From: Macrostomum lignano | Lineage: Eukaryota | Assembly: GCA_002269645.1 (NCBI GenBank) | Contig: NIVC01000910.1 | Location: forward strand, 6,630 to 70,629 | Length of the DNA stretch: 64,000 bases | Direction of reading: 5' to 3' | Shown: positions 1 through 64,000 of the stretch, piece by piece | Layout of the letters: each line of letters opens with the position of its first letter | How positions within the stretch are numbered: the stretch's first letter is position 1 | Notes under the pieces: generated by a model | What the model was told of the DNA's origin: nothing | Databases searched by the model: none | What the model saw: the letters and a program-made list of their open reading frames with translations, nothing else | Translations under genes and position numbers: made by a program

Positions 1-149
1 TGCTTTTAAAATCTCTCGGACGATCTTTAGCCCTCTGCCTAAGAGCGTTTTTCTCGTCCTGCGTAAGAGCCTGGTATTCAGCCTTGAGGGCAGGTGTCCA
101 TTCTAAAAGTAATTGTGGAATGTATGGGATATACAGGAATCGTAGATTC

Positions 150-332
150 AGATTCAGACGGACACACAGAGAGACAGACAGACGGACAGACAGACAGACG
201 GACACTCTGACAGACAGACACTCTGACAGACAGACACTTTGACAGACAGACAGACAGACAGACAGAAAGACGGACAGACACTCTGACAGACACAGACAGA
301 CAGACAGACGGACAGAAAAACAGACACACTCT

Positions 333-374
<42 letters not shown>

Positions 375-1020
375 AAGACAGAAATACAGACAGACAGAAA
401 GACAGCCATACAGACAGACAGACAGAAAGACGGACAGACACTCTGACAGACAGACAGACAGACAGAAAAACAGACACACTCTGACAGGCAGACAGACAGA
501 CAGACAGACAGAAAGACAGAAATACAGACAGACAGAAAGACAGACATACAGACAGACAGACAGACAGAAAGACAGACGTACAAACAGACAGACAGACAGA
601 CAGACAGAAATACAGACAGACAGACATACAGACAGACAGACAGAAAGACAGACATACAAACTGGGTTTTTTTCGTCCATAACTTGGGTGCGATTTCGCAC
701 CCTGTGCTAGATTTCAGGGTGCGATTTTCAAGACCAGAATGCGCTGCACTGCTGCAGACAAAAACTTGCAAATATTTGGGTGCGCTTTTTGCACCCTGAG
801 TCAAATTTCAGGGTGCGATTTTTAAGACCAGGATGCTATTCGCACCCATTCGCACAAAAAAAACCCAGCATACAAACAGACAGACAGACAGAAAGACAGA
901 AATACAGACAGACAGACAGACCTGAAATCTGGAATCTGAGATCTAAGATCTGAGATCTAGATAACGAAGATATATATAGACAGATATATATAGACAGACA
1001 GAGAGACGGACAGACACTCT

Positions 1021-1051
<31 letters not shown>

Positions 1052-1216
1052 GGACACCCTGACAGACAGACAGACGCTGACAGACAGACAGAAAGACGGA
1101 CAGACACTGACAGACAGACAGACAGACAGACACACTCTGACAGACATACAGACAGACAGACAGACACATACAGACAGACAGACCATGACAGACAGACAGA
1201 AAGACGGACAGACACT

Positions 1217-1256
<40 letters not shown>

Positions 1257-1340
1257 CACTCTGACAGACATACAGACAGACAGACAGACACATACAGACA
1301 GACAGACCATGACAGACAGACAGAAAGACGGACAGACACT

Positions 1341-1382
<42 letters not shown>

Positions 1383-1658
1383 AAGACGGACAGACACTCT
1401 GACAGACAGACAGAAAAGCAGACACACTCTGACAGGCAGACAGACAGACAGACAGACAGAAAGACAGAAATACAGACAGACAGACAGACCTGAAATCTGG
1501 AATCTGAGATCTAAGATCTGAGATCTGGATAACGAAGATATATATAGACAGACAGAGAGACGGACAGACACTCTGACAGACAGACAGACAGACAGACAGA
1601 CGGACACCCTGACAGACAGACAGACGCTGACAGACAGACAGAAAGACGGACAGACACT

Positions 1659-1718
<60 letters not shown>

Positions 1719-1802
1719 CACTCTGACAGACATACAGACAGACAGACAGACACATACCGACAGACAGACCATGACAGACAGACAGAAAGACGGACAGACA
1801 CT

Positions 1803-1856
<54 letters not shown>

Positions 1857-2050
1857 AAGACGGACAGACACTCTGACAGACAGACAGACACTCTGACAGA
1901 CAGACAGACACATACAGACAGACAGACAGACGGACAGACAGGCAGTAAGACAGACATACAGACAGACAGACAGACACTAAGACAGACAGACAGACAGACG
2001 GACAGACACTCTGACAGACGGACAGACAGACAAAAAGACAGACATACAGA
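150..2050 (+). repeat. (CAGA)n/(GACA)n degenerate microsatellite array containing a ~568-bp internal duplication
   Basis: Near-continuous cagacaga tetramers. The unique insert cctgaaatctggaatctgagatctaagatctgagatct occurs at ~921 and ~1489. Confidence 0.97.
661..868. mobile_element. 208-bp MITE (non-autonomous DNA transposon) with 8-bp target-site duplication
   Basis: Termini CTGGGTTTTTTT...AAAAAAACCCAG form a 12-bp perfect inverted repeat. Both flanks read CATACAAA (653-660 and 869-876). Internal repeats of gggtgcgattt/atttcagggtgcg. Confidence 0.9.
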
Positions 2051-2629
2051 CACGACACAGGGATAACTAGAAATATTTGACCAGACTAAAAAATTTTTAC
2101 TCACTTGCACCTCCGTGCTCGCTCAAAAACTGTGTGGCTGCCGTGTGAACCATATCTGAGAGTAAAAGTTGTAGGGAATAATTTCTCTTACGACTGTGTA
2201 ATAAACAACAACAGAAAAACTGTTTTGTTGAGCATGATTTCTACCCCTAGAATCCCTGTAATTATTTTTATTACGCTGAATTGTAGTTCACTTAAAACAT
2301 ACACACAAACAACGCGTCAGTTTTAGTTTTTGGAATCATAGAGTTTTAATTAGACTTTGGAATATTTAATGACTTAGATCATAGCGATTCAAACTAAGGC
2401 CCTCAATATAAAATCACTGAAATTTGCAGAATATGACAACGATCACTTAGCTAAGCTACTTAGTACTTTTTGTACTTTTTTGTCTTGATCGCCTGTCTGT
2501 CTTAAAATTGCCCAGCGATTAAAATTCGCTGGAGCTGGAGTGGCGACACTGCACCCGATTTAAAATTCAAATCAATTACGCTTCTTTATTCTAGAAATTC
2601 AATTTCTTCCAAAGTCTCTAAAAGTCTCT

Positions 2630-3700
2630 TGATCTTCTACTCTCCTCTCCCCTCTACTCTACTCTCCCCCCTCTACTCTACTTTCCTCTCCCCTTCCCCT
2701 CTACTCTACTCTCCTCTTCCCTCCCCCTCTACTCTACTCTTCTCTCTCCTCCTCCTCTACTCTCCTCTCCCCCCCTCTACTCTACTCTCTCCTCCTCCTC
2801 TACTCTCCTCTCCCCCCCTCTACTTTACTCTCCTCTACCCTCTACTCTACTCTCCCCTCCCCCTCTACTCTACTGTCCTCTCCCCCCCTCTACTCGACTC
2901 TCCTCTCCCCTCCCCTTCTACTCGACTCTCCTCTCCCCTCCCCTCTACTCTACTCTCCTCTTCCCTCCCCCTCTACTCTACTCTTCTCTCCCCTCCTCCT
3001 CTACTCTACTCTCCTCTCCCCCCTCTACTTTACTCTCCTCTACCCTCTACTCTACTCTCCCCTCCCCCTCTACTCTACTGTCCTCTCCCCCCTCTACTCG
3101 ACTCTCCTCTCCCCTCCCCTTCTACTCGACTCTCCTCTTCCCTCCCCCTCTACTCTACTCTCCTCTTCCCTCCCCCTCTACTCTACTCTTCTCTCCCCTC
3201 CTCCTCTACTGTCCTCTCCTCTCCCCCCTCTACTTTACTCTCCTCTACCCTCTACTCTACTCTCCCCTCCCCCTCTACTCTACTGTCCTCTCCCCCCCTC
3301 TACTCGACTCTCCTCTCCCCTCCCCCTCTACTCTACTCTCCTCTTCCCTCCCCCTCTACTCTACTCTCCTCTTCCCTCCCCTTCTACTCTACTCTCCTCT
3401 TCCCTCCCCCTCTACTCTACTCTCCTCTTCCCTCCCCCTCTACTCTACTCTCTTCTCCCCCCTCTACTTTACTCTCCTCTACCCTCTACTCTACTCTCCT
3501 CTCCCCTCTACTCTCTGCTCTCTCCTCTCCTCTCCATCTCTACTCTACGTTTCTACTCTCCTCTCTTCACCTCTCCTTCCCCCCTCTACTCCTCTACTCT
3601 ATTCTCCTCTCCTCTCCTCAGCTCACCTCTCTACTCTCTCCACACTTCTCCTCTCTACTTTCCCCTCCTTATCTTTCCTCTTCCTTCTCTCCTCTCTCCG
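2630..3700 (+). repeat. Pyrimidine-rich low-complexity repeat (CTCTA/CTCCTCTCCCC units)
   Basis: Almost pure C/T strand built from ctactct and ctcccc units. The 365-aa S/P/L ORF is an artefact of it. Confidence 0.95.
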
Positions 3701-3974
3701 TACTCTGGCCCGAAGTCATGCGCTAAGTTGTCAATCTAGCCCTTGACGGCTTGAAGTAAAAATTTTGCCGACGTCTAAGTTAATGAACAAACAAACTGAA
3801 ACAAGCAAGGATCTATAATGACACTTACCTTCTGCGTTGACTCGAAAATAGACGCCTAAGTAGAAAGTGTAGAAAAAGTGAGAGTTGAATTAGAAAATTA
3901 GAAAGAAGTAAGAAAATTATTTAGTAAGAGAGTGTAGGAAGGAAACTGAGTTTCAGTTGCAAGTGTTTAGAGTT

Positions 3975-4620
3975 TAGACTGGAGACTGCAGACTGTTTAG
4001 GGGGGGTGGTGCCCGGGGTGAGTTGGTTCTCTGGACTGCAGTGTGGCTAGGTCGGGACTGAGCCCCCCGGTCGTACCCGCCCTGCAGGAAAGAAAATGAC
4101 CAATTCACAAAGGTGTACGGTAGACCCAGTAGCATGCCAGCCCTGAGGCTGAGCACCCGGGCTGCAGGTCGGCAAGCTGCCTGCTTTAGGGCTATGGTGC
4201 TCCTCCTTTCTGCCATTCTTTTTTTCTGGGCTGGCATCCCAGCGCTGTTTTATCCCTTTAGCTTTGTGCCTTTGTGGCTTTTATTATTTTAATCTTTTAT
4301 CTGGCCACTAGAAGCCTTCCAATATTCGGAGTTATGAGCTCTGCCCTTGCCCGGTCCATCTTGCCCTGTCCTCGGGTCCATCTCCTGGCTCCTGCTGAAG
4401 GTCCCTGCTTGCGTGTCTCTGGCTCTCATCCTGACAGTGGATTGGTGTCCTGGGAAGGATGTTCGTCCCGAACCGGGGACAACCGGCTGAGTCCGGAGTC
4501 CTCTTGCCCCGGGTGCCTCTTCTCCCGACCCCTTGGCCTGGCCCCCAATAATGAGCTGGATAGGCGATGCCCTTGGGTTGGTAGCAATAGAGGTGTATCC
4601 TAGTCCGCCTAGAGTCTCCC
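3975..4620 (-). mobile_element. Possible highly degenerate 3' part of an RNase H-bearing non-LTR retrotransposon
   Basis: Broken minus-strand frames give YWGPG..GV (RNase H W.PGH.GV-like), KQRWDASP..NGR and IGHFL..R.G..SPD, in the order expected for I/R1-type ORF2 C-termini. No RT motif seen. Confidence 0.3.
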
Positions 4621-5325
4621 CCTCGGATACAAGCCTTCCAGACTCACTCCAAAATAGAGCTGGGTAGTGAAAAGCCTTGAGGCTCGAGCCCTACAGTTGT
4701 CCAGTGCTGTTTAGGATCGCTCTTGGTAATTAGCTGCCCAGACTCGCTCCAATAGTTTAAGCCATTTCCGTAGGTTTAGGAGTAACTCCTCACTCGGACC
4801 GCTTTTTTCAGTAATATTTCAAGCATTTCGCTTTCCAATTTTTCTGCGCACTCCCGAGGACTCGCTAGCTGGGGGGTGGCCTGGGTGGACTCGGTCCTAG
4901 CACCGTCCCTGATTCCACTGTTTGGGTTGGCGGTGTCTTGTACCGTAGGTTTGGGTCAACTCGCCCACCCGCGCTTTGAGCCGGGTCCAATCCCAATGCA
5001 TTCCATGGGGTATCTCGGGCCCTGGACAGTTAATGCCTTGGCCCCTGGTAGTGCCCCTCAGCGGCAGAGCCCACCCAGGGCTGATCCGCGGGTAGCCAAG
5101 CTTCCCACCCCCGTTCAACAACAACAGACTGCAGAGTTAGAGTTCGACGAGCTTTCCAACCGGTTCAAATCGGTTTATACTGGACAGATTGCTTTGTCTG
5201 CTTTCTGGGAATTTTCCACTCCCCATTTTCCATTACTGTTGTTTACGGAAAGTGGGGGAAAGAAACTCCGTGCACTTAGAGGACAAGTGAGTTCGCATCT
5301 CCTCATCCAATGGCAGCTCGCTATT

Positions 5326-8300
5326 CTCTTCGGTGGCAGAGGAATAGAATAGAATAGAATAGAATAGAATAGAATAGAATAGAATAGAATAGAATAGAAT
5401 ACAATAGAATAGAATAGAATAGAATAGAATAGAATAGAATAGAATAGAATAGAATAGAATAGAATAGAATAGAATAGAATACAATAGAATAGAATAGAAT
5501 AGAATAGAATAGAATAGAATAGAATAGAATAGAATAGAATAGAATAGAATAGAATAGAATAGAATAGAATAGAATAGAATAGAATAGAATAGAATAGAAT
5601 AGAATAGAATAGAATAGAATAGAATAGAATACAATAGAATAGAATATTCTTGGATACTGCACTGTCTAAGAAGAATTATTTATTCTTTTTTCTCTTTAGA
5701 CTGTTATTTTTGGCTGCTAAGAAATTATTTTACCTCGCGTACTTCAGCCGCACTACTAAGTAGTGCAAAAAGGATATGAAAGGTAGAATCGTGTTTTATG
5801 CGCATAGCGAATGACTTTGCGACTGTCAATACACATTACTGGACTGGTCACCAGAGGAAATGTGCTATAGCAAATTATCTATGCAACAAACATACTGCGC
5901 GAGAACACACTGCCCTTCCATGGGGGCGCTGTATTTGGGAGTGCTGTCTTTGGGTGGCGCTTGATCTCGCCACACTGATTTTGGGCGAGATTCTTACCAG
6001 CCCTCTGAGATCCGCCCTCTCTCCCCGGATTCACCCAGCAGCGCAAGCCGGTGGTGGGCAGCAGGAGGCCATCGGGCTGCAGAGGCCCCAAACCGGAGCC
6101 CCACAGAAGCTGCTGCTCTTCGGTGGCAGAGGAATAGAATAGAATAGAATAGAATAGAATAGAATAGAATAGAATAGAATAGAATAGAATAGAATAGAAT
6201 AGAATAGAATAGAATAGAATAGAATAGAATAGAATAGAATATAATAGAATAGAATACAATAGAATAGAATATTCTTGGATACTGCACTGTCTAAGAAGAA
6301 TTATTTATTCTTTTTTCTCTTTAGACTGTTATTTTTGGCTGCTAAGAAATTATTTTACCTCGCGTACTTCAGCCGCACTACTAAGTAGTGCAAAAAGGAT
6401 ATGAAAGGTAGAATCGTGTTTTATGCGCATAGCGAATGACTTTGCGACTGTCAATACACATTACTGGACTGGTCACCAGAGGAAATGTGCTATAGCAAAT
6501 TATCTATGCAACAAACATACTGCGCGAGAACACACTGCCCTTCCATGGGGGCGCTGTATTTGGGAGTGCTGTCTTTGGGTGGCGCTTGATCTCGCCACAC
6601 TGATTTTGGGCGAGATTCTTACCAGCCCTCTGAGATCCGCCCTCTCTCCCCGGATTCACCCAGCAGCGCAAGCCGGTGGTGGGCAGCAGGAGGCCATCGG
6701 GCTGCAGAGGCCCCAAACCGGAGCCCCACAGAAGCTGCTGCTCTTCGGTGGCAGAGGAATAGAATAGAATAGAATAGAATAGAATAGAATAGAATAGAAT
6801 AGAATAGAATAGAATAGAATAGAATAGAATAGAATAGAATAGAATAGAATAGAATACAATAGAATAGAATATTCTTGGATACTGCACTGTCTAAGAAGAA
6901 TTATTTATTCTTTTTTCTCTTTAGACTGTTATTTTTGGCTGCTAAGAAATTATTTTACCTCGCGTACTTCAGCCGCACTACTAAGTAGTGCAAAAAGGAT
7001 ATGAAAGGTAGAATCGTGTTTTATGCGCATAGCGAATGACTTTGCGACTGTCAATACACATTACTGGACTGGTCACCAGAGGAAATGTGCTATAGCAAAT
7101 TATCTATGCAACAAACATACTGCGCGAGAACACACTGCCCTTCCATGGGGGCGCTGTATTTGGGAGTGCTGTCTTTGGGTGGCGCTTGATCTCGCCACAC
7201 TGATTTTGGGCGAGATTCTTACCAGCCCTCTGAGATCCGCCCTCTCTCCCCGGACTCACCCAGCAGCGCAAGCCGGTGGTGGGCAGCAGGAGGCCATCGG
7301 GCTGCAGAGGCCCCAAACCGGAGCCCCACAGAAGCTGCTGCTCTTCGGTGGCAGAGGAATAGAATAGAATAGAATAGAATAGAATAGAATAGAATAGAAT
7401 AGAATAGAATAGAATAGAATAGAATAGAATAGAATAGAATACAATAGAATAGAATATTCTTGGATACTGCACTGTCTAAGAAGAATTATTTATTCTTTTT
7501 TCTCTTTAGACTGTTATTTTTGGCTGCTAAGAAATTATTTTACCTCGCGTACTTCAGCCGCACTACTAAGTAGTGCAAAAAGGATATGAAAGGTAGAATC
7601 GTGTTTTATGCGCATAGCGAATGACTTTGCGACTGTCAATACACATTACTGGACTGGTCACCAGAGGAAATGTGCTATAGCAAATTATCTATGCAACAAA
7701 CATACTGCGCGAGAACACACTGCCCTTCCATGGGGGCGCTGTATTTGGGAGTGCTGTCTTTGGGTGGCGCTTGATCTCGCCACACTGATTTTGGGCGAGA
7801 TTCTTACCAGCCCTCTGAGATCCGCCCTCTCTCCCCGGATTCACCCAGCAGCGCAAGCCGGTGGTGGGCAGCAGGAGGCCATCGGGCTGCAGAGGCCCCA
7901 AACCGGAGCCCCACAGAAGCTGCTGCTCTTCGGTGGCAGAGGAATAGAATAGAATAGAATAGAATAGAATAGAATAGAATAGAATAGAATAGAATAGAAT
8001 AGAATAGAATAGAATAGAATAGAATAGAATACAATAGAATAGAATATTCTTGGATACTGCACTGTCTAAGAAGAATTATTTATTCTTTTTTCTCTTTAGA
8101 CTGTTATTTTTGGCTGCTAAGAAATTATTTTACCTCGCGTACTTCAGCCGCACTACTAAGTAGTGCAAAAAGGATATGAAAGGTAGAATCGTGTTTTATG
8201 CGCATAGCGAATGACTTTGCGACTGTCAATACACATTACTGGACTGGTCACCAGAGGAAATGTGCTATAGCAAATTATCTATGCAACAAACATACTGCGC

Positions 8301-11300
8301 GAGAACACACTGCCCTTCCATGGGGGCGCTGTATTTGGGAGTGCTGTCTTTGGGTGGCGCTTGATCTCGCCACACTGATTTTGGGCGAGATTCTTACCAG
8401 CCCTCTGAGATCCGCCCTCTCTCCCCGGACTCACCCAGCAGCGCAAGCCGGTGGTGGGCAGCAGGAGGCCATCGGGCTGCAGAGGCCCCAAACCGGAGCC
8501 CCACAGAAGCTGCTGCTCTTCGGTGGCAGAGGAATAGAATAGAATAGAATAGAATAGAATAGAATAGAATAGAATAGAATAGAATAGAATAGAATAGAAT
8601 AGAATAGAATAGAATAGAATAGAATAGAATAGAATAGAATATAATAGAATAGAATACAATAGAATAGAATATTCTTGGATACTGCACTGTCTAAGAAGAA
8701 TTATTTATTCTTTTTTCTCTTTAGACTGTTATTTTTGGCTGCTAAGAAATTATTTTACCTCGCGTACTTCAGCCGCACTACTAAGTAGTGCAAAAAGGAT
8801 ATGAAAGGTAGAATCGTGTTTTATGCGCATAGCGAATGACTTTGCGACTGTCAATACACATTACTGGACTGGTCACCAGAGGAAATGTGCTATAGCAAAT
8901 TATCTATGCAACAAACATACTGCGCGAGAACACACTGCCCTTCCATGGGGGCGCTGTATTTGGGAGTGCTGTCTTTGGGTGGCGCTTGATCTCGCCACAC
9001 TGATTTTGGGCGAGATTCTTACCAGCCCTCTGAGATCCGCCCTCTCTCCCCGGATTCACCCAGCAGCGCAAGCCGGTGGTGGGCAGCAGGAGGCCATCGG
9101 GCTGCAGAGGCCCCAAACCGGAGCCCCACAGAAGCTGCTGCTCTTCGGTGGCAGAGGAATAGAATAGAATAGAATAGAATAGAATAGAATAGAATAGAAT
9201 AGAATAGAATAGAATAGAATAGAATAGAATAGAATAGAATAGAATAGAATAGAATAGAATAGAATACAATAGAATAGAATATTCTTGGATACTGCACTGT
9301 CTAAGAAGAATTATTTATTCTTTTTTCTCTTTAGACTGTTATTTTTGGCTGCTAAGAAATTATTTTACCTCGCGTACTTCAGCCGCACTACTAAGTAGTG
9401 CAAAAAGGATATGAAAGGTAGAATCGTGTTTTATGCGCATAGCGAATGACTTTGCGACTGTCAATACACATTACTGGACTGGTCACCAGAGGAAATGTGC
9501 TATAGCAAATTATCTATGCAACAAACATACTGCGCGAGAACACACTGCCCTTCCATGGGGGCGCTGTATTTGGGAGTGCTGTCTTTGGGTGGCGCTTGAT
9601 CTCGCCACACTGATTTTGGGCGAGATTCTTACCAGCCCTCTGAGATCCGCCCTCTCTCCCCGGATTCACCCAGCAGCGCAAGCCGGTGGTGGGCAGCAGG
9701 AGGCCATCGGGCTGCAGAGGCCCCAAACCGGAGCCCCACAGAAGCTGCTGCTCTTCGGTGGCAGAGGAATAGAATAGAATAGAATAGAATAGAATAGAAT
9801 AGAATAGAATAGAATAGAATAGAATAGAATAGAATAGAATAGAATAGAATAGAATAGAATAGAATAGAATAGAATACAATAGAATAGAATATTCTTGGAT
9901 ACTGCACTGTCTAAGAAGAATTATTTATTCTTTTTTCTCTTTAGACTGTTATTTTTGGCTGCTAAGAAATTATTTTACCTCGCGTACTTCAGCCGCACTA
10001 CTAAGTAGTGCAAAAAGGATATGAAAGGTAGAATCGTGTTTTATGCGCATAGCGAATGACTTTGCGACTGTCAATACACATTACTGGACTGGTCACCAGA
10101 GGAAATGTGCTATAGCAAATTATCTATGCAACAAACATACTGCGCGAGAACACACTGCCCTTCCATGGGGGCGCTGTATTTGGGAGTGCTGTCTTTGGGT
10201 GGCGCTTGATCTCGCCACACTGATTTTGGGCGAGATTCTTACCAGCCCTCTGAGATCCGCCCTCTCTCCCCGGATTCACCCAGCAGCGCAAGCCGGTGGT
10301 GGGCAGCAGGAGGCCATCGGGCTGCAGAGGCCCCAAACCGGAGCCCCACAGAAGCTGCTGCTCTTCGGTGGCAGAGGAATAGAATAGAATAGAATAGAAT
10401 AGAATAGAATAGAATAGAATAGAATAGAATAGAATAGAATAGAATAGAATAGAATAGAATAGAATACAATAGAATAGAATATTCTTGGATACTGCACTGT
10501 CTAAGAAGAATTATTTATTCTTTTTTCTCTTTAGACTGTTATTTTTGGCTGCTAAGAAATTATTTTACCTCGCGTACTTCAGCCGCACTACTAAGTAGTG
10601 CAAAAAGGATATGAAAGGTAGAATCGTGTTTTATGCGCATAGCGAATGACTTTGCGACTGTCAATACACATTACTGGACTGGTCACCAGAGGAAATGTGC
10701 TATAGCAAATTATCTATGCAACAAACATACTGCGCGAGAACACACTGCCCTTCCATGGGGGCGCTGTATTTGGGAGTGCTGTCTTTGGGTGGCGCTTGAT
10801 CTCGCCACACTGATTTTGGGCGAGATTCTTACCAGCCCTCTGAGATCCGCCCTCTCTCCCCGGACTCACCCAGCAGCGCAAGCCGGTGGTGGGCAGCAGG
10901 AGGCCATCGGGCTGCAGAGGCCCCAAACCGGAGCCCCACAGAAGCTGCTGCTCTTCGGTGGCAGAGGAATAGAATAGAATAGAATAGAATAGAATAGAAT
11001 AGAATAGAATAGAATAGAATAGAATAGAATAGAATAGAATACAATAGAATAGAATATTCTTGGATACTGCACTGTCTAAGAAGAATTATTTATTCTTTTT
11101 TCTCTTTAGACTGTTATTTTTGGCTGCTAAGAAATTATTTTACCTCGCGTACTTCAGCCGCACTACTAAGTAGTGCAAAAAGGATATGAAAGGTAGAATC
11201 GTGTTTTATGCGCATAGCGAATGACTTTGCGACTGTCAATACACATTACTGGACTGGTCACCAGAGGAAATGTGCTATAGCAAATTATCTATGCAACAAA

Positions 11301-11390
11301 CATACTGCGCGAGAACACACTGCCCTTCCATGGGGGCGCTGTATTTGGGAGTGCTGTCTTTGGGTGGCGCTTGATCTCGCCACACTGATC
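5326..11390. repeat. Tandem satellite: ~10 units of ~575-625 bp, each a ~490-bp unique body plus a variable (AGAAT)n tract
   Basis: Near-identical bodies: the 114-aa ORF starts at 5798, 6423, 7023, 7608, 8198, 8823, 9433, 10043, 10633 and 11208. Spacings differ only by multiples of 5. The last unit is truncated near 11388. Confidence 0.98.
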
Positions 11391-11686
11391 CATTGGCACT
11401 GGAGTTATCGCAGCTATTCTTAACAAAATAACTCAGGTTGAAAGAGATCTTGCAGAGTGGATCGCGAATAATATATATTTGCTACTTTTCCTCTGCAGTG
11501 CTTGAGGCTCTAGCTTAATCAGCTTTCCAGATATTCAATGGCGGAGATTCCGAAAAATTCTAATGTATTCAAATGGGGGAATTCGGGAAAATCAATCAGG
11601 AATTGCCAAGCTGTAGTAATAAACTCAGATTTGAGATTCTACAGATCATTAGAGCGTGCCAGTCGGTGTCTTCCGCAGAATGAAGG

Positions 11687-11930
11687 TTCTTGGGTCAGGA
11701 TAGGAGATTCTTGGGTGAGGCTATTCTTGGGTCAGCATGGAAGATTATTGGGTCAGGATAGGAGATTCTTGGGTGAGGCTATTCTTGGGTCAGCATGGAA
11801 GATTATTGGGTCAGGATAGGAGATTCTTGGGTGAGGCTATTCTTGGGTCAGCATGGAAGATTCTTGGGTCAGGATAGGAGATTCTTGGGTGAGGCTATTC
11901 TTGGGTCAGCATGGAAGATTCTTGGGTACT
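11687..11930 (+). repeat. 58-bp minisatellite, about 4 copies
   Basis: ttcttgggtcaggataggagattcttgggtgaggctattcttgggtcagcatggaaga repeated. Confidence 0.9.
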
Positions 11931-12858
11931 GACACTTCGATGACATGTTTTATCAGTTTGAAGAATACCTTGCACGGCTTTAGACTCAGTTTTCGAGCTG
12001 GTATCTAAGCACAGTCTCATTCAAGCTGTAGTTAAGCCAGTATTATCTTCACTTCAGCAGCGCATACAACTTATCCGATTTCAGTGGCGTCCTGGTTCAT
12101 TTTGCCCCTACTGAGCGGTGGAATCTCCATTGCCCTGTTCTACTTTATCCAGGTCTTCATCCTTATACTAAGGTGATTATGTAAAGCTTTAAAAATGTTT
12201 ACTTTTAATTTGTGATTGTGTGCACAAGCGCGCACTAGCAGAGGCGCACACTGGCAGAGGCGCGCACCGGCACAAGAGCGCAGCAGCACAAGAGCGCACT
12301 GGCAGAGGCGCGCACTTTTGACACGCTGTAGCATAAGCGCGCTGTCTGTCTGTCTGTCTGTCAGACGGCATGTCTGAGAGAAACCCTACAAACTGAAACA
12401 CACAGGGAAGGCAGAAACAAGTATTTGCAGAATGCGAGTAAAAACAGACGCCAGCCTATAAATTGGTCCATAAAATATTTCTTTATATTGTTTGTCACAG
12501 ATAAGACGCCCAAGCTAATTACAAAAAAACAGCCGCAAAAAAGATTAAGCTGAAAATTGTCTGCCCAACCAAATTTAAAAACTGTTAAAAGACCAACAAT
12601 TAAAGTAATAAAGTTGAAGAGAAAAAATACAATAGTAGGCACTATCTACTGCTATAGGTAAAATTAAACGAGGCACTGATAAGAAAACGATAAAAAATAT
12701 TTTACGAGCGTACTACCAAAGCGAGAGAAAAGTGAGGGATGGAAAAATAACAGATAAAATTGAAAAAGTCCATAAACAGACCGACACCGCAGATAATAGT
12801 TAAACAGCTACAACTAGCTACTTAAGGACAGTAGTGCAAGCGCATGCTAGTGCAGTTT

Positions 12859-14352
12859 TTAAATAATCGACGAATTCAGCCGGAAATTCGGCTCCGAGTT
12901 CAGCTGCTGGTAACCAGACAGTGTGGCGTCGAATTCGCCCTCGTAATCTTCGTCATCGTTATCCACTTTGACATCAAGATCGAGGTCGTCCTCGGATTTC
13001 GGATCGGCGGAGGCCTGCAGGTTAGGGGTGGCGACCGAGTTTTTGAAAGGCCATTTGAGGACAGGGAGATGATGATAAATGAGGTCATTCAAGGATGAGG
13101 AAATATATGCCATGAAAGGTCGATATTTAGGGACACGGACAGGGGTCATGTAGGACAAGACAAGGGGTTATTTAGGGACATGAGTATTGGTCATTTAAGG
13201 TCACAAACATCATGACGGTATCACATGTTTAGTTGCACGCATATAAAGTGGTGAGTCATACATTAACATGGGTTGATAAAATTTCCCAGCTCACCGATCG
13301 ATTATAGCCTAGCCGGGAGTCGGTCTCGCCGTCTCGACTATCGTCGTTGCCCCCAGCCAGCGATGCGGCTAAACAAGCGGCCACATCGAAGGCGGTTGTA
13401 GCGGCAGCAGCGTTAGCAGCAGTCCTACTACCCATAGTATTGCTGCCTAACACAGCAGCGCCGGTAGTATTCGCCAGTGGCAAATAAATTTTTCTAGCCA
13501 CCACCGTCTGCTTCTGCTGCTGCTGCTGGCTGTCAGAGCCGGTCGCTCCCGATGCCGGGTATCGCCGACGGCCGGAACGGGCGCGCAGCTGCGGCTCCCC
13601 TGCACTCAGGCGTCTCTGCGCGAGAGATAAGAATAGGAAAGGGGTCAAATGAGGACAATAATTCTAAGCAGAGGTCATTTCAGGACAAAAATCAACCCTG
13701 GGGTCAGTTGAGGACAAAAGTCTACCCAGGGGTCATTTGAGGACAGAATCTATCTGGAGGTCATTTGAGGACAAACTAATATACGTAAAGATCATTTGAG
13801 GGCAAACATCTACCGTGGGGTCATTGAAGACAGAGGTTATTTGGGGCAAAAAAAGTGCGCAGGGGTCAACTGTCCTTACCTGGCCAACAGTTGTGACGGC
13901 GGCGGCGGAGGCGGCGCACCACCCCGTCGGAACAAGGCGGCAGCGTCAGCGCCTTTGACAGTCGCCGATTGGCCCGCCTGGGTCGGCCGCCGAGATCGCC
14001 AAGACTGGGCGACATGGACGACGCCTGCTCCGTCGAAGACTGCTGCGGCAGAGTTGTTGTTAAAGAGTCGGTGGCCATCGACGCGGCAGCGGCGACGGCG
14101 GCTGCGGCCGTGGCGTCGAGTAGAGGCTGGTCCAAGACAACGGCTGCCGACAGCTGCTGGCGAGAGCAGACGGCTCGACTCGAAGGCTCTGCTGGCAGGC
14201 GCGGCAACAGCGGCGCCGAATGATGAAGCGCAGTTTAGCCGAACGATCGCGCTCCGCAAGGACCTGCAATTGCAGCTGCATGCGAAGATTGGTCAGGTCC
14301 ATCTGGAGGTCGTCCACACGATGCAGGCGTTTCTCGTAGTGCTGCCGAATCT
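12859..14352 (-). CDS. 3' exons of an unidentified host gene (coiled-coil segment, then low-complexity and acidic tail): 14352-13880 (with apparent indels), 13615-13295, 13014-12859
   Basis: Canonical AG/GT sites. The last two exons are phase 0 and open to a TAA at 12859. Peptides IRQHYEKRLHRVDDLQMDL and DDLDLDVKVDNDDEDYEGEF. The introns are gaggac/ggggtca minisatellites. Confidence 0.65.
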
Positions 14353-14705
14353 CTGGGGCGAAAGAAATGACAAGAGACTGTTAGGCGGCAAACAAGGACA
14401 CAGGACTTCTAGAGGTTAAAGGACACAAAAGGTCTCTTAGAGGTCGAATGAGAACACAGAACTATAAGGGTAAAATGAGGACACAGGACTGTTAGGGGTC
14501 AAATGAGGACACGGGACTGTTGAGGGTCAATTGAGGACACGGAGCTGTTATGGGTCAAACTAGGACACGCGGGGACTGTTGTTGTGATAAGTTTTTGCAT
14601 CATGTAGCAAACAGACCATGGCACATTTGCACTAATGCACCATATCTAGACCAGCAGTATCTGAAATAGAAGCAAAAGCCATTTATAAGATAATATACAT
14701 GTAGG

Positions 14706-14997
14706 TCAGTGAAGCAAATATCTAAAATTGTTAACAGAAGTATAAAAGAAAAATGAACAAGAAAAAATGGTGCTCAGTTAGCCGATTCTAAAAGTGAATC
14801 GTGGATCCCCTGAGCCACGAAGAGGCCGAACACCGTTCAGGGGGTTAATCCATAGTTCACTTTGCAGAGCAAAACAAATTCCACAGCACAGTAAACAGTG
14901 CACAGCGGTCTTTTGCAGCATTGAACTAAGGATCAATCCCGCCACTAAGAGCGGGAAGCCACAGCAAGAAATGCAAAGCGGCCAGCTTTTTGAAAGC
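14706..14997. repeat. 292-bp direct repeat, copy 1 (copy 2 at 18684-18975)
   Basis: tcagtgaagcaaatatc...gctttttgaaagc appears identical and of equal length at both positions. Confidence 0.97.
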
Positions 14998-15065
14998 CGA
15001 TAAAATCTTATAGCGAACTCCCCATGCAACGGGGGCTGATGGTTTCAGAGAATAAACTTAGCCTT

Positions 15066-17027
15066 TCAGTCTTTAAGCCACGGATGCAGTCGAAGCACAT
15101 CCGAGCGCCTTTCTCCATAATCGTAGAGTAGCTCCTCGCCTCGAGCAATGTCTCGAATGGCTTGGAAGACCAGATGCGGTTTATTGTTTACATCAGCAAC
15201 AATCGGCTTCAAGTTATTTCTTCGCCGGCTATGGTTAATGTACCGACCGACGTACTGGAAAGTGTTGGTTGCGTCGATGCAATAAGCTTGATCTCGCCAG
15301 GAAAAGAAAAACAAGAAGCAGCATGGCTTCCCTTGCTTTACAATATCTTCCTCCCGGGCGAGGCGTGCTTTTTGTCCTTGGATTAATTCTCCACCGTAAG
15401 TACAGACGACAGTGCCTTTTGGGAGGTCCGTACGGGCAAATGCCCCCAGACCCTCTGCGTCGACGCTACCGGCCTGAACCACGACGTTGCCGGTAGAAAT
15501 CATTGTCTGTCGAACCACATCGGCCATAGTGAGTTGCCTCATAGACGCCATTTCGGTCGGCAGGGATCGCTCTGGACTCCCACGGCTAGCTCGGCCGTGA
15601 GGCGTCACGTGAAGGAGCGGCGTGCATGCTCCGTCCGGAGTTGTGATAGTGTCCGGGACTAGACGCTCGCGATTAGCTGCCATTGCAGGAGGGGCAACCG
15701 CAGCAGCGTGGCTATTTGAGTCCTCAGGCGAAGTCACAGTCGGCTCGAAAGGCGGATCATTGGACAGGCCATCTTTATTGGCTTCTCCTCTTTGGAGCCG
15801 AACGCTAAGGGGAACCTGACAGTGAAGAAAATGAAGAGGACAAATGATTCATAGTGGTAACGGCATACAAATGCAGATTAACCCCAACGCTTTAATCTTT
15901 GCATTGAATAAACATGCAACAAAATTGTTCCTAAGAACACTGTTTCACACAATAAACTGTGGACTTCATTTAGTTTGACCAACTTACTTCATTGGAGGTC
16001 GCCGGTACAGCGTCGGTAGATAAGGCGACGTCTATAGTTGCAGCAGCGGCAGACTCCGGGACCAGAAGCTCGCGATTAGCTGCCATTGCAGGAGGGGCAA
16101 CCGCAGCAGCGTGGCTATTTGAGTCCTCAGGCGAAGTCACAGTCGGCTCGAAAGGCGGATCATTGGACAGGCCATCTTTATTGGCTTCTCCTCTTTGGAG
16201 CCGAACGCTAAGGGGAACCTGACAGTGAAGAAAAAAGTACATCATAATGGTTACAACATGCAATTAAAGATGAACGTAACCCTTTGTTATTTTCATTAAA
16301 CATACATGCAACCCAGCTGATGGTAAGATAATTGCTCTACACCATAAACCATGGGCCAGCATAAAAGACCCCACCCCTTGTTGTTAATCCCTAATATTTC
16401 CTTTTGAGCAAAGTATCTAAAAGCTTTTATTTATTCATTTTTCACTTTCATCTTCTCAAATTTACCAAACATTCAACTTTTTAAGAAAAGTTGCGACCTG
16501 ACCTGACCCGCGACCTGATGCTTTCAAGGTTACAGGCCGCAGCGTTTTAACAACAAAAAACCATGGACACAAATTTTAGTTTAACACACCTCATTGGAGG
16601 TCGCCATTTCAGCGTCGGTAGCTAAGTCCGCGTCCATTGTTATAGCGGCGGCAGATTCCGGCAGGCTTTCAAGCGGCAAGGCTGGATTAAGATTTAGTTG
16701 AGGCCGGATGCCGTAAAAGGCCAACAACCGCAGGCCCTCAATTCTGTCATATGCCCTTGCCCTCGCATCAGCTACGGCTGCACGGCCGACAACAAATGCT
16801 TCGCCGAAATGGCACAGCCGCATGTGTTGTCTCATATTAGAGGCGGCAAATGAGCTGCACAGCTGGCAAAGCTTTAAATCTCTTTTGCCATGCCAACGTT
16901 TGTAGAGAATGTAGGCTTCGACTCGATCGTAGTTTGCTGTATGCTTGCTTCGAGCGTGTCGAAGGAGGGTGGCGGACCGATTGGTGGAATAGTCACACAT
17001 CGGGCAAATAAACTGGTCAGGGTCCAT
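15066..17027 (-). CDS. C2H2 zinc-finger + SET8/PR-Set7 (KMT5A)-like lysine methyltransferase, ~472 aa: exons 17027-16590, 16218-15988, 15815-15066
   Basis: SET motifs EGLGAFA, YGGELI, YCIDAT, GRYINHS and RDIARGEELLYDYG..HPWL closely follow SETD8. N-terminal CPMC..H..KH and CQLC..H..CH fingers. Three phase-0 exons with GT-AG introns and no stops. Confidence 0.88.
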
Positions 17028-17389
17028 ATTGAATTGATTCAAGTTTTCAACGTAAACGTTTAGAGTAAAATTTAGTTCTCGATAAAACGTGTCGCGCAAA
17101 CTTTCTGAAAATGAGGAAAAATCAAAATGAAACCTTTAACTACGGTGAAAGATGAATGAACTAGGCATCTTGGTAATAGGTACTTTACAATGCACTCTTA
17201 AAGACTGTCAGACTGAAAGCAAAGAAGGCATGTTCCGCTCGCTCGTAGTCTCAGGACAATAATAAAAGGCAGCTGAACAGATCAAATCAAATGTTTATTT
17301 GAAAGGTTGGGCGATACAACGGACTTGATAACGCATTACAGTCCCGAATTTCTGCATAGTAGCATTAGGTTGCCAGTCACACTGAAGTT

Positions 17390-17978
17390 TTAAAGCAAAT
17401 CGAGTAGTGAAACGGAATTCGAAATTGTAGGATTTGCATTTTGTTGCAACGAAACGCTGGGAGAAGCTGGATTAAAAAAGCCATTGAAATCATTGTCTAA
17501 CGTAGTTACACTACAACTGTGGCAGGGGCATGTACAATGGCTATCAGGGCAATTGAAAATGTTTGAACGTAAAACACTTGGACCGGAGAGCTGTGAATCG
17601 GCACACTTTTCGGAGGGGTTCCTGGCGGCTAGTGATTGCAGCTTAGAAATTAAAACTTCAGCGTTTTCTTTAGCCTCGTCTAAGTTATAGGTAGATTGCG
17701 AATTTCCATGTCTTAGATTGCTTTCCATGTTTTACCCTAACATGGCTTGGTAAATTCGAAGTGATAACACTGCAAACAGGACACTGATAGAGGTAACCCG
17801 ATTCGGTTCGCTTCTTTGCCTTTAAAAGTCCAAAAAGGCGGATTGTGGCATCAATTTGCTCTTCAGTGGCATCAGGGTGCTTTCGATTGCAATGTACCTT
17901 GAAACCAGATGCGCGTCCTGTCCAAGCATTGCAGATCAAACAGGAAATCTGCGTATGAACCTGCACCATGTGAGACAT
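17390..17978 (-). CDS. Second two-finger C2H2 protein (one apparent frameshift near 17730), with Cys-rich patch CPDSHCTCPCHSC
   Basis: CLIC..HCNRKH and CPVC..SHVRVKH fingers with similar spacing to those of the SET gene. Overlapping ORFs 17685-17999 and 17390-17728. Confidence 0.6.
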
Positions 17979-18683
17979 TGTCCCGCGGGTGACATTCAAG
18001 AGCTGCGGGAAAACGTTGTGGGCTTATTATTATACTGCTTCCAGGGAGGTTAGGCAAATTAAGTCTTAATTTTTGTATTCTAAGACAATGACGGAGAGGA
18101 AATGCTTTAGAGTATAAAAAATTCTGAATCTCACATCTGAATCTCCTATCCTCTGATCGGAACCAGGTCTATCTTCCAACATGAACATCCTTTCCTCTCA
18201 ACTGAAACCCTCGAGTCCGAGTCAATAAGGCTACAGGCCAAGCAGGGTGCCATTAGTTAGTGTGGGCAGTTACATTTTCAATCTCCCCAGCCAAGCCTAA
18301 AGTGCTGCTATAAATGGGATAATGAGTGCATGGCGGGATGGGTCACTGCTATTGCTTATGGTTAACACGTAACAAAAGTAAAAGACAAAAATGTGTATAT
18401 CACGATTACTAGTTCCACTTTTATTATACTTTCGCGCTATCTTTGAAGCAGTATGCAAATATACTATTGGCATAGCGGGCGTCTAAACGCAGGCTAACAT
18501 AAGAGAACTGACAAATTGCAGTGAGTGTCAAAGTGTAGTACAACGAAAAGGGACAAAAGTAAGACGCATATGCGCCTCTCGCTGCAACGACAGGCGACTG
18601 CATATAAATGCATGAAATATTAAGTAATACAAACGAGAGAATAAAACACATTCAAGAAAGTTGCTCGTAGTTATAAATTTCAA

Positions 18684-18975
18684 TCAGTGAAGCAAATATC
18701 TAAAATTGTTAACAGAAGTATAAAAGAAAAATGAACAAGAAAAAATGGTGCTCAGTTAGCCGATTCTAAAAGTGAATCGTGGATCCCCTGAGCCACGAAG
18801 AGGCCGAACACCGTTCAGGGGGTTAATCCATAGTTCACTTTGCAGAGCAAAACAAATTCCACAGCACAGTAAACAGTGCACAGCGGTCTTTTGCAGCATT
18901 GAACTAAGGATCAATCCCGCCACTAAGAGCGGGAAGCCACAGCAAGAAATGCAAAGCGGCCAGCTTTTTGAAAGC
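18684..18975. repeat. 292-bp direct repeat, copy 2
   Basis: Matches 14706-14997. Begins at a splice-acceptor-like site on the minus strand (gtaagcagtatttcag). Confidence 0.97.
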
Positions 18976-19080
18976 TGAAATACTGCTTACTTTGGTAGGC
19001 TGTAAACTTTACAGTAAATTTCTAAGAGAAATCGGTATACGTTTATAAACTGGTTTAGAATTTCATGTAAACAAGCTAGT

Positions 19081-21925
19081 TTACATCCGAAATATGATTA
19101 TCCTATGGATAACAGTTTCAAGTAATCGAGTTTCGGAATTAAATACTATCAATCCATTCTTCATCTGACTCAGACTGCTCACGACTTGATTCAACGTCTG
19201 AATGACTCGGGCTTCAACGTCATCTGGCTGATTTACGTTGGTACCAGCGTCGTTTGGATGCTGCGCATCAGCAGCAGCAGCTTCAATGCTTGCGTCAATG
19301 TGATCAAAGCGAAGAGCTTGAAGTTGCTTTAAAATAGTCTGAAAGAGGCATCGAAACTGGGCTGGCAATCCAGGTTGATGATGGAGTGTTTTCACAGTGC
19401 TGTTCAAGTTTAATTTGAACGTCACGCCACTCTTGCACAATAATGATTTTTCCTCCGCTAGACGATTCAGCTTGTGATACAAGTCAACCCGTCGCTTGAA
19501 CCTCTCAGACACATCGATCGAAAGACCGAAGTAGAAGTCTGACTGGAAGTCGCGAAGCTGAATCATAGTGGGCACGCGAAGGCCTGGCGGAAGCGAGCGG
19601 GCGGCCATTCGAATGTCTGCATTTAAAGCCGCAACCTTGCGTAGACATGCTCGATTTTCTTTTTGTCCATCTGAGCAGCCACTCTGACGGATCCAATAGA
19701 ATCGTTCCAAAGCAAGTGCCTTAAGCTTTGCGTAAGGTTCCCTGCTCAATGGAGAGTCGCTATTGGGATTTATGGCTTCTGCATGCCATTGTTGAGCAAG
19801 ATTTAAAATGGCTACCTCAGAGATTCCGGCAGGAATAGTTAATTTGTTGTTCCGCATCAAATCGCCAGCTTGTAGAAGCAATTGCTCCATTTCAGCTGAA
19901 CAAGACGCGGCTGTGCGAGTTATTAGTTTTAATCGAGCAGAAAACCAATTGGAGGCGTACAACAACTGATTAGCATTGAAGCAATGCAAAATGTAAGACA
20001 TACAAGCACTTCTGCGATCGGACCGCATGTACTTTAAGCTTTTACCAAACGGTCGTAGTGCAGACCAAGCGCGCTCCGTATTCTCCCCGTCGCAAAGACC
20101 CGCTCCAGGAGTTACCCGCACGGAGTACTTTAGTTGGCATTGTCTCTCGTGGCCCAGCACATGAAAGGCGTTCACAGCGCACGTGACACTGTTAAGCTGT
20201 ACACCAGATGCTGACACCATGGACTTGACACGATTGGAAATGCGACAACCTGATTTTAGGAAAAAGTTTTTAAATGAATAAATAATTGAGCTTCGTGTCG
20301 CAGTACGCATGCACGTACATAAGTAAGCACAAGCATAAGTAAGCACACACTATAAGTGTATAGTGTAAATAAGTGCAGCATGATAGAAACACGATAAAAA
20401 TCAACTCACCAACATCATAGATAAAAATGAGATCCTTTGAGACGGGCTGTGTCATTAGGTAATGACGAAGAGTCTGTTCTGGATAGCACAGGCCCTCACC
20501 AGCTGTAATAATGTTGCAACCTGTCAGAAGCCTGTTATGCCGGCAAAATAAGCCAAAGAAACCGTTGACATCGTGCTTGCTGGCCCTGATCACGGGTTTT
20601 TCTGTTCCAGCCTTCCAGTTAGTGCAGCCTTCTGCAGACACTTGTGTCGTAGGAGGCGGTACAGTTGCTGGTTCTACATGAATAAGCGGTGACGGCAATG
20701 AGCGTTCAGAATCTGGCACTAGACGTTGCTTCGAACCCATACTTTGTAGTCTTCGCCATCCAAATAGAGCATCAGCACAAACTACAGACTTCCGACTTGA
20801 ATTTTGGTCAGGACACAAAAGACAACTAGCAGGCCAGCTTGCTGAACACCTCTGCAACTCTCGAAACCGCAGTAGGACTCCATTACGCTGCAATCTCTGA
20901 TACACTCGATCGGCTAAACCAGGGTTCCAGCGACCTTGTCCTACGACGGAGCCTTTGAAAAGACAGGTAATTGCACGAGACAGTGGCAGTTGACCGTCAA
21001 AGCACAAGGAGTCAAGAGTTGATAGAAAGCTAATTGAAAAAAATGTTAACAATTCGCCAACGCGTGACTCGCTTCCAGGAAAGTATCCTTTTGCTAGCAT
21101 GGCATCAACTTTATCACAGGATTGGCACGTATAAATTCTGGCGCAAACAATTCCGTTGATGTCAATAATCTGAATTTCGGATGATGTTGTAAACTCAGAA
21201 GACAAGCTTGATTCGCTACAGCAGAATAGAGAGACAGGCTCTTCTTCTTGAATGTCTTCAAACATTAGCGATTGAGCCTAGGAAAAAGGGTTAAATTTTG
21301 TATGCGGTGTTATAAAAATATTATTCCGTACTAAGGCTATTAGCATTCTAAATACTTTTGTTTCACGTCAAATTTAATACAGCGTTATACTGCCAAATAG
21401 GCGTCATTGTTTTCTTCACAGTAAACTAATATCCTTAGAAATTGCAATTTAGATTTTAAAACAACTTACATTCCACTGGAGGAACTTGTGAGCAGCAAAA
21501 TTTCCATGCGTTATCTTTTTACAATCACTGCAGACATCGTACTGACAATGAACGCATCGGAAAACTCCAGGCTGCATGTCGCAACGAACACAGCATTTTA
21601 ACTCGAATGACTGTTTATAACCGGCAGTGTAACTTTCCACAATGGCCGTGTAGTCTTCCCATTCCGTGAATTTAGGCGGCTGTTCAAACTTATTACTAAT
21701 CTGTTCAGGCATAGAGTCATGGTTTCCTGCACCCAGATCTTGTGAAAGACTGCCGCCAGTGACTGTGGAACACGAGGAAGCCGTGGCAATCGATGTAGTA
21801 CTTTCCAATGCATTAGGCGCATTAGACGTTCGCAATATCCTTGGCCTTCCGCGTTGGCCAGTCATCAGTACTACTTCAGATTGTCTTTTTCTCGATTTCG
21901 CATTTAGTTTTCTTGACGAAATCAT
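19081..21925 (-). CDS. KDZ (Kyakuja-Dileera-Zisupton) transposase with N-terminal CxC cysteine clusters, ~830 aa: exons 21925-21470, 21277-20410, 20249-19081
   Basis: KDZ motifs CLLCP, ADALF, CRH, AGEG, YDVGC (spliced), AFHVLGHERQCQ and GLCDGENTERAWS. Cys clusters CVRC..CVHC..CSDC..H..H and TCQSC..GYFP. Intron phases 0 and 1 are consistent and there are no stops. Confidence 0.92.
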
Positions 21926-24763
21926 TGCTGAAATTCGTGAGGATCATTCTGAATTGTATATTACATCATATGCTAAGCTCAAAAGGTGTTTATCTATATC
22001 AGTGTCTTTTTAGAGCAGGTGCTTAGCCATCTGCTCAGCCACCTGCAAGGCAACCTGCTCAGGCATTGCAGCTCAGGCAGTGGCTGGCTTGGAGCATCAG
22101 CTGATTTGATTAAAGTTGATTAAAATCTAGCAGATTTATAGTCTATAATTTGTTATCCATAGCCATATTGCATTGAGTTGTGTTTATAAGTATATAATAA
22201 GCAGCTTAAATTATTATTTGGTGTAATTGGGATGCTTTGGAATATGTTTTCTAAATTTTCCACTTCATCTTGTATTCTTGATTGTTGTATTTTCTTACAA
22301 GTCTTTTCTGGGTCCTTATGTCTATGAAAAAGGGTAGGCCTACCTGCATATAGTGGCTCTTTGATTTTAATTTATAAATTTTAGATGTATACATTTTTTG
22401 TTTTAATAGTTGCAGTTTAATGAGCCACAACACAAATGCCCACAAAGTTTTTATCAGTTTTATTTTATTTGGAATATTCCAATAAATTATAATATATAAA
22501 TATATATTATTTATCCTAACAAAAAGAATTCTATATGAATATTATATTTACATATTTATAGTCACAGAATCATGCACTGAAAAAGTTCTTCTTAGGCTTG
22601 ATAACAATATAGAAACATATAGAAACTAATAGATAAAAGTCTTAAATAACATTTATCATTTTTGATATTCTGTTTTTTAATTTGACTAAGAACATCTAAA
22701 GAAATCATACTTTTTTATTAGAATATTTAAACTTATTTAAAGGCAACAAAGGTACAAAAGAATAGGCAGCCTTATGGTCATAACATTATGGTTTTAACTT
22801 TTTTCTGTCAATTCACTAACTTTGAATTACCAATAGATTAAAAATTTAATAGATTATATGGCCATTAATGTTTATATCTAATTATGCAAATACTATAATT
22901 TTATCTATAGTTTGTTTCAATCTTCCAAAGCTTTTTATTTGTTTTCAAAAGGTACACAAAGTTAATGATGTCTTTTGCTTAAAAAAATGTCCAATTTTTT
23001 ATAAAAATAGCTTTTTGCCAACTGATATTATACTAATCCAACATTTTACCATTCATTTTTGGCATTTGTTATTTGTCCAATGACTGGACAAATAGCCTTT
23101 TTGCTATTTGTCTGCTTAAATTGCTAACACAAGTATCTGTTTGTTTTATGATGAATATTCTAAATTTTTAAGACCTTTTCTTGTATATTAATTAATATTT
23201 TCTTATATACTGTTAGCAAAGCAATGTATTCAATTTGGCATAATTTTGTATATAAGACACACTAGTATAACAACATAATAAACTAATAATCAAGATACAA
23301 ATAAGAAGTCTTTAAAGTCTAGGAATATTTATCCTTGTAGTTTCTATGAAATAGATTTTTTAGCATTATTAATTTAATTGGACAAATAACAAAATGTCTA
23401 TTTGTCCAGTATTAACTAGATGAATAAGAAAGCATGGTCATAATCCAGTAACTGGACAAATGACAATTGCCTTTATTTTTAGATTGTATGCTAGTATAGG
23501 CTTATATTATACATAAAGAACATTTGGCAGAAAAATTAGCTAGCAAGGCAATGGTGAGCAAAATATTGACTTTTTACTATTTTCCAAATATGTCTATCTT
23601 ATCTGGCTGGAATGAGCCACCTGACATAGGCCCTACTCACTATATATTCCACTCTTGACTCCAAGGTGCATATAGGAAAAAGATTATTTAAGTGTAAGGT
23701 GTGCAATGAAAAATACAATGTGGGACTGTAGCCTAAGAGCAATGCTGTTACCTAGCTATTTAAGAAGTAGTACTTCAACCAACCTGCTGTCTAGCAACAA
23801 ATGAGATCTACTGTCACTGACATATGACAAGCATATCTAAGATGCTTAAAGTTTAAAAAAATTCTTAATACTCTGGTCACAGTTGCTGTGTCACTGTCAC
23901 AGATTCATCAGTTAATTCATCACAAATAAGCCCTCAAATCTCTAGAAGGTATTCATTTGAAGTAGCCAGGATCACCATATTATTTTTTGTTATTGGCCCT
24001 TGCTCTATGCACTGCCTACAAACTTGAAGGTCTATATTATATTATTACACAATCTAAATATACTAAATCTCTAAGGTTTGTTTGTATGCTTGAATGAATG
24101 TCCATAATGCTCTAGTTGTATAACTAAATTCATGCAAATATATATCTAGATTTGAAAGGCCTTCTCGTCTCAATTTCAGCACAAAAAGTGCCAGGAATCA
24201 GGTCGACAGGTCATTCGCAAGTCAGTTTCATCACATACTACTATTGTATCAATATTTACACAAACTACACGTCACAATTTACACAATGATGTATGACAAA
24301 AAATTACATATATTACAAACTACACGTCACAATTTACACAAATATTTACACAATAATTAATATATTACAAAAAAGCTATGCGATTAGCGAATACGTGGCT
24401 ACACACACATCAGCCATAGCTTTTATGATAGCTAGAAGAAAAAATTATTGCCGATGTAACGCATCAGCTATGGTAAACAAAGAAACACTAGGAGAACTAA
24501 TGACGCAGCGCGAGAAAAATCTGTTTTAGATTTGCGGCTGTTAGTTTGTTCACATAAGATAGGCATATTAAGTGTTTTAGTAAAATAAAATGCAAATACA
24601 ATAAATAAACGTATTTTTTTCTCCCAAAACAGAACCCACCGATCGCATCAGTTTTTTTTATCAATAAATTATTACATTTGTTATACTACAGATAAATTTC
24701 CGGTGGTCTAAGCCAAGTGTAATAACTAGCGCAACGATCCCTAAATCATCGCTTGTGACGCTT

Positions 24764-26460
24764 GGAACCCCAAATCAACTCAAGAAGGCCCAAACCAGCC
24801 CTAGGAAGCTCAAACTAGCCCTGGAAAGCTCAAACTAGCGCTGGAAAGCTCAAATTGGCGCGGGAAAGCTCGAATTGGCGCCGGAAGCTAAATTTGGCGT
24901 CAGGATCCCCAAATTGGCGCCAGGAACCCCAAATCAACTCAAGAAGGCCCAAACCAGCCATAGGAAGCTCAAACTAGCCCTGGAAAGCTCAAACTAGCGC
25001 TGGAAAGCTCAAATTGGCGCGAGAAAGCTCGAATTGGCGCCGGAAGCTAAATTTGGCGCCAGGATCCCCAAATTGGCGCCAGGAACCCCAAATCAACTCA
25101 AGAAGGCCCAAACCAGCCCTAGGAAGCTCAAACTAGCCCTGGAAAGCTCAAACTAGCGCTGGAAAGCTCAAATTGGCGCGGGAAAGCTCGAATTGGCGCC
25201 GGAAGCTAAATTTGGCGCCAGGAACCCCAAATCAACTCAAGAAGGCCCAAACCAGCCCTAGGAAGCTCAAACTAGCCCTGGAAAGCTCAAACTAGCGCTG
25301 GAAAGCTCAAATTGGCGCGGGAAAGCTCGAATTGGCGCCGGAAGCTAAATTTGGCGCCAGGATCCCCAAATTGGCGCCAGGAACCCCAAATCAACTCAAG
25401 AAGGCCCAAACCAGCCCTAGGAAGCTCAAACTAGCCCTGGAAAGCTCAAACTAGCGCTGGAAAGCTCAAATTGGCGCGGGAAAGCTCGAATTGGCGCCGG
25501 AAGCTAAATTTGGCGCCAGGAACCCCAAATCAACTCAAGAAGGCCCAAACCAGCCCTAGGAAGCTCAAACTAGCCCTGGAAAGCTCAAACTAGCGCTGGA
25601 AAGCTCAAATTGGCGCGGGAAAGCTCGAATTGGCGCCGGAAGCTAAATTTGGCGCCAGGATCCCCAAATTGGCGCCAGGAACCCCAAATCAACTCAAGAA
25701 GGCCCAAACCAGCCCTAGGAAGCTCAAACTAGCCCTGGAAAGCTCAAACTAGCGCTGGAAAGCTCAAATTGGCGCGGGAAAGCTCGAATTGGCGCCGGAA
25801 GCTAAATTTGGCGTCAGGATCCCCAAATTGGCGCCAGGAACCCCAAATCAACTCAAGAAGGCCCAAACCAGCCATAGGAAGCTCAAACTAGCCCTGGAAA
25901 GCTCAAACTAGCGCTGGAAAGCTCAAATTGGCGCGAGAAAGCTCGAATTGGCGCCGGAAGCTAAATTTGGCGCCAGGATCCCCAAATTGGCGCCAGGAAC
26001 CCCAAATCAACTCAAGAAGGCCCAAACCAGCCCTAGGAAGCTCAAACTAGCCCTGGAAAGCTCAAACTAGCGCTGGAAAGCTCAAATTGGCGCGGGAAAG
26101 CTCGAATTGGCGCCGGAAGCTAAATTTGGCGCCAGGAACCCCAAATCAACTCAAGAAGGCCCAAACCAGCCCTAGGAAGCTCAAACTAGCCCTGGAAAGC
26201 TCAAACTAGCGCTGGAAAGCTCAAATTGGCGCGGGAAAGCTCGAATTGGCGCCGGAAGCTAAATTTGGCGCCAGGATCCCCAAATTGGCGCCAGGAACCC
26301 CAAATCAACTCAAGAAGGCCCAAACCAGCCCTAGGAAGCTCAAACTAGCCCTGGAAAGCTCAAACTAGCGCTGGAAAGCTCAAATTGGCGCGGGAAAGCT
26401 CGAATTGGCGCCGGAAGCTAAATTTGGCGCCAGGATCCCCAAATTGGCGCCAGGATCGCC
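24764..26460. repeat. Tandem array of 11 units of 159/139 bp, rich in GGCGCC and ggaaagctcaaa subrepeats, with a 914-bp higher-order period
   Basis: Unit starts (ggaacccc) at 24764, 24923, 25082, 25221, 25380, 25519, 25678, 25837, 25996, 26135 and 26294. Diagnostic variants recur 914 bp apart. Confidence 0.95.
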
Positions 26461-26889
26461 GAATCAGCGCTGGAATTTGCCAACGGGCGTAGAAGTGGCA
26501 GCATATATCAGCTTGCTACTTTTTGGCGCCGATTTTAATATACCGGCGCCAATTTCAGCCTTTGGGCGCCCATTTTAGCGCCCTGGCAAGGTCAATGCAT
26601 TTAGTTCTCACGCGATGGCGCCAAAAAATTTTTTTTTCTTTTTTTGAATTAGTGCCATGTATCTTGCCAACCAATACGAGTCAAGTTCTGGCGTCTGCTT
26701 TTCCACAGCCGCCTGGCTGGGTCCCGTCAACAAGCTATTTTTAGCGTGGGAAACTGTCTGACTCACTCATTTGATTCCCCGAGTCCACGGGTGCAAGGGC
26801 TAGCCAAGGTGGACCCACGGTGGAGCCACCTGGCTAGCCACGTATTTTTTGTGTAGTGGATTGTCTGGCTAGCCTGGGAATATGCTCTG

Positions 26890-27190
26890 GACAAAGAATG
26901 AAACAAGGACAGGCTGAGCGGAGAAGCTCAGACGCTGGGAACGCAAACGAACCGGAAAAAAGGGGGGGACAAAAGGGAGCGCAGGCAGACAAAAGGACAA
27001 CGAGGGAGGGAGAGGGAGAGAGAGGAGTGGGAGAGGGAGAGAGAGAGGGAGAGGGAGAGAGGGAGGGAGAGGGAGAGGGAGAGGGAGAGAGAGGGAGGGA
27101 GAGCTGCGGCCAGCGGCAGCCAACAGCTCAGGAGGGCGCAGGGCACAGCTGACAAAGGGGGCACCTAACACTAAACTAGTGCTCACTTCA
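26890..27190 (-). repeat. Truncated 3' LTR (first ~301 bp only), preceded on the minus strand by PPT GGGGAGAG
   Basis: Matches ~36146-36445. Identity stops abruptly at 26890. Confidence 0.92.
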
Positions 27191-27688
27191 CTCTCCCCGT
27201 TCAAATGATGAGGCGGAGTGCAAGCGAAGCCGCTTTATTTAAAACAAACAAGTTAAATTGTACTTAAAACAAACGATAAAATATTTGGCGTTAACAGATT
27301 TGGTGACAAAAAGTTGGCAAAGATTGTACCTGAAACTGGTAGAAGATGAATTCCTGATTAACTTGAGCGGCAAATGCTGTAATATTAAGCAGAAGGTTTG
27401 AACCAACTTTGGTTTTTAAATGCGAGCTGACGCCCTATTAGCTTCCTGAAATAGTGACGGGGGCGCCAGCCCAACTATTAAAATAAAGCGAAGGCGCCTA
27501 AATATGCTGGTGGGATGCCGGGAGTCAGTTGGCAGAGCCCGGGGGATGACGCATGCAAAAGGAGAATAAAGAAGATAATCGCGCACGACTGGCGCTTCAG
27601 TTCAACATAAGGGCCAAGTTCAGCGCGGCCTCAAATAATATAGGTGGGCACATCCTAGCGACGGGCGACCCAACGGCAAGCACACCGT

Positions 27689-30600
27689 TCAGCGATTCCT
27701 GGACCTGGCCAGCTTCTCGGGCAGCACCGGGGTTCGACCGGAGATTCGCCGAACGGCGAGCCGGGCCACACTCCGCAGGATCACCGGGAATTCCGGATTC
27801 TGGAGAACGGCAGCGGCGAGGGCGGCACCTCGGTCAACGGCCTCCTGCCGGTCTTGGTCATCGAGAGCCCTCAGCCGGGCCCATGTCGGCTCCATGAGAT
27901 CGGGCTCCTCGCCCCGTTGAGCCGCGGCGATGAATGTGGCAGCTAAGAAAGCTGCGCCAGCCTCGATCGGGTCCTCCAGGACAGGCTCCTGCTCAGCTGC
28001 TGCCATGGCCGTACCTGTGGGAGAATTCGGGGGCGCCATGGGGAAGGCGCCGCGGAGCTCCTCCGCCAGGTCGGTCCAGGTGTATGTCGACGGCGTGTCT
28101 GGGAGCTCCTCCTCAGTTTGGATTCCAACCTCGCGGGTGGGAGCCTCGCCAGGCCGCAGGATTGGCAGAAGCCGGGTTGGGCTGTCGCGGCCAGGAGACG
28201 CGGGCACCAACCCGAAGTTCACTCGGCTGATGCGGGTCGTGGTGGGCCAGGGATGGAGGTCTGGCGTAGGCGTCGAACTAGCCGTCGCCGGTGCAGCCAG
28301 GGCACCGCTGGGGTTTGGGCCAGCTTCCGACGCTTCGGTTGCGCGAGCCGGGCCGTGATGGCGCCTCGGGCCAGCGACCAAGTGGTCCGCTCGGCGGGTT
28401 CGCTCAAGAGGGCCTGCTGTCTGGAGGCGTCGCACCACGGGCGATGAATCCTCCGCCGTCAGATCAATAACCTCCACAGGAGGTGGGGGTGGGTGCCTTT
28501 GGCCTCGGCGTCGTCGGGAGGCGCGGCGACGCGGAGCGGCGGGCGGGTCTCTCTCAGGTGGTGTTGAGCGCCGCAGGTGCATCGGCGAAGGCGACCTTGG
28601 CCGCTGTCCTAGCCGCAGGCGAGGATGAATGCGGCGGACCACTCGGGACTCGGCTGGCCGCTCAAATTGGCCTGCTGCGGCGCCGATTGGGGGTGCGTCT
28701 TGCGCAGAGCAGTACCGCTCTGATCCCGAGTCGCGGTCGTCTCCACTCGACCCGGAGCGCTCAGTGCGCTTGGCGGCTCGTGGAGTGTGCATTTCTGCGC
28801 TGAAATGATGTAAATTTTGTGCGCGCATGCGGGCGGTGCGACTAGCGTACGTTTGCGGCCTAGTGTCGCTAATAAGGAGCCTCTCTGGAGGCCTACGGTC
28901 CCTAGCAAGCCTACCTAAACCTACAGGCTCTACAGGCGCTTCCACCGGAGTGGTGCATGGCGATGGTACACGAGACTGTACCACAGAAAAAGGTTCGGGG
29001 GGAGTAGGGACATGGACGGGCGAAAAGGAAGCAGCAGGCACAGATGCATTAGAAACAGGCTCACGCAAGTGGCATTCACCATACGGCACTGGCTCACGCC
29101 GAAGTGCACTTGCCTGGTTCGCTGGTGTCGTGTTCGGTCCACCTCCTGGCTGCACCTCCGGGATTGCCAGAGGCCGGAAGTACCACCAGAGAGCCGGCCT
29201 CACATCATCGTCCTCGTTGTCATCGGGATCTTCGAGCTCTTCCTCGGGAACCGGTGGCAGGGTCGCGGGTCCTGCACCGTCAGGATCATCTGGCTGCCGT
29301 CTGCGCTTCTTCGCCTTCTCGACTTCGGGATCTGAAATCATCGCGTAGTCAGCGTCAGGAACGTGGAGCAGGTTGCGGCGATGAACAACAAGTTCATCCC
29401 GTCGGGCTCGCGGGTTGGGCAGTCTACGGCGAATCTTGTAGACTACCTCGCCTTTGGGTTTTACGACTTCGTAGAGTGCTTTGCGGGGTCGATGAAACTT
29501 CGCCGCCTCGTCCGGTTCGAGCACCGGGTTGTTGAGGAAAACCAGGTCACCGGGCTTGAGCTTCTTGGCCTTCGGCAGGTTGGAGTAGTGCTCGTCTCGA
29601 AGTTGCTGATGCAGATGCAGGCGTTCTTTAGCTAGCTCAGTCGCTTCGTCTAATCGGCGCTGGAAGTCCTTGACATAGTCAGGCAAGTCGGCATACTCGG
29701 GCAGCTTCTTCAACGCGTTGTCGATCGGCAGTCGGAAGTCACGGCCAAACACCAGGTAGTGGGGCGTGAATCCTGTCACCGGATGTACACTAGAGCGGAG
29801 AGCCATCAGACAGGCTGGAAGGAAGGTGTCCCAGTCGTTGTGGTTTCGCTCGAGGAGGCAGGTGAGAACGCTCTTCAGCTGCTTGTTGAGGTTCTCGACC
29901 TGACCATTTGAAGCTGGATTGTACGGTGTTGTCGTCGTATGCCGGATGCCAAACAGGTCGCAGAACTTCTTGAAGGCTGAGCCCGTGAAATTGGTTCCTT
30001 GGTCAGTGTGTATCCAGCATGGTACACCGAAGTCAGGGATCAAGCGCTCCTGCAGGATCTTGATGACCGTCTTGGCTTTCTGGTTCCTCATAGGATAGGC
30101 GAACGGGTACTTCGACGTCGCGTCGCACAAGGTCAATATGTAGCGGTTCCCGCTCTTGCTCTTCTGGGCAATAGGGCCTACTACATCACAATGTACTCTT
30201 CCTAGCACTTCGCAGACTGGGAAGCTTTGAACTGGAACTTTGTCTCGCCTTCGCGATTTGCTTTCGAGACAGGCACGACATCTGCTGATAAAATTCTCGG
30301 TGACACGGGCTAATCCGGGCCGCCAGAATCTTTCTCGCAGTCGTTTCAGCGTTTTTGTCTGGCCTAGGTGACCACACAGTGGCGAACTGTGGAGCTCCTG
30401 GAGCACCTGGGCCTCGAGGGCTTCGGGCAGGACAACCTTCGGAGACTGCTGACCGTCAGTTAGGTCGATCATCAACAAGTCGTCCTCCACTCGCAAATTC
30501 TCAAAATAACCGAGCAGGTTCCGCTGCTCCTTCGACAGGCGCAATCGGGCATCGAACTCTGGCTTCGGGGCTTCGTTCTTAACCAGATTGAGCACGTAGC

Positions 30601-33600
30601 TGATAGCTCGGTCGGCGCGCTGCGCGTCGACAAACTGTTGCCGCGTCATCGGCAACCTCAGAAAATCCGTGAGCACAGCGCGGCATGGCTGAGGGGTCAT
30701 GACTCCCGCAGTCTCCGCTTCGATGGCTCGCCGTTGATCACGCGACTGCGTCTTGTCGGCGTCAGGATTAGGTCGCTCCGAGGGACTTTGTCTCACAACG
30801 TCGGCGTACGATCGCTGATCCCGTTTCGAAGTTCTCATCGTCGCTCTCTTGACAGGAATTTCTGCAGCTGGAGCAGTGCACTTGCCTCCACTGCACAGCC
30901 CAGGCGACTCTTGGCTGTAGGGCGAGACGCAACACGTGAAGCACGCCTCGTCGCAGGCAGCCGTAGCCGTCGGCTCGATCATCGTCGTCATTGGGTGAGT
31001 CTTCTCCAGCACTGGGCGGTGTCGCAAAGGGGGACTCGACTTTCCGCACAGGCGATGAGCAGCTGTCTGTCGGCTCGGGGGACAGAGCGTTGACCTTGCA
31101 GCCGTCGCGAGAGTCTGGCCTCTGTCAACACGGCGAGAACTCTCAGCGCAAAACTCCGGGGAGTTGAACTTACATTGCTGGTCTGGATTCGCGTTGTGGG
31201 CTGTCGTCAGGAGGGCTGCTTGTTCAGTGGCCTCTGAGTCGTGGTCCATGGGCGAGTCCAGGTTCCGAGATCCGCAGTCTTGGACATCATCAAGGAGGTC
31301 TACGTCAGCAGTGGCCTCCGAGGTTTTGTCCGGGCGAATCTCCAAGTAACAGCAGTCGGCGTGGGCGTCGCTGCGGAGGGCTGAGGTGTCAGTGGCCTCC
31401 GGGTTGGTGTCCAAACCGGTCTCCTGGCGTTGACTGCGGCGATGGTCGTCGTGCTGAAGGGCTGCTGGCGCGGTGGCCTTCAGGTCTTCGGCCAGGGCAG
31501 TCTTGGCCTCCTTGTTGCGAGTGCGGACCTTCTTCGAAAGGGCTGGTCTTGCAGTGGCCTTCCGGGTGGTGTCCAAGTCCGGCTCCAAGCTGGTGTCATC
31601 ATCGTGTCGGGCTGCAGAACCGGGATGCTCAAGCAGTCGGCCATGTTCGAAGTCAACCGGTGGTGTCTCCGGGCGTCTTGACAGGGCGTCGGCGTTGGCG
31701 TGGTCCTTGCCTTTGCGATGGTGAAGCTGGAAGCGGAACTCGCTCAGTCGCTCAATCCAACGGCCCAAGATGCCTGTGACCTGCGTCTGGTTCAGCAGCC
31801 ACAGCAAGGCCGATGGTCAGAACGAACTTCAAACTTCTTGCCAATTAAATAATGACGGAAATGTCGCATCGCGTCCACGATTGCAAGCAGCTCTTTCTTC
31901 GTGACCGTGTAGCGCTTCTCAGGATCACGAAGCTTCCGGCTAAAGAATGCAATTGGGCGCTCGACGCCGTCGGATTGCCGTTGTCCAAGACAAGCGCCTA
32001 TGCGAATGTCTGAGGCATCAGTGTCTAGGACAAACTTCACATCAGGATCTGAGTTAAACTCAGGCAGAGCGAGAACTTCAGTCGAACACAACTTCTTCTT
32101 CAACGTGTCGAACGCTACCTGGTGCTCATCAGTCCAATGCTGCCGCAGGCTGCCGATGTCCTTTCGAGTCAGGGCATGCAGCGGCGCAGCAAATCCAGCG
32201 TAGCCGTTGACAAACTTGTGGTAGTAATTGGCGAGGCCTAGGAATTGTCTCAGTTGAGTAACGGACTGTGGCACGGGCCAATCACGGATCTGCGCAATCT
32301 TGTCCTCACAGGTCTTCAGGCCGTCGGGAGTCACGACGTGACCTAGATAATGCAGCTCCTTGAGGAACAAATGGCACTTTTTCGGCTTGACCTTGAGGTT
32401 GGCTGCGATAATCCGCTGGAGTACAGTCCGCAGGTTGTCCAGCTGCTCCTCGAAGGTCACAGAGTGCACCACGATGTCATCCATGTAGCCAAGCGCGGTC
32501 TTTGGCGTCAGGCCGTCCAGGAGCTTATTGATACAACGCTGAAAGCTGCCTGGACTATCGTGGAGACCCATCGGTAGAACATTGAAACAGAATTGTCCGC
32601 GGTCAATCACAGAGAACGCCGTCAGGTGCTGATCGCAGTCGCGCAGCGGGATCTGCCAGAATCCTTGGGCGAGATCCAAGCTAGAATACCACTGGGCACC
32701 ACGCAGCTTCGCGAAGGTCTCCTGAATGTGCGGCAGCGGGTACGGGTGATACACACACTTGTCGTTGAGAGCTCTGAAGTCATGCACCAGCCTGATGTTG
32801 CCGTCCTTCTTGGGCACTATCAGCATTGGCGAGTTGTAGCTAGAGTAAGCTGGGCGAATGATGTGCTTCGCCAGCATCTCGTCTAGCAGCGCGTCTAGCT
32901 TGTCCTTCAGATGAGGCGGGATCCTGCGCGGTGGTAGCGCAACTGGTGTCCGATCCTTCAGGATGATCTCGTGGGTCACCAGGTGTGTCAGGCCAGCGTC
33001 TAGCAGATGCTTCGAGAAGGCTGCTTGACACTCAACTAGTAGATCTCGCACTCTCTGTCGTTGATCTTCGGACAGCTCGCTGTTGATCTCGACTTCCTCT
33101 AGCCAAGCTGTGCTGGACTCTTCAGGGCTCCTTGGCAAATGTCGCACTTCAGGTTCCGGCGTCTCTTCCAGGTACATCAGGTCGGCAGTTCTAAGTGGTG
33201 TCGCAACACCAACGCGGATGCCCGACTGCAGGAACACCTCGCAGTCAGCAGTGTTGACGACCTCGATGTAGCCTCGACCTTCAGGCATCGTCATCAGAGC
33301 TGGAGCTGCTTCCAGAGTGTTGCAGCTGGGGTGCAGTCTCGACTTCACCAGCTCGACGATTGATGGCGATCCTCGGTTCTCGGGGTGGCCGACATCCAAC
33401 TGGACGGCCAACAGCGCTGAGCTTCTCGGCGGCAGAGTGCACTTCTCGGAGGTGTACACCCGGCATGATTGAAGCTCACGGCGCGAATATCGAACGGGAA
33501 TGCACGCGCCATTGTTGAACTTTAGCATTCCTTGAGCGAAGTCCAAGTTCTGGCAGTGCTCACGCATGAAATTAATACCAAGCAAATTTTCACAATCGGT

Positions 33601-34086
33601 GACCGTGACCAGGAATTCGGTGTCCGCGACGACATCACCGAACTCCACCGGGATGATCACCTTACACGCAAGGGGTAGCTGCGTACCGTCGTACATGGTC
33701 ACGCAATCCGGGATAGCATGCGATATAATACAACGAGGCATCCGACGTCTAACATTGGCCCAGGTCGACGCTCCAAGAAAGTTTTTCCGACTGCCGCTGT
33801 CTAGTAGGAAAGGGACTTCTCGGCCCGCCAATCGGCCGGTGACGTACGGATCAGCCTCACGCGCATGGATTTTTTGATCATCGGAGGTGTCCACGAAACC
33901 TCCGGGCTCCGCGCCACTTACTGACGAGCGACTGTCGGACTGGGCATTGGCGCCTGCGCAGCCGACATCCTCTTCTTCTCGTGACCTCTCGGAGTCTGCC
34001 AAGTAGCCGGGGCTTGGGCTCTTCGGAGGGCGGTGCCGTGGGCGCTCTCCGGCTGGCCGTTTCCCTGGTTCTGGCGGAGCGGGCAT
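27689..34086 (-). CDS. pol: Gypsy Pol: protease, RT, RNase H and integrase, with a long RH-IN spacer and long C-terminal tail; 1-nt frameshift at ~31805
   Basis: FLLDSGS (PR); LDLAQGFWQ and YMDDIV (RT); DTDASD and SDHR/LLWL (RH); H..CGH..CRAC, DVVGP, TDQG and ENLNK (IN). Confidence 0.96.
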
Positions 34087-35092
34087 TGGGCGTTACGGTG
34101 GCCTGGCTGACCACAGCCATAGCAGATCATGGCCTTCGTCGGCGGGCTCGTCTGCTGCTGCTGATCACGCTGAGCCAAGTCGCTGAGCAGCTTCTGCTGC
34201 TTCTCGAGTACTTCGGTCAAAGCCAACAGGGCTTGGGCAGTGGCGTCTGATATCGGGCGAGCGTCCTGCTCCCCGTCCAACATTCTAACCGGGGTTGAGC
34301 GGAGCGCTGGGCCAGCTCTCTGGCACCTTCTAGACGGTGCAGCTCTCGAATTGCGGCAAGCAAGTTGTTTGGGCGCACCCAATACAGTCGTTCTCGCAAA
34401 TCTGGGGTTCTCCGCAGGCCGGCAAGGAACTGATCAGCCAGCTCCTTCTCGCGGTCCTCGGGATGCATCCTCGGGTATGCACGCTCTCCTAGGGTGCGCA
34501 GCGAATCAGCGTACTCTTCTACGGACTCATTCTTGCCTTGCTGACGCCTCCTTAGAAGCTCTCGATACTCATCAGCGCCACCATGGCGCGCAAATCGCTC
34601 GATTAAACGCTGTTTAACCTCCTCGTAGCTGGCGAACCTTGGCAGATGCATGCTGAGCAGGGCTGGATACGCAGTAGACAGATCCAGACTCGCGATGAGG
34701 TGCTGCTTCATCTCGAACGGGTCGACGACTCGCTCCATCTCGCAACGCTGCTCGAACGCGGCAAGCCAGACATGAATGTCCTGACTTGGAGTAAATTTAA
34801 CAATCTTAATCTGTTTACTCACCGGTCGCTCTATTTGCTGCTGCAGCGCTGCCATCATGGTCCTCAGGTCCAATGGTCTGACGGTCTGGCCAAGGTCATC
34901 CAAGCCTCGCAGAAGCTCATCGGGCGGGTCCTCGGACACCTCGCTTCGTGCGCTTCGCCTCGGCGCGGGCCTCTGACAGAAGTCACCGGTCGTTGCTGCT
35001 GCCGCGGCGGCGTCTGCTGCCGCAGGCCTCGAACTGCTGATGTGCTGATCCAGCCGGCTGCTACTCCGGCTCTCGTCTCGCTCGTTGAACAT
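33918..35092 (-). CDS. gag: Gypsy Gag with CCHC zinc knuckle (apparent frameshift at ~34295)
   Basis: Capsid-like region WLAAFEQRC..RRRQQGKNESVEEYADSLR..DQFLAGL in ORF 34217-35092. CYGCGQPGHRNAQC in the overlapping ORF 33918-34382. Confidence 0.9.
34059..34065 (-). other. Putative -1 ribosomal frameshift slippery site G GGA AAC (gag to pol)
   Basis: CAG GGA AAC is in the gag frame just after the zinc knuckle. The -1 frame is the open pol frame (GKRP). A CGGAG...CTCCG stem follows. Confidence 0.7.
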
Positions 35093-35161
35093 GCTGATCT
35101 CGTAGCTGACCGAAGAGTCGTTCTCGAAAAAGGGCGGTTGGCTTGGGTGTTTCGAAGTCGG

Positions 35162-35335
35162 ATCCCACCGCTGCCACCAGTGAAGTGGTTGCTTGTACTT
35201 TCCTCGATAGCGTCTAGAGGTGGCCTGGTAGGTCTTTGAATCCCACCGCTGCCACCAGTGAAGTGGTTGCTTGTACTTTCCTCGATAGCGTCTAGAGGTG
35301 GCCTGGTAGGTCTTTGAATCCCACCGCTGCCACCA
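35162..35335 (-). promoter_or_regulatory. Three tandem primer-binding sites complementary to the tRNA-Leu 3' end (78-bp repeat)
   Basis: TGGTGGCAGCGGTGGGAT(TC) at 35316-35335, 35238-35257 and 35162-35179. The first lies 1 nt from the LTR end. Confidence 0.9.
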
Positions 35336-35336
35336 G

Positions 35337-36445
35337 TGAAGTACTCTGTTATTCCGGCTACTTCCCTGTCAGTCACGTGAGCTGCCTACTTTGAGCTCTT
35401 GGTAGACTCTCCCAGGAAGTCTTCTAGCAATCCTTGGTAGTGTTGGTAGTGCTGCCACCAGCTCGCTCGGATCTTGTCCTTCGGTGAGGGAGACTCCGGG
35501 CTGAGCGAAAGAAACGAGACACGAGAACTCAGCACGCCGTGCAGGTTTGACAGTTCGTACCGGTGCACACCTCGTCAGCGGTCCTGCCGGGCTCAAGTGC
35601 GGGGATGAGGAACTGTGCTAGTCTCTGTTAGTTCGGTTGGGCTTTAACACACTCAAAGACACACAGTCGAAGATGGATCAGAAATCAGATAGGTTGGCTA
35701 AGGCCTAGCGCAAGCTGCGCTGGACTTCCAAGAGAGCAGTTATTAGAAGAGTTAACTCACAGGTAAACGAGAGGTTTCACAGAGGGTCGGGCGGTTGCCA
35801 AACAGAGGCACGAGAGGCCCGTACTTATAGGGTAGCGGATCGATTTCACCATACCGTGCAACACCCCATTGCGCCAGAGTGCGCAAGGCCGCTCTCACTG
35901 CCCCCAATCTGGCGTGAATCAGTTCTATTTTTAGAAACAGGCGCGGAACCCTCAATTTGAGAGGCAAGGACGCCATTCCTAATTTAGAGCCTGACACCCG
36001 AGATTGCACAAGGCAGCGCAAGAAAAGGACAGAGCGCCGGGGCACGTGATCCGCTCCCGTACGGCCAGACAGAGAGTACAGCCAGAACTGGCTGGACTCG
36101 AGCCAAGAGAACGCAGCCACACAAAAGGGGGGGGGAAGGAGACAGACAAAGAATGAAACAAGGACAGGCTGAGCGGAGAAGCTCAGACGCTGGGAACGCA
36201 AACGAACCGGAAAAAAGGGGGGGACAAAAGGGAGCGCAGGCAGACAAAAGGACAACGAGGGAGGGAGAGGGAGAGAGAGGAGTGGGAGAGGGAGAGAGAG
36301 AGGGAGAGGGAGAGAGGGAGGGAGAGGGAGAGGGAGAGGGAGAGAGAGGGAGGGAGAGCTGCGGCCAGCGGCAGCCAACAGCTCAGGAGGGCGCAGGGCA
36401 CAGCTGACAAAGGGGGCACCTAACACTAAACTAGTGCTCACTTCA
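35337..36445 (-). repeat. Complete 5' LTR (1109 bp) with TATA-like TATAAG near 35824-35829
   Basis: 6-bp terminal inverted repeat TGAAGT/ACTTCA, adjacent PBS, and identity to the truncated 3' LTR. Confidence 0.92.
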
Positions 36446-36790
36446 CATTCTCCCTCCCAAACCTCCCATACCCGATCTCCCATCGCCAATCTCCCATCGC
36501 CAATCTCCCATCGCCAATCTCCCATCGCCAATTTCCCATCCCCAATCTCCCATCCCCATTCTCCCTTCCCTAATCTCCCATCACCAATCTCCCATCCCCA
36601 ATCTCCCACCCCCAATCTCCCATCCCCAATCTCCCATCCCAGGATCTCCCATCCTCAATCTCCCATCCCCAATCTCCCATCGCCAATCTCCCATCCCCAT
36701 CCCCAATCTGCCATCCCCATACTCCCATCCCCATTTTCCCATCCCCAATCTCCCATCTCCAATCGCCCATCCCAATCTCCCATCCTCAGC
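36446..36790 (+). repeat. Intronic ~15-bp minisatellite (cccaatctcccat)
   Basis: Direct inspection. Confidence 0.9.
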
Positions 36791-36833
36791 ACCAATCCCA
36801 CTTGAACCGAAAGCCACCATTTCCCTTCACCAG

Positions 36834-39800
36834 CTTCAACAAGCGGCAGCTCAGCCGGATCTACCCGAAGGGCACCCGGGTGGACTCCGGCAACTACATG
36901 CCGCAGCTGTTCTGGAATTCCGGTTGTCAACTGGTGGCTTTGAATTTTCAAACTCTGGGTAATTTTTGTGTTACCAAATAATAAAAAGTACAGACACCTC
37001 CTAATATAGATAGATACTCGTAGCAGATAAACGGTTAAGCAGTAGACCGGTTTTAGGTACACCTGTTGGGTAGGTCAAATAACTGGTAAATAGTTTAGGA
37101 CTGAGGTTAGGTCGGTAAGTACTTTATAGATAGGTATGTAAGGTAGGTAATGGTGGGTAGGTAGTGCGTAGGTAGGTGAGTAGGTAGGAAGGAAGATAGG
37201 TAAGTAGGGTAGGTAGGTAACGTAGGTAAGTACACGTAGGTAAGGTCAGACACCGTAAGGAAAGAGTCAGAAACCTGTCGGGTAAGGGTCAGACATCTGT
37301 CAGGTAAGGATCAGACAAGTGTCAGCTAGGTAAAGAGCAGACAAGTGTCAGGTAAGGATCAGACACCTGTCAGGTAAGGGTCAGACATCTTTCGGGTAAG
37401 GATCAGACAAGTGTCAGGTAAAGGTTAGTACACCTGACACCTGTCAATTAAGGCTCAGACACCTGTCAGGTAAGGGTTAGACACCTATCAATTAAGGCTC
37501 AGACACCTGTCAGGTAAGGGTTAGACACCTGTCAATTAAGGATCAGACACCTGTCAGGTAAGAGTCAGACACCTGTCAATTAAGGCTCAGACACCTGTCA
37601 ATTAAGGCTCAGACACCTGTCAATTAAGGCTCAGACACCTGTCAATTAAGGCTCAGACACCTGTCAGGTAAGGGTTAGACACCTGTCAATTAAGGATCAG
37701 ACACCTGTCAGGTAAGAGTCAGACACAGGCCAGTCCCGTACTGCGACCCGCAGACCTGGGCCTGCAGCTAAACCTGGGCATGTTCCACTACCAGCGCCGC
37801 TGCGGCTACCTCCTGAAGCCAGAGTTCATGCGCCGGCCGGACCGCAGATTCGACCCCTTCGCCGAGACCACCGTGGACGGCATCGTTGCCAGCAGCGTGT
37901 CTGTTGAAATTCTGTCCGGCTATTTTTTGTCCGATCGAAAAATTGGCACCTACGTTGAGGTGGAGATGTACGGACTGCCCGCCGATACGGTTAGGAAGCG
38001 ATTTCAAACTCGGGTTGTGCCCTCGAATGGAATTAATCCGAGTTACAATCAGGAAGCATTCGTCTTTAAAAAGGTAGCGTATTAGAAAAGTTGACTTTAT
38101 TGGACATTCTAGATAGTTTCGTTGGGTTTGGTTCTGTAAATTTGGATTAGTCTTTGTCGGGTTTGGATATGTACATTCTGGGTGGTCTTTGTCGGGTTTG
38201 GGTATGTACATTCGGGGTGGTCTTTGTCGGGTTTGGGTATGTACATTCGGGGTGGTCTTTGTCGGGTTTGGGTATGTAAATTGGGGGTAGTCTTTGTCGG
38301 GTTTGCGTATGTACATTCGGGGTGGTCTTTATCGGGTTCGGGTATGTACATTCAAGGTGGTCTTTGTCGGGTTTGGGTATGTACATTGGGGGAGGGTATT
38401 CGTCGGGTTTGGGTATGTAAATTGGGGGTGGTCTTTGTTGGTGACAAAGACTGCTAGCGAATATGATATTTTCTTAAATTTTAGATCCTTGTTATATTAC
38501 TCTAGATATTTTCAACAGAGCTTGTCTTTAAGATCAGACCGAGTACTTCAGGCATTTTAAAACGACAGCTGAACTTCTCGAAAAACCGCAGGTGGTCCTG
38601 CCTCAGCTGGCCACTCTTCGAATCGCCGCGTTGGAAGAGTCTGGCCGCCTCATCGGCCAGAGATTCCTCCCCGTTGACTCGCTGAGACCCGGCTACCGTC
38701 ACGTGACCCTGTTCACCGAGCTGATGCAGCCGTTACCATTGGCAACGCTGTTTGTCTGTCTAAAAGTTAGCGACTACGTGTCTGACGTGTTTGCAGGTTG
38801 GTCCTGCGACAAAGATTTGAGACTTCAAAAAACATGTAGCCACACACCCTCTGACAAAGACTACCTACAATCAATGTACACACACGCCCCGAAAAAGACT
38901 ACCTGCAATCAATGTACACACACACGCCCCGAAAAAGACTACCTGCAATCAATGTACACACACACACGCCCCGACAAAGACTAACTGACATCAATGGACA
39001 CACACGCCCTGACAAAGACTACCTGCAATCAATGTACACACACACGCCCCGACAAAGACTACCTGCAATCAATGTACACACACTCCCCGACAATGCCTTA
39101 CCTTCAATCAATGTACACACACGCCCCGACAAAGACTACCTGACATCAATGCACACACCCTCAGTGACAAAAGACTACCCGCAATGTGCACACACACCCG
39201 ACAAAAACTGCCTCCACTAATCCTCTTAATCTGCAATCACTCTAATTACGTGAGCTCAAATCATTAGCCAACTATACCTGGCTAAAAAACCCCAGAGTTC
39301 GCGGCAGCTCTGGCCAATCCAATACAATACCTGAACGAAATGGAGAAGCACCAGCAGCAGCTGATGGTGCTGACTGAAGACTTTGAAGTGACGGTGAGTA
39401 ATCTGGTATGAGTAATTTATTGCACACAACACCTACGGGGCTAAATACAGAAGTTTGCCTTCAGCTACGTACACCAGTTGTGTTGGCTCAATGTACACTC
39501 TTATCAACCCCTGCCCCACATCACTCCAATGTACACTCTTATCAACCCCTGCCCCACATCACTACAATGTACAATCTTATCAACCCCTGCCCCACATCAC
39601 TACAATGTACAATCTTATCAACCCCTGCCCCACATCACTACAATGTACAATCTTATCAACCCCTGCCCCACATCACTCCAATGTACACTCTTATCAACCC
39701 CTGTCCCACCTCACACCAATGTACACTCTTATCAACCCCTGTCCCACCTCACTCCAATGTACACTCTTATCAACCCCTGCCCCACATCACTCCAATGTAC

Positions 39801-42800
39801 ACTCTTATCAACCCCTGTCCCACCTCACTCCAATGTACACTCTTATCAACCCCTGTCCCACCTCACTCCAATGTACACTCTTATCAACCCCTGCCCCACC
39901 TCACTCCAATGTACACTCTTATCAACCCCTGCTCCACCTCACTCCAATGTACACTCTTATCAACCCCTGCCCCACCTCACTACAATGTACACTCTTATCA
40001 ACCCCTGCCCCACGGCACTCCAATGTACACTCTTATCAACCCCTGTCCCACCTCACTACAATGTACACTCTTATCAACCCCTGCTCCACGGCACTCCAAT
40101 GTACACTCTTATCAACCCCTGCCCTACCTCACTACAATGTACACTCTACAGAATAAGCCGCATCAACCGCAGCCTCAGCAGCATCTGGACAGTGAGTCCC
40201 AACAAGGAAATCTGACTGCTTCCAACACGGAAGCAACTGGAAGCGGTACGCCCAGACGCCAGCAACAGCCTCGAAAGCTGCAGCGGACGGCAACGCTAGG
40301 AGGTCGTGAAGGTGCTCCGCCGTCGCCACCGCTCGTAGAGGCCTCGGGGGGCTCTGCTGCTGCGACGTCCAGCGCAGCTGATTTGACAGCAGCCGCCACA
40401 GGAGGCGGCGTGACGCGGGCTGCTGGAGGTGGCGGTGAGGCGGGACGCGTGGCTAAGGGATTAAGTTGGCTGAGAGCCAGGATGATGACTAGTGATGATT
40501 TTGGTGAATGACTAGATCTCTGGCTTTTTTATTGACTATATTTCTTTTTTAATGACTAGAGATCTGGATTCTTGAATAACTAGAGATCTGGGGTCTTGAA
40601 TGACTAGAGATCTGGATTCTTGAATAACTAGAGATCTGGGGTCTTGAATGACTAGAGATCTGGATTCTTGAATAACTAGAGATCTGGGGTCTTGAATGAC
40701 TAGAGATCTGGACTCTTAAATGACTAGATCTGGACTCTTAAATGACTAGAAATCTGGATTCTTGAATGACTAGATCTGGGTTCTTGAATGACTAGAAATT
40801 TGGGTTCTTGAATGACTAGATCTGGGTTCTTGAATGACTAGAGCTGGGTTCTTGAATGACTAGAGCTGGGTTCTTGAATGACTAGATCTGGGTTCTTGAA
40901 TGACTAGATCTGGATTCTTGAATGACTAGATCTGGGTTCTTGAATGACTAGATCTGGACTCTTAAATGACTAGAAATCTGGATTCTTGAATGACTAGATC
41001 TGGGTTCTTGAATAACTAGAGATCTCGATTCTTGAATGACTAGATCTGGGTTCTTCAATGACTAAATCTGGGTTCTTGAATGACTAGATCTGGGTTCGTG
41101 AATGACTAGATCTGGCTTCTTGAATGACTAGATCTGGCTTCTTGAATGACTAGATCTGGCTTCTTGAATGACTAGATCTGGCTTCGTCAATGACTAGATC
41201 TGGCTTCGTGAATGACTAGATCTGGCTTTTTGAATGACTAGATCTGGCTTCTTGAATGACTAGATCTGGGTTCTTGAATGACTAGATCTGGGTTCTTGAA
41301 TGACTAGAGATCTGGGTTCTTGAATGACTAGATCTGGCTTCGTCAATGACTAGATCTGGACTCTTGAATGACTAGATCTGGACTCTTGAATGACTAGATC
41401 TGGGTTCTTGAATAACTAGAGATCTGGGTTCTTGAATGACTAGATCTGGCTTCGTCAATGACTAGATCTGGACTCTTGAATGACTAGATCTGGGTTCTTG
41501 AATGACTAGATCTGGACTCTTGAATGACTATATCTGGCTTCTTGAATGACTAGATCTGGCTTCTTGAATGACTAGAAATCTCGATTCTTGAATGACTAGA
41601 TCTGGGTTCTTCAATGACTAGATCTGGGTTCTTGAATGACTAGATCTGGGTTCTTGAATGACTAGATCTGGATTCTTGAATGACTAGATCTGGCTTCTTG
41701 AATGACTAGATCTGGGTTCTTGAATGACTAGATCTGGATTCTTGAATGACTAGATCTGGCTTCTTGAATGACTAGATCTGGCTTCTTGAATGACTAGATC
41801 TGGCTTCTTGAATGACTAGATCTGGCTTCGTCAATGACTAGATCTGGCTTCTTGAATGACTAGATCTGGCTTCTTGAATGACTAGATCTGGCTTCGTCAA
41901 TGACTAGATCTCGATTCTTGATCTGTTCAACAATCCTAAACAAATGACTAGATCAGGAATCACGTGCTGCTAATCTCCCATCACCGTAAACAATCGCAAA
42001 CTCGCCAGGACTGCGTCGAAAGTTCATGTCGGTGTACAGCAAAGCGACAGATTTGCAGAATCAGCAACCGGACGGTGCAGCTGGCACCACAGACAGCTTC
42101 GTGGCCAGAAGCCTGCTATCGGGTCTGGCTTGGAGGGTTCATCAATTGGCCCTTTTAGTTTCATAGTTATAATTCGTTGTATTTTAATCGATACTGAGCA
42201 TGACTTTAGTATAACGAACTTTATACTGCAGTTTACGAGTATACGTATCTCCATGTGTAGCTTTAGTATTCCATCAATGCCACACAACGCTCCAATCAAA
42301 CCCTGCCCCAATGACTCCCCAATGACTCACTCCAATGTACACACTTCTATCAACCCCTGCCCCAATGACTCACTCCAATGTACACACTCCTATCAACCCC
42401 TGTCCCAATGACTCACTCCAATGTACACACTCCTATCAACCCCTGTCCCAATGACTCACTCCAATGTACACACTCCTATCAACCCCTGTCCCAATGACTC
42501 ACTCCAATGTACACACTCCTATCAACCCCTGCCCCAATGACTCACTCCAATGTACACACTCCTATCAACCCCTGCCCCAATGACTCACTCCAATGTACAC
42601 ACTCCTATCAACCACTGCCCCAATGACTCACTCCAATGTACACACTCCTATCAACCCCTGTCCCAATGACTCACTCCAATGTACACACTCCTATCAACCC
42701 CTGTCCCAATGACTCACTCCAATGTACACACTCCTATCAACCACTGCCCGTATATTCAGCAATAGACACATAGCTATGCATATAATGTCTAGCATGCTGC

Positions 42801-45800
42801 TTATAAAGTTTTTATCAAATTTTTCTTTATTCAGACCAATACATTTTAATCATTAATTATGGAGACCTTTATTTGATACTAACTTAACACTCCTTTTTAC
42901 GAGCCCAGTTAGATAAAATTTGGTTATATAACTAAATATTTCAAAGTACAAACCAAACTGCACACCTTGCAGACTCCACCTGCGTACAGAAGCCCAGCCT
43001 TGAGGACATAAAAAAGGACAAGAAGTATCAGAAGCTGGTGCAAAAGTGCGAAAAGGAATATTTGGCCCTGTTGAAACGAAATCAAAAGGTATGAATTACA
43101 ACTTAAATAGGAGTTGACACGAAAATTGGCCTGGAGACTTGAGTACGACTCTTGAGACCCCTCTCCAATGTACACGTTTATCAACCCTTCTTTAATGTAC
43201 ATTCTTATCAACCCTCTCCAATGTACACTCTTATCAACCCCTGTCCCACCTCACTCCAATGTACACTCTTATCACCCCTGTCCCACCTCACTCCAATGTA
43301 CACTCTTATCAACCCCTGTCCCACCTCACTCCAATGTACACTCTTATCAACCCCTGTCCCACCTCACTCCAATGTACACTCTTATCAACCCCTGTCCCAC
43401 CTCACTCCAATGTACACTCTTATCACCCCTGCCCCACCTCACTCCAATGTACACTCTTATCAACCCCTGTCCTACCTCACTCCAATGTACACTCTTATCA
43501 ACCCCTGTCCCACCTCACTCCAATGTACACTCTTATCAACCCCTGTCCCACATCACTCCAATGTACACTCTTATTAACCCCTGTCCTACCTCACTCCAAT
43601 GTACAATCTTATCAACCCTGTCCCACCTCACTCCAATGTACACTCTTATCAACCCCTGCCCCACCTCACTCCAATGTACACTCTGCGACCATCGACTGTC
43701 CCCAGGGTAAGTTGAGTTCCCAAAGCCCCTGAGAACTGACTCGCCACTGTAACCTGACAGGAACTGGTGTCCCTTCGAGCCAAGCATCGCATCGCTCTAG
43801 CCAAGCTACACTCCGACGGTGTCCCGGCGTCTTCGCTCTCCTCGTCGACCAAGCGCCGATTCTTTGGCGGCGGCGGCAAACTGCTCTCGCAGTCGCTGCG
43901 ACAGCACGCCGCCTCGCACGAGGAGATTCGAGGCGAAGCAGCCAGGAGCGCCTCCGAGAAAGAGTTCGGCAAGCGGGTGAGAATTTCGAGTTGGAGGTTT
44001 GCCCATTCAGTGGCGCCAAGTTCAGAAGAGTGGCGCCAAATTCAGAAGAGTCGCAGTAAATTTGGAAGAGTGGCGCTAAAATCAGAAAAGCGGCGCCAAA
44101 ATCAGGAGAGTGGCGCCAAATTTAGAAGAGTGGCGCCAAAATCTGAAGAGCGGCGCCAAATTCAGAAGAGTGGCGCTAAAATGAGAAGAAAGGTGCCAAA
44201 TTTGGAAGAGTGGCGCTAAAATCAGGAGAGTGGCGCCAAAATCAGGAGAGTGGCGCCCAAATCAGAACAGGCGCCAAAATCAGAAGAGTAGCGCAAGGGC
44301 ACAATATTTAAGTTTTTCGTCACTTTTTACATTTTAACCTCTAAAACATGTATTTTCGATACATATCGTCCCAACTCAGGCCGGTCCCCTGTCCAGCGCC
44401 CAGGACTCCGAGGTCCGCGACCAGCTGGAGATTCAGGCCAGGGCCGAATACGAACTGCAGGTCCGACATCGGGCAGCTCAACAGGACGAGCTGCTGCGAG
44501 CGGTGGTCACAGCGACGGCGGTCGGGGAAAAGACGCTGAACTCGCTGTACACCCAGGAGCACGCGGCGCTGAAGAAAGCGCAGGAAAAGCACCGTAACGC
44601 TGAGGCGCGGCAGTTGACCAAGCAGTTCAAAGCGCAGCAGCAGGGCGCATCTGCCAACGCCATTGCCGACCTGCGCGAGGCCCGTCGTGAGTGCCAGCAG
44701 CGCCAGGTGGCCGGGGCGGTCGCCGAGCTGCAGGCGCTCGACGGGTTGCACAAGAAGCGACTTCGAGAGCTGAGAGACCACGGCGACTGTCTGCGGCGGG
44801 CGGTTGAGACCGAGTTTGATGAGGTTTGAACACACACACGCGCTCACACAGGGTGTACCGGCGGCCCTGACTTTTAATAGTCATGAATGTGGCCGCGGAT
44901 CGAACCAGGAAAACATCTTCTTTCACCTATGTGCTCTATTTTCGAAATTATGACAGAATGTTTAACGAATGGACACGGATAATGTTGAACCGTTAGCCCA
45001 GTAGCAATTGCAGGATCCTTTGATTAACCACAGGTTTACAGGTTAGACAGGTGGTTTTACCGGGTAGACAGGTAGGTTTACAGGTTAGACAGGTGGTTTT
45101 ACCGGGTAGACAGGTAGGTTTACAGGTTAGACAGGTGGTTTTACCGGGTAGACAGGTAGGTTTACAAGTTAGACAGGTAGGTTTACCGGGTAGACAGGTG
45201 GGTTTACCGGTTAGACAGGTAGGTTTACAGGTTAGACAGGTAGGTTTACAGGTAAGATGGGTAGGTTTACAGGTTAGACAGGTAGGGTTACAGGTTAGAC
45301 AGGTAGGTTTACAGGTTAGATGGGTAGGTTTACAGGTTAGACAGGTAGGTTTGCAGGTTAGACAGGTAGGTTTACAGGTTAGAAAGGTAGGTTTACCGGT
45401 TAGACAGGCAGATTTACAGGTTAGACAGGTAGGTTTACAGGTTAGACAGACAGATTTACAGGTTAGACAGACAGATTTACAGCTAAGACAGGTAGGTTTA
45501 CAACTTAGACAGGTAGATTTACAGGTTAGAAAGGTAGGTTTACAGGTTAGACAGGTAGGTTTACAGGTTAGACAGGCAGATTTACAGCTAAGACAGGTAG
45601 GTTTACAGGTTAGACAGGTAGGTTTACAGGTTAGACAGGTAGGTTTACAGGTTAGACAGGTAGGTTTACAGGTTAGACAGGTAGGTTTACTGATTAGACA
45701 GGTAGGTCTACTAGTTAGACAGGTAGGTTTACAGGTTAGACAGGCAGGTTTACAGGTTAGACAGGTAGGTTTACCGGGTAGACAGGTAGGTTTACAGGCT

Positions 45801-45985
45801 ACACAGGTAGATTTATAGGTCAGACAGACAGATATTTTGAAAAAAAAACTCCTTTGAACTATATTTCCCAGGAACGCCGCAAACTTGACGAAGAGCAGTT
45901 ATCTCGCCTAGTTGAGATCAACAAAAGCGCCGTGGAGACTACAGCTGGAGCCGCAGCTGCTGGAGTGCTGCGTCCAACGAACTGA
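36834..45985 (+). CDS. PLCB: Phospholipase C-beta (PLCB4/norpA-like), 3' ten exons: 36834-36958, 37754-38073, 38592-38796, 39296-39393, 40152-40434, 42009-42122, 42973-43088, 43761-43976, 44404-44823, 45872-45985
   Basis: Y-box [40 protein letters not shown]; C2 domain ([20 protein letters not shown]); ALANPIQY; C-terminal coiled coil. All intron phases join correctly, ending at TGA 45985. Confidence 0.95.
37250..37730 (+). repeat. Intronic ~24-bp minisatellite (gacacctgtcaattaaggctca)
   Basis: Direct inspection. Confidence 0.9.
38150..38430 (+). repeat. Intronic 35-bp minisatellite (atgtacattcggggtggtctttgtcgggtttgggt)
   Basis: Direct inspection. Confidence 0.9.
38845..39200 (+). repeat. 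Intronic ~40-bp minisatellite (caatcaatgtacacacacgccccgacaaagactacctg)
   Basis: Direct inspection. Shares ccgacaaagac and aatgtaca with the reverse complement of the 35-bp repeat. Confidence 0.85.
39485..40145 (+). repeat. Intronic 38-bp minisatellite (caatgtacactcttatcaacccctgtcccacctcactc)
   Basis: About 17 copies. The same family recurs at 43165-43680. Confidence 0.93.
40510..41925 (+). repeat. Intronic ~22-bp minisatellite (tgactagatctgggttcttgaa)
   Basis: About 60 copies. Confidence 0.95.
42290..42745 (+). repeat. Intronic 43-bp minisatellite related to the 38-bp family
   Basis: caatgtacacactcctatcaacccctgtcccaatgactcactc repeated. Confidence 0.92.
43165..43680 (+). repeat. Intronic 38-bp minisatellite (second array)
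   Basis: Same unit as 39485-40145. Confidence 0.92.
44010..44290 (+). repeat. Intronic ~21-bp minisatellite (agtggcgccaaaatcaggag)
   Basis: Direct inspection. Confidence 0.85.
45040..45830 (+). repeat. Intronic 21-bp minisatellite (caggtaggtttacaggttaga)
   Basis: Direct inspection. Confidence 0.93.
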
Positions 45986-46539
45986 CAGCTCGTAACCATG
46001 ACAACAGTTTCCGAGTTTATTTATTTATTTTTTCGGACAAGTATAGAAATGAAGGTCATGCGGTCAGAATCTAGTATCCTAGTAGGCATATTATAAACTT
46101 GTATTACAATGTGTCATTGTGAAGAATCTTAAGAAGTACCTATGTCAGTTCTTGTAGTTCTCCTTATACTAACCAGATCTGATTATTTTACCAGACTCTA
46201 TACGATAATGTTAATTTAAATCTTACTGTAATGTAGCTTTCAGTTAAATCTCACTGAATTAAATCCTACATTCCGGGAACCACAAGCATAAATTTATAAT
46301 CTTTACTAAACTACGTACTTCTAAAATATATTTTAGCCCCGTATCAGAGGTGTGTCTTAAAAAACAATTTCGACTTCATCGGGTTTTTACTTTAAGTAGA
46401 ATGACTAGAAAAGTTAATTCGATTTTCTGCACAAATCCCAGATGTAGTTATATAATTGCATAGCTTCATAACATACCGGATTACGGTAAATTTAATCGAG
46501 AGGAGATTATGAAGACGTAGGATAATGAAGAGAGAATGA

Positions 46540-47600
46540 ATAGAGAGTAGGATAAAGGCAAGGGGAATCCCAGAGGGTAGGATAAAGGCAAGGGGAATCC
46601 CAGAGGGTAGGATAAAGGCAAGGGGAATCCCAGAGGGTAGGATAAAGGCAAGGGGAATCCCAGAGGGTAGGATAAAGGCAAGGGGAATCCCAGAGGGTAG
46701 GATAAAGGCAAGGGGAATCCCAGAGGGTAGGATAAAGGCAAGGGGAATCCCAGAGGGTAGGATAAAGGCAAGGGGAATCCCAGAGAGTAGGATAAAGGCA
46801 AGGGGAATCCAAGAGGGTAAGGATAAAGGCAAGGGGAATCCCAGAGGGTAGGATAAAGGCAAGGGGAATCCCAGAGGGTAGTATAAAGGCAAGGGGAATC
46901 CCAGAGGGTAGGATAAAGGCAAGGGGAATCCCAGAGAGTAGGATAAAGGCAAGGGGAATCCCAGAGGGTAGGATAAAGGCAAGGGGAATCCCAGAGAGTA
47001 GGATAAAGACAAGGGGAATCCCAGAGAGTAGGATAAATAAAGGCAAGGGGAATCCCAGGGGTTAAAATATCCGAATAGAGGCAAGGGGAATCCCAGAGAG
47101 TAGGATAAAGGCTAGGGGAATACCAGAAAGTAGGATAAATAAAGGCAAGGGGAATCCCAGAGAGTAGGATAAAGATAAGGGGAATCCCAGAGAGTAGGAT
47201 AAATAAAGGCAAGGGGAATCCCAGAGAGTAGGATAAAGGCAAGGGGAATCCCAGAGAGTAATATAAATTAAGGCAAGGTTAATCCCAGAGTAGGATAAAG
47301 GCAAGGGGAATCCCAGAGAGTAGGATAAATAAAGGCAGGGGGAATCCCAGAGAGTAGGATAAAGACAAGGGGAATCCCGGAGAGTAGGATAAATAAAGGC
47401 AATGGGAATCCCAGAGAGTAATATAAATAAGGCAAGGGGAATCCCAGAGAGTAGGATAAAGGCAAGGGGAATCCCAGAGAGTAGGATAAATAAAGGCAAG
47501 GGGAATCCCAGAGAGTAGGATAAAGGCAAGGGGAATCCCAGAGAGTAGCATAAAGGCCATGGGAATCCCAGAAGTTGAATATAAGGCAAGGAGAATCCCA
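46540..47600 (+). repeat. 30-bp minisatellite (ggataaaggcaaggggaatcccagagggta)
   Basis: Direct inspection. Confidence 0.95.
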
Positions 47601-48574
47601 GAGGGCTATATTTAGGTACATGGAAGGACGGAAATCAAAGGTACAAACAAGGTGAATCAATTTAGAGACAAATAGAGAACAAACAATCAAGAATTATTAT
47701 TTATACATAAACGGTCTGCATAAAGCGTTCACAACTCTCAGTTATATTTAAATTATTTTTACATTTACAGTACAATATACAATCGGTAGAAGTAGCAATT
47801 AAACAGAGATATACAACAACAAACAGAAAATAAGCAATTTATGCAACACACAAACAAACAATTCTAGACAGACAAGACAGCAATTCAATAATTTGTACCT
47901 GCAGAAGCGCGCGCATGGAATATCATTACATATTTTTAATTTCTACTTGTAATTAAAAACAAGAAACTTCAAGCAAAAATAAGCAGCCCTTTCTACTCAT
48001 CTAAGTAATATATAGAGCAAAGTAATTAGTAGATATACAGGTAAGCTTGAAATTAAATTATATAAGGCTTAATTTCTAAATTTCATGCGCCAAGTTTGCG
48101 TGGAGAATTAAGAAATAATGTTAAAACATTTTTTGGTTGGCTTCAGTTGGCTAAAAGTACAAACAAATGTAGTTTGTAGAAAAATGTTAATAAATAAGGC
48201 GTATAATTGATTAATTAATAAATAAGTAGACAGAATTAAAGGTTAACACAGCCGGCAAAGGTGAGCATAACCGATTTCAGTTAAAATTGATTTTTGTTTT
48301 AAACTTAGAAATAACTACTACGCTCGTATATAATTCAGACTTTTTGGATAATGCACAGTTTTTAGACAGAGAATGAATGGCTAGCTTATGATATAACAGC
48401 TCATGTGAATCATTATCGAGGTCCAACAGTGTGTGAACAGTTATTGGTGGCAAGCACACAGAGTGAGCAGGGTTGAATTCTTTGCATACTTGAGATGAAA
48501 CATGTACATGAAATATTTAGTGGAATCGCTGAATAAACTGCTTCCTTGATACTACGCCATTAGGTGTACCTATG

Positions 48575-49215
48575 AGAATCTGGGAGGCTGGCCCAGCAAC
48601 TGAGGATCTGAGAGGCTGGCCCAGCAACTAATGAGGATCTGATAAGCTGGCCCAACAACTAATGAGGATCTGAGAGGCTGGCCCAGCAATTGAGGATCTG
48701 GGAGGCTGGCCCAGCAACTGATGAGGATCTGAGAGGCTGGCCCAGCAACTGAGAATCTGAGGCTGGCCCAGCAACTGAGGATCTGAGAGGCTGGCCCAGC
48801 AACTGAGGATCTGGGAGGCTGGCCCAGCAACTGAGGATCTGAGAGGCTGGCCCAGCAACTAATGAGGATCTGATAAGCTGGCCCAACAACTAATGAGGAT
48901 CTGAGAGGCTGGCCCAGCAACTGAGGATCTGGGAGGCTGGCCCAGCAACTGAGGATCTGAGAGGCTGGCCCAGCAACTGAGGATCTGGGAGGCTGGCCCA
49001 GCAACTGAGGATCTGAGAGGCTGGCCCAGCAACTGAGGATCTGAGAGGCTGGCCCAGCAACTGAGGATCTGGGAGGCTGGTGGCCCAGCAACTGAGGATC
49101 TGAGAGGCTGGCCCAGCAACTGAGGATCTGGGAGGCTGGCCCAGCAACTGAGGATCTGGGAGGCTGGCCCAGCAACTGAGGATCTGAGAGGCTGGCCCAG
49201 CAACTGATGAGGATC
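48575..49215 (+). repeat. 28-31-bp minisatellite (ggctggcccagcaactgaggatctgaga)
   Basis: Direct inspection. Confidence 0.93.
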
Positions 49216-49974
49216 TAGCAAAAAGCGAACACAGTGAAAGCAATCAAAAGCAAGCTACCAGAAGGGCCAAGCAAATACAAAGCTATATCACACGCAGAAT
49301 GTTACACAAAAGTAATTAACTCATCATCATTGCATTGCTGCCTGACCGTCGAGTGCTGACTTCCGGCCTCTGTGGTGTCAGCTGAAATGAAAGTTTAATG
49401 AATAAACAAACAATGTAGAAACTTATAAAAACTATAGAAATAAAAAGTTAGTAAGAATATTAAAATGTTTAATAGCATTCAGTAATTTTTCATGCTTTCT
49501 CAAATAAATTTGCTTTTCAGATCATTCAAAAAAGTCAACTAAAAGTTGTGTAACACACTACTAATAGTTCTATTAGTCAGAGTAGTAGAAAGTGCAAAAT
49601 TACATTATTTTTGTTTGCACTAAAATTTCAACTACATCTGAAAAATGATTTAACTTTTAAAGTACGTGAAAATATGGATTCCAGTTAGTTACCAATGTTG
49701 GGTGACCACATTTTTACAGCCAAGTTGTGAACACTGTTGTTTTAAATGATTTTTAATTACAAATTACATGTAATTATAATTATGATTGTTTACCTGCCTG
49801 TATAACATTTTTAATTAGAAATAGAAAAGTTTACTACAAAAACTGAGCTGTGTGAATTAGTATAGCAAAACTGCCGTTTGTGCACAAGAGGAAATGCTTG
49901 TTCAAAACGCATGAAAATGACCTTTAATGTAAGTTTGAATGTATATAGCTTGCTTGACATAGACATTAAGAGGT

Positions 49975-50360
49975 GTGAAGTGATGCAACCAACAATGACT
50001 TATAAATGAGAGAGTATGTGAAGTGATGCAACCAACAATGACTCATAAATGAGAGGGTGTAAAGTGATGCAACCAACAATGACTCATAAATGAGAGAGGA
50101 TGTGAAGTGATGCAACTAACAATGACTCATAAATGAGAGAGGATGTGAAGTGGTGCAACCAACAATGACTCATAAATGAGAGAGGATGTGAAGTGATGCA
50201 AACAACAATGACTCATAAATGAGAGAGGATGTGAAATGATGCAACCAACAATGACTCATAAATGGGAAAGGATGTGAAGTGATGCAACCAACAATGACTC
50301 ATAAATGAGAAAGGATGTGAAGTGATGCAACCAACAATGACCCATAAATGAGATAGTGCG
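49975..50360 (+). repeat. ~43-bp minisatellite (gtgaagtgatgcaaccaacaatgactcataaatgagagaggat)
   Basis: About 9 copies. Confidence 0.9.
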
Positions 50361-51001
50361 AAGTGATAAAGCTAAAAATGACCATGGAATGATTTTGACG
50401 GGCATATAAAGTTCAGCACTTCAATTTGACGCTGTCATTCATTGTTAATTTCCAGCACACCATGAGTTAAAAGCCAGACCGAACTACTGCAGATTAGCTC
50501 AAACAAACCAAAAAATGTCGTTTTATAGATAATGGTCAAAAAAAACAAAAATAACTTTGTTATGCATTGATATTATAACATTATTAAGCTGCTAAAGATA
50601 TTGGCTTGCTGGTTTCGCAGGTTAATGAAATATAGTTAAGTGTTATATATTACTATTAAACATGAGTTATTGCAGTATAGTTAAACAAATATACCTTGTT
50701 TAATTTGCAGGAATTTTTAGTCATTCTATCCGAGAGATTCTAAGAAAAAAACGGCAAGGTAAAGGAACTGCACAAATACGATTGGCTTATTAAATAAAGT
50801 GATTTAGTTTTCGGTAGAGGATTTAATCATTTTACAATCGGGAAAGATATAATTGATTGATTTATTAAAATCAACAAATTGTGACAAATGTTATCACACA
50901 ACGGCAACACTTTATACTAAATAATTGTTAATTAATCTGTTAAAGTTTTGTATTCCGGATTAGGGATTATCTTTGTTTATTAACTTATGTAATCATGGGA
51001 C

Positions 51002-51300
51002 AGTAGTAGTATGGGATAACAGAACTCCGCCGCAGGAACCTCCGTGGAAAAGCCATGGGCCCTAGTGAGCGAACATACGGGCCCATGCAAATCCATTGAG
51101 CGACTCTGCCGCAGGGCAGGCCATGGAAATTCCGTGAGACCTCCTAGTGAGAGTACATTGGTGCAAGTATTTGCGAATGGGGTGGGGCTCCGCGGGAATT
51201 CCGTTAACCGCAATGAATGAGTATTGGCAAATGCGTGTTCTGCTACGACGGACACAGGCGGTTCGGTTCATAAAACCAGGCAATGCTTTGCTTCTGAATG
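51002..51300 (+). repeat. Putative left terminal inverted repeat of the Polinton; candidate 6-bp TSD TGGGAC at 50996-51001
   Basis: (AGT)3 start is typical of Polinton termini. GC-rich with repeated gccatgg and ctagtgag motifs. The partner TIR is not visible, so the length is an estimate. Confidence 0.6.
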
Positions 51301-51529
51301 ACATTTAATATTCCATCGGGTATCGTAAAAGGAGGAGGGGCGTGTCTTTATTTCAATGATTACAATAAAATCAATTTGCAATTCATGTCTAAAATTTGAG
51401 CTACCAACTGTTGAAAAATCACTTGATTTTGGAATTTAAGGATTTTGGAATTTTGGAATTAATTGAAACTTTTGCCTATTAATTAGGCAAAAGTTTCAAT
51501 AACAAGATGCTGCTTTAATAACAAGATGA

Positions 51530-51620
51530 CTGTAAACATAGCTAAGCTGTAAACATAGCTAAGCTGTAAACATAGCGGCTATGTTTTTATTAACACAGAT
51601 TCGAATAAGCGAGGTATATA
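51530..51620 (+). promoter_or_regulatory. Putative promoter: three tandem TGTAAACA (Forkhead consensus) sites followed by TATATAA
   Basis: tgtaaacatagc occurs 3 times at 17-bp spacing (51531-51576). gtatataag at ~51614, about 100 bp before the ATG at 51717. Confidence 0.45.
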
Positions 51621-51716
51621 AGACACCGTATACTTGAATACGGGACATAAGTTTCTACTTCTAATTTGAATTTAACTTCAATTTGATTTTTCTATTCAAA
51701 CATTAAAAAATTTGGA

Positions 51717-52937
51717 ATGAATAAATCGCGCTGCCCTTCATATGTGTACGAGGTATGCATTTCATGCAACTCATGTGAGCTCGGTGGCTTAAAACGTCAC
51801 AAAATGAAAAGCAGCTGCAATGTCAGTCGCTGGCTGCTTTGCCACGAGTGCCAGACGCGTGAGCTCTTTAATGTGCGCCAGCAAGTTCGAGCTCACAAAA
51901 ACCACATTATTATTAACTGGAGCTCACCTGGAGATTTAAAACGAGCCCGCTTTGCTGCCTTGGAGGCTGCCCAGCGTCAAGAGCAGCTCAACATTATCGA
52001 GCGCAGTCGAGCACCGGTCAGCGCACTCAGCCAGACAATTCAGGGCGTCTTTCAGCAGCCTGATGAAGATTTTCAGCACGCTACCGATGCAAACTTTGAT
52101 CTGCTTGCCGCTGCACTTGCCGCTGTGGAGCAGCAATCAGATTTTTTTGGTTCAACCGCTGCGCCAGCTGCTGATGCCGGCCTCCCAGCTGACGGTGCCG
52201 GCCTTCCAGCTGCTGATGCCGGCCTCCCAGCTGACGGTGCCGGCCTTCCAACTACTGATGCCGGCCTCCCAGCTGACGGTGCCGGCCTTCCAACTACTGA
52301 TGCCGGCCTCCCAGCTGACGGTGCCGGCCTTCCAACTACTGATGCCGGCCTCCCAGCTGACGGTGCCGGCCTTCCAACTACTGATGCCGGCCTCCCAGCT
52401 GACGGTGCCGGCCTTCCAACTACTGATGCCGGCCTCCCAGCTGACGGTGCCGGCCTTCCAACTACTGATGCCGGCCTCCCAGCTGACGGTGCCGGCCTTC
52501 CAACTACTGATGCCGGCCTCCCAGCTGACAGTGCCGGCCTTCCAACTGCTGATGCCGGCCTCCCAGCTGACGATTCCACTGGTTTTGCAGCTCCTTCGGA
52601 GTTGGATACTGCCTTCTTCGAGGATGTCGATTTGGAGCCTGTTGAGCTGGCAAATGAAGAAGCTGAGCAGCAACAGATGCCACCCTACAGGCCTGTTCCA
52701 GTCGCAGGAAAAAATATGGAGCAAGCCAGAATGATGGCAGAAGCAAGCCTATCCGATCTCCTGCGAGAATTCGAACCTCCTACTCCACCGGCTGCACCAG
52801 AAATCCAAACCGGTGACATCCCAGTCGTAGAAGCCATGCCACCGATGCCACCGTCAGTCTGCATTCAGCTGGTACTACCGAGCAGAGTCGAGGGCGAGTA
52901 TTTTATTGACCTTGGGGAGGAACTCGCATTCGCTTAA
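51717..52937 (+). CDS. Polinton ORF1, unknown: N-terminal Cys/His cluster, in-frame 14-aa tandem repeats, acidic/Pro-rich C-terminus
   Basis: 406-aa open ORF with CISCNSC..C..CHEC and about 9 copies of ADGAGLPTTDAGLP (42-bp repeat). Confidence 0.65.
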   Translation: MNKSRCPSYVYEVCISCNSCELGGLKRHKMKSSCNVSRWLLCHECQTRELFNVRQQVRAHKNHIIINWSSPGDLKRARFAALEAAQRQEQLNIIERSRAPVSALSQTIQGVFQQPDEDFQHATDANFDLLAAALAAVEQQSDFFGSTAAPAADAGLPADGAGLPAADAGLPADGAGLPTTDAGLPADGAGLPTTDAGLPADGAGLPTTDAGLPADGAGLPTTDAGLPADGAGLPTTDAGLPADGAGLPTTDAGLPADGAGLPTTDAGLPADSAGLPTADAGLPADDSTGFAAPSELDTAFFEDVDLEPVELANEEAEQQQMPPYRPVPVAGKNMEQARMMAEASLSDLLREFEPPTPPAAPEIQTGDIPVVEAMPPMPPSVCIQLVLPSRVEGEYFIDLGEELAFA

Positions 52938-53636
52938 GTAGCTCTTAAAGTGTCCCAGTTCAAAGTATTTAAAAGTAGGGGAAACGAGATTTGTAGATTT
53001 TTAGGGTAAAACCAATGCATTCTACCCTGCATAAATATTAACTAATTACGTTGCACCTCATCGTGCTCATACAGGTTTCTCATAAACAAAGTGAAAAAGA
53101 AAATAATTTAGGCTTACTGTTCAAACTTATTCTTATAATAAAGCTTTAATAAGCAGCTTTAATTAGTAGGGTGACTAACGAGCATGATTTTTTGCATTGC
53201 GAAATGCTTTACCAGAAATATAATGGATTGATGGTTGCTTTTAATGAAAGCTTTTGCACTTTCTTGGACTTTGTTGAATTCATTACTTGTTTTTTTTCAA
53301 TCATGTGAATATCTTCGAAGAAGTTATAGGTTCACTCGCTTATAGAATTACCGTTAGGTTCACAGCATCTACTCAACTCTATGAGTATAATATGGGATTG
53401 ATGATCTATGATACCCAATGTTTAGAATGACATGAATTTGGTTTGTCAAGCATGACTTTGGTTAGATTCAATTTCTGCTCCATAGAGCTCTGAATGCTGG
53501 AAATTTATCACTCCACTACATCTCTGACAGAATCGCTCTTGGGTTAAATTTATCAAACAACACTTTTACACTGGAATTTCAGCAGCATTGAGTTCTTCAC
53601 TAAATGTCGCTCTATTTCTAATATTAATTCTCTGCA

Positions 53637-56600
53637 ATGGCCACCTCATCGAGTCAAGAGGACGAGCCGGTGGACCCAGCTGTCAGCCACGAATTTGGAC
53701 CGAGTGGTAAGTTTTTTCATTCCATTGCTGGTTTTATGAACTCATGCATTTCTGTTTGTTGCATTCCTGTCTCTTAGCAACGGAATTATTTATATTTTTC
53801 TCGCCTACACAACAATTCCCAAATGGTTCCCAACAGGATTAAGCCGGAGAACTCACAATAATGAGACATTTTTATTCCTCATTAGATGAATTGACAAAAA
53901 TGCGAAAGCAGAACTCCATCTATTTCTTCAATAATAACTCTTCAAATTCTTTTTTTACACTTATACGTAGCTCGTATTGATTAATAAAAAAATATTAAAT
54001 CTAGATATAAGGTAGTAGGATAAATAGTATACTCGTAAGTGTAAAAAAGGGCAATAAAATATTCGACTTCCATAACTCCCAGAGACATTTCTCATCATTT
54101 CCACTTTCCATAAATATTTTTAATACTATCTTCCCTTCTTCAATTGTAGGACCTTCATTCACCCTGGCGTTAAAAACCAGCGCTCACGAAGATGTTCTTC
54201 AAGTTCATCGATTTACACCTGGAGCTGCCACTGAAACATTCGAGTTTCTCGATTTCTGCAAAATCGCAGTGCAGCAGTGTCTTGAAATTCGCTTCGACTC
54301 TTCGGATAATTGCTCTGTTAAAGCTCAGATCAAACTGAATTTGCGCATGGTCAGAGTGCAGGCGTCAGAAGCTGTCAAGGGGAGGATAAATGGATGAGCA
54401 CACAACTCGGATTGGTGGTAGATATACAGGAGTTTGATGATTGGTGGAGACAGCAGTTTACAGAGCTGGAGCGCAAAGTCGATGTCTACAACACCAACGG
54501 TAGTGGCTGGATAATTGAAAAAATCAATTTTTTTGAACTTTACTCAGCTCTCGTCGAACGAGTTTCCTACTACACGGGGCATGCTGCGGAATTTATTCTA
54601 CCGACTCCACTTCTTCGGAAGAAGGCGGTTATTTGTCCTCCAAGCAATGGTGTAAATTGCTTTCTTTACGCATGCCTTGCTTTTCTGCACAAGGAAGACA
54701 ACAAAATAAAGAAATCAGCGCAACGCGAGTCTTCCTACACTGACTGGCTGGATGAACTTAACATGAGTGGAATTGACTTGCCAATCAATGTCACCGACCT
54801 TTCCATTGTTGAGAGACTGAACCCGAGACTTTGCTTCACGGTTTTCATCTGGGAGAAAGAGAGCGCTTAAGTCCTCCGCTTGCCTACTGCAGCTACAATT
54901 AAAGATCGAGAAGTTGTTCTACTCTTATTTATTCCACCATCAGAAGACGAGGCCTCGGGTCATTGGTGTGCTGTTTCAAGCATCAACAGGCTTCTTAATA
55001 GCAAGGCAGCTCTGCATCGGCGGAAGTGGTGTGAGCGCTGCTTGCTGCCCTTTCATAGTGATGCAGCCTTTGAAGAACACAGCCGAGCTCCTTGTCAACC
55101 TGGAGTGATCAACGTCAAGGAAGAGTTGCCAGATGAAAGGAATAATATTCTCCGATTCTCATCATGGGAAAAAACAATTAGTCCGCCATTTGTTGTTTAC
55201 GCCGACTTCGAAGCATTGAATGCTCCATGCCAAGAAGATTCGATTGCTGGTATAGCAACGAAGAAGTTAACTGAGCACATTGCTGTTGCTGCTGGCTAGA
55301 TCGTGCTGCACAGAGAAGGGATGACTGGTCTAGCGCCCAGAGGAGCGGATGATAAAGTGAGCACTTTTGTCAGCGACGATCCTAATAAGTGCATTTCCGA
55401 TTTCCTGCAATCGCTGGAGAAGCTCGCTCGTGAAGTTTACGGCTGGAACACGGAGTTCAGTCGACAAGCAGCGATAAGAACAGAGATGGCAGGGCGACAG
55501 TTCAGAGAAGCCACAGCTTGCTGCTATTGTAGAAGCGAATTCACGGAAGGGTCCAATAAACATTGGGATCACGACCACCTCAGCGGAGAATTTCGGGGAG
55601 CTGCGTGTGCTGATTGTAATATGAAGGCCAGACTAAAGAGGTCTTTCCTTCCCGTCGTGTTCCACAATTTCAAGGGGTACGATCTCCATCTCATGATGTC
55701 ATCCGCTTTGGGTCTGATGGAGGGTTGGAAAATCTCCGTCATCCCTCTGAATCCAGAGCAGTTTCTGTCGATGAAAATCGAATTTAAAATCGGCGAGTAT
55801 GAGAGTGAGGGCAAGATCAAGCCTTTAAATTTTACTATTCAGTTCATTGATTCGAATCAATTTCTTAATGCCAGCCTCTCACAGCTCATCAAAAATTTAC
55901 CAGAGGCTGAATGTCGTATCACTAGTCGCCTACGCAGCAGCAGATTCCCACTGCTATCATCCGAAGTGCTTTTCAGCAAGGGAGTTTTCCCGTATGACTA
56001 TCTTAAAAATTCAGACGTGCTGAAGGATGCCGTGCTTCCCAGCCAAGAGAGCTTCTACAATGCTCTGACTAAGAGCCACTGCACCAACTCTGACTATGAG
56101 CATGCTCAACGCGCCTGGCGAGAATTTCAGGTTTCAAATCTAAAAGAGTACATGCTGTGCTACCTCGAGCTCGACATCAGGCAGTTGGCTGATATTTTTG
56201 AAAATTTTCGCAAGATCAGCATGCAAGAGGATGGCCTTGATCCAGTCCATTTTATTTCGACACCAGGCCTATCATTCGCTTCGGCATTGAAATCCATCAA
56301 GTCAGGGATTGAACTGCTAACAGATGCGCAGATGTATTCGCTGTTTGAGCGCGGCATTCGCGGCGGCATGTCGTTTGTTAACATCCACAAAGTGCAGGCT
56401 ACCTCAGCAGCGGGCGCCAGCACTGGTGTTGACAGCAATGAGGATGTTGATGGTGGCACTCCTACTATTCATGCTGGCCTCACCGAGCTTCTTGCTGTGG
56501 ATGCAAACAACCTGTATGGACAGGCGCTCACTATGAACTTACCAGTCGGAGGATTCCGTTGGCTGGACGATGATGAGCTGCTTTTGTGGACTGAAGATCG

Positions 56601-57790
56601 CATTCGAGGACTCAAGCTAACCGATCCACTCGCCTACCTCTTTGATGTTGACCTTGAGTATCCCCCAGAGATTCACGAAACCACCGAAGACCTACCATTT
56701 GCACCGGAAAAGGCTGCCCGAATTTCAGGGAATTTCCTGAATACATGCAGCAGCTGTGGGAAAAGGTCGGTACGGAGAACTCCACCTATCATCCGACAGA
56801 GAAGCTGATGCTCACTTGTCACGATAAGCCTTCCTATGTGGTTCATTCCTCTATTTTGGCGTTCTACCTGAACCATGGAATGCGGGTTAGACGCATCAAT
56901 CGCATGATTGAGTTTCACCAAGAGCCTCTCTTTGCTGCCTACGTCGAGAAAAATAGCCAGAAGCGGGCTGCAGCGAAAACCAACTTCGAAAAGGATTTCT
57001 ACAAGTTAAAGAATAACGCGCTATTCGGCAAAACTATGGAGAATGTGCGAAAGCGGCGTGATATTCGAGTCTGCACCAACGTGGAAAAGGTAAAGGTACT
57101 GCTTGCCAAGCCGACAATTACCAATTTTATCATAATTACTGATTCACTAAGCGTTTTGGAACTGCAAAAGACAAAATTAAAGCTCGATCGGCCTATTTTT
57201 ATCGGGCAATGCGTCCTAGACTTTTCGAAAATGATTATGTACGAGCTGTTTTACGACAAACTGAAGCCCTGGATAGAGAACGATGGAGGTGTCATCAAGC
57301 TATGCGGTGGTGATACCGATTCTTTCTTTCTCTCAATCAGCAACATGAGCGTTCAGTCTAAAGTTCTACCGCTGTTGAAGTCGAAGCAGCTGCTCGACAC
57401 TTCAAACTATCCTCAAGAGCACGCGCTATTCTCGAATGATTTAAAAGCGCGACTTGGCTGCATTAAGGATGAAGCAGCCGGTGCTCGCTTTGAGGAGTGG
57501 CTGCTCCTAAGGCCGAAGCTTTACTCATTCAAGGCGAGTAGCCAAGCCGCGGAAAAGAAGAAGGCCAAAGGAGTTCAAGGATGCATTGTTAAGAAAGAGC
57601 TGGCTCACAGTGACTACCTAAGGGTGTTCAATGAGCTCTGCAGCCATTCTGTCGTTGTTCATCGTATTGCCAGCATCCATCACCGACTGTACACTTTGCA
57701 GCAGCGGAAGTGTGCCTTAAGCATTTGGGAAGACAAGCGCGCTTGGCTGAGCCCTAACTATAGTCTCCCATTTGGTCACATTCGGCTGCT

Positions 57791-57859
<69 letters not shown>

Positions 57860-57947
57860 GCAACAGCAGCAACAACAACAACAACAACAACAACAGCAGC
57901 AGCAGCAACAGCAGCAGAAATCATCAAAACGGCGCCGACTACTTTGA
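53637..57947 (+). pseudogene. polB: Protein-primed family B DNA polymerase, spliced (exon 53637-53706 joined to 54150-57947), disrupted by stops (54868, 55297) and frameshifts (~54390, ~56730)
   Basis: Exo I VYADFEAL, Exo II FHNFKGYD, Exo III YLELDI..LAD. Pol motifs DANNLYG, KNNALFGKT and GDTDS. EndoVII/HNH-like insert CCYC..DHDH..FRGAAC..CN. N-terminal NCFLYA/GHW. Confidence 0.96.
57791..57916 (+). repeat. (CAG)n/(CAA)n trinucleotide tract encoding ~42 residues, nearly all Gln, at the pPolB C-terminus
   Basis: Direct inspection. Confidence 0.97.
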
Positions 57948-58505
57948 AATTGAATAATGAGTACAACAAGCTTGCTAAACAAAAACAATAATTTCTTTGC
58001 GATTTCAAAGTTTCTTTCTTTGACATTGAATAAAGGTTAACCGCTAATCTAAATAGGATTTTTTCCAAATGCAATAAAAACTTTGATCATCTGCTGAGGC
58101 TAGCAACAATTTTTTGCTTCACAATATTTACTTACAATTGCGCGATGATGATAATGAAACCAATGCTTCGTTAGTGGTGGTGTGTGTTTGCGGTGATGGC
58201 ATGTGAGAGTTTTATTTTTTTCTAATTTTACCTGTACTTTGTGGTTGGTTTTTTGAATCCTGATATTGCTTTATAAGTTTTAATATATTCCATCTGCTTT
58301 TGGACTATTTTTTCCTATTTTTGTAGTGGTTTATCTGCTTGCTCGTATTTGCTTTTAGCTTGCTATTTGTTTATCTCTACAAGATGTTCACCACTGGTTT
58401 TTCATTGCAATTAAAAATGAAGACAAAAAAGCTAGTGCATGAGAGAGAATTAATTTGAATATTTTAATTAAACAAGCCGCGATTTATTCTTTCTTTTTAT
58501 TTATT

Positions 58506-59072
58506 TCAGTTTGAAAGCAAGCAAGCTAATAGGGAACGGTCTGATTGTAGCATATGCTTAGACTTTGCTCCGCTGAGCACAAATGAGCCATTGTGAAAAA
58601 GCGTACACTTGCAGTATTGAAGCTGACAAACTAAAGCAGTAAAACTTTCAGGTTCATATTTCGCATTCGGTAGCACTTCACAGAGGTTTCTTAGTGATAG
58701 AGCCTTGGGCAAGTCTATTTTTCCATAAGCAGTAATAGTCTTAATTCGGACACAAACGGATTGACGAGGCAGCAGTTGAGGCGGAACTCTGCGATGCAGC
58801 ATAGCCACGAAGCGACGGGCAGCCTTGACTGAGGCCGAGTAGCTCCGGGCGCCACAGATACTCAGTTGTCCAGTCGGATAGAGCAACAGAGTCACTCTGG
58901 GATTCCGCATCCTCTTGATGAGCACTCGGGGCCAGACGGGGCGATAGATGACATGAGCCATGCTGAGAGCCAGTTCCCGCAGAGGCAACTGGGCACCCCT
59001 GCCTCCAGCCAGCCTCAGATCCACGCCGCCAACCAGATTGGTCACTCGCAGGGCTGTCGCAGGTGTACTCAT
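58506..59072 (-). CDS. TBP: Divergent TATA-binding protein (TBP-fold) homolog, 188 aa, intronless, inside the Polinton
   Basis: Two TBP half-repeats: VTNLVGGVDL..IYRPVW..RMRNPRVTLLLYPTGQLSICGARS..AARRF and IKTITAY..YEPESFTAL..CTLFHNGSFVLSGAKS. These match TBP NIV..[30 protein letters not shown]..AARKY and YEPELFPGL..LIFVSGKVVLTGAK. Confidence 0.85.
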   Translation of the reverse strand: MSTPATALRVTNLVGGVDLRLAGGRGAQLPLRELALSMAHVIYRPVWPRVLIKRMRNPRVTLLLYPTGQLSICGARSYSASVKAARRFVAMLHRRVPPQLLPRQSVCVRIKTITAYGKIDLPKALSLRNLCEVLPNAKYEPESFTALVCQLQYCKCTLFHNGSFVLSGAKSKHMLQSDRSLLACLLSN

Positions 59073-59586
59073 TTAGAGAGTCCTTTCTGTCAGTGGTGCT
59101 GTCTTTGAGAGCCTTTGAGTGGTGCGGGCACACCTCGCTTCTTAAGTTGATACAGAACTTTGGCTTCAGCCAGTTGTAGTAGAGCAATACATTTTTCACT
59201 GCACAACCAGTATCAGATGCTTGAATCAAAGGTGATCCCAGATCCTCTAGGTTGTACACCTGTCTGCCAAGCAGCTCAGTCAGAAAGATGGACTTTTTCA
59301 CCCCGCTTGTCCAGGTGGGGCCGTAAGCAATGTTTAGAATGTCATTTGCCAAATGCATGTACGATCGGGATCCATCTGTCCACTTGAAATGATGCAAATT
59401 CTTTGAGAGCTTTCTGTAATGCACCTGCATCTCAGGTGAGATTCGCTCCCATGAGAACGGAGAGGCGTACACGTGATGAGTGATATGGTAACTGCCTGCC
59501 CGGACTTGGGCAATGGCTAGCTCCTTCACAACGAAATCTCTGCTCGATCTCTCGCGTGGGAAGCCTTGGAAGTCAATATAGTTCAT
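59073..59586 (-). CDS. DEDD/DnaQ-like exonuclease-family accessory protein (the ORF track runs on to 58741, probably because of an indel)
   Basis: IDFQGF..FVVKELAI, H.FKW.DG..Y, SGVKK..L, NLEDLGSP and CAVKNV, a pattern typical of small Polinton nuclease-like ORFs. Confidence 0.6.
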
Positions 59587-59626
59587 GATCGGATGGTTTC
59601 AAGATGCCTGATATCGGGAAGCCGAC

Positions 59627-60319
59627 TCAGTTCCCCTTCTTAAATAGTTTTTTCCTGTTCAGCTGTAGCCAAGCTCTCCCACTCCCGAATCCTTTAACTG
59701 TATGATGAGCAGGGGCGGCCTCTGGAGAAACAGCAGGTTTAGAAATTAGCTGCCTAACTGACTTTCCTATGGCCGAAGCTGGGATGTTAAGCTTTTTATC
59801 TTGGAGCAATGAGACAAACTCACTCCAGCCCACCGGCTCGCTGGCACATTTCGAATCCCTCACGGCACTGTGAAACAAATCCAGGATGTTTGAGGAGGGT
59901 ATTGTCTTCCCACAAATTTGCGCCTCGCCATTTTCGGACACCCGAATCAGAGAAGGATTGCCAGATAGGATGGCCCATAGACTGCGGGCTCTCGCTTTAA
60001 ACTTCTGCGGCACGGATTGGGTGATCTTTTCCCCCCAGCTGCTTGGTGCAATATCAGTTTTCAGCATCTTTGCATCACTCGCAGGTACCGCATCATCCTT
60101 TCCAGTCCGCTTGCGCTTGGCCAGCAAACTCTTCATCGCATCATGGTACATGGCAGCTTTCACATCGTCTGGGCAATCCTCGGCAAGCAAAATATCATTG
60201 CATTTCCTCTGCGCATATCTCACAGCAGTGTCGAGTTCAGACTCAACTGGCTTCAAATTCTGTGTGAGCATGTCGTATTCTGACTTGGGGATCAGAACCA
60301 TTTCTGAGAACTTATTCAT
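59627..60319 (-). CDS. Conserved Polinton hypothetical protein (230 aa)
   Basis: MVLIPKSEY..NILDLF..AVR..EPVGWSEF..IPASAIG motif pattern, located in the Polinton core cluster. Confidence 0.65.
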   Translation of the reverse strand: MNKFSEMVLIPKSEYDMLTQNLKPVESELDTAVRYAQRKCNDILLAEDCPDDVKAAMYHDAMKSLLAKRKRTGKDDAVPASDAKMLKTDIAPSSWGEKITQSVPQKFKARARSLWAILSGNPSLIRVSENGEAQICGKTIPSSNILDLFHSAVRDSKCASEPVGWSEFVSLLQDKKLNIPASAIGKSVRQLISKPAVSPEAAPAHHTVKGFGSGRAWLQLNRKKLFKKGN

Positions 60320-60659
60320 TTTGTTTCTTTTTCTTCACTAGCTTTATTAGAATGTAGAGAATTTTGATAAAACCCGTATTTAGCAGATCCGCAGCTCTTC
60401 TATGTGTAGAAATTTTGCGGATTATTTGCTTTTGCTTCACTAGCGCTGCCTTTTCAGTGAGTGAGAACGACAGAGTGTTTTGCAATAGGTTATAGCAGGC
60501 CTCAATGAGAAATTCATGTACTGCTTTTGGACCCGCTCTGATCAACAGACGTTTAAAGCTGATGGAATATTTCGGTGAGGCGAGAACATCAAACAAACTT
60601 TCATGTGAGTCGAATGTTTCCATTATCATTAGTGTTGCAGAATATAGAGCAAATGGCAA
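60312..60659 (-). CDS. Small conserved Polinton hypothetical protein (115 aa)
   Basis: LIEACYNLLQNTLSFSLTEKAALVKQKQIIRKI helical motif, directly downstream of the ATPase. Confidence 0.6.
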   Translation of the reverse strand: MPFALYSATLMIMETFDSHESLFDVLASPKYSISFKRLLIRAGPKAVHEFLIEACYNLLQNTLSFSLTEKAALVKQKQIIRKISTHRRAADLLNTGFIKILYILIKLVKKKKQNE

Positions 60660-60676
60660 AATCTCGGCTGTTATTC

Positions 60677-61330
60677 TTAAGTGTAAACCAGGTGGGGTCG
60701 CTGATTGGGCAGGATTCGAGCCCGGACCCGCAGCTCATCAGGGGTGGAAGGGTGAAAATCCAGGAGCAGGTAGGCTCCCCTGCCGTGCGATGTCACGTGC
60801 TTGAACACTGACAGCAGAAAGCCGGGCTTCTCAGCAAAACACTGCCTGCCCAGCGCCGCAATCTGCAGCTGGTCTCTGGGGTTCTTCATGATCACAAAGT
60901 ACATCGCATTCAGACTCATTGTTCGCAACTCCTTCCCTTTAAAAAATACATTTTGGGTCAGCATAACCAGAAAGCAGGGCAAATGATGGGCAATTCCAGT
61001 GAAAACATTTCGCATTGCAGCAGAATTGGAAGTTTCTTCAATCAGGTCATCAAATACAACCAGGTCATTGGGTCTCAGTGCGGTCTCGATACTGCTGGGA
61101 AATCCCTGCTGCAAGTGCACGCCGAGACTGCTGAGCTCAGAGTGTGCTGCTTGTGAAATTCCGTAGTACCACAGAACTCTCCCAGGCTTCACATCAAACA
61201 TGACATCCTTGTATTGTATCAGATGTTTCACGAAGGTTGTCTTTCCTGCATTTGTAGGCCCGCTGACAATCATGCAGCTTCCTTGTCGCAGGCGCACATC
61301 ATAACAGTTTATCCGCTCACGTGTTTCCAT
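60677..61330 (-). CDS. A32-like (FtsK-HerA) DNA packaging ATPase
   Basis: Walker A GPTNAGKT, Walker B LVVFDDL, HH..LTQN, arginine-finger region RTMSLNAMY..KNPRD. Confidence 0.95.
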   Translation of the reverse strand: METRERINCYDVRLRQGSCMIVSGPTNAGKTTFVKHLIQYKDVMFDVKPGRVLWYYGISQAAHSELSSLGVHLQQGFPSSIETALRPNDLVVFDDLIEETSNSAAMRNVFTGIAHHLPCFLVMLTQNVFFKGKELRTMSLNAMYFVIMKNPRDQLQIAALGRQCFAEKPGFLLSVFKHVTSHGRGAYLLLDFHPSTPDELRVRARILPNQRPHLVYT

Positions 61331-61363
61331 CGCCTGTTGAGCTAAATCCTTGATTTTAAAAGT

Positions 61364-61882
61364 CTAATTAAATTTATTTTTTCTTAAGCAACTCTCAAAC
61401 CTTTGCAGAATTCTTTCATTCAAGTGGCTCTGCTGATTTGCATGGAGGTGCCGCAGAACCCACTCAAACGAGCGCTTGAAACGAAACTTTTGATAGGCAA
61501 ACAAGAGACAGAACAAACCGCATTTAGCAGAGTTGCAGCTCTGAATTCGATTCACATTGCTACGTAAGTAGAATGGAGAATACCAAAAGGATTTCAGTGC
61601 TCTGTGAATGATCTCTAAAGTGCTTGAGTCCCAGCCCAGAGAGTTAAAGAGTTCTATGGAATTCTCCTTATTGGCATAACAAACCACCCAGTGACCAAAG
61701 GACGAGCCGTACTGAAGCAGAAAGAAAATAAACCTACATCGAGATAAATTTCTTTTGAGAGTTGCTCGCTGAATAAAGTTTAAAGCATAAGATGTTTTAT
61801 TTATTGAATTCAAGACAATAATTAAATAGTTATTTTGTGGCAAAAAGCTTTTAGCCAGTTTAAGCAGTTGAAAAGCATCCAT
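61364..61882 (-). CDS. Adenain-like cysteine maturation protease
   Basis: GHWVV (His), FNSLG (D/N position) and IQS.NSAKCGLFC (Gln and Cys). Confidence 0.88.
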   Translation of the reverse strand: MDAFQLLKLAKSFLPQNNYLIIVLNSINKTSYALNFIQRATLKRNLSRCRFIFFLLQYGSSFGHWVVCYANKENSIELFNSLGWDSSTLEIIHRALKSFWYSPFYLRSNVNRIQSCNSAKCGLFCLLFAYQKFRFKRSFEWVLRHLHANQQSHLNERILQRFESCLRKNKFN

Positions 61883-61905
61883 ATTAGCGTTGCGCCAGCG
61901 TACTC

Positions 61906-63187
61906 CTAGGATGGAAAATCTAGCAGAATCTCCCTGTGCTTCGTGACCTCAATCAGTGAGTCATACAGGCACATAACAATCAGAGATACAGGCTCCTCCA
62001 GGGCCTGTCGGAAGCGAATCTCCAGCCGCAAATTTCCCTCCTTCTGTCCGTACCACAGGGCCGCTCCCTCAGGCGTGAGATCGAATGCGAAAGCTGTGTT
62101 GCCGTTGGAGAACAACTGGTAGGGGACCCACGGAACCGAGTTGGTAGGGCTGGCAGACTGACAGCTTTTCAGGTAGTGCAAGTACTCTCTCACGAATGAA
62201 TTATTCTCAGGTGCAAATGCAGCGTGGCACATGGCTTCACCACCTTTCTTTAGTGCTAGCTGGCTGAGGTTGAAGCTCTGGAACTCGAAGGGGCTGGAAT
62301 GGTGATGGCCATTGAAGGCTCGGTGGTTCACGAAGACCAGCATAACGAACTTCGGCAGTTTGCCATGGGTGAATCCTTCAATGTTTTTTGACTGAATTCC
62401 CTGGGGTAGAATGAAGTTTTGCATTTCGGTTCGCTCGATGGGGTAAAGTGCGTTCTGATTGGTAAGTCCCTGCTCATGCGCTAGGCTGATGTGAGGCGCC
62501 ACTTTGACTCGGCGCAGGTTCAGAATACAATGGGAAATTTCAATTCGGTAGGCTGTGTTGTTCTCATCTGGGGTTCGGATGGCAAATGCAGCTTCACTGG
62601 GCATCAGCTTGATGTGCAGGTGTAAATTGTTCAGCAGCAGAACAGGACACTGGAAGATGTCGCTGAGCAGCGGTCCCGCATACTCCACCCAGCGGGACTC
62701 CCTGTGTCTCTCGGCATGCCCCTCAGCAGCAGTTTCGGGTTCCAGGAATCCGGCGGGGTAGAAATTTAACTGCTGAGCATCGGATGAGCTCATGAGAGCT
62801 TTTAGGTAGGCATGGTAGGGGTAGAGCTGGTCTCCGCCAGAGACAATGCGCTGGTTGATGCTCACGATTACATCTGAGAATGCCGTAGATAGGACAAAGT
62901 TTTCTGGGTGCACCCCACTGTCTCTGCGCTCAGTGACAACTCCATCGGCATTCCGAACCTCCTCCCTCATCAAAGCCCCGCCAAGCCGGACTAGGCGACA
63001 GCGAATATACAGGAATGAGCTCAGCAGATCAGTGTACTCATCAGCCGATGGATGGCAGTCGAATTCAATTGGTGAGTTAGTAGAAATAGAGTTCACGGGT
63101 GAATATCAACATACGTGATTTTTCAATAGCAGTCTGCAGCACGGGGGACTTGAACAAATCGAGTCTCGGGTTGAATCCGTAAGCCAT
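61906..63187 (-). CDS. Double jelly-roll major capsid protein (N-terminus joined across two apparent 1-nt deletions near 63100)
   Basis: MAYGFNPRLDLFKSPVLQTAIEK / NSPIEF, YPYHAYLKAL, LPKFVMLVFVNHRAFNG..SPFEF, AFAFDLTP and GNLRLEIRF..AL. Confidence 0.93.
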
Positions 63188-63189
63188 TG

Positions 63190-63604
63190 CTATGAGAGTG
63201 AGTCCAGAACACGCTTCACAGTTTCTTTGCCCACTTTTTGTTTTCTTTGCCTGTTTTCTTGGTCTGTGTTTTAGTCGTTCTTTCTTAGGTTGCTTGCTTG
63301 TTCTGACCTTGCTTGTTTTGCGTGCTTCGCCACTTTTTTCCTTCTTCTTCATGCGCACCTGCTTTTTATTCACCTTTTTAGCCTGTCCTTGATTTCCTAT
63401 GTTTCTATTACTCGTACTATTGCTTCTGCTGCTACTGCTGGTTTGTACAGGCTTTGATGCTAATGATGATGATGATGTTATGGAAGGTGCTGGAGGAGGC
63501 TGGTAAGTCATTATTCCAGGAAAACTCCCGCAGCCATAGAGCATGGACTTTTCATTTCCCGTCCGAGTCCCTGAATACTGCCGAATCAGCTGCTGATAGT
63601 TCAT
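63190..63604 (-). CDS. Basic Lys/Arg-rich putative core/DNA-condensing protein (one apparent indel)
   Basis: N-terminus YQQLIRQYSG..YGCGSFPG followed by a very basic tail. An alternative-frame TAG lies 2 nt before the MCP ATG. Confidence 0.5.
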
Positions 63605-64000
63605 TGCATTGGTCTCTCACGTATCAGAATTGTGAGCAGAACAGGGCTGCCGCTATGAGCAGTCAGTGAGAAGCCAAAGATGTCTCGCAGTTGAACTCGA
63701 ATGCTGTGTAGAAAATTTGTTTTCTGAATGGGGAAGAAAACTGTTTCTTAAACACTTTGCTCCAGTAGCTTCCCCATCCGGCTTCAGGATTCATGTTCAC
63801 AGTTCGCAGCAGGGAATTCCAGTTGCAATTAGTTGACTCCACAATGCTACAATGCACGTTGATCAGATTGGTGGGCGGGCAGCCAATGTGGTACATGGAA
63901 ACTTGGCGCCCAGGTGGAATTTTCACGGACTGATTTCCGAATCCCAGCCACTGCAGAATTTTACTTGATGGAAGGAATAATTCTGCTCGAGCCGTGTTGT
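63601..64000 (-). CDS. C-terminal part of the minor capsid (penton) protein, with one frameshift; the gene starts beyond the window
   Basis: INVHCSIVES..LLRTV..F.K..F..F, then RDIFGFSL..SGSPVLLTILIRE. Located just upstream of the core and MCP genes. Confidence 0.75.

What the first reader, a model, noticed from the sequence alone, without database searches (positions are those of the whole stretch)
15066..21925. KDZ transposon linked to a zinc-finger-targeted SET8-like (H4K20) methyltransferase
Seen in sequence: an intact spliced KDZ transposase is followed on the same strand by a ZnF gene and an intact ZnF-SET gene, and both the transposase and SET genes are followed by the same 292-bp segment. 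The SET domain keeps the SAM-binding G.G and INHS motifs, and the Tyr of LLYDYG that makes SETD8 a mono-methyltransferase. Established: fungal KDZ elements travel with chromatin/DNA-modifying cargo (TET/JBP), and host SET8 has no C2H2 fingers. Inference: a transposon-encoded, sequence-targeted H4K20me1 writer that could set the chromatin state of the element (anti-silencing, replication licensing) or of its targets.
Basis: partly seen in the sequence, partly recalled or inferred. Interest (0 to 1): 0.8.

Follow-up and report, generated by a model that had tools for sequence, protein, structure and literature searches.

The report
Flatworm KDZ transposon carrying SET8-like methyltransferase
This is one copy of a long, multi-copy DNA-transposon-like repeat of the flatworm Macrostomum lignano in which a KDZ transposase gene is always followed by, and transcribed together with, a zinc-finger protein carrying a histone-H4K20-type (SET8/KMT5A-like) methyltransferase domain, so a mobile element appears to carry its own chromatin-writing enzyme.

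Summary
On the minus strand lie a 3-exon KDZ transposase gene (830 aa), a two-finger ZnF gene, a spliced ZnF-SET gene (472 aa from its ATG), and two 100%-identical 292-bp modules, one after the transposase and one after the SET gene.

The window is Macrostomum lignano (flatworm), not a fungus. GenBank annotates both genes from RNA data under one transcription-unit prefix (Mlig022522 g1 and g3).

The SET gene is not single-copy host KMT5A. On seven contigs read directly (nine by protein counts) the same KDZ gene is followed by the same SET gene, inside a block of at least 28 kb that is about 99% identical between copies. The copies have different left flanks and private nested insertions.

The SET domain is KMT5A-family and keeps every conserved residue, but it is a divergent outlier (39% to human).

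Not supported: sequence targeting (two spaced, non-tandem fingers) and defined termini or target-site duplications. In this copy the ZnF gene is disabled.

New: each 292-bp module folds as an HDV-like self-cleaving ribozyme (0 of 160 shuffled windows match). SET genes carried by transposons are already known in oomycetes and red algae, so this is a new variant of a known kind.

The parts
19081..21925 (-). KDZ transposase gene, 3 exons (21925-21470, 21277-20410, 20249-19081), 830 aa. It has an N-terminal B-box-like zinc finger and a weak CxC1 match; the KDZ core is residues 317-528.
   Evidence: The splice model is. Pfam KDZ E 4e-34. Identical to GenBank PAA74961.1, BOX15_Mlig022522g1. It was called as an 830-aa gene in L081. 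A frameshift-like C-terminal segment relative to paralogues is shown.
18684..18975 (-). 292-bp module B, which starts 105 nt downstream of the KDZ stop codon.
   Evidence: 100% identical to 14706-14997 with unrelated flanks. Present exactly twice in every copy of the element.
18748..18821 (-). HDV-like self-cleaving ribozyme candidate B. The predicted catalytic C is at 18759.
   Evidence: Rfam RF02682, full-length match, 21 bits, E 0.15.
17390..18006 (-). ZnF2 gene, encoding a two-finger protein. It is 205 aa in five other copies. In the window it has lost its start codon and carries a 2-nt deletion, leaving a 97-aa ORF with both fingers.
   Evidence: ORFs are. It is a paralogue of the ZnF part of ZnF-SET (26% identity over 92 aa, E 5e-5).
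15066..17104 (-). ZnF-SET gene. Exon 1 is 17104-16590 (first ATG at 17027; two fingers). Exon 2 is 16218-15988 (a duplicated linker, skipped in the annotated window isoform). Exon 3 is 15815-15066 (linker plus SET domain). The product is 472 aa from the ATG.
   Evidence: The GenBank proteins are 409 aa (PAA74960.1, Mlig022522g3), 486 aa and 497 aa. The 497-aa model starts right after the acceptor TTTTCAG.
15114..15452 (-). SET catalytic domain of KMT5A/SET8 type, encoded without an intron.
   Evidence: Pfam SET E 3e-20. The best PDB hits are all KMT5A at E 6e-27, then Cryptosporidium SET8 at 5e-17, then EZH2 at 3e-13. All invariant and near-invariant family columns are kept.
14706..14997 (-). 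292-bp module A, which starts 68 nt downstream of the SET stop codon.
   Evidence: As RNA it is strongly structured (z = -3.9).
14770..14843 (-). HDV-like ribozyme candidate A. P1 is 14843-14837 / 14813-14807. P2 is 14833-14827 / 14776-14770. P3 is 14826-14824 / 14816-14814. L3 (UCUUCGU) is 14823-14817. P4 is 14801-14796 / 14788-14783. J4/2 (GCUAAC) is 14782-14777, with the catalytic C at 14781.
15652..16234 (-). Internal tandem duplication (15652-15831 vs 16055-16234, 99%) that created the alternatively used exon 2.
   Evidence: Isoforms with and without exon 2 are annotated.
12859..13435 (-). Fourth gene of the unit: a small acidic 98-aa protein encoded by 2 exons. It is not annotated in the window copy and has no known domain.
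   Evidence: Annotated in other copies. Reconstructed. No Pfam hit.
1..26889 (-). The repeated block shared at about 98-99.8% identity with loci on other contigs. It includes satellite arrays on both sides of the genes. Its left edge is at 26889; the right edge lies beyond the window start.

Best explanation
The finding is the coding core of one copy of a long (at least 28 kb), dispersed, multi-copy KDZ element of Macrostomum lignano.

The core is a same-strand, four-gene unit:
- a KDZ transposase;
- a small two-finger protein (ZnF2, disabled in this copy);
- a ZnF-SET protein whose catalytic domain is of the KMT5A/SET8 type;
- a 98-aa acidic protein.

The genes are cut from one assembled transcription unit. 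The ZnF-SET mRNA begins exactly at a 3' splice acceptor, as expected for a downstream cistron resolved by spliced-leader trans-splicing. The SET gene is therefore an accessory (cargo) gene of the element, not the host KMT5A orthologue.

I infer that it is an active lysine mono-methyltransferase, most likely on H4K20. The paired fingers, or the free ZnF2 paralogue, may bring it to chromatin or to element DNA. The purpose would be to modify the chromatin or repair state at the element or at transposition intermediates.

The two identical 292-bp modules after the transposase and SET cistrons each contain an HDV-like ribozyme fold. I infer they are RNA-processing modules that cut the long transcript 3' of these two cistrons.

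Shown: gene structures, linkage in every copy, the shared transcription-unit prefix, KMT5A-family membership by sequence, and the ribozyme-like fold.

Inferred: mobility as one unit, enzymatic activity and substrate, targeting, trans-splicing, and ribozyme cleavage.
For: Organism and annotation:
- The ZnF-SET protein is PAA74960.1 (Mlig022522g3) and the KDZ protein is PAA74961.1 (Mlig022522g1) of M. lignano contig NIVC01000910.1.
- In that annotation, a shared prefix marks one transcription-unit cluster at 95% identity. Units were cut into genes at trans-splice and poly(A) sites (PMC5730564).
- The 497-aa model starts directly after TTTTCAG.

Linkage:
- The 90%-identity KDZ cluster has 6 proteins on 9 contigs.
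- The SET proteins are likewise on 9 contigs (1+4+3+1).
- Seven contigs were read directly, and all show KDZ, then about 2 kb, then SET, usually followed by the 98-aa gene.
- ZnF-SET is identical in 5 of 6 copies.

Dispersed repeat rather than haplotigs:
- The block is about 99% identical from window 26889 to beyond position 1.
- The left flanks of the window copy and L082 are unrelated from the same base onward.
- There are private nested insertions, for example 3.3 kb with an ACTAGT target-site duplication in L082.
- Satellite lengths vary between copies.

Not the host orthologue:
- Identity to human KMT5A is 39%, while diverse eukaryotic KMT5A loci are 55-96% identical to human and only 34-50% to the window.
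- The SET domain is intronless, whereas animal loci carry an intron there.
- There is no PIP box.
- ZnF plus SET8-like occurs in only 1 of the 146 other nearest representatives.

Catalytic competence:
- Best PDB hits are KMT5A at 6e-27. E259, C270, Y245, NHS, Y334, Y336 and HPW are conserved in the alignment.
- All 19 invariant or near-invariant family columns are kept.

Ribozyme:
- Rfam gives a full-length HDV-family match in both modules.
- The minimum-free-energy fold reproduces P1, P3 and P4 (z = -3.9).
- A descriptor requiring P1, P2, P3, P4, a J4/2 C and the L3 consensus hits only these two sites; 0 of 160 shuffled windows have any hit.

Precedent:
- KDZ elements of 10-30 kb carrying accessory genes are known (PMC12477816).
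- SET genes are known in HarbingerS, MuDR, Helitron, Plavaka and Zisupton elements (PMC12730594; bioRxiv 10.1101/2025.02.11.637652).
Against: - No terminal inverted repeats were found, and no target-site duplication could be defined.
- The right end lies outside the window, and the left edge in the window abuts a gypsy LTR that itself lacks a target-site duplication.
- No empty site or insertion polymorphism was available.
- The DV1 assembly is known to contain large redundant duplications (PMC5730564), and all copies sit near contig ends.
- Copies are so similar that no selection test or covariation test is possible.
- The fingers are two spaced units, not a tandem array, and only one passes Pfam's cut-off marginally.
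- The ribozyme scores 21 bits against Rfam's gathering score of 44. It has C rather than the usual G at +1, and it lies 157 nt inside the repeated module rather than at its edge.
- The window copy shows decay: ZnF2 is disabled and the KDZ C-terminus has frameshift-like segments.
Confidence: 0.6

Rival explanations
1. This is a host locus, not a transposon. A domesticated KDZ-derived gene and a divergent KMT5A paralogue sit side by side in a satellite-rich region. That region was amplified by segmental duplication, or by the recent whole-genome and large-chromosome duplications of the DV1 line. The copies are then paralogous or haplotypic blocks rather than transposition products.
For: No terminal inverted repeats or target-site duplications were found. 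The shared block is very long (at least 28 kb) and full of satellites. [quoted passage not shown] The genes survived the filter that removed transcripts overlapping annotated repeats from the GenBank annotation.
Against: Nine contigs is more than ploidy alone predicts. The left flanks of two copies are unrelated from the same nucleotide onward. Other copies break at different points (L086 at 23886, L084 at 3790). Private transposable-element insertions with target-site duplications exist. The repeat libraries used for that filter excluded unclassified families. The KDZ catalytic core is intact in all copies. Giant KDZ elements with internal repeats and cargo genes are documented (PMC12477816).
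Confidence: 0.25
2. The SET protein is not an H4K20me1 chromatin writer for the element. It methylates a non-histone substrate (for example the transposase, PCNA or a repair factor) or another lysine. Alternatively it acts non-catalytically, and the fingers mediate protein or RNA contacts rather than DNA targeting.
For: Identity to KMT5A is only 39% and the branch is long. KMT5A itself has non-histone substrates (established knowledge). The fingers are spaced about 25 aa apart without Krueppel-type linkers. The nearest stand-alone relative (46%) sits on a giant-virus-like contig, showing that this SET type is used in varied contexts.
Against: Residues that contact H4 in SET8 structures (E259, C270 and the HPW tail) and the product-specificity Tyr are conserved. 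All family-invariant positions are kept.
Confidence: 0.3
3. The 292-bp module is merely a duplicated 3' UTR or terminator, or a small repeat left by the recombination that inserted the ZnF/SET cassette (Campbell-type integration or unequal crossing-over). Its ribozyme-like fold is inactive.
For: The Rfam score is below the gathering threshold (21 vs 44 bits). The +1 nucleotide is C. No covariation data exist because all 18 module copies in the nine loci are identical apart from one substitution outside the motif. Direct repeats flanking an inserted cassette are what homologous integration produces.
Against: All four helices, the L3 sequence UCUUCGU (compare HDV UCCUCGC and F. prausnitzii UCUACGU) and the J4/2 sequence GCUAA are present. 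0 of 160 shuffled windows contain such a motif, and only 1 of 160 reaches the same summed helix length. The module is unusually structured (z = -3.9). The two readings are not exclusive: a functional processing module can also be the recombination substrate.
Confidence: 0.35

Closest known systems
DNA transposons carrying SET-domain accessory genes: HarbingerS and MuDR of Phytophthora, Helitrons, and red-algal Plavaka/Zisupton PAG2 (DNA methylase + SET)
   Same: A cut-and-paste transposon family carries a histone-methyltransferase-type SET gene next to its transposase. One precedent involves Zisupton, a KDZ member (PMC12730594; bioRxiv 10.1101/2025.02.11.637652).
   Different: Here the host is an animal. 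The SET domain is specifically KMT5A/SET8-type and is fused to two C2H2-like fingers, with a free finger paralogue alongside. The genes form one transcription unit, probably trans-spliced. The element ends are not defined here.
Fungal KDZ (Kyakuja/Dileera/Zisupton) elements with TET/JBP dioxygenase cargo
   Same: A KDZ transposase is linked to an epigenetic-mark enzyme in many copies, with proposed self-regulation of silencing (PMC12730594).
   Different: The cargo is a histone lysine methyltransferase rather than a DNA base oxidase. The host is a flatworm. The Kyakuja signature (7-bp target-site duplication, CA..TG ends) could not be verified; only a 5' CA at the left edge was seen.
Giant KDZ elements of Ectocarpus and Chlamydomonas (10-32 kb)
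   Same: Very long KDZ elements with nested transposable elements, internal repeats and extra transcribed genes (PMC12477816).
   Different: No SET cargo is reported there. The full length and ends are unknown here.
KMT5A / SETD8 / PR-Set7 (host H4K20 mono-methyltransferase)
   Same: The fold family is the same by sequence. The GxG, NHS and ELLYDYG motifs (Phe/Tyr-switch Tyr) and the HPWLK C-terminus are shared. There is no Cys-rich pre- or post-SET region.
   Different: Identity is 39%. There is no PIP degron. The domain is intronless, carries ZnF N-terminal modules, is multi-copy and is always next to KDZ.
SETMAR (Metnase) of primates
   Same: An animal case in which a SET methyltransferase and a DNA transposase are physically coupled, with a link to double-strand-break repair (my own knowledge).
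   Different: SETMAR is a single-copy domesticated fusion of a host SET gene with a mariner transposase. Here the two are separate genes in a multi-copy unit, and the SET domain is of another subfamily.
HDV-like ribozymes of R2/RTE/L1Tc retrotransposons, and ribozyme-bearing direct repeats of retrozymes
   Same: A nested double-pseudoknot motif sits inside a mobile-element transcript (R2 context: PMC3414825). As in retrozymes, two identical direct repeats each carry a ribozyme and flank a segment (my own knowledge).
   Different: In retrotransposons the ribozyme defines the 5' end of the element RNA. Here it lies about 250-330 nt downstream of two protein-coding cistrons of a DNA transposon. 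The flanked segment (3,978 nt) is protein-coding. Retrozymes use hammerheads. A search for 'HDV-like ribozyme' together with 'DNA transposon' returned only papers on R2 retrotransposons.

Membership tests
KDZ transposase (Pfam PF18758) | Match to the KDZ catalytic-core profile above the curated cut-off | tested here: met
   118.7 bits against a cut-off of 26.6, covering profile positions 4-212 of 217 on the spliced 830-aa protein.
KDZ DNA transposon (mobile element) | Defined termini (terminal inverted repeats, or CA..TG ends) and 7-8-bp target-site duplications flanking the copies | tested here: inconclusive
   The left edge of the repeat is at 26889 and starts with CAGAGC, with unrelated flanks in two copies. 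No inverted copy of that end exists in the window or the loci. The right end lies beyond the window. No target-site duplication could be checked.
KDZ DNA transposon (mobile element) | Multiple dispersed, near-identical copies | tested here: met
   9 contigs carry KDZ proteins at 90% identity or more. The blocks are about 99% identical and have private nested insertions.
KMT5A/SET8 family of SET methyltransferases | Closest to KMT5A among solved structures, over the whole catalytic domain including the C-flanking helix | tested here: met
   The top 14 PDB sequences are all KMT5A (E 6e-27 to 2e-22), covering query residues 88-222 of 223. Next is Cryptosporidium SET8 at 5e-17, then EZH2 at 3e-13.
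KMT5A/SET8 family of SET methyltransferases | Catalytic and product-specificity residues: GxG, Y245, NHS, Y334 (switch), Y336 and the HPW tail | tested here: met
   All align identically. The 19 invariant or near-invariant columns across 147 family members are all present.
KMT5A/SET8 family of SET methyltransferases | H4K20 mono-methylation activity | not testable with these tools
   This needs a biochemical assay.
Host KMT5A orthologue | Single or low copy, orthologue-level conservation, PIP degron, no zinc fingers | tested here: not met
   It is present on 9 contigs and always next to KDZ. Identity to human is 39%, against 55-96% for other eukaryotic KMT5A loci. No PIP-like motif is present. 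C2H2 fingers are present.
Tandem C2H2 (Krueppel-type) sequence-specific DNA-binding array | Three or more adjacent fingers joined by about 7-aa TGEKP-type linkers | tested here: not met
   There are two fingers (CX2CX12HX4H and CX2CX10HX4H) about 25 aa apart. Only finger 1 reaches a Pfam cut-off, and only marginally.
HDV-like self-cleaving ribozyme | Nested double pseudoknot (P1, P2, P3, P4) with the L3 U...CG motif and a J4/2 catalytic C | tested here: met
   P1 is 7 bp, P2 is 7 bp (2 of them G-U), P3 is 3 bp and P4 is 6 bp. L3 is UCUUCGU and J4/2 is GCUAAC. 0 of 160 shuffled windows match the descriptor with the L3 consensus.
HDV-like self-cleaving ribozyme | Rfam gathering score for an HDV-type family | tested here: not met
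   RF02682 scores 21 bits against a gathering score of 44, with E 0.15 on 601 nt. The model cannot score the P2 pseudoknot.
HDV-like self-cleaving ribozyme | Self-cleavage, and covariation in homologues | not testable with these tools
   All available copies are identical within the motif.
Spliced-leader trans-spliced polycistronic unit (M. lignano) | Several genes cut from one assembled transcription unit, with the downstream mRNA 5' end at a 3' splice acceptor | tested here: inconclusive
   KDZ is g1 and ZnF-SET is g3 under the shared prefix Mlig022522. In the other copies the prefix is Mlig004599, with KDZ as g2, SET as g4 and the 98-aa gene as g5. The naming rule is in PMC5730564. The 497-aa model starts right after TTTTCAG. 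Spliced-leader reads themselves were not available.

The most novel reading that the evidence does not exclude
The two identical 292-nt modules are active HDV-like ribozymes used by a DNA transposon. By cutting at both modules they would release a discrete 3,978-nt RNA, carrying the ZnF2 and ZnF-SET cistrons, from the KDZ polycistronic transcript. That RNA would have 5'-OH and 2',3'-cyclic-phosphate ends and could be circularised, as retrozyme RNAs are. The module may also have been the homology through which the methyltransferase cassette was captured. This would be the first HDV-like ribozyme system serving a cut-and-paste transposon and its chromatin-modifying cargo.
Probability: 0.2. Interest if true: 0.85.

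Novelty: new variant of a known kind. Interest (0 to 1): 0.62.

Why it matters
Transposons that carry enzymes able to rewrite epigenetic marks are rare. The documented cases are mainly in fungi (TET/JBP), plants (VANDAL anti-silencing), oomycetes and red algae (SET).

Here an animal, and an experimentally tractable one (M. lignano has transgenesis), has a young, expressed, multi-copy KDZ element with a KMT5A-type methyltransferase fused to zinc fingers.

That makes a long-standing question directly testable: can a mobile element set its own chromatin or repair environment through H4K20 methylation? H4K20 methylation is a mark tied to replication licensing, 53BP1-dependent repair and heterochromatin.

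If the ribozyme candidates cleave, the locus would also extend HDV-like ribozymes from retrotransposons to DNA-transposon gene expression.

Tried and rejected
- Word-indexed protein searches with the SET ORF and the KDZ ORF returned only distant bacterial SET proteins or nothing, not even the self proteins. They were uninformative. The exhaustive representative search recovered the self protein and hence the organism.
- A scan of viral contigs with KDZ found nothing.
- A metagenome scan with SET returned 80 SET8-like loci. None was closer than 51%, and none had KDZ or the ZnF module nearby.
- Terminal inverted repeats were sought between the flanks 11.2-15 kb and 21.9-27.7 kb, and with the left-end 23-mer on both strands. 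None was found.
- LTR-like or SINE-like explanations for the 292-bp module were rejected. It has no TG..CA ends, no target-site duplication, no poly(A) or simple tail, no tRNA-like part and no extra copies in about 100 kb of other M. lignano sequence.
- A right boundary at window 3790, suggested by locus L084, was rejected as the element end. L087 and L088 continue to and beyond window position 1, and L084 does not resume within 4.9 kb.
- The left boundary might have been just the gypsy insertion site. This could not be confirmed: the gypsy element has no target-site duplication, and sequence beyond it does not match the L082 flank.
- A splice joining ZnF2 to ZnF-SET is in frame but would destroy the second finger, and five copies have an uninterrupted 205-aa ZnF2 ORF. 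It was rejected.
- Absence of AATAAA or ATTAAA after the KDZ and SET stop codons is not significant for about 500 nt and was not used as evidence.
- The Iyer et al. 2014 KDZ paper could not be read.

Full report
**1. What is in the sequence**

All features are on the minus strand.

The KDZ gene has three exons with canonical GT-AG introns: 21925-21470, 21277-20410 and 20249-19081. They encode 830 aa. The spliced protein matches Pfam KDZ over almost the whole profile (E 4e-34, 118.7 bits). It also has a weak CxC1 match and a B-box-like N-terminal finger.

Downstream lies an ORF with two C2H2-like fingers (17999-17685).

Next comes a three-exon ZnF-SET gene. Exon 1 is 17104-16590 with its ATG at 17027. 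Exon 2 is 16218-15988. Exon 3 is 15815-15066. All junctions are phase-0 GT-AG.

Exon 2 is a tandem duplicate of the start of exon 3 (180 nt at 99%).

14706-14997 and 18684-18975 are 292 bp and 100% identical, with unrelated flanks on both sides. They start 68 nt and 105 nt after the SET and KDZ stop codons.

**2. Organism and independent annotation**

An exhaustive HMMER search of 1.84 billion representatives found a 409-aa protein whose last 223 residues are 100% identical to the SET ORF query. It is PAA74960.1, 'BOX15_Mlig022522g3, partial', of the flatworm Macrostomum lignano. It lies on contig NIVC01000910.1 of assembly GCA_002269645.1. Window position x corresponds to record position x + 6629.

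My 830-aa KDZ model is exactly PAA74961.1, 'BOX15_Mlig022522g1'.

The gene models of this assembly come from RNA-seq. Assembled 'transcriptional units' were clustered at 95% identity and given a common prefix. They were then cut into genes at experimentally mapped trans-splice and poly(A) sites. About 7% of units are polycistronic precursors (PMC5730564).

So KDZ (g1) and ZnF-SET (g3) belong to one transcription-unit cluster. In other copies the 5'-partial 497-aa ZnF-SET model begins immediately after the acceptor TTTTCAG at 17105/17104. That is where a trans-spliced downstream cistron would start.

Both an exon-2-containing isoform (486 or 497 aa) and an exon-2-skipped isoform (409 aa) are annotated.

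**3. Is the SET gene linked to KDZ elsewhere?**

Yes.

The KDZ protein belongs to a 90%-identity cluster of six M. lignano proteins on nine contigs. The ZnF-SET proteins are also on nine contigs (1+4+3+1).

I read seven contigs directly: the window, NIVC01001944, NIVC01000191, NIVC01004217, NIVC01002504, NIVC01003192 and NIVC01001892. Each shows a KDZ gene of 759-831 aa, then about 2 kb, then a SET gene on the same strand. In most, a 98-aa gene (84 aa in one) follows about 1.6 kb further on.

Gene numbering in the other cluster (Mlig004599: g2 KDZ, g4 SET, g5 98-aa, then g6, g8 and so on up to g29) fits a four-gene unit repeated about eight times.

An independent annotation even fuses KDZ and SET into 1347-aa models (UniRef A0A1I8J3S7).

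The ZnF-SET protein is identical in five of six copies. Only 12 of 4,503 aligned columns vary across the region from the KDZ stop to module A.

**4. Extent and nature of the repeated unit**

The copies are collinear with the window at 98.6-99.8% identity, from window 26889 down to position 1 and beyond. The unit is therefore at least 28 kb.

Besides the genes it contains:
- a 159-bp-period satellite (24764-26470, but about 7 kb long in L085);
- an AT-rich spacer;
- a roughly 600-bp-period array (5.3-11.2 kb; ten units here, two in L084);
- further simple repeats.

Several things argue for a dispersed repeat rather than haplotigs.
- The window and L082 are 100% identical up to the same base (26889, sequence CAGAGCATATTCC...). 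Beyond it their flanks are unrelated.
- L086 and L084 break at other points.
- L082 has a private 3.3-kb insertion flanked by an ACTAGT duplication.
- The window and L087 carry an extra 1.1 kb.
- All copies lie at contig ends, as expected for a long repeat the assembler could not cross.

However, I found no terminal inverted repeats. The right end lies outside the window. In the window the left edge abuts the LTR of a Ty3/gypsy element (26890-36454; LTRs 99.4% identical) that itself lacks a target-site duplication.

Mobility of the whole unit is therefore inferred, not shown. Giant KDZ elements (10-32 kb) with nested transposable elements and transcribed accessory genes are documented in Ectocarpus and Chlamydomonas (PMC12477816).

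**5. The SET domain**

Against all PDB sequences, the 14 best matches are human KMT5A/SETD8 constructs (E 6e-27 to 2e-22). They cover query residues 88-222 of 223. Next come Cryptosporidium SET8 (5e-17) and EZH2 (3e-13).

The alignment conserves:
- the GxG motif;
- Y245;
- R258-E259;
- C270;
- NHS;
- ELLYDYG, whose first Tyr is the Phe/Tyr switch that limits SET8 to mono-methylation (my own knowledge of the 3F9W-3F9Z work);
- the C-terminal HPWLK.

In an alignment of 147 nearest family members, all 4 invariant and 15 near-invariant columns are present in the window protein.

It is not a typical host orthologue. Identity to human KMT5A is 39%. Diverse eukaryotic KMT5A-like loci from metagenomes are 55-96% identical to human but only 34-50% to the window. 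Nothing outside M. lignano exceeds about 50% identity.

The domain is intronless where animal orthologues have an intron. There is no PIP-box-like motif. Among the 146 other nearest representatives, only one other protein has a C2H2 hit.

I conclude that it is a KMT5A-family enzyme, probably active. H4K20me1 is the most likely product, but this is unproven.

**6. The zinc fingers**

ZnF-SET carries CX2CX12HX4H and, about 25 aa later, CX2CX10HX4H. The separate ZnF2 protein has the same two-finger layout and is a paralogue (26% identity over 92 aa, E 5e-5).

This is not a tandem Krueppel-type array, so 'sequence-targeted' is not supported by the anatomy. DNA, RNA or protein binding all remain possible.

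In the five other copies compared (L082-L086), ZnF2 is a 205-aa ORF. In the window its ATG is CAG and a 2-nt deletion shifts the frame.

The window's KDZ also differs from the majority. It has a frameshift-like 19-residue segment, and an alternative C-terminal tail shared with two other copies.

This copy therefore looks slightly decayed, unless these are PacBio indel errors. The ATG-to-CAG change is a substitution and is less likely to be such an error.

**7. The 292-bp modules**

Rfam gives a full-length but sub-threshold match to an HDV-family ribozyme in both modules. The family is RF02682, the score is 21 bits (gathering 44), and E is 0.15 on 601 nt.

Read as an HDV-like fold, the 74 nt from 14843 to 14770 give:
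- P1: CCCCUGA / UCAGGGG;
- P2: GUGUUCG / UGAGCAC (a pseudoknot the covariance model cannot score);
- P3: GCC / GGC;
- L3: UCUUCGU;
- P4: CGAUUC / GAAUCG;
- J4/2: GCUAAC, with the putative catalytic C at 14781.

The minimum-free-energy fold of the module reproduces P1, P3 and P4, and the module is unusually stable (z = -3.9).

I wrote my own descriptor. It is loose on helix lengths and allows G-U pairs. It finds 1.7 sites per dinucleotide-shuffled window. Sites as strong as this one occur in 2 of 120 shuffles. When the L3 consensus U[CU]N2-4CGN is required, 0 of 160 shuffles contain any site, while the real window has exactly these two.

Weak points remain. There is a C at +1. No covariation is available, because the 18 module copies in the nine loci are identical apart from one substitution outside the motif. 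The motif starts 157 nt inside the module.

I consider it a good candidate, about 60% likely to cleave.

Two identical direct repeats flanking a 3.7-kb cassette are also what homologous (Campbell-type) capture of the ZnF/SET cassette would leave.

**8. Comparison with known systems and novelty**

Epigenetic-enzyme cargo in KDZ elements is established for fungal TET/JBP.

SET-domain accessory genes are already described in HarbingerS and MuDR of Phytophthora (PMC12730594). They are also described in Helitrons and in the red-algal PAG2 gene (DNA methylase + SET), which is associated with Plavaka and, in Bangiophyceae, with Zisupton (bioRxiv 10.1101/2025.02.11.637652).

The kind is therefore known. 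The following are new here:
- an animal host;
- a KMT5A-type SET domain;
- its fusion to a two-finger module that also exists as a separate gene;
- expression from one transcription unit, likely trans-spliced;
- the candidate HDV-like ribozymes.

I found no paper linking HDV-like ribozymes to DNA transposons or to Macrostomum.

**9. Verdict**

Linkage and co-expression of KDZ and a SET8-like gene are strongly supported, and the 'single-copy host KMT5A' alternative is rejected. Transposition of the unit, DNA-sequence targeting and H4K20me1 or anti-silencing function remain inferences.

The finding is a new variant of a known kind, of moderate to high interest, in a tractable animal model.

Noticed in passing
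window 14770-14843 (-) and 18748-18821 (-): Each 292-bp module contains an HDV-like self-cleaving ribozyme candidate. It has all four helices, L3 UCUUCGU and J4/2 GCUAAC, and a T6 run follows directly after it. It is below Rfam's gathering score but absent from 160 shuffled windows.
   Followed up: yes
window 17390-18006 (-): The stand-alone ZnF gene is disabled in this copy: its ATG is changed to CAG at 18006-18004 and there is a 2-nt deletion at 17709/17710. Five other genomic copies have an intact 205-aa ORF. It is not annotated in GenBank at any copy.
   Followed up: yes
window 19081-19500 (-), KDZ residues about 710-830: The window's KDZ protein has a 19-residue frameshift-like segment (SLLCKSGVTFKLNLNSTVK where five paralogues have IIIVQEWRDVQIKLEQHCE). 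Across the copies there are two alternative C-terminal tails. These could be decay or PacBio indel errors.
   Followed up: partly
window 12859-13435 (-): A two-exon gene for a 98-aa acidic, low-complexity protein is annotated in the other copies as part of the same transcription-unit cluster (Mlig004599 g5/g28). It is present but unannotated in the window. It has no Pfam domain.
   Followed up: partly
window 26890-36454 (-): A Ty3/gypsy LTR retrotransposon with gag, RT-RNase H and integrase ORFs. Its 308-310-bp LTRs are 99.4% identical. It is G+C-rich (56-62%) relative to its surroundings. It has no target-site duplication, and it abuts the left edge of the KDZ block exactly.
   Followed up: partly
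window 24764-26470 and 5332-11241: Satellite arrays lie inside the repeated block: a 159-bp period (built of 20-bp subunits) and a roughly 600-bp period containing (GAATA)n. Copy number differs strongly between element copies (about 1.7 kb vs about 7 kb; ten units vs two).
   Followed up: partly
window 14500-14590: Three tandem units of about 28 nt (..AGGACACGG.GCTGTT..) lie just downstream of module A. They might be protein-binding sites but were not examined further.
   Followed up: no
window 55303-57947 (+): An ORF has protein-primed DNA polymerase B (PF03175) and endonuclease VII matches, and is followed by a 400-aa ORF. This looks like a Polinton/Maverick-like or related element fragment.
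   Followed up: no
L082 5330-8659 (insertion site = window 23261-23266): A private 3.3-kb insertion in one other copy of the block is flanked by a 6-bp ACTAGT duplication. The window and L087 carry another extra 1.1 kb at window 3996-5124.
   Followed up: partly
L090 (Logan SRR33465455 contig, 51 kb), gene at 10001-10417: The most similar stand-alone SET protein outside M. lignano (P0019, 138 aa, 46%) lies on a gene-dense contig of small ORFs that also encodes Evr1/Alr sulfhydryl oxidase and a HARE-HTH protein. The contig looks like a giant-virus genome fragment.
   Followed up: partly
proteins P0017, P0018, P0088: SET8-like domains occur in multi-copy or odd contexts in other animals and in metagenome data. 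There are 5 stretches in a 4152-aa seadragon protein and 8 tandem fragments in a sea-cucumber 'set-1' model. A 1230-aa metagenome protein has a Cys-rich N-terminal region and a 47%-identical C-terminal SET. One of the 147 nearest relatives carries a Ulp1 peptidase domain. Together these hint at other transposon-associated SET8-like genes.
   Followed up: partly
window 21926-21945 (-): A 3' splice-acceptor-like sequence (AATTTCAG) ends 2 nt before the KDZ start codon. It could be a spliced-leader trans-splice site for the first cistron.
   Followed up: no
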